In this document: positions 1-64,000 of the stretch, piece after piece | How the letters are laid out: every line of letters begins with the position of its first letter | How positions within the stretch are numbered: position 1 is the stretch's first letter | Source: Lytechinus pictus | Lineage: Eukaryota | Length of the DNA stretch: 64,000 bases | NCBI RefSeq assembly: GCF_037042905.1 | Contig: NC_087246.1 | Coordinates: forward strand, 61,256,001-61,320,000 | Direction of reading: 5' to 3' | Made by a program: the position numbers and the translations under genes | The notes under the pieces: model-generated | What the model was told of the DNA's origin: nothing | The model's database searches: none | The model's input: only the letters and a program-made list of their open reading frames with translations

Positions 1-1878
1 GCTCCAAAATGCTAGGCTCACTTCTCCCCGGTCACCACATCCCTTAACACATTGAAGCCTCTGAAAGGGGGTTGTTCCCGATATGACATTAAAAACCCCA
101 CCCCTGCTATATTCTATATTATACCTATTACGTTATAGTTCTTATCTCTGTAAATTAAAAATATCGCTTTTGAAAGTAAGAATTTTTTCTCTTTCATTTG
201 GCTCTCTTCCGTATGAATAAATGAAAAGCCAACTGGAAAGGGTAACATCATTGCAAGCCCCCTTCTAGAATTATCCCTCTTAAATGAAGTGAAAACACAT
301 GCTGTGCCCTCATTTACATTATACACCAATCTGGGCCTGATGGGTGCTGAAATGGTTATGAAATCATTCTCAAGCATTTGTAATTTATTTTGCTCGGTCG
401 CTAAGCCCTCTCGCATATAGAAACATACGGCTATACGCATAGGCGGATCCAGGGGCCCTATTGGCGGAGCAAAAAATGAAGAAATAAAAGGGAAAGAAAG
501 ACAAAAAGAAAAAGAAGGGGAAAGAAAGAAGGAAAAATAAGAGGACAAAATAAGAGGAGGGAGACGAGTAAATGAAATAAGGTCAGGGAAGTCTTGGAAA
601 ATGATTTTTTTTAATATTTAATGTCACTATATTAAATTTTCGCTCTCACATTGCATGTTCGATGAGATACACATCTTGCTCAATAGGCTGATATGTATCA
701 AGTTTTGAAGTCAATATTCAAAGCATATTTCAGCTCGAACATCGAGCTTTCATTATTTTGTTTGATTTACAAATTGATTTGTTTAAGTGCCCCGTAAAAT
801 GTCCGTTTTATGTTGTGAATATATCATTTGCAGCCATAATGGTTAGTTTCGGTCATTATCGCTCATTTGGTTTACCATATCGAAAACTTGTATGCAGTGT
901 ACCGGACATGTAAAAACATAGCAGACGACGTTTGCAGACCTCGCGATCATCGTATGACTAGTGGTGCGGAATGTTCCATTGCGGCTTTATGGGGGTAAAT
1001 AGCATTACAGAGGGATAAAATGTATACACAGATAATGTTTCAGCGTTGATTCGCAATATTTTGAGTCAATTTCCATGAATTATCGTTGTTTGAACATTTA
1101 AACATAATTATAAAATGAAAGAAATAAGCAAAACTTAATTTTCAGACTTAGCTATGCAGTGGTAAGCTAGGATGCACCCCTCGTATGCATAATGGACCCG
1201 TCACGAGTCTAGGTTTGCTCTTCGGACATCACTATCACAAAGAAAATCTCCTCTGATTTGATGATAAAAGTGCCCTATTTCCTTATTAACCAATCTCCAT
1301 GGTTCTTTCATGAGTATTTGCCTTACAATGTGCCCTTTATTGTAATCTGGGCGGAAATTCATGATACCACCACCCACCGATGTGACGACGGATATAATCC
1401 ACCCGGGTACTATAAAAATGTCCCCCAAACCCATTATCCCAATACATATTCCTGACTATGGATGGTTTCTAGTGATTTTAATGTAATAAAGTGCCATATT
1501 TCCCACCAATTGAATGTAAAAAAAATTATGGTCATCTGATAGAAGAAGTTGTTACCATTCATTTCAGGGGGGCGGAAATTCTATCTGAATCAACGCTTGT
1601 CCTTGATACACATTTGTTTGTGAAAAAAGGGTATAATGCAAGGGAATTCTGCGTGTTATAAGGGTGCGCGCGTGCAGCGAGGACCTTCTGTCCGCTAGTT
1701 TTCCATATGTAGCAGACGATGCTAGCCTGCTAGTATATAGTATACTTACGCAGACCCGATTGCAAATTGCTTCCTCAAACTTTAGCTATATTATAAATAT
1801 TAGTAGGCAAAGCTTTATAGTACAAGAACATTGTTACTTTCAACATTGAATGCGTTAATTAAGTTTCTTTGGACTGTA

Positions 1879-3088
1879 TTAAAGGGGAATGAAACCTTTG
1901 GAATAATTAGACTTGTGTCGAAACAGAAAAATCAAAGAAACAGATCAACGAAAGTTTGAGAAAAATCGGACAAACAATGACAAAGTTATAAGCATTTCAA
2001 TATTGCAATCACTATTGCTATGGAGATCCTCCCATTGGCAATGCGACAAGGATGTGTGCATGATGTCACATGTGAACAACTTTTCCTTTGATGGACTATA
2101 AAATACCCCCACAATGTCTCTTTTTGCTTTTTCTTATGGTGATACAAACTCTTTATCCATGATGTATTCTTTAACAAATCTCTATTACATGCCCTCCTAT
2201 AGAAAGAACACATGATCTACTGATAGATGTGATGAAAGAGGCAATTTAAATGAAATATATACTAAAGTAATGGGGAGCGATTGTTCGCAAGTGACATCAC
2301 ACATCTTTGTCGCATTGCCAATGTGAGGATCTCCATAGCATTAGTGATTGCAATATTCAAATGCTCATAACTCTCTCATTATTTGTCCAATTTTTCTCAA
2401 ACTTTCATTAATCTGTTTCTTTGATTTTTCTGCTTATATACATACAAGCTATGTTGTTCTTAAAGGTCAAGTCCACATCAGAAAAATGTTGATTTGAATC
2501 AATAGAGAAAAATCAGACAAGCACAATGCTGAAAATTTCATCAAAATCGGATGTAAAATAAGAAAGTTATGACATTTCAAACTTTCGCTTATTTTTCACA
2601 AAATAGTTATATGAACGAGTCAGTTACATCCAAATGAGAGAGTCGATGATGTCACTCACTCACTATTTCTTTTGTTTTTTATTGTTTGAATAATACAATA
2701 TTTCAATTTTTACAAATTTGACAATTAGGACCTCCTTGCCTGAACCACAAACCGTTAAAATAATGGAATTCCACGTGTTCAGGAAGGAATGAAACTTCAT
2801 ATCACATGACAATGACGAGAAAATCAAAATAATTCATATTTCATATAATAAAATACAAAATAAATAGTGAGTGAGTGATGTCATCAGTTCCCTCATTTGC
2901 ATACCGAACGAGATGTGCATATAACTGTTTTGTGAAATGAAGCGAAACTTTAAAATGTCACAACTTTCTTATTTTACATCCGATTTTGATGAAATTTTCA
3001 GCGTTATGCTAGTTGGATTTTTCTCTTTTTATTCAAATCAAGTTTTTTTTGGAGTGGACTTGTCCTTTAAGGTTTCATTCTCCTTTAA
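1879..3088. mobile_element. TTAA-flanked MITE (Kolobok/piggyBac-type), host of a nested MITE
   Basis: TTAAAGGGGAATGAAACC ... GGTTTCATTCTCCTTTAA termini and long imperfect internal inverted arms (about 1930-2075 vs 2290-2430). Confidence 0.7.
2460..3070. mobile_element. TTAA-flanked MITE nested in the right arm of the 1879-3088 element
   Basis: TTAAAGGTCAAGTCCAC ... GTGGACTTGTCCTTTAA. The same family occurs at 19422, 42608 and 46936. Confidence 0.75.
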
Positions 3089-5722
3089 TTGTTTCAAATA
3101 AAAAGGGTCTAGGAACGGAAACTACCATACGTTAGTCACGTGACGTTGTACACAGAAATATGCCATGTTCTGCCTGCTCGATCTCAAAGTTTGGGAGAAA
3201 AATGAGATGTAACCATTATACCAGTCATAAAGTATTATACATCAAGCTGTAGGTAATCCATTTAGCATTGAGATGACAATCAATCTCGACCTTTCTGACC
3301 CTTAGGGATATTCCAGGGGGAAAACAAAGGTGCTGGTGTCTCGAAAATATGGGTGGTTTTCGACCGTTTGCCATAACAAGATTTGTGAACATGGACACTT
3401 TCAAATCAACAGCGAGACGTAAATAGTGACTTAATTGTAATAATATTTACATTAAATTAATGGAATTTGATAAAATTTTCACACTATTATCAATCTGGTG
3501 TGAGATTATTAATAGTTATAAAGATATATTCCGATTTCTGCAATATTACGTTCATGAAAACAACTGTTCCCTGTGTTGAAGCTGTGTGTGTGGACTTTCG
3601 GACACTCAAATGCACGCGACTAACCATTATGTTTTGCGCTGTGCGCTCGCATTATTTGATTTGCCAAGTAGGCCTACATATTGTCTTTGTTTATTCCATA
3701 AGATTCATTATATATCAATTATATAACAAACTAATTATTATCCCCCTTTTATGACAGTTTATCAAAAATTTCGTCTCGCGATTTGCGCTCGCAATAATTT
3801 TTACAAATATATCAACTCATGAACCCTATTCATGATTACAAAAGTTTTTCATGCCTCAATGTCAACAAATTTCACTCACTCATTAGGCTTATTAAATTAA
3901 TAAATATGATGATAAAATTTTCATGAATTCCTAATAACTAAATTGTCCCCTTTTCAGAAAGGAATATCGGCAAGTTTCATATCGCACTTAGGAAGAGGAA
4001 TATTTTTTTTTTTCATATGATTACAAAATGTCCTTTGGCCTAGAATGTCCAGGTCCTAGGTCAAAATAGTAATAAAAATATCAGCTCGCGCCCTCGCTCT
4101 CGCATAATTTATTAAGTGCTATCCACATCCACTTCATAATTCCACTACACAGTGCTTAAGATACTAGTAGTGCTTAAATTCACCCTTTTCATAACGGATC
4201 AAATTTTATCATATTTTCTGCTCGCGCTTCCCGCTCGCATTATTCATTTTCATGATAAAAAATGAAATGAATTCAGAATGCCCAGATTCTGTCTAAATCT
4301 AAAACGCGCGCACACATGTTTATTGAATACGCAGCTTGATCTTTATTCAAAACTTGCTAAAATTATCCAGTTTCAGATCAGAACATCAAAATTTTTATGC
4401 TTGCGCTTTGCGCTCGCATCATTAATGTAGGAAGATACCAAATTACCCATCCTTTTTCATGATTTACAAAACAAGAATAGGGTGTCCAATTTTTAGGTCT
4501 GAAATCTCATTTTTTTTCCGCTCGCGCTCCGTGCTCGCATCATTATTGTTCGGTTAGTTACCTATACCGTTATCGGTTACAAAAAGTGCTTAAAATGTCA
4601 ATTTTTTTTAGGTCGGAATGTCAAAAATTTTCAGCTCGCGCTTCGCGCTCGCATTATTTAATAATAGTTAAAATATGCATCGTCCTAATGGTTAACTGCA
4701 AAACGTTCTTAACAGGTCCCTTTTTGATCAAGCCAGAACCCATATTAAAAATTACTGCTCGCGCTTCGCGCTCGCAGTAATGATCTAGTTACATAAGTAT
4801 CCTGTTCAGGTTTACAAACTATCTAAATAGGGCTTATGAGATTATTACACTTATCTAAGAATGAAGCTAAGAAATGACTGTTAAGACATGGGCGTTTTGC
4901 CCCCCCCCCCCCATTTTTCACCACCAAGAAAAAAAAGAGAAAAGGAAAGGGATAAGAAAGGAACATAGGCCTATTTTTTTTTCCAAGTGTTATGTAAAAA
5001 ATGTCAAAATTTTTGCTCGCTCGCAACTTCTTATTCATTTTTGTTAAGCTCATTTCGCCACTGGGACAACCCCTTCAAAGAAACAAACAAAATTCAACTA
5101 TGAGCGGCCGATCGGGGAAAATATGGATGAAAAAAATTCGCCCCCCCCCCCCTATTGGCGGAAGCTGGATCCGCCCCTGGCTACGAAATCCTACGACACA
5201 CTCAGAACCCATTTCCCTGATCTTACGGAAACGCACTAGATTGAGATGTCTTGTAAAGTAGATTCTTTAGAGGATGCCCGACTGCTGCGCTGCATCGTTT
5301 TGTCTTTTTTGATGCCGATTAAGGTGAGATAATATTAGAATTGTTGAAAAAGATATTGCCCTTTTCAGTTTGCAGTGTGTGAGTGGATATTCCATGTGCA
5401 ATTCGCATTATTATTATGAAGATTTATTGAATTATAACCTCTCCTTCGTGTGTGTGGTTTGTTCTTGGTATTCACAGCGCAAACAGGCCCAGGCCAGGGA
5501 GCTCCGCCGCCAGGCTAGGGCCGACTCGTGGCCAAGCTCTGGTGCGACTTACCTCAACTTGATGTTCGTGCAGGCTCCACTCCACTTCAGTCACTACCGC
5601 TGCACTACGCTCCACCCACCCGAACCTCAAGGTGGTGAACTCATTTTGATAGTTTGAGTGACAAAGGTGGGGAAAAGTGCATAATTATAATTTATAGTGA
5701 AAAATATACGTCGAAACGGCAT

Positions 5723-6093
5723 TATAGTAAACTGACTATATGGATGTTAACCTAAATAAAGTAAGCTGGATTACCGAGAACCATATACTCACCTTAATCC
5801 TGGGTCAGTCCGTCTTAATCTTACAAAGGATGAAGACTTCGATGACTTGTAAGTATATAGAGCTTGTCGTAGAACTTGTAAGTAGACTTGTCGTAGAACC
5901 TGATGACTCGTGTGAACTTGAGGGACGTATACGTAGTAGACTGTAGTACTGTACTGATCGAGAGCTGAACGTGAGAATGCGTCTGATCTTGGGATCCTGA
6001 TTCTGCGTACGTATGGAGGGTTTCTGGGGGGCATGGTCGCACGCACGGTCGCGCGTATTGTAGCACTTCGCGCGGGCGACCAAGTTCCCCATA
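5723..6093 (-). repeat. 3' LTR (371 bp)
   Basis: Identical by eye to 17590-17960 (offset 11867). The ORF-track peptides in both copies are identical. Confidence 0.95.
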
Positions 6094-6101
6094 TTCCCCC
6101 C
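6094..6101 (-). promoter_or_regulatory. Polypurine tract
   Basis: GGGGGGAA on the minus strand directly abutting the 3' LTR. Confidence 0.8.
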
Positions 6102-6574
6102 AACCGTAAAAATAAAGGGGAGATTGATTATTAACTGTACTTTCCTAATCACTCATGTAGATATAAAGATAGGTCTGAGGAGTGGACAAAAAAGTAACAA
6201 TAAACCGGTACATGTAGTACCAGGAATAAAAACACTCGTCCTAGACCCCTGAAAGGAACTATTTACTTCCCAGTATCTCGGAAATATCACGAAAACATAT
6301 ACTAAGGAAATTTAGGTTTCTTTCCCTATACTCGTGGGCATTAAACAGACCCTCAAAAAACTTTATTGAACATATACATATATATGTATACGTATGTCTT
6401 TAGGTTACGAGCTACTAAGCATGTAGTTCATGTAGTTCATGTAGTTCATGCGTGAAAAGGACTATTTACACACAAAAAAAATATGGATGGCCCCAAATCT
6501 CAATCCCCAAACTTTGGAGGATGATAACCAAGTAATAAGCCTTGCTTGACCAGCAGACTTTAAAACTAAATTGA

Positions 6575-6870
6575 AGACCATATCGCCTGGATATCATTAA
6601 AGGAAATGTATAATTTTACCTGTGACGTCACTCGGCACAATGGTTGAAATAACTAAAAAACTTTGTGTGACACAACTTGGCACAATATTGTCTTTGAAAA
6701 CCAAACCTATATCCGCTGGATAGTATGTAAAGAAATTTATAAACTCACTTGTGACGTATTTTGGCACCACGGTTGGAATAAATATAATATCACCTGGATA
6801 TATAACTTTACGTGCGACACAATTTGGCACAATATTTCAAAAAACTAAACCAATGTCCCTTGGGCTTTAT
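6575..6870 (-). repeat. Degenerate motif array in the retrotransposon 3' UTR
   Basis: Four copies of TG(T/C)GAC-N5-T(T/C)GGCAC (about 6621, 6666, 6750, 6813) interleaved with ATATC..CTGGA motifs (about 6580, 6709, 6788). Confidence 0.6.
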
Positions 6871-7214
6871 GGAATATAAGAGTCCGCAACCTTTACCAGT
6901 CCCTGAAGACTAAGGAGGGTCCGAAAGATGACAGCCAACAGACACTTTCCACTTGGGAATGTAAAATCTGGTCTAGTTCGGCCCGGTACGTTGGGAAAAC
7001 TTCTCAGTCCTTCTCCGCCACGATACAGAATAGAAACGTTCTCCGGAGAGAGAAAATACTGCATCGCAGAAGAGAAGAACCTAAGACCCCTCAATTACAT
7101 GGATAGGCCGCGACTTTATCTTTTAATTAACCTCCAAAGTAGGAAGGGCAAGATTTTGGACAGAAAAATAAAACATGAGACAGGGGCCACCAAAAAAAAG
7201 AATAACATACCCTA

Positions 7215-8507
7215 TTACCCTAACAGGCCATACAGTAGTTTTGCATTGTATGTGGCTTGGGCCATTATAGTGGCCAAGGGCTGCCCCCGCAGGTTGGCTA
7301 CCACCGCCCCCACATCACCCAGGCTTTCAGGTGAAGTCACCGTCATGTCCGGGCGAGGAGGGAGATGCGGAGCATCGGTCTCCAGAATTAGCCGATCCGC
7401 GGGGACGGCCCTAAGGCCTTGAATTTGTTCTGTTGTGAAGTACGCTGCCATCCCGGCAATACCGAAATAGCAATATGGAAAGGCAGCGATCCATTTCCCG
7501 GCTTGCAAAGCATCGCTGGAGAAGTTATGGATGTGTATCCTTTGGAGTGGGGAGCAGTGCTTTGCAAGAAGCCGGCGGGCCAAAGTGTGCGCCGCGTACG
7601 CGGTATTATTCTTCGAATCACCCCTTAGGTGAAGGATAAGGACCCTCCCTTGGGTGCCCTGACCAAGAAGTCGCAGAAAGAGCGCTTCCTGGTCAGGCCA
7701 CCACTGGGAGTTGACAGAAAAGTCAAAGCCCAGTTCGCTTACGCCTACAACCAAGGGGCTTTGAAGTAGGGCAACCAAACGCTGCCACTGATCTTCGGTG
7801 TACTGTGAGGCCTGTTTAGGGTGTATCCCTACTGCTAATCTCCAGCTCCCGTCCCTCTTGTTGTATGGGGGGCTGTGAGCCAGCACCCGGGAAAGAAAGC
7901 CGGGGTCCATAAAGAACTCTGGGTCACAGAAGTTCAGGACCCCTCCGACTATCTCTACCGGGTGCTTTGTCACCACGCTCTTCCCCTTTCTCTTACTGTA
8001 CCAACCACACCTGTCTGGGTGAAAATGGCTATCAAACCCTAGTAGAGGCGGGGGATGGGAGCTCGGAGCAGGGGCGGGGGCATCCATTAAAGAGAAATCT
8101 TCTCGGTTGAGGTAATTCAAGAGACCCCTCCCTCTCCCCTTACTATGGAAAGTACCGGGCGTGCCGGGTGTTATGGGACCCTTGCGGACCCTTGCGAACC
8201 CTCTCCCCCTCCCCATTCCTTTGGATGGCTTAACGCCCTTCATCATGACAGGGGCAGGACCGGGAGTTTCCTTTAGGGAATTAGGGGAATCCCTGGACCC
8301 TGCCCTTAACCGACTCCGTAATCGACGCAACTTACGGAGCCACGTACGTTTTTGTCTACTGCCAGGGGGCGGGATTGGGCCCATCCGTGCATCTATTTCT
8401 GCTTGCCAGGCAGCCTCTGGAGGGATAGCCTCTGGGGGGGTAGAGGGGGGCCGGGTGTCCATTTCCACCTCGAAGGTTGACTCGGCGTGGAGTTCTAGCT
8501 CATCCAT
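7215..8507 (-). CDS. Retrotransposon ORF3: TatD-family (TATDN2-like) metal-dependent nuclease with a ~155-aa basic/Pro-rich N-terminal extension, 430 aa
   Basis: TatD motifs in order: FDSHFH (DxHxH), NFCDP (TATDN2-like), VGIHP, SELGFD (GEIGLD-like, Glu retained), LILHLR, IHIHNF, LILETDAP. Intronless, lying between pol and the 3' LTR. Confidence 0.92.
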   Translation of the reverse strand: MDELELHAESTFEVEMDTRPPSTPPEAIPPEAAWQAEIDARMGPIPPPGSRQKRTWLRKLRRLRSRLRAGSRDSPNSLKETPGPAPVMMKGVKPSKGMGRGRGFARVRKGPITPGTPGTFHSKGRGRGLLNYLNREDFSLMDAPAPAPSSHPPPLLGFDSHFHPDRCGWYSKRKGKSVVTKHPVEIVGGVLNFCDPEFFMDPGFLSRVLAHSPPYNKRDGSWRLAVGIHPKQASQYTEDQWQRLVALLQSPLVVGVSELGFDFSVNSQWWPDQEALFLRLLGQGTQGRVLILHLRGDSKNNTAYAAHTLARRLLAKHCSPLQRIHIHNFSSDALQAGKWIAAFPYCYFGIAGMAAYFTTEQIQGLRAVPADRLILETDAPHLPPRPDMTVTSPESLGDVGAVVANLRGQPLATIMAQATYNAKLLYGLLG

Positions 8508-8530
8508 CTGAAAAGAGAAAAGGAAATGGG
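8508..8530 (-). promoter_or_regulatory. 3' splice acceptor immediately preceding the TatD ATG
   Basis: Minus strand reads pol stop TAA-CCCATTTCCTTTTCTCTTTTCAG|ATG. Confidence 0.75.
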
Positions 8531-11500
8531 TTACCCACAGCTACAAAAAGGACAAAAATACTTGTCAATAGACATTCCTTCCGCATGGGTAACACCAACA
8601 CATGCACCATGGAACCACTCATCGCACCCATCACATTGAATCATGAACGATCCATCGTCGGGGGTTCTACAGTAGCAATACCTTTCCTTCCTCCAGTCAG
8701 GGCCTGAGGGCTTGGCCTCGTCAAGGCACCTTTTGAGCTGGTCATGGTTTACAGTCAGGGCCTTGTTCCGATAGATCACCCGGTATACATAAGGGGTATA
8801 TCGCTTCACGATAATAGCCGGACCCTTCCAGGGAGATTGCAGCTTCTTGCATTTTCCCTTGGGGGTCGCCTTGGCGAGAAGGTATACTCGGTCCCCTTCT
8901 TTAAATTGCCGCAAGTATACCTTTATGTCGTAATCCCGCTTCAACCGTCGCTGTGTATTCCGGAGGGTGGCTCTCGCAGCATCGTGCGCCTCTCGGATGC
9001 TCTGGGATAACTGAGATGAATATTCATCCAGAGGTCGGTCAGAGACGGATGGGGGAAGTGGAAAAATCAGCTCCGCTGGTTGATTAGTTTCACGCCCCAG
9101 CATCAATTGATTGGGCGTGAATCCCGTACTACGGTTGATCGTGGAACGAATCGCTCCAGCGATCTGGGCGAGGTTGTGGTCCCAATGAGTCTGGGACTTC
9201 CCAATGTAGCACCTTACCGCATCCATTAAGGTTCGGTTGAAACGTTCAACCTGGCCGTTTGCGGAAGGTCGGTACGGGGTAGTCCTAGCCTTATGTATAT
9301 GGAGCAGTTTACAGATGTTCGTGAATAACCTGCTCTCAAAATTTCTGCCCTGATCAGTAAAAATCTGGAATGGATAGCCAAAGCGGCAAAAGAACTCGCT
9401 AATGGCTGCCTGAGCGGTTACTTCCGCTGTCTGAGAGGGCAGTGGGACACACTCAACCCACTTGGTGAACTGGTCCACCATCATCAAGATGTACACGTTA
9501 CCTCGTGAGGTTTTGGGTAAAGGACCCATGAAATCGAGGTGTACACGTTCCATCGGGGCCCCCGCATGATAAGTTATCATGGGGTGTTTCCCATACCTCA
9601 CGGCTTTCTTATTTTTATTACAGACGGCACATCTCCGAATATACTCTTGGATGTCGCCCGACATACCATACCAGTAGTATTTGGACCGAAGTTTACCTTT
9701 AGTACGGTTCACACCAGCATGAGCTGCTGAAGGAGGATCATGATTTAGCTTGATCACTTCAGTACGCAAAGACTTGGGCACTACAAGTAGGAGATTGTCA
9801 TCGCCTTTACGCCAAATGACACCATCCTTAAGCACAAACAGCTCTCGGTTGACCCATAGGAACTTTCCAGCGGGGTCCCACAGAAGAACAGTTCCCTCGT
9901 CTGGTTCCTCTTTATCGAGCAGCCATTTGCGCAAGGGGGTCAGTTGACCATCAGCCTCTTGTTCTTTCCGAAGAAAGTCCATTGAGGTGAGGTCGATACC
10001 AGACCCGGCATCATGGGTTACCCCGTTGACCCTAAAAGAGAATGGACCGTCGATTGGACCAATATCCAGGTGAGTGATAAAGAGGTCCTCCGATTCTCCG
10101 GGGTCAAGGGTAACTTCCGAAACTTTACTCCTTTGTGCCAATTGGATCACATTGTCCACAGCATCAGTGAAGTGTGCCCAGTTTGTGTGGGCCTTCAGAC
10201 AGTATGCACAACCACCACAGGGCAAACTCTTGGGGTCAATACCCAGACGGTAGTTCTCACATGTAAAGTCGCCGTCGGGTATACGAGACAATGCATCTGC
10301 ATTCTGATGTTTCTTGCCAGGGCGGTGTTCAACTGCCATGTCATATTGGCCCAGTTCTTCGAGCCACCGGGCAAGCTGCCCTTGAGGCTCCCTAAAGTTC
10401 ATTAACCATGTCAGACTCCCATGGTCCGTGCGAACTGTAAAAGGCTTTCCGAGGAGGTAATGCCTATACTGGCGGGTAAACCGTACCACTGCCAACAGCT
10501 CACGCCTGGTTACACAATAGCGTCGTTGTTCAGGGGTCAGGGAAAAACTGCCATATGCAATAGTTCGCTCTTGCCCCTGTTGGACTTGGGTTAAAACAGC
10601 CCCAATAGCTGTGCCAGACGCATCGGTATCCAGAATGAACGGATCCGTGGAGTTGGGTAGTGCGAGGATAGGGGCGGTGGTCATGAGCCTCTTGACTTCC
10701 TCAAAAGCCACTTGATGCTGGTCCTCCCAGCGGAAGTCATTGTTCCCAGTGAGGCCATAGAGTGGCCCTACAACCTGGGCATAGTCTTTAAGGAAGACAC
10801 GGTGATAATTTACAAGTCCGAGGAGCCGTTCCACCTCCTTTGTGGACTTAGGGGTGGGCCAGTCCACTACGGCTTGAACATGCTCTTCCTTAAGGTGGAG
10901 ACCATTCCCATCAACCTCTCTACCAAGAAACTCTACCCGACGTTGGAAGAAGGAACATTTCTTTGGCTTCAACTTAAGCTTAAAGTCCCTAAATCGTTCC
11001 AACACCTGTCTGATGTTAGTGACGTGATCAGAGAAAGAGGTGCCGAGCACTACAACATCATCCAAGAAGGCTAAAGCGATATCCCAGTTCAATCCCCTGA
11101 GGATGAGATTCATTGCTCGAGAGAACGTGGCTGGGGCATTACATAAGCCGAAGCCCATGCGAACAAACTCGTATAAACCATACTTGGTGATAAATGCTGT
11201 CTTTTCACGGTCTTCCGGCCTGAGATTGACTTGCCAATAGGCAGAATTTGCATCTAGTTTGGAGAACCATGAATTCTCTGCTAAGGTATCCAAACACTCT
11301 TCGATGCAAGGAAGCGGGTAGACATCTTTCTTCGTAACGTTGTTAAGTTTACGATAGTCTATACACCAACGGACGCTACCGTCCCGTTTTCGGATTAAGA
11401 CAGGGGCGGACGCCCATTCCGACATCGAAGGTTGGATCACCCCGGCGGACAGCATTTTGTTAAGACATGCTCGCTCCTCTTGAACAAAGTTCATGGGTGT

Positions 11501-12883
11501 ACGCCTCATCTTTTGCTTGATGGGCGTAGCTTCGCCTGTGTCGATTGAATGGGTAATGGCTGTGAAATTACCCAAGTCGAATTCATCCCGGGCAAAGACA
11601 CCCTCAAATTCTAGCAACAAGCCCTTTAATATTCCTTGCTGTTCAGGAATTAAGTGTTCCGAAGATCGTTTCCAAAGATCTTCCAAATGGGTGGGGATTC
11701 TGGCATCCCCAGTCAAGTCAACCTGGCTGACACTTGGAATAGGATTGTCAAAGTCGGGGGGTTCTCTAGAACCTACGCGAGAAGCCTGTCCAAGGTGTTG
11801 ACCTTTATCCCAATGGATGGAAACATCAGTAGCATTCACAGCATATAACTGTATAGAGCTACTCCCAGAATGCAATGTGCGGGGAACCAATCCTATAAGG
11901 GCAACATCCGGCTCTACCATAAACTGGTCAAACGTGCAAGAAGAATCAAGTTCGCATTGTACTCGTTTGACTGACATTGGGGGGATGGTCACAGAATTTG
12001 AAACGAAAACCTGAGAGGTATCAGTGTCTTCACCACAAGTCATTGTAATGCACTCGCCCTGAAAGATTAACAAGGAATCCGGTATATTGATGAATGCACT
12101 GTGCTTCTTGAGGAGATCAGCTCCAAGCAGCATATCATCGTCTATCGGGGCAACATAGACGCATTCACTAAACGTCTGGCCACCTAGAGTCATATCAACC
12201 GGTCCTACAATTATTCCAGTCATACTCATATTTCTTCCAGCTGTATTTAGGACGACTGACCTAATAACTGGAGGAGCGGGGCGTAGTGCATGGTAGATTT
12301 TATCAGACATTATAGTCACCTCTGCAGCAGTATCGATTACGGCACGCATCAATTGGTTACCGACCAATATATTTATGCTATAAGTAGATGATGACTTTAT
12401 CCGGCAGACTACAACGTCCGAGGCCTGTTCGAGGTCCTTCGGGATCCAGCTATCTAATTGCGGATTCTCTTCAGGGGGTGGCCAGGGGGGTACCAACCAG
12501 GGGCTGGGCTCCAATGGAGGCCTAGGCGTATCAATCACCTGGCTGATGGGGGGTGGAGAGGAGAGTTCCTTGACACTCGGAACTTTCCCTGACCCTTCAG
12601 TGATACCAATACCGTCCTGACCGCCATCTCTCAGTTCGGATTCTTTAACAATCAAATCAGGAGAGGGAACACCCAGTTCCTTACTTCCTCTGGGAAGAGA
12701 GTCTTCGCTATCCAACGACCTGTTAGCCTCAAGTACTACCAAGGATATATCTGCTTCTTGCTCCTCTTGAGAGAGCGAATCCTCTAAAAGTACTTTGGCA
12801 TTTTCGGATTCCAAATTAGAATTGGGGTCCGCTTTTAGTGGGATCGGGGTCGGACCTCCTCCTCCGATCCCGAATCGTTTCCC
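8531..12883 (-). CDS. pol: Pol polyprotein (aspartic protease, RT, RNase H, integrase, C-terminal PHD finger), probably made as Gag-Pol by -1 frameshift
   Basis: IDTAA (protease). WCIDYRKLN, FGLCNAPATF and FLDD (RT). TDAS, RELLAV, TDH and NADALSR (RNase H). H..H..CAVC, LDFMGP, TDQG and QVERFN (integrase), followed by a GPY/F-like WKGP. The pol frame is open from the slippery site at 12883; the ORF-track start at 12814 is a TTG. Confidence 0.95.
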   Translation of the reverse strand, partial: GKRFGIGGGGPTPIPLKADPNSNLESENAKVLLEDSLSQEEQEADISLVVLEANRSLDSEDSLPRGSKELGVPSPDLIVKESELRDGGQDGIGITEGSGKVPSVKELSSPPPISQVIDTPRPPLEPSPWLVPPWPPPEENPQLDSWIPKDLEQASDVVVCRIKSSSTYSINILVGNQLMRAVIDTAAEVTIMSDKIYHALRPAPPVIRSVVLNTAGRNMSMTGIIVGPVDMTLGGQTFSECVYVAPIDDDMLLGADLLKKHSAFINIPDSLLIFQGECITMTCGEDTDTSQVFVSNSVTIPPMSVKRVQCELDSSCTFDQFMVEPDVALIGLVPRTLHSGSSSIQLYAVNATDVSIHWDKGQHLGQASRVGSREPPDFDNPIPSVSQVDLTGDARIPTHLEDLWKRSSEHLIPEQQGILKGLLLEFEGVFARDEFDLGNFTAITHSIDTGEATPIKQKMRRTPMNFVQEERACLNKMLSAGVIQPSMSEWASAPVLIRKRDGSVRWCIDYRKLNNVTKKDVYPLPCIEECLDTLAENSWFSKLDANSAYWQVNLRPEDREKTAFITKYGLYEFVRMGFGLCNAPATFSRAMNLILRGLNWDIALAFLDDVVVLGTSFSDHVTNIRQVLERFRDFKLKLKPKKCSFFQRRVEFLGREVDGNGLHLKEEHVQAVVDWPTPKSTKEVERLLGLVNYHRVFLKDYAQVVGPLYGLTGNNDFRWEDQHQVAFEEVKRLMTTAPILALPNSTDPFILDTDASGTAIGAVLTQVQQGQERTIAYGSFSLTPEQRRYCVTRRELLAVVRFTRQYRHYLLGKPFTVRTDHGSLTWLMNFREPQGQLARWLEELGQYDMAVEHRPGKKHQNADALSRIPDGDFTCENYRLGIDPKSLPCGGCAYCLKAHTNWAHFTDAVDNVIQLAQRSKVSEVTLDPGESEDLFITHLDIGPIDGPFSFRVNGVTHDAGSGIDLTSMDFLRKEQEADGQLTPLRKWLLDKEEPDEGTVLLWDPAGKFLWVNRELFVLKDGVIWRKGDDNLLLVVPKSLRTEVIKLNHDPPSAAHAGVNRTKGKLRSKYYWYGMSGDIQEYIRRCAVCNKNKKAVRYGKHPMITYHAGAPMERVHLDFMGPLPKTSRGNVYILMMVDQFTKWVECVPLPSQTAEVTAQAAISEFFCRFGYPFQIFTDQGRNFESRLFTNICKLLHIHKARTTPYRPSANGQVERFNRTLMDAVRCYIGKSQTHWDHNLAQIAGAIRSTINRSTGFTPNQLMLGRETNQPAELIFPLPPSVSDRPLDEYSSQLSQSIREAHDAARATLRNTQRRLKRDYDIKVYLRQFKEGDRVYLLAKATPKGKCKKLQSPWKGPAIIVKRYTPYVYRVIYRNKALTVNHDQLKRCLDEAKPSGPDWRKERYCYCRTPDDGSFMIQCDGCDEWFHGACVGVTHAEGMSIDKYFCPFCSCG
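12826..12883 (-). promoter_or_regulatory. -1 programmed ribosomal frameshift signal (slippery heptamer plus H-type pseudoknot)
   Basis: G GGA AAC in the gag frame (12877-12883), a 5-nt spacer, stem 1 GGGATCGG/CCGATCCC and stem 2 GGTCCG/CGGACC. Pol is in the -1 frame. Confidence 0.85.
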
Positions 12884-14994
12884 AAATCTTCACAGACAAA
12901 GGAAACGCTCGGTCGGGGGCCTCGTTCTGGACACTCGTTCTTGAAGTGTCCAGACTTTCCACAGTGGAAGCAGGCACCAATACGACCCGGTGACATATTC
13001 CCTCGGGCAGGAGATGCTCTGCCTCTACCACGAGGAGAAACTACTAACTTTTTTACACTCTCAGCTAGGCTTTGAACAGTAGCCGGCAAAGACCCAAGTG
13101 CTTCCAATTGCTTTAGTGCAGAGTCCATCTTCCCTTCTAAAGCGGAAACCCTTCGCTCTAAAACGGTATACGCTGGGGAAGTAGGGGGCGCACTCACCTG
13201 CCTTGCGGTTGGTTCAAGGGGGGTCTTTTCAGACAAGGAGACATGTTTAACCTCCCTGCGCGGTTTCCCATAAATAGCTCGGTGTGAGTGTTGATACCAT
13301 TTAACAAGATCAACAGCCTCTTCCACGGTCTTAGGTCTGGAATTGAGTGCATGTTGCCCAGCTTCCTTATCTGCGGAGCCCTGGCAGAAACGCATCACTA
13401 CCTGCTGCTGCACATATGCCTCGGGCAAATTAGGAAAAGCCTGAGAGGCTAAGGTAAGCAACCGAGCAGCCCACTTGGTGACATTCTCGTCAGGGGCCTG
13501 TCTTGCATAAGAGAAATTCATTTGCGATACCTCAGGCATTTCTTTAAGTGTGAACCTCTTTTCCATCCTATTCACCATAATGTTATATGGCATATCGGGC
13601 TCTCGCTCAAGAAGCGTGGCTAAATAGGAGCTAGCCTCCCCATCTAACGTCCAACATAAGTAATTACGCGATTGTTTGGCGTCCCACCCATTCTCACTGG
13701 CGAATAATTTAAACTTCGCAATGAAGGCTTGCCAGCTGCCCGTACCGTTAAAGGTTATGGACTTTGGCACCGAAACCAGTCGGGGTCTGTCCCCTTCCCC
13801 TGTACTGGTACTTAAGGATCTTCGTACCGGTGGTGGGTTGTGGGACTCGAAATCATGCTCTTGGGATTGGGGGGCCTGCGTTTCAGGGGCACGGTTGATG
13901 GCAAATAGTGATTGCAAAACACGCGATGATAAATCAACTGCTACGTCTTCATTTGACTGTCTTGCATCCCGCCTATTGTGGTCTTGTGTTCTTCGGGGGG
14001 ATGATGACCTACGAGGGCCATGGTCAGGCGAGTGGGAACGGTTAGAGTTTGACCTATGCCAATCATCACGACCTCTACACGGACTGTGATTACCCCTATA
14101 ATATCGTGGGGGAGAATCATAACGGTCATTTCGATATCGGCGAGGGGAATAGCGATACCTGTTCCTATAGTAGTCATATCGATCCCTACTGCGATCATAA
14201 CGATCCCTACTCCGATCATAACGATCCCTACTATGATCATATCGATCCCGCCTGTGACCTCTAGGTGACCCTTGTCGGCGCCCACCATAATCCCGAAAAG
14301 GAGAATCATATCGACTATCCCGGCGGTTTGTACGTGGTGATCCACGGCGGCTGTTGTGGCGACCAGATGTGGGTGACCGAGATATAGGTGACCCGTGGCT
14401 ACCCCTTGGTGGGTTAGCATGATCCCTAGATGACCTAGGACTGGCCTGGTCACTTGAGGGTGACTTCATAGGGGAAGAAAGCCCATCATCCTCACCTTCC
14501 CTCGGTGGGGGTGTGCGTTTTCGCGGCGAAGAGAAAACCACATGCTTCCGTGAGGGCGAATTGCCTCTAGCTACCTTATCTCTGCGTGAGCTGGCAGCCC
14601 CTGACTCTCCACTCTCTCTCCCCATTACTATTTTAAGATGTCCTGGCAACGAATCTTGAGGATAGGATTCAAAAGGGTAGGGAGAGGGGGATTGGGTTGG
14701 CTGCTCATCGCCCACCTGTGCTGCTACATCACCTGCCGCAGCAGGGCCTACTATCACTCTTTCCTCAATAGAATCGGTAGAATTTGTGCCAGATTCTAAA
14801 ACAGCATAAGGGGCAAAATCAAAATACCCTGCAATCTCAGAGGCATTACGTATGTGCGGAATATCTAAGAAAGTTTCCATCGTAATATCATTAGCCTCTC
14901 GGAGGACCAATATTCGCTCGGCCAAAGTACTACCAATTCCTGGGACCTTCAATAGCTCCTCTGGCTCACAACAATTAATTTGAATCTTGGACAT
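12835..14994 (-). CDS. gag: Gag, 719 aa: N-terminal helix-hairpin-helix, RS/RD low-complexity tract, capsid-like region, coiled coil, CCHC zinc knuckle
   Basis: INCCEPEELLKVPGIGSTLAERIL (HhH); FNGTGSWQAFIAKF...NGW capsid-like region; CFHCGKSGHFKNEC knuckle. Located upstream of pol. Confidence 0.9.
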   Translation of the reverse strand: MSKIQINCCEPEELLKVPGIGSTLAERILVLREANDITMETFLDIPHIRNASEIAGYFDFAPYAVLESGTNSTDSIEERVIVGPAAAGDVAAQVGDEQPTQSPSPYPFESYPQDSLPGHLKIVMGRESGESGAASSRRDKVARGNSPSRKHVVFSSPRKRTPPPREGEDDGLSSPMKSPSSDQASPRSSRDHANPPRGSHGSPISRSPTSGRHNSRRGSPRTNRRDSRYDSPFRDYGGRRQGSPRGHRRDRYDHSRDRYDRSRDRYDRSRDRYDYYRNRYRYSPRRYRNDRYDSPPRYYRGNHSPCRGRDDWHRSNSNRSHSPDHGPRRSSSPRRTQDHNRRDARQSNEDVAVDLSSRVLQSLFAINRAPETQAPQSQEHDFESHNPPPVRRSLSTSTGEGDRPRLVSVPKSITFNGTGSWQAFIAKFKLFASENGWDAKQSRNYLCWTLDGEASSYLATLLEREPDMPYNIMVNRMEKRFTLKEMPEVSQMNFSYARQAPDENVTKWAARLLTLASQAFPNLPEAYVQQQVVMRFCQGSADKEAGQHALNSRPKTVEEAVDLVKWYQHSHRAIYGKPRREVKHVSLSEKTPLEPTARQVSAPPTSPAYTVLERRVSALEGKMDSALKQLEALGSLPATVQSLAESVKKLVVSPRGRGRASPARGNMSPGRIGACFHCGKSGHFKNECPERGPRPSVSFVCEDLGNDSGSEEEVRPRSH

Positions 14995-17576
14995 GATTCG
15001 ATGAAGGGTGACTAAATTTTGAAAGTTCTATCTTACGCTAACAAGCACCTAAGTACTGAGTAAAGCTCCTTCGAAAATCAGAATTATCACTGATCAGTGA
15101 TCACCACCAAATAGGATTGATCACTTTCAATCATCAATCTTACCAGAGAGCTAAACAACAACAACTAAAAACTAAGTTTGTTTGGAAAACCTAATTATTA
15201 AAATTTATCAAAGGTTTAAAGCTCTGATATGGCCAATATGAGGCCTATATTATTTAAGTACAAATGTGTAAATATACCGAAAATAAAACACTAGCCTCTA
15301 CTCCGATGCTGAGCTAACCAGGTGCACCCAGCACCTATATGTGTACTAAGTAGAAAATGCCTCCACTGCTGACACAAAAGTTTAAATTATCTTCGGGCGT
15401 ATATATATATACTTTGCTTATCCCTTATCTATAAGCTTTGTATACTGAAAACACCCTTCAGATAATTAAAAACTAAAAATGACCTTGCTTGTCGATGACC
15501 AAAGAAAATGACCAAATACTGATATAAAATGGTCCAATCCTTGACCCAATACTAATATGAACTAAGAATACCGAAATAAATTACAAGCACCCTATGCTCT
15601 TATAATTAGATGGAAGTTCTAAATATTGTATCTCAAAGTCAAATTTGTTTGGAATAATTCTTTCCTATATAAACTCGAATTACAGATTCAAAACTTTCTA
15701 TCTCAGAACCGAATGAAAATTTTATTTTCTTTTTTATTCAAAGCAAAATTTATATAAGTATTTCTTTTCTCGAAATGACAAGAAGTTCAAGTATTCACTA
15801 AGTAAGTCAAATTTCTGTTCCAAAGAACTCCTAAATGTAAACGTACAAACGATCAAGCAAAATCCTAACTCTAGATCAGCTTAAACAATCCACAAAGGCC
15901 CTATTAATAATATCGTCGTACTTTTAATTGACAGCAGGTGCGACTTTGCAACAAACTACCGGTGGCCAGAGATTGTTATAACGGTCAAAATATATAATCT
16001 TTAACTCCAATAAACTATTAAGTTTTTTTCTCTAAATAAATTCCCCACGGGTGTACGGAAGTCTGAATAGATTAAGTACGAGAGAGTTTTTGGAACTACA
16101 CTAACGCAAGTAGCGTCGGATTATAATGAGACGGACCGTATTATAAAAATACAAAGTCAAAAGTTAACTTTCAGTCCTAAAATAAAATTAGCACAATAAT
16201 TGTCCAAAATACGAGCGTCACCAATGTACGTGACGGGAATCAATGAGTATATTCACTAAATCCGAAGACAAGTTAGGCCAATATAATATAATTGGTCGAG
16301 TTCCCAGACTTATGTTCAAGCTCCAAAAAATACTCTAAGTATTCACCGACTGCCTAAGTAATTAATTAATATATATACCATCCACTAAAATTTGTAGCTT
16401 AATGCCACTCTAAATATAAGCATTGGTGGCTTGCAACGGCATATAAAATATATCAATCACTCCTTATTTTTATTTATTTATTTTTTATTTTATTTATTTC
16501 TTTTTTTTTTTTTTTTGGAGATGATATCTTAATACCGAAATGAAATCAAATTGATCATTAAATAAAGTCCACAAGAGAAACCCGACGTACTAAAGTCGTA
16601 TGAGGGTAACTCCGTTTTAGCCAGATAACACTAGGATAATTTCATACAAAAAAGTCACGGTATAATTCAGACTTCACGCACCTATAAAACGGCAATAGTA
16701 GAAACCTCCCTATATGCAAAACGGCAATCTAAACGGCGCCGAATAAATCCGTAAAACGGCAACCTAACTGGCGCCAAAAAATGATTACTGCAAGACGGGA
16801 AAATCTGTATAAGAAATGGTCAAAATTCGTTTTCACACGTAATATCAATACACGACCTCACGAATCAAGAACGGCATATACAGAATCATCATAACTCAAC
16901 TACTCAACGTACGTAGATTCCTCGTCGTCTGCTACAGCTAACGGGGGGAAAGTCAGGTTAAGCAATACGATCTTTCACCAATCACGCAATCATTAAATCA
17001 CCAACAGCCAAATTCAACAATAAATATATATCTCAGTTACGTACAATTCCTAAATTTAATTATCCTACATCAAAATTCAAATCCTAATTTAATTAAATCC
17101 TAACAGGGAAAGAGGGTACATACAAATTTATCACCAGAACCACACCCCAAGCAACTCTCAGGCAAGGCATACATTCAGCCCTAACACACAATAGAATGCG
17201 GGGAGCGGCGAACAATAGAAAACGTTTAACGCTATTTGCATAAATGGCGTGCCCTACGTGGCGTCCTGCCACACCCAAAATTTAAACCGGGTTAAGGGGA
17301 TAGTGTAAGGGTTTAAAACCTACGCAAAAACGCTGAGAATAAGCCCTAAAACACTGCTATTATTTGTTTAAGATAACTATAATACAGATCTATATCGCTG
17401 TAGGACGGCGGATTGAATCAAAAGTTTAAACAATTTATAAAGAGTGCGATTTACTTTGCCGCCCTACGGTACACTTTTCCCTACTTTTAAGCACTTAAAA
17501 CGATGTCTAGCCAATTTAGTTTTCTGCGCCGCTTGTTTTACTGCATTTACAAAACTAGCGCAGAGTCGTGTTCATA

Positions 17577-17586
17577 CGCAGCGCCA
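17577..17586 (-). promoter_or_regulatory. Primer-binding site, tRNA-Ser-like
   Basis: TGGCGCTGCG, 3 nt downstream of the 5' LTR. It is complementary to a tRNA 3' end ...CGCAGCG-CCA of the kind seen in animal tRNA-Ser; the isotype was assigned from memory. Confidence 0.75.
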
Positions 17587-17589
17587 ATA

Positions 17590-17960
17590 TATAGTAAACT
17601 GACTATATGGATGTTAACCTAAATAAAGTAAGCTGGATTACCGAGAACCATATACTCACCTTAATCCTGGGTCAGTCCGTCTTAATCTTACAAAGGATGA
17701 AGACTTCGATGACTTGTAAGTATATAGAGCTTGTCGTAGAACTTGTAAGTAGACTTGTCGTAGAACCTGATGACTCGTGTGAACTTGAGGGACGTATACG
17801 TAGTAGACTGTAGTACTGTACTGATCGAGAGCTGAACGTGAGAATGCGTCTGATCTTGGGATCCTGATTCTGCGTACGTATGGAGGGTTTCTGGGGGGCA
17901 TGGTCGCACGCACGGTCGCGCGTATTGTAGCACTTCGCGCGGGCGACCAAGTTCCCCATA
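17590..17960 (-). repeat. 5' LTR (371 bp), containing consensus splice donor AAG|GTGAGT at 17662-17654
   Basis: Direct repeat of 5723-6093, followed by the PBS on the minus strand. Confidence 0.95.
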
Positions 17961-18012
17961 GCATTAAAAAAAAAGCTTAAAAACTTTGCATGCGCATGCG
18001 CGAGGGTCCGGG

Positions 18013-18963
18013 AAGCCTGGAGGCGTCTGGGGAGTGAAAGTAATATACTGTACGTATGGTCACTCCCCTAACGCCTGGCATTGTGATGTATAGACTCCTA
18101 CGTACCGAGGGAAAAGGCAACTATAAAAATGCGCCAAACTGCTAGTTATGTTTAGAATCTGAGGTCACGACTGCTGTACATTGGTAACAATATTGGTTGG
18201 CAACGTTTGGCAAAAAATGGATGGTAATGGTTACAAAATGACGAATAAATTATATGAAGTAATAAAAGTAGAAGAGAGTTTACTTACACTTGTTGACATC
18301 GCCATCTTTGATCCTTTGTTAAAGCAACCTAGTTACGTGACGCGTATAGAGGGCGGCAAAATCATGAGCGGTGCTAGATTAAAAAGTGCTAAAATGTCCT
18401 GCTTCAACTGAACTATAAATACGTGGAAGTCGTGTACACCCTAGCAAAACATCGCCGGCGAACTCGATAAGTCACGTGACCGCCGCCATTTTGCTAGGTC
18501 AATTGTTCGAGAACGCGCCGTAGAAGGCAAGATGCAATATGTTTTCTCTATGTATTTCTAGTTCAGTGGTTGAAGCGGGACATTTTAGCACTTTTTAATC
18601 TAGCACCGCTCATGATTTTGCCGCCCTCTATACGCGTCACGTAACTAGGTTGCATTAACAAAGGATCAAAGATGGCGATGTCAACAAGTGTAAGTAAACT
18701 CTCTTCTACTTTTATTACTTTATATAATTTATTCGTCATTTTGTAACCATTACCATCCATTTTTGCCAAACGTTGCCAACCAATATTGTTACCCATGTAC
18801 AGCAGTTGTGACCTCAGATTCTAAACATAACTAGCAGTTTGGCGCATTTTCATAGTTGCCTTTTCCCTCGGTACGTAGGAGTCTATACATCACAATGCCA
18901 GGCGTTAGGGGAGTGACCATACGTACAGTATATTACTTTCACTCCCCAGACGCCTCCAGGCTA
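18013..18963. mobile_element. Young ~950-bp palindromic non-autonomous DNA transposon (about 410-bp near-identical arms; Academ-like xAGCCTGG...CCAGGCTA ends)
   Basis: 18014-18427 is the near-perfect reverse complement of 18546-18962. Flanked by the direct repeat GGTCCGGG (18005-18012, 18964-18971). Superfamily assignment is tentative. Confidence 0.8.
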
Positions 18964-19421
18964 GGTCCGGGCTTAGACCCTCGCGCATGCAATGTTTTTA
19001 AATCGGCAGCGAATTATTTATACGTGTGAGGAACTCCATGTTGGCTCTAAATCACCAATTTTGAGACTAATCGGAGGATGGATATGGAGCGAAATTAGGA
19101 TGTAAAGTAAGAAATTAAGCTTTCATTCTTTTTTGATGCCGTTTCAACATATATTTTTCACAATAAATATGCATTTTTTCCCACCTTTGCCACTCGGAAT
19201 ATCCGAGCCAGTTCAGCACCTTGATGTTCGGGTAGGTGGAGCATAGTGCAGCGGTAGTGAAGTGGAGTGGAGCCTGCATGAACATCACTTGAGGTACAGG
19301 TAGTGTGAGAGTTGAGCTCCAACACGCGGGGCTTCCCTTGCCTTATTTTTCCGTTTCATCACTTTCGTATAGGCCCTATTCCACCAAACACTTTAATGAT
19401 GATAATAATAATTGCTTCTTA

Positions 19422-20288
19422 TTAAAGGTCAAGTCCACCCGAGATAAATGTTTATTTGAATCAATAGAGAAAAATCAGACAAACATAATGCTGAAAATTT
19501 CACCAAAATGTGATGTAAAATAAGAAAGTTATGACATTTCAAAGATTTGCTTATTTTTCACAAAACAGTCATATGTACATCCTGGTGGGTGTGAAAATGA
19601 GGAAACTGATGACGTCATCCACTCCCTATTTCTTTTGTATTTTGTTACATGTATATAAATATGAAATATTCTAATTTTCTCCTCATTGTCAGGTGAAACA
19701 ACGATTAATTCGTCCCTGAATATGTGGAATAAGCATTGTTTAATACTATATCAGGGCTCAACATTAGCAGTAGCCCGGTGGCCCGGGGCAACCAAAATAG
19801 AGAGTCTGGCCACCAAAATTTTGTATTAGCCTGCAATTGGTGGCCCAGTAAGGCTACCAAAGTTTTGATAAATTGTAATGTTTTCTATTGTTTTAGGGCC
19901 ACCAAATTTGCTTTTTGGGCCACCAAGAATATGAAATTGATGATTTTGGTGGACCAATCGGGCCACCAAGAAAAAAAGTTAGTTTGAAGCCTTGACTATA
20001 TGGTTCAGTCAAGTTGGTCCTTTGTCAAATCTGTAAAAAAATGAAATATTGTAGAATTCAAAAAAAAAAATAAATAAATAAATAGTGAGTGAGGGACATC
20101 ATCGTCTGTCTCATTTGCATGTCACTGAGTTGTGCATATCACCGTTTTGTGAAAAATAAGTGAAATTTTAAAATGTCATAACCTTCTTATTTCACATCCG
20201 ATTTTGATGAAATTTTCAGCGATATGCTAGTTTGATTTTTCTCTATTTATTCAAATCAAAATTTTTCTGGGGTGGACTTGACCTTTAA
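19422..20288. mobile_element. TTAA-flanked MITE with nested CAGGG-type TIR element (19752-19994)
   Basis: TTAAAGGTCAAGTCCACC ... GGTGGACTTGACCTTTAA. The nested element is flanked by an ACTATAT duplication. Confidence 0.75.
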
Positions 20289-22230
20289 TTTCGAATATGT
20301 TTTACAATGTGATATTGAAAATCATACAATATTGAATTAATATTTATTTCATATCACTCAGCTCTGTTGGAAATAATGAAAGACCACCGAATTCATCCTC
20401 ATGACAAATTAAAATCTAGTTTGTTTTGTTTTAGTATCCAAAGTAACCCTTTTAGTAAACTGAACACTTTTTTTGGGGGGGGGGGCAGGAAAAAAAAAAA
20501 AATATTACAGTTGCAAAAAATAAACAAAGAAAATATATTTATCAAGACGGCCAACCTGCAAGATCCACACTATGGTACATGTATGTGTGTGTATAACAAA
20601 TGTTTACATTGTGCATATTTGAGCGCAGCTATTGTTCCTTCACCAACCAACTAAGGAAGGTTATTGAGATGTTATTGTTAGGAAATTTAAGAACCCTAAT
20701 TTCAAAGACCAGGGCCAATATTCCTTCAAGATTCATTGATATATTTTCTGTACTTTTCTGCTTTATTAAAACCAACTTCTTGTCAGGGTGAACTTCCCCT
20801 TTAAGGTTTTATGATTATGGGCCCTGGGCTTTTGTTATTATTTATATATGTGAGTGTACTGATGAACTGATCATACCTTAAAAAAGGGGGAATTTTAGGG
20901 AACTCAAAGCTTGAAAGAACAGTGAAGGGTACTTTACTGATCAGTCAGCATTATGATTTAAAAATGATAAGAAATTACAGGTGAGTATACATGTAGTTTC
21001 AGGTTGCGAGGTAAGGGTCAAAGAAAATTTCATATCAGAGAACTTTGATAAGAAAATATTTTTGTTGATTATTTTGAAGAAAAGTATTCAGTCAAATTTG
21101 GATATCACAAATGTTATGATATTCATGAGCGAAAAACAAGTTTCTTTAATAATCAAGGTCAAAAGTCATGAGGTCAATCCTCAGGAAAGTACAGACATAC
21201 AATAACATGTACTCCCCCTGTAATTGTAAACCTGATACAGATCATTGTTTTTTAAATATTTTTGTACCCTGCCAGCGTCATGCATGGGAGATGTGATCTA
21301 GATGAATTGTAAACAAATTAGGTAGACTGTAGGATACACAAGGCTAATGGCCTGGAATGAAAATGGGATGGGAAACCTTGCATGTTTGAGGAATTACAAT
21401 ACAGTGGGCTGAAAGATCGACAGTAGAATGAGAAGATATTGTGTGCAGATAGGAAAATCAAATAAAAACCAATCAATCACAAATGTCTCAATCGATAGAG
21501 AGAGAACTATGTTTGTCAGTTCATTTATTCATCAATGAAGGATGAATTGCTAAAATGCACGTGACTAGTGGATATATTATGATGCAATGCTTTATCCTAA
21601 ATAGCATTACATGTACATGTGTATGATGTACATGTAGGGTTTCTTTTCTGTTGACTCGAATATGATTAACGAAATAAAGGCCAAGTCTACTCATATCCCA
21701 TGTATATTGATGTAAAATGTATTAAAACTGCTTATTACTAGGAGTTAAACATCAATCATAAAAGTAGAGAATTACATGTATTAACTTTTTTCACAAGCTA
21801 AAGTTTGTAGGAAAGAAAATTTTCCTATATACAGTGTCTATTACAATTTGTCATTGCTCAGAAAAAAAATGGATATTGGTAAATCTTATATACACTGTAG
21901 GCTTGTACATGTACATGTAAATTAAAATGTCAATTTACTGTTTTTAACAAATTGTTTGATAAGATTTCAAATCACATGATAATTGATCACTAGTCCAGAG
22001 TTGAAAGAAAAACCTGAATACAGAATGTTTTTATAGCCTCAGTTCGATGAGCAGCCAAAGAAATTTTCATCACCTTAAAATTATTCATGTTTTTACATAC
22101 ATGTGTGACAAAACCTATTTTCCACCTGGATAATACCGATTGTGCATCACAGGTGTAGACTAACATAACATTCAGTCATTCTGCTTTCTAACTTTTCTTG
22201 AACTCTATGAACTTTGTGTTGAAACAGTAT

Positions 22231-22686
22231 GACACCATTCTCACTACCTTCCTAAAACTAGTTTACTGGAAACTACATGTAGTTTAGTGGAAACTAGTTT
22301 AACGTGTAGTGAGAATGGTCGAAGCGATCTTCCAAACCGGATCAGAAAACCACCTCACGATGTAGTTTTCAAGATCGCTTTGCCTCGTTAAACTGGTTTA
22401 AGCATAAGTGAAGACACAATCGTTCTTCGGGAAGATCTTCGCACATTTTGAACGCGCTACTCCACATGACAGGTGTAGAATGCCTACGCTGCGGCTTAGA
22501 ACTTCACGCAAAACATGTCACCCCACTGAGAGTGTTTCCATAGCAACAAGATCGCTTTACGTGAAGTGATTTTGAAAACCACTTTCGTGGGATCAAGTGG
22601 GAACGCTAGCAAAGCGATCTTCCAAACTGGTTTCCTGAATCGGCTTCCAGTAAACTAGTTTTAGAAAGCGTAATGAGAATGGCCTC
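22231..22686. mobile_element. MITE, PIF/Harbinger-like
   Basis: CCATTCTCA...CTAAAACTAGTTTACTGGAA versus TTCCAGTAAACTAGTTTTAG...TGAGAATGG inverted ends. Confidence 0.6.
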
Positions 22687-25600
22687 TTTATAGTTCACAT
22701 GTTTTTATATGCTCATTGTAGGCTACTGAAGGTAGTTGAAAATATTCATGTGTTCCAGCGAACATTGTATGAGTACCATGCTATTTTTTGCATGAATTCA
22801 TTTGTATGAATCAGGCAATTTTTTTTTCAGGGTCTACTTTTCACAACATACTGCGTAAACATGCGACATTGGATAGCTTAAAGTTAACATTGGGATGATT
22901 TTTGATTATCAGGACTTTTTTTTAAAAATAGTTTCCAGGACTCTTTTGAGTATTTTGGGGGCTAAATAGACCCCAGCCCCTGTGTAATTCTTTTCCCTGA
23001 GTATGAAATTCATCTCAACAATCAATATATTTATTTACCAGTGTAAACAGTGGGTGGCATCATGAAACCATAATTAACGTAAACTCTTCAAAATAAACAG
23101 CTATTTCACAATTTCCAAAAGCACTAGCCTATTTCAATACAAACATTCAGTCATGTTATTCAGCATTTAAAAGATCAACATGAATTGTATATTTTTTTGT
23201 AAGGTTTTCCTTTCAATTAGTTATTAATTCATAATGAATAATGGACGTAGGCAGAGCACGTAGATTCGTACTCATTGTGAAAGGTGCATTGTGCATAAAC
23301 CTGATCTAAAGTGTACACATGTACCATGCCGTGTTTATGAAAAGGCAGTCAATGTGAGCATGGTTCAAGTGGAATAGGATGGGTGAGTGTTGATATTTCT
23401 TTAACTATCATCCCCTCTGGAAATTCTAATATGCTTCTTTTGTCAACACCAAGCAATGTTTGTTATTTTCCATTGGCATTCGTTTTATCATCCTAATGAG
23501 TCAGAAAAATGATCTTGTAATTTGGTTCCCAGACTCAACCACTGGTTTGTTGATTCAATGAAAATTCTATTGAGAATCGTAGGATGTGGAGATATGTAAA
23601 TTGTGTATTATTGTTGGCTGCAAGGAATATCATGGCTGTATTGTGGAACTTCACTGGAAATGCTGACATCATTGCAGTCATCATTTGCTTGTAACTAATG
23701 ACTATCTTCTGAGTGGAAAATGTACATGTAGACTAGAAATAGAATACTGTATCTTTGTAAAGGGGAGGTTCCCCCTGATATCGAGTTGGTTTATAATGAG
23801 AGAAATAGTTAAAGTTTGGATGAGAATCCATATGAACAGAGTTTAATAGGAATTTTGACATTTTGATTGTGACATCGCATGTTTATCAGTAGTTATGAGG
23901 ACTGAAAATATTATGTCTGAGAATATTAGTGAGAATATGTACATGAAAAATATTTTAGTATTCTCAGAAAAACTGCCTTTTTTAATTTACAGGTATAACA
24001 CATGACATGATGGAAGAGCTGTTTGTACATGTATGTGACATTAAAAAAATGAAAATTCTTCTGGCATATTCTTTGAGGGATTTTTTTTCCAAACCGTTTT
24101 TGTTTATTAATGCACAAAATTTATCACATTTTTTTATAGAATCCAAATTGATTTTAGGGTGAAAGGAAAAGATCAATATACTGTTCTTTGAGAGTTAATT
24201 TTTTTTGCTTTGTGGGAAGTTAGTTGTGGCATGCACAATTTATATCATGATTTACGTTAGTTATGACATGATAGTACCTACATGTATTGATATTTGGGAC
24301 ACTAGTTTTGTAATATCAGGTCTGGGGTCTGTTTCATAAAACTTGTTACAATAACAAATTTACAATAACAGTTAAAAGATACTGAAAGCCTTCAATTTGT
24401 TTGGCTGATATTAAATTGTTACTTATAGAAATCGTGCATGTGTTATTACTGGTATTATGAAACAAGGTTTATGAAACGAGGAGCTAGCATTGTCTCTCCG
24501 GCCACAACATAGTATGAGCCAACTTGTTTAAGTGCTTTCTCAAGGACTTTAGGTACTATTTTTATTTTTTACCTTATCTTGTAAGTTGTACAGTAGCTCA
24601 CCAACTTATATGTTTCAAGGAATTAAATTACAATGTCAGGGAAAATTGGGTAGTATCTTCAGGTTCATCAGACCAGGGCCTTGTTACCAAGTACTTGTAA
24701 ACTTCATAGCAAGTTTACTTTCAGCATGGACCTACAATGTACATGCTTTCAGCCAATAAAATTGAATAATTTCAGTACTATTGCAAATTTGTTTATATAT
24801 TGTATTCTATGAAACAGACACCAGAACATGCAAAATATGTTGTTTACACCTTAAGTCAAACTCATTCAGATTTCTGTGATCCCAAAAGATTCCACTGTGT
24901 ATACAATTTTTTTTTCATTGATGAATGATGATATTAATATCATAACCCATATGTTCACTTTATGTTTGTGTGCCATTGGAAATGTGAAACGTGAAGCTAG
25001 GAGATGTCCACATTTTGTGCTAAGTACTATGTAAAATGTGCCTACCTATTTTGGTTCCTAAAGTACTTTATTCACCATTATGAATTTTTTTGTGTCAGTA
25101 ATAGTATTTGTACTTTGGGTGAACTAGAGATTCATTTTTTAGTAAAGTCAGCAATAGGAAACGATTGAGGAAGGAAAAAAGGGATAAAACAAGGCTACAC
25201 ATGTAATTTGATGACTTCTGGTAGAGTCATTATTTTGAGCTATATATAGTCTTTCATACCAACAATATTTGAAAAACATTTTTTGATACAATGAAGTTTT
25301 AAAAGACATTTCAAAAGAATTAAGTGACCAAATAAGAATTGATAGGTTTAGAGGTTTCCTATTGAACTCAATTGCTGAATGATTTCTTTATTAGAAAATT
25401 TATTACAGTATCAGAACAGACAAAGGTGAGGGTGCAGCTGAGGACAATTTTACTATTAAAAGAATACAAATTAACCCCAGTATTAGTTGCCTAATAGCCT
25501 GTAAATTCTCATTGGGTCCAATGTAAATAAATTGTGAAATATAATTAAAAGGAGCAGGAAAATTAATAACCCTCATATATATTGTCCCTGTGGAATCAGA

Positions 25601-27199
25601 CTATGATGAATGTAATTATGGTCTCCTTGTCAATTTCTATGGACTGTGCATTTGCATATTTACATGTTTCTTCTTTGCATTACGTAGTAATATATAAAAC
25701 TGGTCCAACACAATGTTATTCCCTTCCCAATTAAATAGACATTGCAAGGACAGGACCACTTCAATGTCTGTCTTCTTGATTGTTTGGCTTTTGTTCCCGG
25801 GTTTTTTTTTTCAGTGCCATCACATGCCCTTGTGGGAGTCTGAAGAAATATTGATATAAATGAATAGAAAATCAACTGGAAAAACCAAATACATTTGTTC
25901 TATGTACATCTAGTCACGTTCATAATTTGGAAGGGTAGTAGCACTCCATGATATTTAGCTGCAATTTTTTCCACTTGTGTTTTTTCTGCGATTTTGTGTA
26001 TTTTCACAAGTGTTTTTTACTACAATTTATTGTTTTCACAATGTTTTTTTTTTTTTGCTGCCACATGTGTATTTTGTGTTTTCACAAGCGTTTTTTGCTG
26101 CGATTGTGTGTTTCCACAAGTGATTTTTTGTTTAAGGTACATGTACATCATACTACATGTAAGAACCCCATTGGAAATACATGAATCCATCTGTAGCTTT
26201 TATAGGCTCCCCTGTCACACAGGTACATGTACATACTTTGATATTAAAGCCATATTTAAAGTGCCATGTTATTCACACATTTTCATTGGATGCGAGTTTT
26301 GCTTATTTTGACAATGACATGCACAACACTCACTGTGCTATGTAAATAAGAGAGTCGATGATGTCACTCACTATTTCTTTCTACGAATTATACAATATTT
26401 GAAGAAAAGAATTAAATTTGCACAAATTTGACAATAAGGAGATTCTTCATCAAATCATCACAACAATTTATAATCCCACTTATTAAATGATGAATCAGTT
26501 TTGTTTATAACTTTATTAAAACATCATAATGAGGAAAAATAGATATTTCATATTTCATTCGACAAAAATAGAAAATAAATAGTGAGTGGGTGCCTGGAAT
26601 GGGTGACGTCAATCGGTTCCCTCTGCATCAACCATATGTGAAAATAAGCAAAATTTCAAAGTATCATTACTTTATGGGTCTCATCCCCAGCAAGTCGGCA
26701 AGCCCCCGAATTTCGCTGGTTAGACGCTGCAGCCGCTTTTGCTGCTTTCTGTCGGTCTAATTTGCTGGTGTTATTCCTCATGCAATTTTGATGAAATTTT
26801 CAGCATTACTGTATGTTTAAATCTACTCTTTGTTGGTTCTGACATGCCCTTTGAATTGAATGCTCAAAGCCTCTCAGGAAATTAAAGTACATGTTCATGT
26901 AATTTTGAACAATTATCTCAACACAGCAGCAAGTGTAACATCTCTGAATAGAAGACAGTGATGAATTCTTCTTTCCATCTGTCTGCCTCATCATAATTCC
27001 ATACATCTAATACAGTGGCATAGTGGCCATACCTTGTAACCATCTTCCCATTGCTGGGTCAGTCCCCTTCTCCTTACATGTAGTATTGTAGGCTATGTAG
27101 AATACAATTTTTTTTATGTATCCACTAGGTCTAATACCAGTTGGTCTGATTTTCAGATAATTTCACATTGATCACAGAAGCTACCCACTTGATCACAGA

Positions 27200-27856
27200 A
27201 AATACCCAGTATTTTCTGATTGGAAATTATACCCAGATCAGAATATACCCAGTATTTTCTAATTGGAAATTATACCCAGATCAGAATATTCCCAGTATTT
27301 TCTGATTGGAAATTATACCCAGATCAGAATATTCCCAGTATTTTCTGATTGGAAATTATACCCAGATCAGAAAATATCCAGTATTTTCTAATTGGAAATT
27401 ATACCCAGATCAGAATAAACCCAGTATTTTCTAATTGGAAATTATACCCAGATCAGAAAATATCCAGTATTTTCTGAGTTGAAATCATACCCAGATCAGA
27501 AAATATCCGGTATTTTTTTATTGGAAATTATACCCAGATCAGAAAATACTGGGTATTTTCTGTGATCAAGTGGGTAGCTTCTGTGATCAATGTGAAATTA
27601 TCTGAAAATCAGACCAACTGGTATTAGACTATCAGAATATTCCCAGTATTTTCTTATTGGAAATTATACCCAGATCAGAATATTCCCAGTATTTTCTGAT
27701 TGGAAATTATACCCAGATCAGAAAATATCCAGTATTTTCTGATTGGAAATCATACCCAGATCAGAAAATATCTGGTATTTTTTTATTGGAAATTATACCC
27801 AGATCAGAAAATACCCAGTATTTTCTGATTGGAAATTATACCCAGATCAGAAATAC
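27200..27856. repeat. 43-bp minisatellite (about 13 units) interrupted by an inverted duplication
   Basis: Unit CCAGTATTTTCTGATTGGAAATTATACCCAGATCAGAATATTC with exact 43-bp periodicity (27206, 27249, 27292 ... 27507; 27643 ... 27815). Confidence 0.92.
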
Positions 27857-29006
27857 CTGGTGTTTTGTCAGCTTACTAATAAACTAAATAAATAAACTAA
27901 ATTTATTGTTGTATATCTGAAATAATTGTGTGTTACATGTAAATTAGTAGAAATTTTTCAAAATTGTAAGTTGTAATGTAACAACTTTGCATAACACTGT
28001 AGGAAGAACGTGAACAAAATTACATTTACCAGACTACCCAAGGGTGAAAAAAATGAACATAAAGATACAAATCTGTTTTAACTTGCAAAGAATTTTGGAA
28101 GGGTTACATCAACATGTCTCCACAATAAAAATATCTTGACAAAAATGATTTATGCAAAATTTGTATATATCTTTAGAGTGGCAATTAGAAGCTCAAATAT
28201 GGAACCATCAAAGCGTAAAGGTCTTTGTTCTAAGATAGGCACACCCCCCCACCCCCATCTCCATTTGCCCCGACTGCAACCCTGAGCACCAATATTGAAA
28301 TAGCTGTATTAGTCATTAGTTCTGCCTTAGTTCAACCACCTATACAGGTGTAAATATAATACAGTCTGTGATCATAGATCATGTGGCAGAGGGGCGTACA
28401 GTACTTGCTTGGGAATCAAATAACATAAAAACATAATTGTTGGTGAAGCAGATGCTTTTCTCTTCAGGCTGGCATATTACTGACCTACTAGTGGATTTTT
28501 TGGAAGGGGGCTGCAGCCAGCCAGCCACCTGTAAAAATTTCACCAAAGTATCTATATCTTTACATCATAGTTTTCATTGGATTTCCCTTAGAATTACAAG
28601 ATGACTGTCATTGTATTCTTTTATTTATTTATTCATTATCTTTGACAAAAATTCCATAATTTATTTTAGCTGCTCACTTTGCTGGCTTTCCAATTTAAAA
28701 AAAAGTTTTTTTTTAATCTGAATTCAACCACATCCAGATTTAGCCACATTATGACCTTGCATCAAAGTCCATGATTTGGACATCCCTGTTACAAATTAGA
28801 CCGACTCTTGTGATATGAATAACCCTCTTTCAATTATCCATTGTAGAGGAAAAGATTTTGGACTTTGTTTCTCTTTTCTCCATTAGCACTTTAATATCTA
28901 GGAATGGAATTCCAGATCTTTCTTTCATCTTGCCCTCTTTGTTTCATTCTTATATACCACAGAGCTATGTGAAGTGTCAAAGGTCCCTGAGTCACCAGAC
29001 ATCAAG

Positions 29007-29702
29007 ATGTCAGACAGTGACGGAGACGTTGTGGTTGCCGAGGAGGCAACCCCTGAGAGCCTTGTTGATCAATCCAATTCTCATCACTCAAACAACCCCA
29101 ATACCAGTACTACCCAATCCTGCCAGTCCATTCAAGAAAATGGCGCCCTCTCAGTTGAGAGAACAGACAATCAGGGTTCCTCTTCAGCTGCTGCTGATGT
29201 CACATCAATCAGTCACAGTGCTGAAGTCAATAAACAAAGTACTACTCACGTGTCTACAGGGACAGTTAGGAATATCCATGACTCAAATGGTGATGGTACC
29301 CTAGCGCAGGGAGCTGGATCTTCTCCTTGTCAAAGCAGTACCATCAGTTCTACACCTTGTGCAACCATCTGTGCCGAAAACAGTACCGCACCTTCTGCAG
29401 GGTTAGTCGCTTCTGCAGCAGGGAGACCTTATAGTACTTCTACACCTCTGGCAGCTGGAGGCCAGAGGTATCCGAGCCAGCTCACAAGGAATTATAATCA
29501 GGATAGGGAACATTTTGAACGAGAAGAAGAGGAGGAGAATTGGGAGGAGGTTGCTGAAGGGATGGGTAACGTTGCAGGATCCATCCTGGGCTACTCGCCT
29601 CTGGTCTTTGAAAACAATGAGGAAGGAGGGGATGAACAATTAGATGAACTCTATGTGCCTATCAGTGGATACGAGGTCATGGAACAAAGGGCGAAGTTCA
29701 CT
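29007..29702 (+). CDS. SNX16: Sorting nexin 16, first identified coding exon (acceptor at 28962/28963)
   Basis: Ser/Thr-rich N-terminus ending in PISGYEVMEQRAKFT, which matches the SNX16 PX start GYEVMEERAKFT. Donor ACT|GTGAGT. Confidence 0.88.
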
Positions 29703-30405
29703 GTGAGTATTAAATTCAATTTATGCAGAGACATCAGTAGGAACTCCTACTTTTTCCCAAATAATTTTGGCCATTAAAAACATATTTTTATGTATTTACA
29801 TGTATATACCCGGTATGTACACACATATGCCAAGCCCACTTTCATAGCAGTCTGTAGTGATGTCTCAGAATTTCAATTTCTTGCTGTGTTATAATGTATG
29901 ACTAGATTCATTTACATGCGCCCCCCCCCCCATCTACCGGTATACAGTATCTCCCCTTCCATTCTTTCTATTCTCGCTCTCTATCCCTCTCTCCCTGATC
30001 TTGTATCCCTGTTGTGAAGTGAAGCATTGTATTTCCATCTGCCTCCTATTAGTATGGTGATTGAAGGGAAATGGACTATCCATTCCTCTTCCCCCCCCCC
30101 CCCCCCATGTCTCTTAATTCTCAATTGCTATAGCAGGCAGGGGGATATGTTAGTCTAAGCATCTACTTGACCAAAGGTTCACAAGACTGAATGTGTGTGA
30201 GTCTGATTATTGCCAATTCCTATCACTTTTTTTGCTCTTGAAAACTTCCAAGATATGTTAGCTTTCTAAAGATTGAAAATACTATAGTAAAGTGTGCTGC
30301 ACTCTTGAATTGGAAGGACAGACATGGTCTTTATCGTCTCTTAAATCCTCAGTTAACTTTGCAACGACCATTTAAGTTAGAGCCAGAGTAAATTATAGGC
30401 CCAAT

Positions 30406-31090
30406 CAGGGGCGGATCCAGCTTTTGCCAAGAGAGAGGCCAAAAATATTTTTTAGCCATATTTTCCCTGATCGGCCACCCGAAGTTGATTTTTGTTTGTT
30501 CCTTTGAAGGGGTAGTCCTTTCAGTCACTTGACTCACTTCTTAGTTCTATTCTTTTGAAATGATATGTAATAATCTCGTAAGCCCTGAAAATTGAACAGT
30601 CTGGGCAATGTTTGTGATCCTGAACAAGATGCGTTTGTAACTTGATAACTACTGCGAGCATGAGCAGAAATTTTGATAAATACATTCTGACCCGATCGAA
30701 AAGTGACCTGTAAAAACTTTTGGTTCAAACTACTTGATCAGTTTTCAACCAATTCTCATGAAATTTGGCTCACAAATTGATCTTGAGGTAATGATGTACA
30801 GGACATATTTTTGCATGTGTACATTAGGATATTGTGTTGCTTTGGCAACAATACATCAAATGTCAAAAATTAGAACAAAATCTTTTGGTTCAAACTACTT
30901 CATTAGTTTGTAACCAATTCTCATGATATGTACATGTAGGTCTTGGGGTAAAGATGGGCAAGATATATTTTTTCCATGTGTTGGAAACTGTTGCCATGGT
31001 AATGGCATAGGGCGAGGTAATCACCTTCAGTGATAGTTCTAGTTTTTCCTCCGGGGGGGGGGGGGGCAGGCCCTTCTGGATCCGCCCATG
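30406..31090. mobile_element. hAT-like MITE containing a fragment of another repeat
   Basis: CAGGGGCGGATCCAG ... CTGGATCCGCCCATG TIRs with 8-bp TSD ggcccaat/ggtccaat. Confidence 0.75.
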
Positions 31091-31804
31091 GGTCCAATAT
31101 AACTTGACTTTGTACAGAATTCAAACTCCTTGGATTTTTTATGTACCAAAATAGACTTTAGATAAAAGCAGATGTACGTGGATTACAATAATGCTTGATT
31201 GAAATTAATCAGCTTGTACCTTATGCGGGCAAATTTTTCAGGAAATAAATGCAGGTACATTGTACCTTGGGTATGTACATTTCTTGTTTTAAATCATAAT
31301 GTGCAAGACCTGTTATAAATGTATGTACATAATCTTTTCTTGCAATATTAGAAAGTTCTGCACACATTGCAAAGTAAATGCAATTTTAACTGAGAAATAG
31401 CCTACATGTACTGTATGTGTATAAATACAGAGCATTGTTCAAAACAGTAACCTGCTTTTTGCATTACCGCTGTAATCATGGAGTCACCATGTGTGTTTTT
31501 ATTATTAGGAGACTGTACATAGCCTGCTTTGAACTTGAAGTTCTTGAACTGAAGTGTTTTCAAAGAACAAAGAAATCTCTCATTATCAATTCTACATGTA
31601 CATGTATATATTTGTACAGAACAATCACCATCAAACACAGCATCAGACATTGACAAACAATAGCAGATTTGAGCTGTCCTAATCAAATATAGTTACTGCA
31701 ATCTTTGTTTTTATGAACCATCAGATTGCCTGTAAAGAGGTCATTTTATTTGAATTCTTATCTCCTGAAGTACCTTTGTACATGTACCATTGACCAAATT
31801 TATA

Positions 31805-32604
31805 TAGGGACAGTGATTTTCCGTTTAAAAAAATTGCCTTTTCCGTTTCAGAAAATCGTAAATTCCGTTTCAGCATGCCAGAAAACTGAAATTCCGTTTC
31901 CCCATAGACTTTGTGTACACGGAAAATTGGCAATTCCGTTTACCATTCAGTAGCAATATATCACTCGCGCTGCGCTGGTCAAAATTTTTATCTGCCACTG
32001 TACCAACAACGCAGTAGAATCCGCTCTAATCGGATCTATGCGGGTACACAAAATATTTTCACAAACATATCTGACATAAATACATCCTTACCTTTCACAT
32101 TATTAGCATTATTTTTTTGTTAAATTAAATTTTATCGATAATTTTGGGGGTTTTTGGACATGGTTTCAACCAGTCAACGACTGTAGCCTATCCGCCATTT
32201 TGGATTTCAAGACCGGAATATCGTGCTGTTACATCTTCAAACGTAGAGGGCAGCAACACACGACCGTGTTGTTTGCATGTGAATGTTTTCGATACGGCCG
32301 ACCCCGCCGCGCCGCCGGCCAAGACGCGGCCGAGGCCCGCGGGGTACGATCGAGAGTGATGGAGTCAAGATGTGTGAATTGTCATACTTTGTAGTGAAGT
32401 GAGATCGTGTATTGTGAGGTTTTGTGGCCAGTTAATATTCGTATTTTGTTGAGATTTTGGAGTAATTACTGTTGCTGTTCTGTGTATTCTGAGGAAAAAA
32501 TATGTTTTCCGTGATTTTCCGTTTGAAATGGCACTTTCCGTTTCACAAGGCAATTTCCGTGAATTCCGTCCGTTTTCCGCGATCGCGGAAAATCACTGTC
32601 CCTA
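31805..32604. mobile_element. CpG-rich non-autonomous TIR element
   Basis: Perfect TIR TAGGGACAGTGATTTTCCG / CGGAAAATCACTGTCCCTA, TTTATA duplicated at the flanks, and subterminal TTCCGTTT repeats. Confidence 0.8.
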
Positions 32605-32683
32605 TTTATAGATGGAAATGGAATACACTGTAGGACACGTCATTATACACTGTACCTCAGACTGTTGTATACAATACATGTAT

Positions 32684-33800
32684 TTCCGACGGCGGTGGCA
32701 GCAGAGTCAACAATTAAAGGGGAAATTCAGTATGTTTGTATTTATTTCCATATAAAAAATATATACATGCTCAATTTAACATAACGTACAGATCATATGG
32801 AGGATGGCCAATTTCAGTGGTATTAATAAAATACCACTGTTCTTGAACACCCTGAAGAATACTTTGTTGAAAAAATGATTAAAAATATTAGTGAAGATTA
32901 GAGGAAAATCCATCAAAGATTAAGAAAGTTATTAAAATTTAAATTTTGGATTTGTGACGTCATAAACGAGCAGATGCCCCATATGTTATTTTATATAAAA
33001 TGCATAAATTTCAAATTTTAAATGGCTCGTGGTGCCTAATTTTTTTTTTCTTTTTAGAAACGGGCGTGAAATGATTTGTCTATTGATATGCTGAAGGTAC
33101 AGTAAAAACCAAAATCAATTTTGTGATAAAATTACATTTCATTGATTTTTTTGCCGAACGATACATGTAGCTGCTCGCATAAGTATACATATGACGTCAC
33201 AAATCAAATAATTGAAATTCTAATAACTTTTTCTATTCTTGGATGGATTTTTCTCAAACTTTCAACATTATATTTTTCATTATTTTTTCTGCTATTTTCA
33301 CAATAAACTTTTTGTCAGGGTGAACTTCCCTTTTGAAATCTTAACGAAGGTTAAGTTTCTGAAATGTCATTATAACTTAAAAGGTATATGGACCTACAGT
33401 AGTTCACGAAACTTAGACATAATGGTAATGGTGTATCACTGAAGATCCTGCCTGAGTTTCTTGTCACATGACCAAGGTCAAAGTTCATCTAAGGTCAATG
33501 AAATTTGGCCATGTTGGGGGTATTTGTTAAATTGCCATCATCTTCGAAAGTTTATGGATCTATTTCATTAAACTTGGACATAAGGATAATCAAGTAGCAC
33601 TGATCATTTTGCCTGAGTCTTAGGTCACATTGTCAAGGTTTAAGGTCATTTAGGGTCAATGAACATAGTGTTTTATATTATGAAGTGTTTTTTTTTTTTT
33701 TTTTGTGAATAATTGTTTTCAAAGTCAGTATAAATGCAATATTCACTTTGTTAAATCACATAATGGAGGCGAGGCTGCCAGATGCATTCCACTTGTTTTT
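32684..33800 (+). mobile_element. Degenerate Helentron-like element interrupted by a TTAA-type MITE (about 32714-33335)
   Basis: Homologous to 44498-45476 (TTTCCGACGGCGG, AAGGTTAAG, CATGACCAAGGTCAAAG, GCATTCCACTTGTTT). Confidence 0.6.
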
Positions 33801-35532
33801 TATATGTAGATGCGGTCCCAGAAAAAAATAAGAAACCAAGAATTATGAACTTTTTTTTAGCATTAGGATAAAAAAATTATGTGATTGTAAGAGGAACTTT
33901 AGGGATTAGGGATACATGTACATTTGATTATTTTTTTGGGGGGATTCAGATACAACACCCAGCACCTGCCATACACTTTTTGTAGCCTTTCTAGTTTCTA
34001 CGCATTTATGTGTTATAGTATACATGTACATACACTCTTTTGTATTAAAACAATCAGACTTTTTTATTTAAAAAATTTGAAAGAGCAAAAACTTGAAATA
34101 ATTTTTAAATAGTGTGATTGACATCATCATCAATCTCATTTGCATTACCCATAGTGAGCTATTTTCATTTTTTATTTGTGAAAATAAGAGAAACTGTATA
34201 TTATATATTTTTTCAATTATGAATGACTTGTTAGTGCAGAATGCTTGTTGATGTTTCTCTATAAAATCTTGTTTTGTGGTTGGACTTGACCTTTTAAAGG
34301 TCAGCATCTTTGGACAGAGCCAGAGGCCTAATTTCTCTGTACATAAGTAGGCCTACATGTACAGCAAAGTGGCATTTCATGTACTCTGTGCAGGGTAACA
34401 TGTAGGCATCCTTCTGCTTCTGAACATAGGATATGATGTTTCCTTCAAAGGGAAATGATTATGGAGGTGTAAATACTATAACAAGGAAGGGGGAAGTGTT
34501 TAAGGATAAGTAGATAATCTGCTGTCTGGGTGATCATAATTAGGTTTAAGCTCAAGGTTGCTTTCTACTAGCTCTGGTGAAAGACATGATAATGATGCTC
34601 CGTTTCTTGTGAGGATAAAAACATGCGATTCCATAAAAGTATGCTCGCATACAAAGTGTGACATTGCGACTCGCTATATTCCCATGGTGAAAAATTCTAT
34701 GGGTATGCCAAGTACTAGAAGTAGCTCCTTGCAATTACTAATAGATCGAAAGTTGTTCAAATTTAAAAAAGTGGTTGACCTTAACAACACTCAGGGGAAA
34801 AATAACTTTCGATAAAGGGTGCGCTCATTGGCCCCGCTTTCCTGGTCAACCAAATTATGATGTGAAGTCAGCTACAGATTGTGATTTTGCCTCTGAAAAA
34901 TTAAGCATACACAACTCCCAGGACCATGTTTGCGATAGGCGTTCTGAAACACCGTTTGAAAACGCTGGTCTGTCTTGGCAATGGAAGCATAAACAACGCC
35001 TTAGCATGGACGCAACTGTTTTTTACTATAAATCATGTATGAAAATGCTGATTCTGGCCTGGAAAGTGTAAGCATAAAGACACCCTTCGAATGAGGTATT
35101 GGAAAAGAGCAGCAACAAGGCTCTGGGTTTAGGACTGGAATGAGGTACTTGGTACGTGGAATGTGGTCGAGAGAGAAGACACTGTCAGTGGGAATGAGGC
35201 AATGGAATTCACTGGGAGTAGGGCACAGCACAGGGGAAAATAGAAATGCGGCAGTGAGAACGGGATACAAGGTATTGTATGGCGTTATTCACAGTGCCAT
35301 TATCCTTGCCGATTTCACCCCTCCCCCCCCCCCCCCAAATGCTTAAATGACATGTTGCAAAATTAAAAAGAGCCCTAGGAAATCACCATCAACTAAAGTG
35401 TTAAGCCATCTTTTGTAGCATACATGTACATGTACTTAGGCAGTACTTCTGTGATTTTGTGAAAAGTAGCCCCCCCCCCAAAAAAAAAAAAGGCCTTAAA
35501 CTTTAGCTATGGTCTCACATGTCATGAGGTTT

Positions 35533-36217
35533 TAAAGGGGAAGTGCTGCCTGTAGAAAAGTTGTAAAAAATTAAAAATACCAGAAAAATGATAAAAAAAT
35601 ATTGGTGAAGGTTTGAGGTAAGTCCATCAAAGATTACAAAAATTATTAGAATTTTAAGTTTTTGATTTTGATGTCATAAAGTAAGCAGCTGACCCTTGTG
35701 TTATATAATATACTGTACATGTGTAAAATGCATTAATTTCAAATTGTTAATGGTTTATGATGACTATTATTTTTCAGGACCGGGTGTGAAATAATTTGTT
35801 AATATACTAGAGAGCATTTCATCAACATTTTTTGTCTGAAAAGTTGTCGGATCTGACCACTTTCCATGACTTTGAATGGCTGAGTCCCTATGGTAGAGCT
35901 GTCGGATAAATCAGAACTTGTCGGATGAAACATCCAACAAGTCCTTTCATAAAATGCTCCCCAGAAAGTACAAGAATAACTCTTTTCAATTTTTTAGAAA
36001 ATGATGTTTCATTGTTTTTTTTATTACATGATATGTATGAAGAACCTGCTAGCATACATGAAGTCACAAATCATAAAATCAGATTTCTAATAACGTTTTT
36101 AATCTTTGGTGGATTTTCCTCAATTCTTCACCAATATTTTGCATTATTATTATTAATTTTTTGGGGGAGGGGGCTATTTTTACAATAAATATTTGTGAGG
36201 GTGAACTTCCCCTTTAA
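35533..36217. mobile_element. TTAA-flanked MITE
   Basis: TTAAAGGGGAAGT ... AACTTCCCCTTTAA; similar to 32714-33335. Confidence 0.6.
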
Positions 36218-38031
36218 GGTACTTGAAGTGAAAAGAGACACTTGATGCAAATAGTAATGGGGTAGGCATTTAGGATGTAGACCTGTATTGATTGATATGT
36301 TTTGTTCATATCAATACACACCTGTAGACACGTTTCGTGGTTTTTTTTTGCACAACCACATACTTCCCTATGATGCCTCTTTTGTAGTTTTCATAGTTTT
36401 CTTTGTTTTGGATACATTCAATTTCGAAACCACTTTTGAAAGAGTTATTGTACCTTCTTTACAAGTAAAAAAAAATCAATATAGGGTTCAACACTAACCC
36501 GTTTTTGAAATGGTCCGATATGATCAGGTCTGACCAGTAGATACCAAATTTTTCAATTTTTTACTGGTCCGAACCTAAAATTTACTGGTCCCAAAAATAA
36601 AGAAAAATATAAAATAGACTTGAGTTTATTCTACTGTCTTTTATTGCTTACATGTATTATTGCCCCCCTAAAAAAAGGTACACATACATACAAATGTACA
36701 CAATATAATTCGTGAGAGCAATTTCTCAATATTAGAGAGCCATTTCATTGAGATGCCAGAGCCATTTTTATAACTTACAAAAAAAGAAGGAAATATCATT
36801 TGTATCGGTTAGATATATTTGTCTGGTCACATTGGACCAGTAAATCTGGCTATTTCTGAAAAGTTTCTGGCCGGACAGCAGTTTTTACCAGTCTGGGACC
36901 ATTGGACCAGTGCCAGTGTCGCGCGCTGAATCCATGATCCACCAGCAGACGCAGGAAGTTCATTGAAAAACAAGAGGAGAAAATCAATCAATAAAACCGT
37001 CTTCACAAACATGACCAAGGTCAGGTTAATTGTTAGGAGTTACATGTACATGATGTATTGCACCTACATGTATGTGAAAAAGATGCTTTTGTCTCCCCCT
37101 CTCATGTCCCTGGTCAGAAAGACTTTGACCATAGGATTTTATACTCTATTTTCTTTTTCAATGTGGTTTGGACAATTTTTGTCAGATTATCTCAATTTTT
37201 GTAGGAGTATCTTTAAAAAGAATCATGTCATGAAAAATGTTAGAAAAAAATTCCTATGCTTTATTACATAAGTTTACACAGTATGTCAAGAAAGCCCAAT
37301 AAAATAAAAACACCAGTTTGCTACACGACATCTCAAATGTTCAGATGAAAGTTATAAGCCCTCTAAAATGTTTTATACCATGTACATGTAGGAGGAGGGT
37401 TCACAGTGAACTGCTATAATAATGCAGAACACGGGAGTTTACAGTCAACACACGAAGAGTTTATAAATTTGTCTTCAGATTTCTTGCATTTTAAAATGGT
37501 GCGGTGCACACATTATTATTGTTTTGAATTGTACTTCCTATCATCCAGGGTAGATGATTATAGGTCTACATGTCTGCACAGGTATATACATACAAAAACT
37601 TTTCACTTCCTCATCTTATTTTCGAAAGTTCCAAACATGTTGCAACTAGATACTGTATACTCCATTGCTTGTTGAGTGCTTTGACAATGATTAAGCACCG
37701 AACAATATTAAAGAGGAACATTAATCATACAATGCTTTTATTTTTAATAAGTTTCCTATAACTTGTAGATATTGGATCCTTTCCTGTTAGCTCAGTTTCC
37801 ACTTTCCACTTCCTTACATTGTATTGATCTGAAATGAAAATGAAACCCTTGAAACCAGTTGAAATCATATGAAAGAAAAAAATTAAAGAAATAGATCAAT
37901 GGAAGTTTTTAGAAGATTACATGAATAATAAGAAAGTTTGATTGATATTGAAATTTAAAAAAGAAAGACATTTTCAGAGGATATTTTCCGATTTTTTTGT
38001 GGTCAAATATTGTAATTGACTTGTATCACTA

Positions 38032-38818
38032 TGGGCAATTCCAAGCAACGGTGGACATTTTCCCAAAAATTATATTGGCTCTATTTCAAATCTGGATCAA
38101 ATTTTTCAATCATAACTCATATGGAATTTCATAAACACAAAAGGGGAGCATAATTAGCCAAAATTGTTTTTTCTTACGCAGCTCCTTATAGGTGAATCCA
38201 AACCATACAAAAAAACGCTATATATGGGACTACATATATTGTTTTTTACTTAATTTCAAATTAACAGAAAACTATTGCTTGTTTTGTAAAATTTTCTTTT
38301 GGATAATCTGAAGGTCATCATTTTACATCATATCAAACAAAAATTTTAAAATATAAGTTCATTTTACGTTGCCAGTGAGTGGATATTTCTGATGTCACTC
38401 CGTAACCGTCACTCCTTAACCGGGTATGGGTTTACGTTTTTAGTCGTAATTAATGAAATAATACATGTACACCAATTTTTTAATGTAATGCAACATATTA
38501 AAGCTAGAACAACATAGAATCCAATCAATAAATCAAAATTATGATAGCAATTCAAAATTCGCAGAGTTCGAGCAATATGTTTTCTCCTCAAATATGCATG
38601 TCCATTTTTGCTTCACTCCGTAACCATGTTTATGAATATTCACATCTCATTAATTCAGTGGATCAAAATAACAAATGTTATTATTTTGAAAAGTGGGTTT
38701 CAGCAACTACTGTCAGGTACCATTTCTTTGCAAATAACTATTCAAATATGGGTGATATCTTTGTTTGAATGCAAAAATATTGTTTCTGAATGTCACTCCG
38801 TAACCGTGGAACTGCCCA
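38032..38818. mobile_element. Non-autonomous TIR element
   Basis: TGGGCAATTCCA ... TGGAACTGCCCA ends with internal TCACTCCGTAACC repeats. Confidence 0.5.
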
Positions 38819-40855
38819 CATCAAGATTTATGAATGCGTGTAATTTGAAAACTTGTACAAAAGGATCAGAACGAAGTATGTTTAGAGCAGTACTTTTTGT
38901 ATTTAGTTAACTTGGCAAAAAGTAGGCTTCATAGCTGCATGCATAACAATTCCATAGCTCTGCAGCATCTGGCATAAAATCATTTTAAGTACTGTAGGCT
39001 CATTACATGAAAGCATGTAGTACCTATAAATCAATGAGATTTATGACATCAGTCACATTTACATGATCCCTGTGGTAAAGAGATAGAATGGATTTATGCT
39101 TCCTCACTCCTGATGGTGTACCTGGGTCCAGGAAACATCCAGTTTTATTGATCTTGAATATTAAAGGGTAGGTTCATCCTGACATTAAGTTGGTATGACA
39201 TGTACATGTAATAAAAGCAGAAAAAAAATTTTGACGAAAATCCATCAAAGATCAAAGTGGTAATGGATTTTACAGTTCTGAATTTGTGATGCCATAACGA
39301 AACAGTTCCCAAGTGATATTTTGGTTTATAAATTCTACTTGCCATTTTCTCAGAAAATATGAAGTGATGTTATTTGTGGTTCATTCTTTCATCAGACACA
39401 TCAGACACATTATTTCATGTTTATGAGTGCAATGGACAGAATACTTCATGAGGTGAAAAATGAAATGATCCATTCAAGGAGGCGTAGCCCCGTTGAATGG
39501 ATCATTATTTCATCTTTCACCGAATGAAGTATTCTGTCCATTGCACGAATGAAAAAACATTCATTATTTGGTTTATATGACACCTAAAATATGATTATTT
39601 TTTTTCATATGAAATTCATGAATTTCGATGCAAAAGATGCTCATGTAGTGTGAGTTCGATCTGTTGATTGTTACGTCATTACAACATGCGCACTGCTGGT
39701 GCATGAGCTGCAGTCTCGGTGCGCGAGTGCAATGGACAAAATCATATGGATCCAAAATTGCATGGTTGATGACGTCATTGCAAAATGGGCTGAATGAATG
39801 ATATCAAACAACAAATCAAATCACAAGGATCTATCTACATGTAGGTGTCATATAAATATTTTTATTCATCATGAACATTTTAAAAAATGGGTATTATGGA
39901 ATTCATATTAGATGACATAAAATTATGAGGTAACTGTTCCCATATGATGTCACAAATTCAAACCTTTAAAAAAAAAAATATGTCTTGGTCTTTGATGGAT
40001 CATGGATTTTTTTTCAAACCTTCTCATTTCCTCTTATTTCTCCTTTAATTACCAATGTAAATCATACTGTATGTACATGTACTTTCGCTTTCTTATTAAT
40101 ATCTGGTTATAATATGAGAGTTTTTAAAACGAAGTTCATATCATAGCATTGAAAGTGTCATCCATTGCTCTTTCCCAAGACTGCTTTTAACCTTGATTAT
40201 GTATGTTTTCACATTCTTATTCTAGACTTTCATGAAAGTAAGATGGGATGCATAATTAAACCAATTAATCAATCCTTTGTTCTGCTGTTATTAATATGAT
40301 ACTGTAGTTTCAGTTTTCATTTCTCTTTAGGTCTACTATTTTTAATTACCAACCAGCAAATTATGACTTCAGGAGACTATAAAATTTAGAATTAGGAAAA
40401 ATTATTATTTCTGTAAATGAATTCCTTGTTTTAACAGAAAATCAGAGTCATCTCTCAGTATTTTCCTGTTCAGTGATTTTTCAGATCGCTTTTTCTTGGG
40501 GGGGAGGGTCTGAGATTAACTTTGAATCTGGAATTTGGGCCAGCAAGATGTAAGAAAATGAAAGGAGTCCTATCGAGCAAGTAATTGATGAGTTTTAGAA
40601 ATGACCATAGAAATCACATTGATTGACACCAAGTGAAACTTTTCCCAGGACCAGTCTTCTTTTTTATTTTTATGCTGTGGGAATGTAAAAAACAAGACAC
40701 TAAACGGTCAGCACTGAAATTGAAATCAAAATCTTTCCATCTTTCAGACTGGTCAGCCGAAATATTCACCAAATATACACCAAGTTCACCAACCAAAATA
40801 TTTATGACAAAATCTGTTATTTAACATATTTCTTTTTTTTTTATACCCCTTATAG

Positions 40856-40942
40856 GTCTTCAAATTAAATGTGCAGAAAACAGCAACTGAAGGATATTTT
40901 ATCTTCCGGAGATACACAGATTTCACAAGACTAAATATGAAG
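40856..40942 (+). CDS. SNX16: SNX16 coding exon (PX domain)
   Basis: VFKLNVQKTATEGYFIFRRYTDFTRLNMK contains the PX RRY motif. TAG| acceptor and AAG|GTGAGT donor, phase 0/0. Confidence 0.93.
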
Positions 40943-41397
40943 GTGAGTGAGATATAAAGTGATTCTTTATTTGATAATCAGGCAGAATGAAATTACCTCA
41001 CAATTCATACAATTATTAATATCATTGCTTTTAAGTGAACGATTATCAATTATTTTCAAGTTTTTATTTGCATAAAATGCCCAAAACAATGTGAATTTGA
41101 ACCACTATTAAAATCGAAATAAAAAATCTACTGGTATCAAGGGAGAATTTATTGAATATCAGATTATGTTCTTCGCTTGCATTTATTCAAGGATGAATGA
41201 ATGGATTGAAAAATAGATTCTCACTTAAAATCATTGTTTTTCTGCATCATTGCAGACACACAAACATGGACAAAATCTTAGCACCTATGAAAATTTTCTG
41301 CTCAACAATAGTGAAACAACATGCTGAACTTGAAGAGTGTATCTTTTTCATTTCAATCATGTTTTGATTTTTTCTTTCCATCCCATATGCATGACAG

Positions 41398-41546
41398 CTG
41401 AAGATTCTGTACCCATGTTTCCGCCTGGCCTTGCCTCCTAAGCGATGGTTTGGTAATAACTTTGACCCCATCTTTCTGGAAGATCGCCTGCTGGGTCTCC
41501 AAGCCTTTCTCAACAATATCACCGGTCACAAAGAGATTAGGAAGAG
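41398..41546 (+). CDS. SNX16: SNX16 coding exon (PX domain)
   Basis: [49 protein letters not shown], matching SNX16 [11 protein letters not shown]...FLEDRQLGLQAFL. Phase 0/2. Confidence 0.95.
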
Positions 41547-42607
41547 GTAGGTTTATCCAATGAAGATTGTGTGTAAGCCATACCAAATCATATTGAGTAT
41601 TATACAGTGAGTGTTTCCAAATCTTTCTCAAGCTGAGGATGAAATAGTTTTGTTTTGATTTGAGCAAATGATGTGAATAGGCTATCTTTATTAAACCCTT
41701 AAATACTTAACTGGGCTATTTTGAGCATCTTCCTGACAGGATCTCAGCCATTGGAATTTTTTTTAGATATTCAGGCAAGGAACAAGATGGTATAATCATT
41801 TCGACAGAAATGTGCATTTTTTTAGCCTCATTAATTTTGCAAATTATGCAATTCTCAAACATTTGTTGGTCTCTAGATTAGTGAAAAGCCCTGAAATTTT
41901 ATTGAATAGATGTATCATGAACTAGTAATAATGGCTGAAATTTTTCACCTGGGCAGATTTAGAACATAAATTGAAATGTTAGTGACTTCATGCTCCTGCA
42001 TTTATTGCTTATTATTCACCATATGGCATTTCCTTTGAACCAGTTTTGAACCAGGAATATCCCTGCTGTGTGACTCACATTCATCATCCAGACAATCAAG
42101 GCATTTCTTCCTCTCTCCTCTCCTTTGGGGATTTGTCCTTCTGGAATTTAGGGGGTTTGCCTGGTATGAGGGCAACCCTCTTGTCAGAACCACACTTTTC
42201 TCACTCCTGGGAGCAGGTTTCCTAATTTGGCTGTGTGGCTTGCCAATGCAGGGGAAATATGAACCAAATTTAGACTGAATGAAGAGTTTCCATTTTACGT
42301 CTGATGTGTGGAATTTATTTCACTCCAGATGGATGCATTGTAAATTTATAAATAAAGCTATGCAGCAAAACATTTGAAAGTCATTTGGGGGTGATATGAA
42401 TATCAAAACCTGAAGGCTGAAACAGTGGTTGAAGTTAAAGTATGCATCACAAGGGGGCATAACCCTCACAAAACATCAACTTTTCACCTTTTAGTGTAGA
42501 TCTTCAACAAATATAAACTGTCTGGACTCAAAGCAATGAAATAATGTAGAAGACATGACAAAATATCTCTTTTACAGCTTCCATGAAAGGAAGCTGCATA
42601 AAAAGCT

Positions 42608-43143
42608 TTAAAGGGCATGTCCACCTAACAAAGATTTTCTTTCAAATTCAATAGAGGAAAAAAAGTAATCAGAGCATAATGCTGAATATTTCATAAAAAT
42701 CAGTTGTAATATTAGAGAGTTGTGACATTTTAAAACTTTGCTTACAAATTGTATGTCATTCGGACACTCACTATTTAAAGTTTTGACAATCACAGATTTG
42801 ACAATGAAAGACTCTTCATCTAATCATGATAGAACTTTTTCTAAAATAGTACCTCATAATAAATGAGGAATCAAACCTTGTTTCACATTACAATAAGGAA
42901 AAAAACATATTTCATACAATAAAGCAAAAAAGAAATAGTAAGTGGGAAACTTTGTCAGTTCCCTCATTTGCATACCAACAAGATGTGCATATAACAGTGT
43001 GTGAAAATAAGTGAAATTTCAAATGTCATAATTCTTTAACATTGTACATCAGATTTTCATGAAATTGACAGTGATAAGCTTCTTCGATTTCTCTTTTCTC
43101 TCATTCAAACCAACTTTTTTGTTGAGTGGGACATGCCCCTTAA
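42608..43143. mobile_element. TTAA-flanked MITE (family of 2460 and 19422)
   Basis: TTAAAGGGCATGTCCAC ... GGGACATGCCCCTTAA; internal similarity to the other copies. Confidence 0.65.
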
Positions 43144-44497
43144 TATTCATTTATTGTTTATCAGGGTGTTCATTTACTCACTTCTGTTATATAATGTACA
43201 GTACAGTATATGATGTAGGCCTGACTGTTATGCATAGTTCACTATATGATGAGGCTATGACCAATCAGTGGTTTTCTAATGTAGACGGGAAATATGCAAC
43301 TGAGAATAAAATTAGAAATTTGGCAGTCACTCTAAGATTATCCAGTCATCTTTTATACAGCCATACAGGGAATAAATTCTTTTCATTTTCTTTTTCTTTC
43401 ATTTTTTGTTGTTGACTGACTTCAATTGGTGAAGGATAAAAGGCTGCTTCTTTCTCTAGCTTGTTTTTAACAGAAAATCCACTGTACTGTGAATTTGTGA
43501 AATAAAAGTAGTGGTTGGAAGATTTTTGACAGTAGTTACATTGAAATGTTCTTTGAAATAAACATTTTTTTTTAACTTGTGTCAAAGAAAACTTGTTGAG
43601 CTAGCATGCATCCCTGTTCTGTGTTAGGTGCTCATTGAGTCTAGAATCACTGAAATAGCATATTGAAAGAAAAGTGCCTGGAATAGTATGAATAAAACTT
43701 TAAGATTTCTGACTATTAAAATCTATTCTTGATTTTTTGAAATATTAGTGATGATGCTTTCAATTAATCAGTCCGTACTTTGAAAGCTTGTCTGTCTCTT
43801 ATCTATATCCCTTGATAAAACAAATTGTTTTCCCTCTTTAGTTTTAAGCCCACCCACCATAGAGGTAAGGGAGTTTGACCATGAACGTAGGAGTTCTTCC
43901 TAAGTTCATGGTTTGACCCAGGTATGTATTATCATGGTCAAACAAAAGATGGCCTAAAATCATGATATAGATTAAGTTTTCAACCAACATCAGGGGTTCT
44001 TCAGAAATCAATTTCAGACTGTCTTTCTGGAATGCAACTTTTATAGTCTGAATTACATGTATAGGCCTATATTAAACATCTTTGAAAATTGTAGTTTTAT
44101 TTTTTTTAAAGCATTTTGTGAATGTAGCCTTATTAGAATGAAAGAAACATCTTGGCTGATGTTCAGTAAAGACAGATATTCTTTGTAATGAATATCTATT
44201 TGACATCCTGTCGAATTTCCTTGTCTTGGACAGTGCATGCATAATGAATACTCTGTTGGATGTTTGCGAGTTCATACATGTACATACCAGAGTGAACCTA
44301 ATGTAATGCATGTTATTTTCAAACAGTATTCAAAATTGGTTAAATAGGACTGTTTTTGATAATCTGGACATCTGAAATAGATTATCTGGGTTATTAAAAG
44401 CGTTTTTTTTTATAAATAAATTATGTTCATTGAAAATGTGCCCATGAATTCACAGTCTGATTTTCTATGGCCATAAACATCAAGTGAAATCGAAAGG

Positions 44498-45476
44498 TTT
44501 TTGTCTCACCTGCATAGCAGAGTGAGACTATAGGCGCCGCTTTTCCGACGGCGGCGGCGGCGGCGGCGGTGGCGACGGCGACGGCGGCGTCAACACCAAA
44601 TCTTAACCTGAGGTTAAGTTTTTGAAATGACAGCATAACTTAGAAAGTATATGGACCTAGTTCATGAAACTTGGCCATAAGGTTAATCAAGTATTACTGA
44701 ACATCCTGCCTGAGTTTCATGTCACATGACCAAGGTCAAAGGTCATTTAGGGTCAATGAACTTAGACCATGTTGGGGGAATCAACATCAAAATCTTAACC
44801 TAAGGTTAAGTTTTTGAAATGTCATCATAACTTAGAAAATATATGGACCTAGTTCATGAAACTTATACATAAGGTTAATCAAGTATCACTGAACATCCTG
44901 CATGAGTTTCACGTCACATGACCAAGGTCAAAGATCATTTAGGGTCAATGAACTTTGGCCGAAATGGGGGTATCTGTTGAATTACCATCATAACTTTGAA
45001 AGTTTATGGATCTGATTCATGAAACTTGGACATAATAGTAATCAAGTATTAATGAACATCCTGTGCAAGTTTCAGGTCACATGATCAAGGTCAAAGGTCA
45101 TTTAGGGTCAATGAACTTTGGCCAAATTGGGGTATTTGTTGAATTACAGCCATAAATTTGAAAGTGTGTTGGTCTAGTTCATAAAACTTGGACATAATAG
45201 TAATCAAGTATCACTGAACATCCTGTGCGAGTTTCAGGTCACATGAGCAAGGTCAAAGGTCATGTAAGGTCAAAGAACTTTGGCCACGTTGGGGGTATTT
45301 GTTGAATTGCCATCATATCTCTATAAGTGTATTGGTCTAGTTCATAAAACGTGGAAATAAGAGTAACCAAGTATCACTGAACATCTTGTGCGAGTTATAG
45401 TAGTTTTCAAAATCAGCACTGCTGCTATATTGAATCGCGTGATGCAGGTGAGACGGCCAGAGGCATTCCACTTGTT
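44498..45476 (+). mobile_element. Helentron-associated (DINE-1/HINE-like) non-autonomous element with (GGC)n microsatellite and about five internal 165-190-bp tandem repeats
   Basis: Subterminal inverted repeat GTCTCACCTGC/GCAGGTGAGAC, T-rich insertion site, GGC repeats, and tandem units containing CAAGGTCAAAGGTCATTTAGGGTCAATGAACTT. Confidence 0.7.
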
Positions 45477-46816
45477 TAATATCTGTAGTCAATAGAGCTG
45501 CTTGACTACATTGGTAGGCCTCTACATGATCATTCGACTTGTGATCTTGACTCGTCTACTTCACGTTCTTCTCCAACTCAATTGCCCTTTTATTTACGAT
45601 GCATTTTTGTAACATTTCTACCCAGAAAATGTAGGACACTATTTAAAAAAATAATTTTCCTGACGGCCAAAACTGTTAATCAAGTTTGAAAGTTTCAAAA
45701 CTCCTAACACATTCCAATAGTCGATATAAGGTTTTTTTTATTCTGATCTGTAGTAAGCATTTCAAATAATGATATGAATATTTGTCTTTATTCCCAGGTC
45801 AATATTCCATACATTCTGTAGCCCTAGAAATATTCCTCACACTATGCAACATACCAGTACATGTAATTCTAAACTTATCCAATATTCAAAGGAGTAACAA
45901 ATTCAAATAACAATGTTTTTTTTGCATACTCTATACAACATGCTGGTACGCCACCTTTATGCTAAGAATAGAAAAAGCGAATAAATATTCTACAATGAAT
46001 GTATTATGACACTTAGGTATTACCTACATGTATTGCAGTTCACAAACATGTAGGCCTAATTATAATAACTCATGCCAGAATAATTACAGAATTATCATCA
46101 AAGTCAGCCCTGGGGGAAATTGTTTAGAAAATTGAACTTTTCTTTCTTATTCACCCAGTCTTTGAAGCATAGCTGCATTGGCTTCAGTCACTGCACTTGA
46201 AATCACAATTTCAAGTGCATGGGTATTGCCTATTGGTAAATGGTATTTCAATTATTCGAATACCTTTCTATAACTATTGAAAACCGATGACATTATTACT
46301 GTATTATTATTGTCTTGACAGGCCTGTTAGAATGCTTTAGTCGCATGGTTGATGAATGCTTGAGCCTTGAATTATCAGGAAGACCAATCTCGTATTCAAT
46401 TTATAGTTCCCTAAAATGCACTGGTAGATCCAGATAGGGAGGCACATCATCAGCCATAGAGCCAGGGCTTCTCCTTGATAGTAGCCTATAGAGCTCTTCA
46501 AAGCTTTAATATTTTTTGAATACGTATAGGCCTAATTTTAATTTCATTCCTTTGGCTGCTGCCCTCACCCCCCCCCTTGCTTTTCTTATTGATGACAAAG
46601 AATGCACGGTTTCTTTTATTTCCATTCCATTTTCCTTTTTCGGGGGGGGGGGGGGGGGAGTTGCTTACACTTTTTGATGACCATGATTCAAGGGTTTTAC
46701 AATTTTCTCCTGTCCTACTGTACACTAACCCACACTTCAACCCCAATCTTCCCTGTGATATCCACTATGTTCACTTTGTCACATCTGACTTTTATTCAAT
46801 GTATCTTGTATTACAG

Positions 46817-46886
46817 TGCACCAGTCAAAGAGTTCCTGTGTCTGAATGATCCACCCGGACCTCATGACAGTCTGGAGGAAAGCAGG
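46817..46886 (+). CDS. SNX16: SNX16 coding exon (end of PX domain)
   Basis: (S)[23 protein letters not shown], matching SNX16 [21 protein letters not shown]. Phase 2/0, donor AGG|GTAAGT. Confidence 0.95.
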
Positions 46887-46935
46887 GTAAGTTGCTTCCT
46901 ATACCCAAGGAGCTTGCTATACCCCCCTCCCCTTC

Positions 46936-47383
46936 TTAAAGGTCAAATCCACCCAAACACAAAGTTATACCAAACAAAAAGAGAAAATTCAAATCAGCTA
47001 ACCGCTGCAAATGTTATCAAAACCAGAAAAAAGCTGTGAAATTGTCAATTTTCAATTGTTTTCACAAAACAGTTACATGTATATCCGCAACAAAGGTGAT
47101 TTGCGAATAAGAGAGCTGATGAATTCACACACTATTTTTTATACGTTATCTTTATGAATCATGATGAACAAATATTAGAATGAGTGGTTGATGTCAGGTC
47201 CCTTGCATGATGACCAGTATGTTTTAGAATTTTTCATGAAAATATTAAAAGCAAAACTTAAAAATATCAAAACTTAATTTGATATTAAAAAATCCTATCT
47301 TGAGGAAATTTTAAATATTCTACTTGTTTGATTTTTCTCTCTTTATTCACATCAACGTTTTATTGAGGTAAACTTGACTTTAA
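46936..47383. mobile_element. Degenerate TTAA-flanked MITE
   Basis: TTAAAGGTCAAATCCACC ... GGTAAACTTGACTTTAA. Confidence 0.55.
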
Positions 47384-47656
47384 AGTTCAATCATGTATCA
47401 ACCTTACCTCACCTATCATCTACCTTTGCTTGATCTGTATGTAATAATTCCATTCAACAGTAAAGGCTTCCCCAAAGCCAATGGTTAGTCATTGACATTC
47501 CTATTTCTGTATTTCCCCCAACTTTTTTCTTTCAAGGTATGTTTTGTCATGGACCTACTAGGTCCATGGTTTCATCTACCCTCTCATTCCCCTCTCTTTA
47601 CATTAGCTGTGTTCAGTCGATGCCATAGAACTTGACCTAGGAACATGGTTTTCAAA

Positions 47657-47953
47657 GAGCCCATTTACACAAACAAGTGAAGGCGGCATGAGGCCGGCCT
47701 CACGCCGCCTTGAACGTATGTGTAAACACACAAGTGGACTGACGCCGCCTTGAAGCTGCCCAAATTTCGGTCCACCTCTGGAGGTGGTTTGAGGTCACCT
47801 TTGCGGCGGTGTGAAGCCGCTACTCGTATGTGTAAACACAAGGCAGAAACCGACTTTTCAGCTATGTGTAAACACACTTTCGTGATTTTTTTTGGAGGCA
47901 GCTTGATGCCGGCATGAGGCCGACTCGAAACTGGCCCATGTGTAAATGGGGTC
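47657..47953. mobile_element. PIF/Harbinger-like MITE
   Basis: GAGCCCATTTACACA ... TGTGTAAATGGGGTC with a 3-bp AAA flank duplication and internal TATGTGTAAACACA repeats. Confidence 0.7.
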
Positions 47954-50232
47954 AAAGACTTTTATAATTCAAGCATCAGGGGAAGTGATTTTTCATCAGT
48001 TGTACATGTAAATATGTCTTACAAAATGCAGACATTTGCTATTGAAAGAAGTTGTATTTTGAAAGATTATTCTTTGGCACCTTGGTTAGTAAAACTTTCA
48101 TGAACAAAACAGAGGTCTCAATTATGATTCTGTGCTGTCACTTTCATGGCCTAGGGATTAATGAGGTTTTCTGGTAAATAAATCTTTAAATTTACTGAAA
48201 AACAAATGGAGGAAAGAAAAGTAGAATAAAAATATTAATGGTATGATAACATGATGATTTCAAATTCTTAAAATCTATGAATGCATTTCATTCTTTTGTC
48301 AAATTTACAAAACTCATTTACATGTTGGACTACATTCAGTCAGATGACAGATAAAACTGATTATGTGATAAACTTTATCACGAGGTACTCCCAAAGATAA
48401 CACATCTATTATAATCTCATCTGGGCTAGGTCCTTTATTGCATCTCATCAAATTCTATTTTTAGTCATCCTGGCTTTATTCCACCTAGTCTGTATTCTAG
48501 CTTGGGATCTATGGAGCATTTCATCACAGTTTTGTCAGTAATAGTTTACCAACAGTTGTTATAAGCTATTGAAATCCTTGAATCTGATTGGCTTATAGCA
48601 GGATTTGTCAGTGAAAGTCACTGACAAGATGCCTCGTGAAACCTGACTCCCCTTTATCTGGATTTAGATCTGGGCGTAACACTTCCATCCAGTTTGTAGA
48701 TGTGTTTAGGCTCTCAGCATCCTCTAAAATCCTGCTAGGATCCCGCTTCCTATCATATGCCTCATGGTATCCTGATGACTTCCACAGATTCTATATTGCA
48801 TGGGAAATCTTTGATGGCAATTGGAGTAGCATGAGGGATATGAGAGAGCTGAAGAGATGAATGGGTAGCCCAATCGAGAAATAAGGTATAGGCTGGGTGT
48901 GAAGTGTAATCTTATAGAGATTTATCATCGTTTTTGCTTTTTCCTTCTTTTTCTGTCTCTCTGTCACTCTCTTTCCCTATTGCTACATGTATATGACCTT
49001 TTTTTTCGTGTTAATAATAAGTTAGCAAAATAAATGAGGGGGTTGGGTGCCCTTATAAATGTCAAGGGAGTGACGATATTCATGAATGATATGCTTGATC
49101 TCATCAAGGGGTCCTTAGTCATGATACTTACATTTTAAGGAAATCAGTAATCAAATATTTAATTCAATATTACATGAAAAATAGAGCCACTTTTTCTACT
49201 TTTCAATATTTAGTACCGGTAATCAAAATTATATTCAACCTTTCAATTCAATCCAATTCATAATCATTTTTATATGATACAATATAATATTGATAATACT
49301 GATGATTTTCAAAACAAAATCAGATTATTACCATTTAGTTTTTGACAACACTATATTACCTGTGAAAATGATGGGCTTTTATGATAAAAAGCTAAATACA
49401 TGTATTAACCTATAGAGGTATTAGCCCGTTTGAAAACAGTAGTACAAATTTCTTGATTATTCATTCATGTGGGGGAAAATTCAGTATCTTAGTTTTGCCC
49501 TTTTGCTACTCACTACCCAGGCAACTGAGGCCTGTTTCATAAAGATTTCATTCAAACTTTTATAATTTTGCCATTTCTGGAAGCCTCTATTTTTATAGGA
49601 TTTGCTTTTGATATGGCAAATCATCATGAAATAGACTCCAGAAACTGTTTACATCTGTTGTTGAAGCCTACAGATGTACTTAAATGGTAATTGGACTCTA
49701 AATCGTCAATTATTGTCTCTTCATTGTCATGATTTGTAAATTAATATAAGTCCAGAGTATGAAATTTAATGACAAATCCAAAATCGACAGAACAAACATT
49801 GCTTGAATCCAGCCTTTAATTCATCAGTGCTTTAGAATCTCCAAGCTATGACATTATCATGAGTTGCCTGCCATAAGGCAGGAAGCGATGTGAATAATCA
49901 GTTGTAGTTACAACCTTCTTGCATGTACACTTAATGTGGTGAAGTTGCCGTGGAAGGCGATAAGGTCTAACCACTGAAGCGAGATCATACCTGTAAAACA
50001 TGTGACAGATATGATTGATATTATAAAACTGTTCGAGATGATTGGGGAAAAAACTAATTATATTGCAGATGCTTTTCAATTTAAAAGTGATAATTTATTG
50101 TGTTGCAATGGGAAGCAGTATTTCCCGGTTTAAGATGTCCAGAGTATTTAAACAGTTCTATGATCTTGCTTTTATAAGGAATCGGTGCTTATAATCCTGT
50201 GTTTTCTTATTCTCATTGCTGTTTTTTATTAG

Positions 50233-50378
50233 GTCATGGTAGAATCTTTGGAAGAAGTTGCATATAACCTGAAGAGAGACCTAGCAGAGAGGGATCGATT
50301 ATTGAGGAAGAGAGATGAAGAGATAGCAAGACTAAAAGCTAGATTACAAGAACTAGAAAATGCAGGGCTTCCACTGGA
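50233..50378 (+). CDS. SNX16: SNX16 coding exon (coiled coil)
   Basis: VMVESLEEVAYNLKRDLAERDRLLRKRDEEIARLKARLQELENAGLPL. Phase 0/2, canonical AG and GTAAGT sites. Confidence 0.88.
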
Positions 50379-51249
50379 GTAAGTCGTCATCATCCTAAAC
50401 CAATACACCACATTCCATTTGAACAGCACCAGTTTAGGACCTTGTCCCCATTGCATGAAAGTTTTTTATGGTAACTTTGCCATCCAAAGGTAACTACCAT
50501 GGTAATGATGCCCAACAGCCAATCAGAATCGAGGATTCCATGCAAGTTATTCATTGGATGGCATAGTTAGTATAAACTTTTATGCAACAGGGTCCTTGAC
50601 TATTTGTTCCTTGATTCATTCCCAGGATGCAGCATTTTTGTAGTCTTTCTGTAATCCACAAGAAAATGATTTGTTTCACTACTCTTCTCTACCTTCATAC
50701 CACAATATTTGCAAAGAAATCAAAGTTTTATTGAATGCTTCCAAGCGTTCTTTTGTTTCCTCTAGTTATTTATTCTGTTGATTTGCAATTTGTACTAACT
50801 CTTCTGTACCACTTGGTTTATATTATAGCACTATCTCAGGGCGAGAAGAGAAAATCGCAGTATTTGTGCATAAATGTGGTAGTGTAAACGTAGTGATGTC
50901 ATAATGTTATGGGCCTATAAATTCAAGCCAGACGATTGAAAATCGTGTCTGGTTTTCCTATTTCCATTTAGTTCCAATTGGTTCATAATGTCATATGTAA
51001 TTTTTACTAAATTTAATTATCAAAGTCTTTGACTCTGAGAATTTCTTGTGTATTTTGTTCATCGGTCTACTGGTCTGCAGGAAATTGTACTGATGAACCA
51101 GCAGAATCGGTCGAATACCAGTGGACCAGTTGGTTTAACTTGGCCCTAGTAAAAAATAAGGTTATATTTCACTTTAGGAGACTTAACTAATTAAATAAAG
51201 TATTTTTTATTAATTCATGAATCATCGCTTTCATTTTTGTCATGGTCAG

Positions 51250-51402
51250 AAGTGAGCCTGTTGGTACGGACCAGGAGAGTGAGAGCAGTACTGTTGAAGG
51301 TGATCAGAGATCATGTGTCGAGGCCGACCTGATGGATCATGGGATACCAGATGCTAACGTCGAGTCAGTCTCAGATTCCATGGACAATTCACTCAAAGTC
51401 AA
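51250..51402 (+). CDS. SNX16: SNX16 coding exon (acidic tail)
   Basis: Phase-compatible acceptor CAG|A; SEPVGTDQESESSTVEGD...NSLKV; donor AA|GTAAGT. Confidence 0.72.
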
Positions 51403-54400
51403 GTAAGTTCATCAACCACAAAGAGATGTTTATCATAATTTGGGGAAAAAATCCATGAAGACAAGAGAGAGAGAGCTCACAGGTTATGTACTTGCTATAA
51501 ATTTTTTATGAGCTGACTATATTTTGTTAAATTGATTTGCTCTCCCCTTTTTCAGTGTACGTACCCATACTTTAACTTGCCATTTTCACAGCAGCATGGC
51601 TCTCGGATATGCTGCTGCTATAATAAAGTTACAATATAACTTCAGGGTGTTTTTGTTATTTTTATGTAAAGTCTGATGTTGTCATGATGACTTATGCCTG
51701 TGGTTTGGCATCACTTTAATCAGCAAACATTTTACTGGTTCAGACCCCATTGTTTTGAATCTCTTTGATATCTCCAAAGAGTAGACGTTATTGATATGGC
51801 TACTGTCGTGTCACATGGATCAACATGTGATTTGATGAACATACATCAGCTAGGGGATGATCTATCAAAGCAAAAAAGTGTACATTATTCAAAGGAACTT
51901 TAATACTCAGAAGTGCAGTCTCCAATTCGTTTAAGTTTTGGATTTATATATCAGGCATATTTACTCATGACATACAGTAGGCTATATCGCTGTACTTTTA
52001 TGATCTTCAAAGAAAGTTGCCTTACAACTAGATATGAATTTATACACAGACCATGAGCAGTGTAAAACCTACAAAATACTTTTATTGTGAATTACAAAAA
52101 AAAATTATGATATGTTCAAAATGTTTATTTATATGTCAGAAATACCTGTGATACATTGTTGTACTTTTAAGGAAAGTCGCCCGATAGATTGATACAAAAT
52201 TATACATAGAACATGATTAGTGTGCAAATTTTTGTTCATGTTATCTGAAGGATTTTCAGATTGTGTTGACCCTTCTGCTTAGGTAACAAAACATAGCCTA
52301 TAAAACCCTTCATATCCTCATGCTGTATTTATAAAGCAAACATAGTTTTCATTCTGGGATCACTTGAAAGATGCTTAGTTAAAACACGGACATGAATAGC
52401 AAGCTTTTGCTGGTCATTTGAAGTGTCTTTCATCAAAACGACACTTGCTGTAACATGATTCTTCAGAAATATGGATGTTAAAAAGCGATCTCATTCAACA
52501 AACATGTAGATCTCAACCCTACTTCTATGATAACATTTTAAATCTTGGCCTGCTGTGTCAGAGAGAGGTGCAATCAAACACAAAAAATAAAAATCAAATG
52601 CAAGTCCATTATCATCATTGGATGATATTCATTGTTCAACCTCACTTTAATTGAACAAAATGCATTCAATTAAAACTCGAAAAATCAAATGAAAGTCACC
52701 ATTGGATGAAATTCATTTTTTTTGCATCACCTTATTATAAAGCAAACAGCAATTAAGTAACAGAGTAAAATACAAGAAAAATATATTTCATATATTTGAA
52801 TTAAATTCTTTCTACAATGTGTCCCTGGATTTCCTGGGTTAAACTGCATATTACGATGCTCGGAATCGATGGTCAGCGAGAGTCAGCATTGATCATGTGA
52901 ACTTGCTGAACTTTATCAGACAGTGCCCACAATTGTTGCCTTGATTTCTTATTCATGTTTGCAATGTTACCTTATTATGATAAGTATGAAAGGACCTTAT
53001 GTTCACAAGGCAAACAAATTATCCATGGTTTACCGATTACTGAGATTGGTAATCAAGAAATGATTAGTTTAGCACGTTTCCCCAACATATAATATAAGGT
53101 AAAGTACATGTACATATACCTGGTGAAATTTGTGAATTAAAGATTTAATAATAATAATAATAATAATGATAATAATAAATACCTGGTGAAATTTGTGAAT
53201 TGAACATTTAAATTGTCAAGATTTTAAGTAAAATTTAATTTTCTGGATTACATGTAGGTATTACCAGCTTCATACTGATGTGTTGTCTCTTTCTTGAAAA
53301 TCCAATGCAAACTGTAAAGTGCATGCAATTGTGCATACATGAATATCATTTTTTTTTGCCAATGGGATACTCTATTATTTACTCTGTGTTTGCATCTACA
53401 GTATCAGCGCTGTTCTGAACCTGTAAATAATGCCAGTTCTATTTATAAAGATGTAGGAAAAGATAACTTTCTCATTCCTGAGAAAATTTGTTTGTGTTAT
53501 AAATTGAGAAATAAGAAACAGGAACAAAATTTTGCAATTAATGAATAGGTTATTGCAGATCCTTTTATAGCTTACATGTACTCTAGGTCAAATCAGAGGG
53601 TTACATGTACTGTATATTAAACAGAAACAAAAATCAATAATTGCTGCATAATAACTTGTATAAGGAAGGATGGATGGCTGTCATCAATCATTCTTTTATC
53701 CTTTTTATCCTTATTTTCCTGTCGAGACACTTATCAGTTTTAAATTTGGATAATGAAAGTGGGATTCGGTTGGTGCATGTCGCTTACAGATCATATATCT
53801 AGGACATGGTATTAATGAGTGGCTATTTTCTTTCAAAGGCACGACCTAGAATTGCAGAAAGAAAGCTCTCGTAATACTATATTGTAGGATTGTTAGATCA
53901 TGAGTCGGGCATTTGTATTGATTTGAGACAAATCCTCCAATGTTTAATGTCAAATCATTTTTGGGATCACCCTTGATTTCAGGGTATGGTGTGTTATGTG
54001 TATGCTATTTATTATTTCTGTTTAACATATAATATCTTATCTGGGGCAGGTAATTCTTGGACATCTTTATGCTTTTTTATAGTAATAACAGGAATAAAAT
54101 AATACCCTTTTAACATCATTTGTTATAAATGCCCTTAACTGTCAAGATCTGCAGTATCTGGAAAAATATATTTTATTGTTTGAAAATGTTGTTAAGATTT
54201 CAAATGTTTTCTCTATGCTTAAAATGGTGGGCTCGTTTCATAAAGAGTTAGAACAATTGTAACTTTGGTAACAGGGTATAGCAGCCTATCAAAATCAAGG
54301 TTTCCATGGTAGTTGTCATTGATGGCAAAGTTACAACAGATGTTACTCTTCATGAAACAGACCCTAGAAGAAGAAAAAATAATATCTCTTGACATTACTG

Positions 54401-54501
54401 TATGCTATGAATTAATCAACACTTTTTTCAGTGAATTTTGTATTAGATAAGCCATTCATTATCTCATTCTTTAAATGTCTTTGCATTCCATTTCATTATA
54501 G

Positions 54502-54616
54502 GATTGAAACCCTTGGAAAAGAACCAGGAAAGATAGGGAATATGGTTGGTGAGAGAGATCGGGTTGCCATGGCAATCAGTCAGTCAACGGCACCTGTAGT
54601 TGGTGACTCGAGATGA
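54502..54616 (+). CDS. SNX16: SNX16 probable terminal coding exon
   Basis: Acceptor TTTCATTATAG|G, phase 2 compatible; IETLGKEPGK...VVGDSR-stop. Spliced CDS totals 1416 nt (471 aa). Confidence 0.6.
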
Positions 54617-56638
54617 CATCATGCGACTGTCGAGGAGTGACGACAATGGGAGCTTTCCATTGATGAAAAGACATTGGCAGGATATATTGCCCTTTGGTTG
54701 CAAACCTGTTGCATTGAAGCTAAGAAGAAATAGAGCTTTCATTGCGAGATAGGTTATTGCCTCCTTATTCTAAGCAAAGCAGTGTATGATGATTATGCTT
54801 CGTGGAGATCTATGCTGTAGAACATAAAATCATGCTGCACAGCGATTAAATTCAAGTGTAGTATATGCATATTGCTATGTAAGCCAAGCACCAAAGGATT
54901 TTTAGTCATTTATAAATAAGCATCATGTGCATAAAGCTTCTCAGTCTATAGGATATTTACTTCTTGAAACTATAAGAAAAAAGAAAATAATTTATCAGCT
55001 AATGGCATGAGCTTTATAATGAGTAATGACTAAGATTTTCATGTGTTCTGCATGCTTATCTATAGGCAAATTAATTTGTGTGATATTTGGGTATTTATGG
55101 AGTCTTTTATCTGATGCCAGTTCTAGCCTGCTTTCAATCATCAAAGCTATCATTCACAATTAAAGAATTCTATGGAATGCTTTCATATACATTTTGCATC
55201 AGTCATGTTTTATTTTTACAAATCAATGAGAATCTGATTTAAATCTTAAAATTATTTCTCAATCATTAAGAGTTTGATAGACTGGGATTTTTCCCAACCT
55301 TCACACCTGTGACGATTGCTTTTGTTGAAAATCTGTATGTAAAACCGAACGTAAAACCAAACTTCAAAAGTAGCACCCACCCTTACACCACAGATGGGGC
55401 ATGCTTAGAATAAACCTAGGTTTAACTCTTTCCTATGTCTTTCTTATATTTTTACCTTCTCTTAATGTTTTTCAGTAAATATAGACAAAACAATACAATG
55501 ATTGACAAGATAGATTACATCCTAAGTGCTCAAGTCTGAAAGTAAAAGTAGTATTGCCTTTCAGATTCAATCAACAAAACCAAATTAATCCGTCTTTTGC
55601 TTTAGGCGTGGGTAAAGTTCATGATTCACAAACATTGTTTATCGTTGTGTAGTTCCTACAGGAATATAAATGCACTATGTTGAGAGACGACTGCTGAAAT
55701 TGCCAAGGAAGGTCTATGAATTGATGGTAAAAATATTGAATGAAATGAATTATTGTGATGTAGAAATCGAATGTAATGGAATGTGCAATTGACAAATCTT
55801 TTGATTTGATTTTGGGTTTTTTTTTTTTATAGTGAATTATAATATTTGTGGACTCTGATTTATTCAAATAATACATTGTTCTAATGGAACTAGTGCATTT
55901 TGGAATTTTTAATTTTACCAACTTGAGGTTCTTATTTTTTTCTTTCTTTTGAATAATATGTAGTCATGTGCACGAGACTACTGATGTGTTTACTGTACAT
56001 TTTACATCTCTGTCATATAAGTTTTATATTCACTATTAAGTTCTTCAATCAACAGTCCTATTTCTTAAGCCATTGACTACTGTATGTTGTAACTTCTTGA
56101 GATTAAAGCTTTGTAATGGAACCACTTTGAGTATAGTAGGCAATAGTTTAACATGCCACTGTGTCTATATACATGTATGTGCAAGATAACTCTACTTTTG
56201 CGACAATTAAATGAAATTCTTATTTAGCAGTAAAGTAAATGTGATTACCCAGTATATAGATGCACTTTTGGATGAATTTACATTTTGTAGTTTAAAAAGA
56301 GTGTATTTAATAAATAAATGAAAACATTTTTTGTTTTCATCTTTAAGAAATTTGGGACTTTTAATTGCAAATAATCATTTCAGATTTGTTTTGTTTGAAG
56401 AATAGTTTATCTTTTTTTTTCATTTTTAGAAATTTAGGACTGTAAAGCACTTCATTGTGCAAATGATCATTTCAGTGTGAATGAATATATTGAATTTGCA
56501 CAGTGGAGTAATGACAGATTGTTCATCTTTTTAATGGGTACCAAAATAAAGTTTTATTTGTTCCAAACTATTTTGATCACAAGTAATTCAAAAATATTGA
56601 AATATACTTTGAGAAAAGTTATCAAAAGTGAGCAATAT

Positions 56639-56912
56639 CAGGGTTCCCACAATCATGGAAAATCCTGGAAAAATTTGTGGTCATGGAAAGTCAGGGAATT
56701 TGGAAAATTAAGAAAATTTATGGAATTGCTTTTACCTCTTTGCTTTGGAAGCTTTCCAGTTTGTTGTGTCTCGTTCATGATGTTCATGATTTCCATTCTT
56801 CCCAGTTTTGTGACATCCCAAATTCTACATAACTCCCGGGATGTCACAGGAAGTCATGGAAAGCAGCAATTTAGTCATGGAATTCTGTTTTCAAATTTCT
56901 GTTGGAACCCTG
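56639..56912. mobile_element. Small TIR element
   Basis: CAGGGTTCC ... GGAACCCTG, CAATAT flank duplication, and TCATGGAA subterminal repeats. Confidence 0.65.
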
Positions 56913-58935
56913 CAATATTACACAAACTTGTACTTTATATCATGTATGAACAAGATAGAATTTGCCCATATCTACTAAAACTCAGATGTTGTTATCTTGC
57001 CTAATACCATAATAAAGATCATCATTACACCTGTAAAGACCTGTGATATTAGTACAATCCAAGTAGTACTGGCATTAATCTTGTTCTATCATTTCCATCA
57101 GCACAATAGATTTAACATAATATTTTGTGTTTTGGGTCATACTTATTTGTGTAGTTTTCTTATTCTCTTTCCAGTACATTATGCAGATTTGTCCCCCCTG
57201 TTAGGCGACTCGGAATGGTATAAGTCCACTATTAGACTGAGCACATTTTTAGATTTAGTTTTTTACTCCCTTGCTAATATATACATTTTGATGTTATCTT
57301 ACTAATCATTAATTTAGTTTTTGAAATGTCTTCCTTAAAAGTGAAAATCTTGAATGTACTTAACTGCATTTGTGTAATATATTATGCACAGATTGAGTAT
57401 GACATATGATTTCTCATTTTATTCTCAAAATGTAAAATGACATTCATGCTTGCTTGAGAAATAATGTACCAAAGTGAGTTAGACTGTATGTTAAATTGTA
57501 CAAAACTGTTTTCACAATATATAGCAATGTATTATGATATGCATCTGTATTGATTTGCAGAAATTGCCTCTATATGGGATCAGTTAATCAATTGGCTTTT
57601 AATGTATTTTTATTCAATTGTGATTATACTTTAATACACAGTTGAAGAACATGCAAGAACGAAATGAGGGGAAAAAACGGGTTTTGCATCAACAATGGAT
57701 ATTTCTTCTTTCTTTTTTTCTTTCTCATTTTTCACTTCAAGAACATCAAATCGTTTGTCTAGCGATAAGGGACCAGAGTGGTATGTTTTATGCTCTACAA
57801 AGTAGCAGAGCCTTAGGAGTCTGAACAATGTTAGCAAAAAAAAGCAGTTGTTAGACAATATTTGTGGTCAAATTTGTACTATATCTCTCAAATGGAATGT
57901 CTTGGTCCTCTAAATGGATTCCATTTTTTTTTCTTACTGGGGTCACAGAATGGTTTGGATAGGGTGGGGGGGAGGCTCACCATACAAACAAAAACAAACA
58001 ATGAGTTGGAGCTGAAGCCCTATATGTATTTGTGATTTTTATAAACAAATCAATTAAAATGAAAATGCTGTTTTAAGATAAACTTATTTATTATCATGCT
58101 TTTTTCAAATTTCTTTTGTATGTATCATCTGTTTTTTTTTTTTTTCAATTCTATCATTCATGAGGGGAGCGTATGCCCCGTTTAGGAATTCTGATTTTTG
58201 CGTATGAAAGCAATGTTAATTACATGTACAAGTACAGATGATCATGATGAAATTTTATTCTTTTTTTCTTTTCTTTTGATTGCATTTTCCTAAAAATCTT
58301 AATACAATGGGGCCCCTTGGGCAAGAAATTCAGGTGGTGTTATATGAGCCAATCAGATGCAAGGATTTCAGTAGCTTTTAACAGTTTTCATTGAAAAATC
58401 AACGATTGTTCGTTTCATGAAATGCTCCCTTTAGAGTCTCTTCCTTTGTTTTCTCAAAATGCACTTGTTCTGTACAAACTTGTTATTTTCTTTTATGTAT
58501 AGTTGTGATTGTTGTATTTGTTATTTTTATTGTTGGATTTGAGGTAGATCTGTTCATAATTGCAATTATGTTCTTCCTATTAGTTCCATTGTGCTTCTGA
58601 AATATTTTGTAAATAGAATGAAGTTTTGTTGTTTTTTGCAATGAATTTCAAAAGATTTCCCGTAATTGGTGTAATGTTATGTACTGGTACTTATTTTTAT
58701 GTTTTTGTCTGCATTAGTTTAAAATCAGTTAGGTTTATAGAGCTTGCCATTGTATTTATCATTAATTGATGATTAATTTGGTGCTGGAATATTTTAATTC
58801 AATACATGAAAAATTGATTTTTATAATGTCTGTATATTCATGGCGTTTTTCTTGCAGCACTTAATTGATATTAGAGTGCAAAAAAGCAAATGTCACAGGA
58901 TACCGACAAAGGATCTGATGTGGAAATCACTCTTT

Positions 58936-59327
58936 TAAGCCCAGCTCACACTATGCGATTCGATTTTCAAAGAAATCATAACATTTGACATGAACATTCC
59001 AACCAATAAAATCTTAGCAATTCGAGGTCAGAATAGTTGTAGGACTACTGAAATCAAAATTCAATGTAGTTTGAGCCTCAATGTAGGAAAGAAAGCAACT
59101 TCAACTCCAAATCGTAATGAGGTCATCATCGGCTGCGACTTGAAGCTGATTTGGACTTTACTCCGACAACAGGGCTTGCCGCAAAGCAAAATTATGATTT
59201 CATTATTCCTAACATTATGCCGAACTGCAAATAAAGTAATTTTTCTTTTTGGAACTTTCATATTTAATGCAAAACGTGATTTATTAAAAAATAATGTATC
59301 GGATCGCACAATGTGAGACAGGCTTAA
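58936..59327. mobile_element. PIF/Harbinger-like MITE
   Basis: TAAGCCCAGCTCACACTATGCGAT ... ATCGCACAATGTGAGACAGGCTTA. Confidence 0.6.
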
Positions 59328-59428
59328 AGCACATTTTATGTAAGAAAAATCACTGAAAATGATAATTTACTTTTTATACAATAATGTTTTGAGCAATTAT
59401 CAGTTAGTATGCACAAAGTAAAGTATAT

Positions 59429-59739
59429 GGCCCGTATTCTAAAGTCGGGTTTAACTTAAACTCAGGTTTAAAGTTGTGGTTTAAGTATGGACAGCCAATG
59501 GTTACATAATCACTATAAGTAGAGATATCATACTTTCAGCTCATTCGGCTCTCAAATCATTCATAATTGTGTAGGAAGTATAAATAGATGATTGTCTTCA
59601 CCATCGATGATTCAGGAAAGGGCACAATAAACATAAGAAATATACAACTTAATAAAAATTTTGATACTTTTGGCTTCCCATACTTAAACCACAACTTTAA
59701 ACCTGAGTTTAAGTTAAACCCGACTTCAGAATACGGGCC
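59429..59739. mobile_element. Young MITE with about 60-bp near-perfect TIRs
   Basis: GGCCCGTATTCT..GTCGGGTTTAACTTAAACTCAGGTTTAAAGTTGTGGTTTAAGTATGG and its reverse complement at 59678-59739. Confidence 0.8.
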
Positions 59740-59916
59740 AAAGAGTTTCTATTTTGTTAAGTTTGATATTAGTAGTTTAGTTGCAGGTGTTGTAGCTGTA
59801 AAGTAGAATTTTTGACATTTATATAATGAAATATACGTTTACCATTCCAATTAAGCCCTTCATTTTTTTTCTCAATTTCTTGATATGTTGATATTTTTTT
59901 CATGCATTTTAAAAAT

Positions 59917-60072
59917 CTTTCTCTACATTTACCTTTAAAGAAACAGCAATCTCAAAGAGGACTTCATGCTTTAAAATGTGATTATTCTTACAATGCTTTC
60001 TCTACATTTACCTTTAAAGAAACAGCAATCTCAAAGAGGACTTCATGATTTAAAATGTGATTATTCTTACAA
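59917..60072. repeat. Tandem duplication of about 79 bp
   Basis: CTTTCTCTACATTTACCTTTAAAGAAACAGCAATCTCAAAGAGG... present twice, nearly identical. Confidence 0.85.
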
Positions 60073-62119
60073 ACAATGCAAGTGCAAAGGTGTATTGGTA
60101 GATGCTAGCAGTTTCAGGTTTTTTTTTTGTTGTTGCTAGGAATAGGATACAATTATGTACAACGCTGTACTCCAATCATGAGATGAATATTTTCTATCAT
60201 ATAGCTATCTAGTTATGGGTATCCTAAACATCATTTCTCAATTTCTCTCTAGAACTTGTAATATATTTTTCATTTAAATGCTAGATCAATTTTTTAGTCC
60301 ATAACTTTGTAAAGTTATAATCATACACTGCACGTGATGCCTTCATTAATGTCATTAGTATGAGAAAAAATAAGAATTTACTATGAAAAATTTACGGCAG
60401 TTTATCATTCATGAAGTGATTATTTCCTAGAGGATAAGATTTATTTATGATCAAGGGATCCTAACAGGGTTTTAGGAGGGCCTTTAGGCAAAGAGATAAT
60501 CTATTTTTGCAATTCAGAAATCAAATGTAAGATTTAACTTTTGTGCTGTAATAAAGATTTTTGGTAAGAACAATGTTTGATGTGTATTTTACTGACATTC
60601 TGTTTTGGTCTCTTGTGGATTTGGATGTGTGCGAGCCTGATGTAGTGTGTGAATGTTTATGTTGTTAGTCTCTATTAGTTATCTGGTAGCTCTGTCGTTT
60701 CAGTAGTAAATTCTATGACCCTTGAAAGAACAAAATTTCAATGTTTTTAGATTTTCAGGAAAAAATAGAACCCCATGAAAAAATACAAGGGTTGTAATTA
60801 GGCTCATTTTGTCTTTCTAATTAGTTTTAACTTTAAACAATAAAATGATTTTCATATTCAATCCGGGGAGATGGTGATTGTAATCTTTTCTGCATAAAAC
60901 CATATTTGTGCAGATGTTGAGCAGGAATTACTTAATTCAGCTCATTAATTGAGAAATGGCCCAATAAAAGTTGACTTATGTATATCCATATTATATCTTT
61001 CAAAAATACAAAAATTGATAGAAAAATTGATGATTGTTGCCAATTTGATGAGCAAAATAAGATTAATTATGACCTTGTAAAAAACTGCACCTCTATGAGT
61101 TAGCAGGACTTCCAAACCAACAAGAAAGTACTAGTATTCTATAAATGTACATCAGGTACAAGTTTTATTCAGCACGAGGCTTCTGATATGACAAACAGAG
61201 TAGAAAATGACCTTGAAATAACCATACATGTACAATTATTTAGAATAACAATAAAAAAAAATCATAACCAAAAGAAGAAATTGGCACACTCATATTTACT
61301 AATTGAATCACCGGAAGTTCCCACTTTATGTCTATGTGCATATATGCAACTGTATTAAGTACAAAATACATCGGAACACCAATTTTGAGACTAAGAAGAA
61401 TTTCAGAAATACCAAATTGTTGTTTATCATATCATTGACTGATGAATATATGCCCACTGGTTTTGCGTAGAAGAAATCTCTTGGAAGTAAGAAATTAGAC
61501 CAGCATACTTGCTTACTGTTGAGTAATAATAATTCACTTTCATACAAATAATGCTTAATATAAAATGGAACTAACAAACCCTTCTAACCGCCCATCTAAA
61601 ATATAACTGCTAGCATCATGTTTATAATAGTCAAATTGGGGTTTTACTATATTGTCATGAAATAAGAATACTTTTTTACTGTCGAGTAATAATAGATATT
61701 TTTGCTTTTATACAAATAAATCCCTTGAATCACTTGAGTATTTGAGCAGAAAATCTTCACCATTCTTCACGGGTGAAAATCTGCATTTCAGATTAACAAA
61801 TAAATGACAAGCATGGAATTTCCACTAAGCAATCAAACCTTATGTCCTAAATTCATAAAAGAGGTTTAAGCCAGAGACGTTTCAGATGTCTAATACCTGG
61901 CCCAGCTAAACCCATTTTATGTTTTTCAAGTACACTAAATCAGCATAGCCTAAATAAGCACACACGTACAAGTATCGCAAAAATGTAATCAGATCAAACT
62001 CATTTTAGGCCTTAAGTATATGATTATATGCCTCGATCTGGCTTTCCATCAAAGATTTTTTTTTAACTGATATAAAACAAGGTACACTTTAAAGTAAGTG
62101 TGAATCAATCAAGGTGCTT

Positions 62120-62600
62120 ATATATAGATCAAGGTTAGAAGGAATGTGTCATTGAACAGATGGATAATTTATACATTACAGAGAAACATACAATGACATA
62201 AAATTGCAATGCTGAGAAATATTTCTAAGATGTACAGGGTGATCCAATAAAATCTAAGGCATTGCAGTATTCAAAGATAGATCAAGGATAGGAGGAATGA
62301 GTCATTGAACAGATAATTACAGAAACATACATCATGTAATATATTATAATCATAATTACAAGAAAACACACAGCCAAGATATTTTCCCATGAAATACAGG
62401 GTGATGCAACAAAAACTAAGGTGATGTAGTATTCAAAGATAGATCAAAGTTAAAAGGAATGTGTCATTGAAAACATGGATAATTAGTACATTACAGAGAC
62501 ATATACTGCATGTATACCAGTATTATAAAGAAAAGAAGACACAAAGCCAAGATATTTTCCCAAGTTATACAGGGTGATCCAACTAAAAGTAAGGCATTTC
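62120..62600. repeat. Degenerate tandem repeat, 3 units of about 155 bp
   Basis: Recurrent AGATCAA.G...AGGAATG.GTCATTGAA and TACAGGGTGAT.CAA blocks. Confidence 0.65.
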
Positions 62601-64000
62601 TTCGAGAAAAAAATGAGACGCATACACAGATTGATTCAAGGTAATTGTGCGCTCTACTATGATTTTCTTTGGTATATGTATACTCCCTTAAAAGTATTGG
62701 TAGTTTTTTTTTCTCTCTCTCTCTTCAATCATGCAACTTAAATGTGTTTATTTTCTCTATTTTTTATACCTCGGTCATCATTTTTCTTTAATATGACAAG
62801 ATTTCAGAATTAAGTACAAAATACTTTAGAATTAGCACTGAAAGAAGTTGACCGATTGAGGAATCAGAATCCTCTAAACCATATTCAACATTAACACTTC
62901 AGAATACAATACATAGATAGAAATGTTATTTAACATAAGATAGTCACTAATTTCACTAATTTGACATTCTCTTTTTAGAATACAAGTGTAAATTCAAAAT
63001 ATGGCAAGCTAAGCAAACAAAAGCATATGAATTCAGATATACATGTACATATATATATTTCAAGATAACCAGCAAAATCACCCTGATTTTGATATTGCAA
63101 TGATAATTGAAAAGTAGAAGATGATTCTTACATATAAGAATATTTCACTACCTTTCACACATTCCAATGTATTTTCAAATTCCTGCTTACTTTGCAAATT
63201 CATTGTAAAGAATCAAAACATTGTGACATCCCATTTCATATTATCAGTACTGTAATTAGGTACCTTTCTAAAAGTCGGAGTCTTTACAGCAGGTATCCTA
63301 TCAGCTCCTTTCCATTGCCAATCCTCACTGTTCATCATAGACATTACTTACTGCAATACCAGCCCTGGCATTTCATTTATTTTTCTGCATGGCCAGGAAA
63401 CTTGACTCTTTCATAATTCAAAATGGAAAATTCATATACTGTACTCTAGAGAAGAACATCTGTAATTACATGTAGTTCTTTACTTATTCATTTAAAGTAA
63501 TCCTGAGTTTGATACTAGTTTAAAAGCCAATAGAGAATCAAAATGATGAACCAACAGAGTCTTTGGTTGTCATGGCAATGGTTCCAATCAAAGTAATCCT
63601 TACACCAGGCACTGTGTATCAGTGGCTTAGAGCCAGGGACCTGCACATTTTACAACCATTTTTATCACAGACATTTGGGTTACGACCTTTGAGCTGTATA
63701 GCCCGTATTCTCAAAATAGGTTCCAATAAAAATATACCATGGTACAAAGCCATGGGCTATGCAGATTTCTCATACTATTGTGTTTCATTTGAGCCTTAAT
63801 TTAGCGCACCTTGCCAAAAGCGGGAATTTAGATGGACCTTTCGTAGTGTACGCGATGAAATTAGCATAATTATGACACAAAAATCTGCATACAACTGTGG
63901 TCCACAGATTTGTACCATGGTAGAATTGAAAACTTTGAATACAGGCCAATGTGTTCAATCAGTAATTTGCTGATTTTTCTACACCCGCTTTGTCTACTTA

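Follow-up and report, generated by a model that had tools for sequence, protein, structure and literature searches.

In Drosophila errantiviruses (gypsy, ZAM, idefix and springer subclades) a third sense ORF follows pol, and their env is described as being spliced to an upstream exon (PMC12992720; bioRxiv 10.1101/2023.08.03.551782). Splicing of a third ORF is already known, and the known cases in which an enzyme occupies the post-pol env position are few and sporadic. In the bdelloid rotifer elements Juno and Vesta, ORF3 is reported to be a DEDDy 3'-5' exonuclease or a GDSL esterase with intact catalytic residues that is typically produced from spliced messages, is family-specific, was gained repeatedly and is of untested function (PMC5408684). 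The major splice donor of foamy viruses is described as lying within the LTR, where it also controls poly(A) choice (PMC3694450). For echinoderms, one survey reported no env-carrying Ty3/Gypsy element (PMC13524379).

Here we analyse a 64,000-nt stretch of the Lytechinus pictus genome (the window), which harbors on its minus strand a Ty3/Gypsy LTR retrotransposon with a TatD-encoding ORF3. We propose, with a probability of roughly 0.8, that ORF3 is a conserved TatD gene of this element, likely translated from a subgenomic RNA spliced from 17660 to 8508/8507. As in the errantiviruses, splicing would join an upstream exon to a third sense ORF after pol, whereas, unlike errantivirus env-F, ORF3 has the TatD fold and no env domain, and the donor is placed within the LTR, ahead of the PBS. 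An LTR-internal donor, present at both ends of the element, is a feature shared with foamy viruses, though the lineages are unrelated. Like Juno and Vesta, the element carries a non-env ORF3, predicted to be enzymatic, with its catalytic residues intact, but the nuclease fold is a TIM-barrel TatD and not DnaQ-like, and there is a PHD finger at the integrase end and a helix-hairpin-helix in Gag. In contrast to the family-specific ORF3s of Juno and Vesta, the TatD ORF3 is present in all nine families considered here, tracks RT and has relatives in three phyla. Searches of the literature turned up no TatD ORF3 with a donor inside the LTR, and one nuclease family appears to have been fixed across a whole lineage, with conserved splice signals of its own.

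Architecture of the element

The two 371-bp LTRs are 100% identical to each other, and the element is young. LTRs with a target-site duplication, a PBS and a PPT, together with gag followed by a pol of domain order PR-RT-RH-INT, place it among the Ty3/Gypsy elements (Metaviridae), although the LTR termini are TAT..ATA and not TG..CA and the target-site duplication measures 4 bp (Table 1).

Table 1. Features of the element, in window coordinates
Feature	Position	Strand	Remarks
5' LTR, 371 bp, termini TAT...ATA	17590..17960	-	100% identity to 3' LTR
Target-site duplication ATGC, 5' side	17961..17964	-	3' copy at 5719-5722
TATA-like CTATATA, ~60 nt before donor	17721..17727	-	Sequence; putative promoter role
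TGA in putative leader exon, in frame with ORF3 ATG after proposed splice	17672..17674	-	
Candidate splice donor AAG/GTGAGT within LTR, upstream of PBS, exon end 17660	17654..17662	-	8-9 of 9 nt kept in 7/8 LTR relatives, 65-78% identity
PBS TGGCGCTGCG, likely tRNA-Ser	17577..17586	-	Long tRNA copy, anticodon UGA, at PBS of sister-family copy
gag, 719 aa: N-terminal helix-hairpin-helix, PNMA-like part, CCHC knuckle	12835..14994	-	
Second strong donor CAG/GTGAGT after gag codon 599, phase 0, in frame with ORF3	13192..13200	-	
Slippery heptamer GGGAAAC in 55-nt gag/pol -1 overlap	12877..12883	-	Putative frameshift
pol frame, 1,452 codons: protease, RT, RNase H, integrase, C-terminal PHD finger	8531..12889	-	
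Candidate splice acceptor: branch-like GGTAAC over pol stop, pyrimidine tract, CAG	8508..8535	-	
ORF3, 430 aa: low-complexity basic N-terminus (~150 aa) and TatD domain aa 158-427	7215..8507	-	Pfam PF01026 E 3.9e-29
Polypurine tract preceding 3' LTR	6094..6105	-	
3' LTR, carries same donor sequence	5723..6093	-	

Candidate splice signals flanking gag and pol

The pol stop TAA (8533-8531, minus strand) is separated from the ORF3 ATG (8507-8505) by a 23-nt spacer (8530-8508; CCCATTTCCTTTTCTCTTTTCAG), which the original prediction had taken for a splice acceptor; the pyrimidine tract ending in CAG immediately before the ATG could be reproduced at the same coordinates. An acceptor is thus found between the end of pol and the start of ORF3, as in env-type spliced subgenomic mRNAs. 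Its AG is the sole AG within the spacer and ranks first among the 737 AGs between the LTRs (p 0.0014) on a simple pyrimidine-tract plus YAG score of our own, devised after the spacers had been seen. Conservation of the acceptor was assessed in nine diverged TatD-bearing families of the same genome, leaving out of the counts near-identical copies, pol-less copies and rearranged copies (C18:16.28M, C1:26.77M, C5:48.12M and C17:19.04M). The AG preceding ORF3 ranks first in seven of the nine families and within the top three in the other two, from 627-1,129 internal AGs per family, and in all nine it stands above every UTR AG (0 of 86-358 reach its score). The combined p for these ranks, 2e-10, is only nominal because the nine families are mutually related. 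Spacers of the other families are 60-430 nt long and contain extra ATGs, and every tract ends in CAG; the antisense spacer is likewise high-scoring in two of the nine, which counts against the proposed splice. Among ten further loci kept as a held-out set, four with a pol end rank the acceptor first (of 520-715 AGs) but give no independent support, since they belong to families already counted, and the other six have no pol end adjoining ORF3. The branch-point-like GGTAAC claimed together with the acceptor is present (8535-8530, with its A 24 nt before the acceptor) as a loose match only; such matches occur in seven of the nine families at scattered distances and provide no evidence for a branch point. 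An acceptor before gag, also considered, is inconsistent across families (rank 3-104).

The LTR donor AAG/GTGAGT is likewise as predicted, with the exon ending at 17660 and GTGAGT running from 17659, 70 nt before the end of the 5' LTR at 17590; its location upstream of the PBS had been overlooked. The proposed intron, from 17659 to 8508, is 9,152 nt long, and once the two sites are joined the leader TGA (17674-17672) falls in the ORF3 frame, again as anticipated. This donor is the best within the LTR, with p 0.003 when the last 170 nt are shuffled 5,000 times. In seven of the nine families the top-scoring donor of the LTR is located 30-105 nt from its end, and in five of the nine it beats shuffles at p < 0.05; in the remaining four it is not above them (p 0.15-0.51), and these include the family with the RefSeq splice discussed below. 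The GT is kept in seven of eight diverged LTR relatives, with changes from GTGAGT to GTAAGT (three) or upstream of the GT (one), and is lost in one diverged 3' LTR; since the flanks are also conserved (35-38 of ~49 nt), the donor is not a lone conservation peak. A second donor, CAG/GTGAGT at 13198/13197 in gag, was missed in the original prediction; it scores equally with the LTR site, and the two are the top-scoring of 569 GTs upstream of the acceptor. A hairpin over the LTR donor, predicted in the local fold of five of the nine families (paired 0.76-1.0), is unsupported, as the donor region folds no better than shuffles (z +1.19) and covariation is seen in none of 20 pairs.

Gene models and transcripts

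RefSeq models on sister families are computed, and some of those on these elements contain doubtful introns (P0005 skips ~350 nt of open ORF3; P0082 is out of frame after aa 546). In XP_063955238.1 (P0042), the start of which we had predicted beforehand from sequence, the LTR encodes residues 1-8 immediately ahead of GTGAGT, the codon for residue 9 is split, and the remaining 748/748 residues match ORF3 from the predicted acceptor. The intron of this computed model (7,607 nt, GT..AG) joins the LTR donor to the ORF3 acceptor although a contiguous in-frame ATG precedes the acceptor by 40 nt. Downstream of its acceptor this family has two out-of-frame ATGs, which means that the start codon has to be supplied by the LTR exon, and leaders therefore differ between families; a short peptide added to ORF3 by the upstream exon, as in this one family, is described for ZAM/Beagle. 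P0045 and P0081/P0082 start at the first post-acceptor ATG, passing over in-frame ATGs that lie 35 and 19 codons farther upstream, and the longer, upstream-ATG protein, looked up for one family, is absent from the collection. In P0064 a 47-codon exon 8 kb upstream is spliced into a pol-less ORF3, with the acceptor in the same position.

Three raw RNA runs, about 6% of each being read, gave 10, 4 and 12 reads on 11.9 kb and no read joining 17660 to 8507 among this shallow total of 26. The junction is also absent from 53 contigs of set X1, which is RNA only by guess and covers the would-be intron as evenly as ORF3. The 12 matches to the start of ORF3 and the 23 to the LTR include no processed (spliced) DNA copy. 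Three LTR-ORF3 joins (C17:19.04M, C14:9.03M and C15:27.48M), considered as spliced copies, are internal deletions that break at the LTR end or beyond it and not at the donor, and the search with the sister-family LTR returned mostly an unrelated 100-bp repeat.

The ORF3 protein

The structure model of ORF3 has a pLDDT of 89.5 and its best folds are all TatD; the first 15 listed Foldseek hits are TatD-family structures or TatD-like metalloproteins, in keeping with a TatD TIM-barrel fold. It contains the HxH motif and the conserved Glu/His/His/Asp of the metal site, which places it in class II. Among stretches aligned from 138 homologs (denominators below 139 exclude gaps), H161 is kept in 115/115, H163 in 112/115, E258 in 133/138, H293 in 134/138, H325 in 120/139 and D378 in 130/136. 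From alignment to 1J6O/4PE8, we take E258, H293, H325 and D378 to be metal ligands. The protein is accordingly predicted, from sequence and model, to be an active HxH-class metal-dependent nuclease. Purifying selection is indicated by dN/dS values of 0.07, 0.10, 0.11, 0.18 and 0.18 in five of seven unsaturated pairs, against which count the values of 0.41 and 0.47 in the other two.

The HxH motif and TatD fold are shared with the class II TatDs TATDN2, TATDN3, YcfH and YjjV, as this class is defined in PMC10085689. TATDN2, reported to degrade the RNA of R-loops (PMC10711561), also has a long low-complexity N-terminus. Unlike these proteins, ORF3 is a single-exon domain within a retrotransposon, with 13-24% identity to solved TatDs in fold alignments. 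Pfam detects TatD only and no env domain in ORF3, and there is no hydrophobic segment in any of the nine families (maximum 19-residue Kyte-Doolittle 1.0-1.5), so that ORF3 lacks the character of the fusion glycoprotein of errantiviruses and other env carriers, with its signal peptide, furin site and transmembrane anchor. DEDDy exonuclease, GDSL esterase and dUTPase Pfam families are likewise absent from ORF3 and pol, setting the element apart from Juno and Vesta. The comparison with env made in the original prediction is apt for the mode of expression and not for the product, which is not an envelope protein.

Expression of ORF3 and competing explanations

The conserved acceptor, the LTR donors near the U5 end, the RefSeq models, selection and the matching trees together support a dedicated gene on a spliced subgenomic RNA, as originally proposed, with the 17660-8507 junction itself unseen. 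An alternative, which we consider improbable, is that the gag donor at 13198 is spliced to 8507, giving a Gag fusion with ORF3. This donor, equal in score to the LTR site, in phase 0 and in the ORF3 frame, is present in 4/4 near-identical copies checked, and a gag-donor splice has a described precedent in idefix. Only two of the nine families, however, have a strong in-frame gag donor, and the two positions bear no relation to each other (codon 599 of 719; codon 170 of 581); in one family a stop separates acceptor and ATG, and the sister-family RefSeq model takes the LTR donor while bypassing stronger gag and pol donors. Use of the gag donor may yield a minor isoform alongside the LTR-spliced form.

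Still less probable is that ORF3 is translated from unspliced RNA, either full-length RNA with termination-reinitiation or leaky scanning past the pol stop, or RNA made from an internal promoter, the tract being a by-product of a T-rich spacer or a translation element. In this element the ATG lies just 23 nt past the pol stop, making an upstream exon unnecessary, and the shallow RNA (26 reads) yields zero junctions; but the longer spacers of other families, with their extra ATGs and with CAG-ending tracts outranking all UTR AGs, and the RefSeq models that begin at or splice into these AGs are at odds with it. Reinitiation would also yield very little protein, because pol itself would be reached only by frameshift. 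The naming of several copies as 'putative deoxyribonuclease TATDN2' in RefSeq and the existence of pol-less copies could suggest passive cargo, in which a captured host TATDN exon brought along an unused relic of a host intron as acceptor. This we regard as very improbable, given purifying selection and active-site residues kept across families 33-47% identical, an acceptor that persists while spacers and N-termini are otherwise unalignable, and pol-less copies that fall within the element clade of the TatD tree. The claim that ORF3 is a dedicated gene and not passive cargo is supported by purifying selection and by matching RT and TatD trees.

For the LTR-spliced message, transcription would start in the LTR upstream of the donor, and unspliced RNA would serve as genome and as gag/gag-pol message via the -1 frameshift. 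Splicing would remove the PBS, gag and pol, and the spliced RNA, having lost the PBS, would be a message only, not copyable by tRNA priming. Scanning of the short leader would lead to a start at the ATG after the AG and to a free 430-aa protein, not a Pol fusion. A single junction offers a precise and cheap test, and the purified enzyme could reveal the role of an accessory nuclease for a retrotransposon. Our guess at its job, weakly held and at somewhat less than even odds, is that it trims RNA:DNA hybrids or single-stranded ends arising where the element resides or on its replication intermediates. More speculatively, and rather doubtfully, the element could belong to an ancient Gypsy lineage, so far undescribed, that lives in marine invertebrates (echinoderms, bivalves, brachiopods) and employs the env slot to express a TatD nuclease. 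The nuclease would be translated from a message that is spliced at the LTR and lacks the PBS, as a free accessory counter-defence protein needed against the host, and its ready-made acceptor would also let hosts exonize it into new genes. If counter-defence were its role, it would clear R-loops or hybrids that trigger silencing, or destroy guide or sensor nucleic acids, and would be an accessory gene in the manner of those of complex retroviruses.

Lineage and relatives

Matches to ORF3 included no bona fide host TATDN1/2/3, so the outgroup of the TatD tree consists of only six short, presumably bacterial rows. The Atlas search gave generic TatD clusters only, and metagenome and viral scans gave one element-like locus (2.7 kb, without a pol end) among 87, the remaining TatD loci being apparently cellular. 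The main family split is identical on the RT tree (95/99), which comprises clade members only, and the TatD tree (100/98); the ORF3 TatD, common to all nine families, tracks RT. Urchins, bivalves and a brachiopod have relatives of ORF3, often named host TATDN2; the nuclease family makes up 634 clusters (50% identity, E up to 1e-30), with an element context documented only in this genome and in one Dreissena model. Retrotransposon ORF3s probably account for many of the urchin and bivalve genes labelled 'TATDN2-like', which matters for annotation. The pol-less copies in this genome derive from elements, since they are nested inside the element clade on the TatD tree, and two of them look domesticated.

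Structure and distribution of the TatD-bearing element

The element in the window is a complete Ty3/Gypsy retrotransposon with LTRs, PBS, PPT, gag, pol and a third ORF (ORF3) that encodes a TatD domain.

Features of the TatD-bearing element in the window
Feature	Position	Strand	Remarks
5' LTR	17960-17590	minus	371 bp, 100% identical to 3' LTR
3' LTR	6093-5723	minus	371 bp, 100% identical to 5' LTR
Target duplication			ATGC, 4 bp, flanks the element
gag	14994-12835	minus
pol		minus	protease, RT, RNase H, integrase, PHD finger
ORF3	8507-7215	minus	TatD domain at residues 158-427

Searching the genome with ORF3 gave 96 matches, including five near-identical full ORF3s and many others at 33-52% identity. 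Twenty loci of 20 kb each were retrieved from these matches. Four are close copies belonging to the window's family. Eight stand for further families, each having LTRs, gag, pol-PHD and a TatD ORF3 (430-1,245 aa). The remainder comprise a further copy of one family together with rearranged or pol-less copies. Named homologs of ORF3 occur in sea urchins (Lytechinus, Strongylocentrotus, Diadema), bivalves (Dreissena, Mya and Pinctada, with cluster sizes of 31, 13 and 7) and a brachiopod (Lingula). A Dreissena model combines TatD with RT, RNase H and a PNMA-like Gag; the RT shares 66% identity with that of the window. Counted by protein match, a profile search reached 634 clusters (E up to 1e-30). 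Three ORF3-like proteins (P0074, P0104, P0257) are catalogued as belonging to a bacterial MAG (Sedimenticola sp.); their contigs are 4-12 kb long and are probably host-animal DNA within that bin.

The Gag N-terminus (window 14994-14890) resembles a helix-hairpin-helix (Pfam HHH_3, E 5.6e-6, slightly below cut-off), common to the Gag start of most families; counting it and the PHD at the integrase end, the clade's extra nucleic-acid or chromatin modules number three. The 5' UTR (window 14995-17589) is 2.6 kb long, AT-rich and contains 17 ATGs, and measures 1.2-6.3 kb in other families.

Splice signals flanking gag and pol

The original prediction held that ORF3 is expressed from a spliced subgenomic RNA. 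The window sequence bears out its details, viz., a 23-nt pol-ORF3 spacer with CAG directly before the ATG, an LTR donor AAG/GTGAGT at 17660/17659 and a leader TGA in frame with the ORF3 ATG after the join. Acceptors were scored by pyrimidines in 20 nt, YAG and no close upstream AG, a measure of our own devised after the spacers were seen. On this score, the AG before ORF3 ranks first of 627-1,129 internal AGs in seven of the nine families and no lower than third in the remaining two, in keeping with the conservation that had been proposed as a check. The chance of so high-scoring a site in the spacer is 0.001-0.02 in eight families and 0.17 in one (Fisher's combined p = 2e-10, nominal because the families are related). 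As a composition control, none of the 5' or 3' UTR AGs (86-358 per family) reaches the acceptor score in any of the nine families; the antisense spacer is high-scoring in two of nine. Apart from the acceptor, the spacers are entirely unlike in length and sequence.

The best LTR donor lies 30-105 nt from the LTR end in 7/9 families and exceeds shuffles at p < 0.05 in five families but not in the other four. In eight LTRs related to that of the window (65-78% identity), all nine donor positions persist in three and 8/9 in four, the change in three of these being GTGAGT to GTAAGT; the remaining relative, a 3' LTR, retains 7/9 and has lost the GT. The donor flanks are also fairly conserved. Beyond the original prediction, we note that the LTR donor is upstream of the PBS and therefore the spliced RNA would be without it, and that gag has a second donor of equal strength (13198/13197), in frame with ORF3. 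Only one other family shows an in-frame equivalent of this gag donor, and there the position is unrelated.

An acceptor-like pyrimidine tract and AG also occur about 40-85 nt past the LTR donor, inside the LTR, in the window (17659-17619) and in the C16:7.18M, C17:14.92M and C5:50.25M families, as if a mini-intron might compete with the long splice.

Annotated models and RNA

In the sister family at C5:50.25M, the LTR donor has an ATG 26 nt ahead of it. This ATG was predicted to be in frame with ORF3 once spliced, before the RefSeq protein XP_063955238.1 (P0042) was retrieved. Its first eight residues are those predicted from the LTR exon, the ninth codon is split, and thereafter 748/748 residues match ORF3. 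The model intron (7,607 nt, GT..AG) removes PBS, gag and pol, and the model bypasses an available contiguous in-frame ATG. In two more families, one represented by a single protein under two accessions, the RefSeq protein begins downstream of the acceptor, passing over an in-frame upstream ATG within the pyrimidine tract. The RefSeq start in the window's own family is not discriminating because it is the ATG following the AG. The RNA evidence behind these computed models cannot be seen, and doubtful introns occur in some of the models for these elements.

No 17660-8507 junction was present among the element's reads from three raw runs (10, 4 and 12), or in the X1 contigs (their RNA nature being guessed), which cover 29/30 bins of the element at a depth of 2.5-17.6. 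These reads and contigs neither demonstrate nor rule out the splice. Matches to the ORF3 start (12) and to the LTR (23) included no spliced DNA copies. The predicted mechanism is probably right; we place the probability of splicing into 8507 at about 0.9, and its main partner is likely to be the LTR donor.

ORF3 is a maintained gene

TatD-domain dN/dS in seven measurable pairs is 0.07, 0.10, 0.11, 0.18, 0.18, 0.41 and 0.47, the lowest resting on 79 synonymous versus 25 replacement changes; four further pairs were saturated. The HxH motif, the defining feature of class II TatDs (PMC10085689), is retained in the families and in 138 homologs, as is the remainder of the six-residue site. The structure model (pLDDT 89.5) has TatD structures as its best matches. 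RT and TatD trees have the same single well-supported deep split, which fits descent of ORF3 with the element. These results support the original description of ORF3 as a dedicated gene rather than passive cargo.

The ORF3 N-termini of P0042, P0081 and 20/138 homologs carry a C-x-GC...H...H-L-P motif without a Pfam match, possibly a zinc finger; the window's short ORF3 has none.

Proposed expression and function

The splice signals, their conservation, the coding constraint and, as a predicted model, the fold are established. We propose that transcription from the LTR would yield one RNA, left whole or spliced. The whole RNA would serve as genome and as message for Gag, and for Gag-Pol via a -1 shift at GGGAAAC; slippery heptamers occur in 5/9 gag-pol overlaps. 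The spliced RNA would be a PBS-less message for free ORF3 protein.

ORF3 has no membrane segment and is therefore not env; it is likely to be an active nuclease. TATDN2 is described as degrading the RNA of R-loops (PMC10711561), and TATDN1/3 as 3' exonucleases and AP endonucleases (PMC10085689). By analogy, we tentatively favor a putative role in which ORF3 processes the element's own nucleic acids, at hybrids or single-stranded ends. Somewhat less likely is counter-defence against silencing or sensing by the host; roles other than these two also rank below such processing. Co-option of a TatD for bacterial anti-phage defence has been reported (PMC13434339).

A spliced third ORF is standard in errantiviruses, and nuclease ORF3s are known from rotifer elements (mentioned also in PMC6338049), where the fold, as described, differs from TatD. 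Literature on TatD with retrotransposon, gypsy, LTR or Ty3, covered by title and abstract start and outside subscription journals, Repbase and preprint supplements, contained no TatD-carrying retrotransposon.

Pol-less copies and neighboring features

Two ORF3 copies without pol or LTR, at C15:31.24M (L041-L042) and C18:26.15M (L043-L044), have 763 and 775 open codons and nest beside the window's family in the TatD tree. In RefSeq P0064 ('TATDN2'), a 47-codon exon rich in Pro/Gln, located 8 kb upstream and common to both loci, is spliced into ORF3 at the ORF3 acceptor, which looks like exonization via the element's acceptor. The pol-less ORF3 at C4:20.31M (L067; 1,130 aa) has lost three of six site residues, has a 90% identical L. 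variegatus counterpart bearing the name mucin-17-like, is followed by a broken tandem copy, and is a candidate domesticated, inactive TatD.

In an identical-LTR copy at C5:48.12M (L054:2061-2133), the PBS is extended by about 60 nt of tRNA, followed by mid-pol. Reverse transcription here ran past the PBS into the primer; the stretch (Rfam tRNA E 0.0004, slightly below gathering score) has the anticodon UGA, which points to tRNA-Ser as the likely primer.

Elsewhere in the window, an element of about 950 bp with long near-perfect terminal inverted repeats (18014-18962) lies 53 bp from the 5' LTR. At 27108-27939, a tandem array of 43-bp units includes an internal inversion. An ORF of 256 codons (29007-29777) has no Pfam match and may be a first exon of a host gene.

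What the first reader, a model, noticed from the sequence alone, without database searches (positions are those of the whole stretch)
7215..8507. Gypsy retrotransposon carrying an intact TatD/TATDN2-like nuclease in the env position
Seen: an uninterrupted, intronless 430-aa ORF lies inside the LTR boundaries, on the same strand as gag/pol and 23 nt after the pol stop. All TatD metal/catalytic motifs are retained (HxH, E, H, H, ETD), plus the FCDP motif typical of TATDN2. Established: TatD proteins are TIM-barrel 3'-5' ssDNA/RNA exonucleases with AP-endonuclease activity, and human TATDN2 is reported to degrade the RNA strand of R-loops. The third ORF of Gypsy elements is normally env or absent, and I know of no described TatD-encoding LTR lineage. 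Inference: this is a captured and retained accessory nuclease. It could process RNA:DNA hybrids or cDNA ends, trim integration intermediates, clear R-loops at target sites, or counter host small-RNA or nucleic-acid-sensing defences.
Basis: partly seen in the sequence, partly recalled or inferred. Interest (0 to 1): 0.95.

Follow-up and report, generated by a model that had tools for sequence, protein, structure and literature searches.

The report
Gypsy retrotransposon lineage encoding TatD nuclease
A complete, recently inserted Gypsy-type retrotransposon in a sea-urchin-type genome carries a third gene after gag and pol that encodes an intact TatD/TATDN2-like metal-dependent nuclease, and because the same three-gene layout is kept in other sea urchins and in a scallop, the nuclease is a long-retained accessory enzyme of a whole element lineage and not an accident of one copy.

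Summary
Window 7215-8507 (minus strand) is an uninterrupted 430-aa ORF that starts 23 nt after the pol stop. It lies inside a 12.2-kb Ty3/Gypsy element with 100% identical 371-bp LTRs, a 5-bp target duplication, a PBS and a PPT. The ORF matches Pfam TatD_DNase over the full model (102 bits), keeps every metal-binding and catalytic residue, and folds as a confident TatD barrel behind a basic, largely disordered N-terminus. It is not a one-off. A second copy lies on another chromosome. The same order (gag with a helix-hairpin-helix motif, then PR-RT-RH-IN-PHD pol, then TatD) recurs with open ORFs in S. purpuratus, Lytechinus, Diadema, Pecten maximus and marine metagenome contigs. TatD divergence tracks pol divergence, and dN is far below dS. 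A polypyrimidine-CAG signal sits directly before the ORF3 ATG in five families, which suggests env-like expression from a spliced mRNA. The closest named relative is Lytechinus "TATDN2" (50% identity). That host gene nests inside the element clade, so the direction of transfer is open. I found no paper describing TatD in LTR elements. The nearest precedent is the DEDDy exonuclease ORF3 of bdelloid rotifer elements. Verdict: real, a new variant of a known kind. The biochemical role is only inferred.

The parts
5723..17960 (-). Complete Ty3/Gypsy LTR retrotransposon, 12.2 kb, sense strand is the minus strand
   Evidence: LTR pair, TSD, PBS, PPT and three open ORFs
17590..17960 (-). 5' LTR (371-bp match; 370 bp if the shared last base belongs to the flank)
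   Evidence: 100% identical to 5723-6093
5723..6093 (-). 3' LTR
   Evidence: 100% identical to the 5' LTR
17961..17965 (-). Target-site duplication AATGC, upstream copy
   Evidence: Read directly; the same 5 bases follow the 3' LTR
5719..5723 (-). Target-site duplication AATGC, downstream copy (overlaps the last matched LTR base)
17654..17662 (-). Splice-donor-like site AAG|GTGAGT (9/9 match to the consensus) inside the 5' LTR
   Evidence: S. purpuratus L003 has an 8/9 site at the equivalent end of its LTR. Function is inferred.
17577..17586 (-). Primer-binding-site-like TGGCGCTGCG, 4 nt after the 5' LTR
   Evidence: the same 10-mer follows the LTR in S. purpuratus L003
14995..17589 (-). 2.6-kb leader without an ORF of 80 aa or more
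12835..14994 (-). gag, 719 aa: N-terminal helix-hairpin-helix motif, PNMA/capsid-like region, CCHC zinc knuckle
8531..12889 (-). pol reading frame. It is open from 12889, is -1 relative to gag and overlaps gag by 52 nt. Domain order is PR-RT-RNase H-IN-PHD.
   Evidence: the RNase H acidic catalytic positions are kept against Ty3
8508..8530 (-). 23-nt pol-ORF3 spacer: polypyrimidine tract ending in CAG directly before the ATG (3' splice-site-like)
   Evidence: 17 of 18 pyrimidines. Equivalent signal in L003, L005, L088 and L090.
7215..8507 (-). ORF3, 430 aa plus stop: TatD/TATDN2-like nuclease
8058..8507 (-). ORF3 N-terminal region (aa 1-150): basic (net +10), rich in Pro, Arg and Gly, mostly disordered, with confident helices at aa 30-42 and 51-68
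7218..8057 (-). ORF3 TatD TIM-barrel domain (aa 151-430) with a complete metal site
   Evidence: Pfam, pLDDT mostly above 90, Foldseek top 17 hits all TatD family
6094..6105 (-). Polypurine tract GGTTGGGGGGAA abutting the 3' LTR
6106..7214 (-). 1.1-kb non-coding stretch between ORF3 and the polypurine tract

Best explanation
ORF3 is a functional accessory gene of an active Ty3/Gypsy lineage whose members share three unusual features: a helix-hairpin-helix motif at the gag N-terminus, a PHD finger at the integrase C-terminus, and a third ORF for a TatD/TATDN2-type nuclease.

Shown: the window copy is complete and young. ORF3 is intact, keeps every TatD metal ligand and is predicted to fold as a TatD barrel behind a basic, disordered N-terminus. 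The same layout is kept under purifying selection in at least four echinoid genera and one bivalve, and ORF3 divergence tracks pol divergence.

Inferred: gag is translated from the full-length RNA and pol by a -1 frameshift. ORF3 is expressed as retroviral env is, from a subgenomic mRNA spliced from a donor in the 5' LTR to the acceptor that abuts its ATG. By analogy with human TATDN2, where the disordered N-terminus binds R-loops and two glutamates drive Mg-dependent degradation of the RNA strand, the protein binds RNA:DNA hybrids or structured RNA through its arginine-rich N-terminus and degrades RNA.

Most likely role (speculative): clearing RNA:DNA hybrids that the element meets or makes. 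These would be residual hybrids on its cDNA, or R-loops at the transcribed chromatin to which the PHD-bearing integrase is expected to steer integration. It acts beside the element's own RNase H, which is intact, and does not replace it.
For: Element anatomy.

TatD identity: Pfam 102 bits over the full model; bacterial TatD structures as the best sequence hits; AF2 model with the barrel mostly above pLDDT 90; Foldseek top 17 PDB hits all TatD family; catalytic columns kept in 121-139 of 140 relatives.

Conservation:
- A second copy on another chromosome is 99.6% identical with all three ORFs open. Its ORF3 differs by 2 substitutions, both synonymous.
- S. purpuratus L003 has 100% identical LTRs, a TSD and three open ORFs.
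- L. variegatus L004.
- Diadema L090 has 99.5% identical LTRs.
- Pecten maximus L088 has 100% identical LTRs and a TSD.
- Metagenome contigs with the same gene order.

Selection: window versus S. purpuratus gives dN 0.32 and dS about 2.3 for the TatD domain, against dN 0.13 and dS 1.57 for pol. All ORF3s are open at saturated dS.

Co-divergence: pol and TatD identities correlate at r=0.90.

Splice signals. Background is 0.2-0.3 acceptor-like sites per kb.

Other points: the RNase H catalytic positions are intact. There is no hydrophobic segment. The TATDN2 biochemistry comes from PMC10711561.
Against: - I had no transcript or protein data, so the splice model rests on consensus matches. A second 9/9 donor-like site lies within gag, no strong donor was found in the Pecten LTR, and L004 has no strong acceptor signal.
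- In one metagenome contig the PHD finger and TatD lie in a single called ORF (P0006), which hints at expression as part of pol in some families.
- dS is saturated in every cross-family pair, so omega values are rough.
- Only two copies of this exact family were seen.
- The substrate and role are by analogy only.
- NCBI named several element ORF3s after bacterial TatD, YabD or YcfH, and vertebrate TATDN2 could not be fetched for comparison. The subfamily label therefore rests on one automated host-gene name and a clade-specific motif.
Confidence: 0.7

Rival explanations
1. One-off transduction: a host TATDN2 mRNA was retro-copied into this single element copy and has no role in the element.
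For: ORF3 is intronless, and the best named hit is a host 'TATDN2'.
Against: The same ORF3 follows pol in seven or more independent loci from five named species of two phyla, with pol identity down to 50%. Identity to the host gene is only 50%. dN is far below dS.
Confidence: 0.02
2. ORF3 is made without splicing, either as a C-terminal extension of Pol (frameshift or fusion) or by termination-reinitiation after the pol stop 23 nt upstream.
For: ORF3 is in the -1 frame relative to pol, as pol is to gag. The spacer is short in several families. In the P0006 contig, PHD and TatD share one called ORF.
Against: The ORF3 frame overlaps pol by only 7 nt with no slippery run. Spacer length varies from 23 to about 190 nt. 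A pyrimidine tract plus CAG 0-8 nt before the ATG recurs in five families, including a mollusc, although the sequence itself is not conserved.
Confidence: 0.2
3. ORF3 acts on host nucleic acids as a counter-defence. For example it trims small-RNA precursors or removes cytoplasmic cDNA or RNA by-products that would trigger sensing, and does not serve replication or integration chemistry.
For: TatD enzymes are 3' exonucleases on RNA and ssDNA, and human TATDN2 cuts hairpin RNA (PMC10711561). The element already has an intact RNase H, so a second hybrid nuclease is not obviously needed for replication. [quoted passage not shown]
Against: Nothing in the sequence points to this role specifically. 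The constant co-occurrence with a chromatin-reader PHD on integrase and a DNA-binding HHH motif on gag suggests a nuclear, DNA-linked role.
Confidence: 0.25
4. Direction of transfer is host to element, and recent for this family. The window-type ORF3 (short N-terminus) would be a secondary replacement taken from the echinoid host TATDN2 gene, and the host gene would not be a domesticated ORF3.
For: The window ORF3 groups with Lytechinus host TATDN2 (bootstrap 85) and shares its short basic N-terminal helix motif. It is closer to that host gene (50-52% in the domain) than to the Lytechinus element ORF3 (42-45%).
Against: The host genes sit inside a clade (bootstrap 78) whose other members include element-borne ORF3s (P0004, P0006, P0008). 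In the host gene the whole ORF3-like architecture is one 2.2-kb terminal exon behind three tiny exons, as expected for exonisation of an element ORF that already carries an acceptor. Only NJ trees were made, deep nodes are unsupported, and there is no vertebrate outgroup.
Confidence: 0.3
5. ORF3 is catalytically inert and serves a structural or env-like role.
For: It occupies the env position.
Against: All metal ligands are kept across 140 relatives. There is no signal-like or transmembrane-like segment (maximum 19-aa hydropathy 1.36). It has a globular TIM barrel with a TatD active-site fold.
Confidence: 0.03

Closest known systems
Bdelloid rotifer LTR retrotransposons Juno and Vesta with an enzymatic ORF3 (DEDDy 3'-5' exonuclease or GDSL esterase), PMC5408684
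   Same: A Gypsy-type LTR element whose third ORF, downstream of pol, encodes a host-type hydrolase instead of env. One type is a 3'-5' exonuclease acting on RNA or ssDNA. Catalytic residues are kept and there are no transmembrane segments. An auxiliary role in the replication cycle was proposed.
   Different: The fold and family differ: a DnaQ-like DEDDy nuclease there, a TatD amidohydrolase-type TIM barrel here. The rotifer ORF3s are family-specific, were gained more than once and showed no clear departure from neutrality within the genome. The TatD ORF3 co-diverges with pol across two phyla with dN far below dS.
TATDN2 (vertebrate R-loop RNA nuclease), PMC10711561 and PMC12709183
   Same: The architecture is the same: a long disordered N-terminus followed by a C-terminal TatD domain. 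The glutamates equivalent to those needed for activity are present (E258, E376, and D378 in the E-x-D motif). The best named database relative is a sea-urchin gene annotated 'putative deoxyribonuclease TATDN2' (8e-100, 50% identity).
   Different: ORF3 is encoded inside a mobile element, is intronless and has a much shorter N-terminus (150 aa). Orthology to vertebrate TATDN2 was not testable here. NCBI named several element ORF3s after bacterial TatD, YabD or YcfH instead.
Errantivirus-type Gypsy elements and retroviruses (env as ORF3 from a spliced subgenomic RNA); established knowledge
   Same: The position of the third ORF, and the predicted expression through a splice acceptor at the end of pol.
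   Different: The product is a soluble nuclease and not a membrane fusion glycoprotein. It has no transmembrane or signal-like segment.
Chromoviruses and other retrotransposons with chromatin-reader domains (chromodomain, PHD, MBD), PMC6673714
   Same: The integrase of this lineage ends in a PHD finger, a reader domain of the kind thought to steer integration.
   Different: It is a PHD and not a chromodomain, and it is combined with two further add-ons (HHH on gag, TatD as ORF3). I found no description of that combination.
Bacterial TatD, YcfH and YabD (solved structures 1j6o, 1xwy/4pe8, 1yix, 2gzx)
   Same: The best sequence matches among solved structures (E 8e-13 to 7e-10), with the same fold and metal ligands.
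   Different: Identity is only 24-35%. The eukaryote-type clade separates from bacterial TatDs with bootstrap 100 and has its own C-D-P signature and N-terminal extensions.

Membership tests
TatD_DNase family (Pfam PF01026) | Profile match above the curated cut-off over the whole domain | tested here: met
   102.2 bits against a cut-off of 27, model positions 1-253 of 253
TatD_DNase family (Pfam PF01026) | Metal and catalytic residues: HxH, bridging Glu, two His, and Glu/Asp of the E-x-D motif | tested here: met
   H161, H163, E258, H293, H327, E376 and D378 are present. The same columns are invariant in 30 of 30 bacterial TatDs and kept in 121-139 of 140 clade members.
TatD_DNase family (Pfam PF01026) | TIM-barrel fold of the TatD type | tested here: met
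   In the AF2 model the barrel is mostly above pLDDT 90. The top 17 PDB Foldseek hits are all TatD family, with target TM-scores of 0.54-0.80.
TatD_DNase family (Pfam PF01026) | Metal-dependent nuclease activity | not testable with these tools
   No biochemical data
TATDN2 subfamily | Long disordered N-terminal region plus a C-terminal TatD domain (PMC10711561, PMC12709183) | tested here: met
   aa 71-141 have pLDDT below 50 and the TatD domain is at aa 151-430. Relatives have N-termini of 100-1300 aa.
TATDN2 subfamily | Closer to TATDN2 than to TATDN1, TATDN3 or bacterial TatD | tested here: inconclusive
   The top hit is a Lytechinus gene that NCBI names putative TATDN2. TATDN1 and TATDN3 chains did not reach E 0.001 by sequence. 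No vertebrate TATDN2 sequence could be obtained, and some element ORF3s carry bacterial-type names.
   C-D-P is a signature of the 140-member clade and is absent from bacterial TatDs. Whether vertebrate TATDN2 has it was not testable. PMC10711561 reports two catalytic-site cysteines peculiar to TATDN2 among the human paralogues.
Ty3/Gypsy (Metaviridae) LTR retrotransposon | LTR pair, TSD, PBS and PPT | tested here: met
Ty3/Gypsy (Metaviridae) LTR retrotransposon | pol domain order PR-RT-RNase H-IN, and gag with a CCHC knuckle | tested here: met
   The RNase H region matches Ty3 best (7q5b and 4ol8, E about 1e-23).
Errantivirus-like (env-bearing) Gypsy | ORF3 encodes a membrane glycoprotein (signal peptide, transmembrane anchor) | tested here: not met
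   No hydrophobic segment. ORF3 is a TatD barrel.
Chromovirus | Chromodomain at the integrase C-terminus | tested here: not met
   The C-terminus is a PHD finger (PF00628, 1e-09) and there is no chromodomain hit.
LTR elements with an enzymatic non-env ORF3 (PMC5408684) | A third ORF after pol, inside the LTRs, encoding a host-type hydrolase with catalytic residues kept | tested here: met
   The enzyme family (TatD) is not among those described there: a search of that paper found no occurrence of TatD.

The most novel reading that the evidence does not exclude
The multi-exon genes annotated 'TATDN2' in Lytechinus, and possibly other invertebrate 'TATDN2' annotations such as the one lying among transposon-derived genes in the giant-squid Hox cluster, may be domesticated copies of this retrotransposon's ORF3. 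They would have been exonised through the splice acceptor that the element already carries in front of ORF3. If so, a retroelement-borne R-loop-type nuclease has been recruited as a host gene, and part of what databases call metazoan TATDN2 is of mobile-element origin.
Probability: 0.35. Interest if true: 0.8.

Novelty: new variant of a known kind. Interest (0 to 1): 0.7.

Why it matters
LTR retrotransposons were long thought to add only env or small reader domains. Enzymatic third ORFs are a recent and poorly understood addition to that picture. Here a TatD/TATDN2-type nuclease, the family now linked to R-loop removal and germ-cell genome stability in vertebrates, is a stable, selected component of a Gypsy lineage. 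The lineage spans echinoderms and molluscs and still looks active, with identical LTRs in three species. This gives a natural system for asking what an RNA:DNA-hybrid nuclease contributes to a retroelement. It also warns that 'TATDN2' and 'TatD-like' gene models in invertebrate genomes are often element ORFs. Finally, it raises the testable possibility of gene flow between a host genome-maintenance nuclease and a retroelement, in either direction.

Tried and rejected
1. The scan of metagenome contigs with the clade alignment used too general a peptide pattern. It returned only bacterial TatD loci at 24-32% identity, so it was of no use for context.
2. A word-indexed search with the Lytechinus host TATDN2 domain returned only 7 proteins and no TATDN2 from other phyla. 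Vertebrate TATDN2 could not be obtained by any permitted route, so orthology is untested.
3. dN/dS: every cross-family pair except window versus S. purpuratus, and S. purpuratus versus L. variegatus ORF3, had incalculable (saturated) dS. Only the direction (dN far below dS) is used.
4. A -1 frameshift from pol into ORF3 was considered because the frames stand in the same relation as gag and pol. I set it aside because the overlap is only 7 nt.
5. 'TatD replaces a dead RNase H' is rejected. All four acidic catalytic positions align with Ty3 RNase H.
6. An env-like role is rejected.
7. An ATG just after the acceptor of the Lytechinus host terminal exon looked like a relic ORF3 start, but it is out of frame with the gene model, so I do not use it.
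8. Literature searches for TatD or TATDN2 together with LTR retrotransposon, gypsy, retrotransposon or transposable element found no description of this architecture. Repbase, Dfam and GyDB could not be consulted.
9. The BFVD fold search found one TatD-like fold in a giant virus and none among reverse-transcribing viruses.

- In notebook entry 3 I wrote two short shorthand strings summarising conserved residues of the ORF3 N-terminus.
- While working I inferred the kind of break in the L. variegatus pol from alignment bounds. No places are given.
Full report
**1. Observation**

The window holds no N. On the minus strand lie three consecutive ORFs:
- gag, 12835..14994, 719 aa
- pol, 8531..12814 as listed, 1427 aa
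- a third ORF, 7215..8507, 430 aa, starting with ATG

The pol stop is at 8531-8533, so 23 nt separate it from the ORF3 ATG.

A 371-bp direct repeat, 100% identical, brackets everything at 5723-6093 and 17590-17960. The LTRs are flanked by the 5-bp duplication AATGC. A TGGCGCTGCG primer-binding-like site lies 4 nt inside the 5' LTR, and a G-rich polypurine tract abuts the 3' LTR. The pol frame is open from 12889, is -1 relative to gag and overlaps gag by 52 nt.

Pfam gives PR, RT, RNase H, integrase zinc-binding and core domains for pol, plus a C-terminal PHD finger. For gag it gives an N-terminal helix-hairpin-helix motif, a PNMA-like region and a CCHC knuckle.

**2. What ORF3 is**

ORF3 matches Pfam TatD_DNase over the entire model (102 bits against a cut-off of 27). 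The best solved-structure relatives by sequence are bacterial TatD, YcfH and YjjV (E 8e-13 to 3e-07). Human TATDN1 and TATDN3 do not reach E 0.001.

An AlphaFold2 model built on 36 sequences has a mean pLDDT of 79.8. The barrel (aa about 150-430) is mostly above 90. Residues 71-141 are disordered, and two confident helices lie at aa 30-42 and 51-68. Foldseek against the PDB returns TatD-family structures as the top 17 hits.

H161, H163, E258, H293, H327, E376 and D378 occupy the columns that are invariant in bacterial TatDs. These columns are kept in 121-139 of 140 related eukaryote-type domains.

The N-terminal 150 residues are rich in Pro, Arg and Gly and carry a net charge of +10. No 19-residue stretch is hydrophobic enough for a membrane segment. 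ORF3 is thus a soluble, apparently catalytically competent nuclease and not an env.

**3. Not a one-off**

The window is part of assembly GCA_037042905.1, record CM073227.1. The tools did not name the species.

A second copy lies on another chromosome (L002). It is 99.6% identical, has its own 100% identical LTRs and different flanks, and all three ORFs are open. Its ORF3 differs by two substitutions, both synonymous.

The same gene order recurs in the following loci:

| Locus | Species or source | LTRs and TSD | gag, pol, ORF3 |
|---|---|---|---|
| L003 | S. purpuratus | 100% identical LTRs, TSD AGATT | gag 49%, pol 78%, ORF3 50% overall and 62% in the domain; all three ORFs open |
| L004 | L. 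variegatus | no LTR pair detected | pol about 62% and interrupted once by a frameshift; ORF3 open |
| L090 | Diadema setosum | 99.5% identical LTRs | pol 55% in one uninterrupted match; ORF3 847 aa; inside an intron of a host gene |
| L088 | Pecten maximus (scallop) | 100% identical LTRs, TSD TAGG | pol 50% with PR-RT-RH-IN-PHD; ORF3 876 aa |
| L005, L006, ERZ26222911 | marine metagenome contigs | not assessed | L005, L006 and one ERZ26222911 contig (P0004) show RH-IN-PHD followed by TatD; L006 and the P0004 contig also have an HHH-bearing gag; in a second ERZ26222911 contig (P0006) the PHD and TatD share one called ORF just after the integrase |

All ORF3s examined are free of internal stops.

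An exhaustive profile-free search found 94 clusters (at the 50% identity level) with E of 1e-30 or better, and 705 with E of 1e-10 or better. Many have long N-termini and a C-terminal TatD domain. Those carrying names are echinoid or bivalve proteins, plus two entries labelled as a bacterial MAG that fall within the eukaryote clade.

**4. Selection and co-inheritance**

Between the window and S. purpuratus:

| Region | dN | dS |
|---|---|---|
| pol | 0.13 | 1.57 |
| ORF3 TatD domain | 0.32 | about 2.3 |
| gag | 0.39 | saturated |

In all more distant pairs but one (S. purpuratus versus L. variegatus, dS about 2.1) dS is saturated, yet every ORF3 stays open. ORF3 is therefore constrained: less than pol, and about as much as gag or more.

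Pairwise pol identity and TatD-domain identity across six elements rise and fall together. From the window the pairs are 0.78/0.62, 0.62/0.42, 0.57/0.36, 0.50/0.33 and 0.50/0.30, with Pearson r=0.90 over 20 directed, non-independent pairs. This is what co-inheritance since a common ancestor of these families predicts.

**5. Expression signals**

The 23-nt spacer in the window is a pyrimidine tract (17 of 18) ending in CAG directly before the ATG. Equivalent tracts end as follows:

| Locus | Distance from tract end to the ATG | Pyrimidines in the 18 nt before the AG |
|---|---|---|
| S. purpuratus L003 | 2 nt | 16 of 18 |
| JGI contig L005 | 5 nt | 13 of 18 |
| Pecten L088 | 8 nt | 16 of 18 |
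| Diadema L090 | 4 nt | not counted |

The sequences themselves are not alignable. Such sites occur at only 0.2-0.3 per kb in the window.

A perfect donor consensus (AAG|GTGAGT) lies in the 5' LTR, 70 nt before its end. S. purpuratus has an 8/9 site at the corresponding end of its LTR.

I infer an env-like spliced subgenomic mRNA. This is not shown: a second perfect donor-like site lies in gag, no strong donor was found in the Pecten LTR, and L004 lacks a strong acceptor signal. A frameshift from pol into ORF3 is unlikely because the overlap is 7 nt. One contig has PHD and TatD in a single called ORF, so the expression mode may vary between families.

**6. Relation to host TATDN2**

The best hit of the exhaustive search is an L. 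variegatus protein that NCBI names 'putative deoxyribonuclease TATDN2' (8e-100, 50% identity). Its gene spans 20.5 kb. It has three very small 5' exons and one 2.2-kb terminal exon that contains the whole ORF3-like architecture. No gag or pol remnant lies in the 26.5-kb locus.

In a neighbour-joining tree of 170 TatD domains, the eukaryote-type group separates from bacterial TatDs with bootstrap 100. The Lytechinus host genes are sister to the window ORF3 (bootstrap 85). Both sit inside a clade (bootstrap 78) that contains element-borne ORF3s.

ORF3 N-termini come in two forms:
- A long form with a Cys/His zinc-finger-like motif and a helical module. It occurs in L004, L005, L006, Diadema and others.
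- A short form with a basic helix, which is window aa about 43-69. It is shared by the window, S. purpuratus, two metagenome ORF3s and the Lytechinus host genes.

Either the host gene is a domesticated ORF3, or this sub-lineage replaced its ORF3 from the host. The data lean slightly towards domestication but do not decide. I could not obtain vertebrate TATDN2, so 'TATDN2-like' rests on the host-gene name, the shared architecture (disordered N-terminus plus C-terminal TatD, as described for TATDN2 in PMC10711561 and PMC12709183) and the clade-specific C-D-P triplet.

**7. Mechanism**

Established knowledge:
- Bacterial TatD is a Mg-dependent 3' exonuclease on single-stranded RNA and DNA.
- Human TATDN2 is a Mg-dependent RNA 3' exonuclease and endonuclease that degrades the RNA strand of R-loops. 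It needs E593 and E705, and it needs its disordered N-terminus to bind R-loops (PMC10711561).
- Medaka tatdn2 is expressed in germ cells and is required in primordial germ cells (PMC12709183).

The element's own RNase H keeps all four acidic catalytic positions when aligned to Ty3, so ORF3 is an addition and not a replacement.

My best inference is that ORF3 binds RNA:DNA hybrids or structured RNA through its arginine-rich N-terminus and degrades RNA. It would do so either on the element's cDNA intermediates or at R-loop-prone transcribed chromatin, where a PHD-bearing integrase would be expected to act. The invariable trio of HHH-gag, IN-PHD and TatD argues for a co-adapted, DNA- and chromatin-linked module. 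A counter-defence role against host RNA-based or sensing pathways is the main functional rival.

**8. Comparison and novelty**

The nearest described precedent is the DEDDy 3'-5' exonuclease or GDSL esterase ORF3 of bdelloid rotifer Juno and Vesta elements. That paper does not mention TatD (PMC5408684). PHD fingers in retrotransposons are known (PMC6673714).

Full-text searches pairing TatD or TATDN2 with LTR retrotransposon, gypsy, retrotransposon or transposable element found no description of this architecture. One incidental hint is a 'TATDN2' gene listed among transposon-derived genes inside the giant-squid Hox cluster (PMC6962438). Among predicted viral structures only one giant-virus protein has this fold. 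Repbase, Dfam and GyDB could not be checked.

I rate this a new variant of a known kind: a new enzyme family as a selected ORF3, conserved across two phyla. Interest is 0.7, and higher if the link to host TATDN2 proves to be domestication.

**9. Limits**

- No expression or biochemical data.
- NJ trees only.
- Saturated dS.
- Few loci per species.
- The hosts of the metagenome contigs are unknown.
- The species of the window's assembly was not given by any tool.
- Two minor slips are declared under 'tried and rejected'.

Noticed in passing
window 8543-8677 (minus strand; pol aa 1380-1424): The integrase ends in a PHD finger (PF00628, 1e-09) and not a chromodomain. The same is seen in S. purpuratus, Pecten, TARA and JGI relatives. 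It is a likely chromatin-targeting module.
   Followed up: partly
window 14887-14988 (minus strand; gag aa 3-36): gag begins with a helix-hairpin-helix (HHH_3/HHH) DNA-binding motif. It is conserved in L003, L006 (40 bits, above the cut-off), L088 and an ERZ26222911 contig. This is unusual for a Gypsy gag.
   Followed up: partly
window 14995-17589: A 2.6-kb leader between the 5' LTR and gag has no sense ORF of 80 aa or more. A T-rich low-complexity run lies at 16467-16516. The S. purpuratus relative has tandem repeats in its leader and in gag.
   Followed up: no
window 18014-18408 and 18569-18962: A roughly 400-bp inverted repeat, 98-99% complementary with a loop of about 160 nt, lies about 50 bp outside the 5' LTR. 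It looks like a foldback or MITE-like structure.
   Followed up: partly
window 5550-5722 vs 19136-19296: Sequences flanking the element on both sides match each other in inverted orientation at 82% identity, so the element sits in or next to another repeat.
   Followed up: no
L007 3001-23559 (L. variegatus 'TATDN2'): This host gene has three tiny 5' exons and one 2.2-kb terminal exon holding the entire ORF3-like protein. It groups with the window ORF3 (bootstrap 85). L. pictus has two such genes, 97% identical in the domain.
   Followed up: partly
L004, L005, L006, L090 ORF3 N-termini; P0006, P0010, P0123, P0130, P0135: Most ORF3s carry a longer N-terminus with a Cys/His zinc-finger-like motif and a conserved helical module of about 100 aa. 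The window-type ORF3 lacks it. No Pfam family matches it.
   Followed up: partly
L002 12801-13178 and 20138-20515: A second, unrelated LTR pair (378 bp, 100% identical) with a weak gag-like match lies directly beside the second copy of the element.
   Followed up: no
P0290, P0291, P0292, P0297; P0294 (Geosiphon pyriformis): A separate set of short proteins of about 350 aa fuses one or two CCHC zinc knuckles to a TatD domain. A glomeromycotan fungal protein also matched the clade profile. This may be another nucleic-acid-linked or element-linked TatD group.
   Followed up: no
P0137, P0145 (named 'MAG: TatD family hydrolase [Sedimenticola sp.]'): These are 754- and 782-aa proteins with the eukaryote-type TatD domain. 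They fall inside the eukaryote clade and are probably eukaryotic contigs mis-binned into a bacterial MAG.
   Followed up: no
L089 10001-13378 (Pinctada imbricata): A 1125-aa TatD-domain gene of the same clade has no gag or pol within 10 kb upstream. It is either a solo or domesticated copy or a host gene.
   Followed up: partly
L090 1-19179 (Diadema setosum): The Diadema element lies within the span of a host gene model that has a faint HENMT1 C-terminal hit, so it is an intronic insertion.
   Followed up: no
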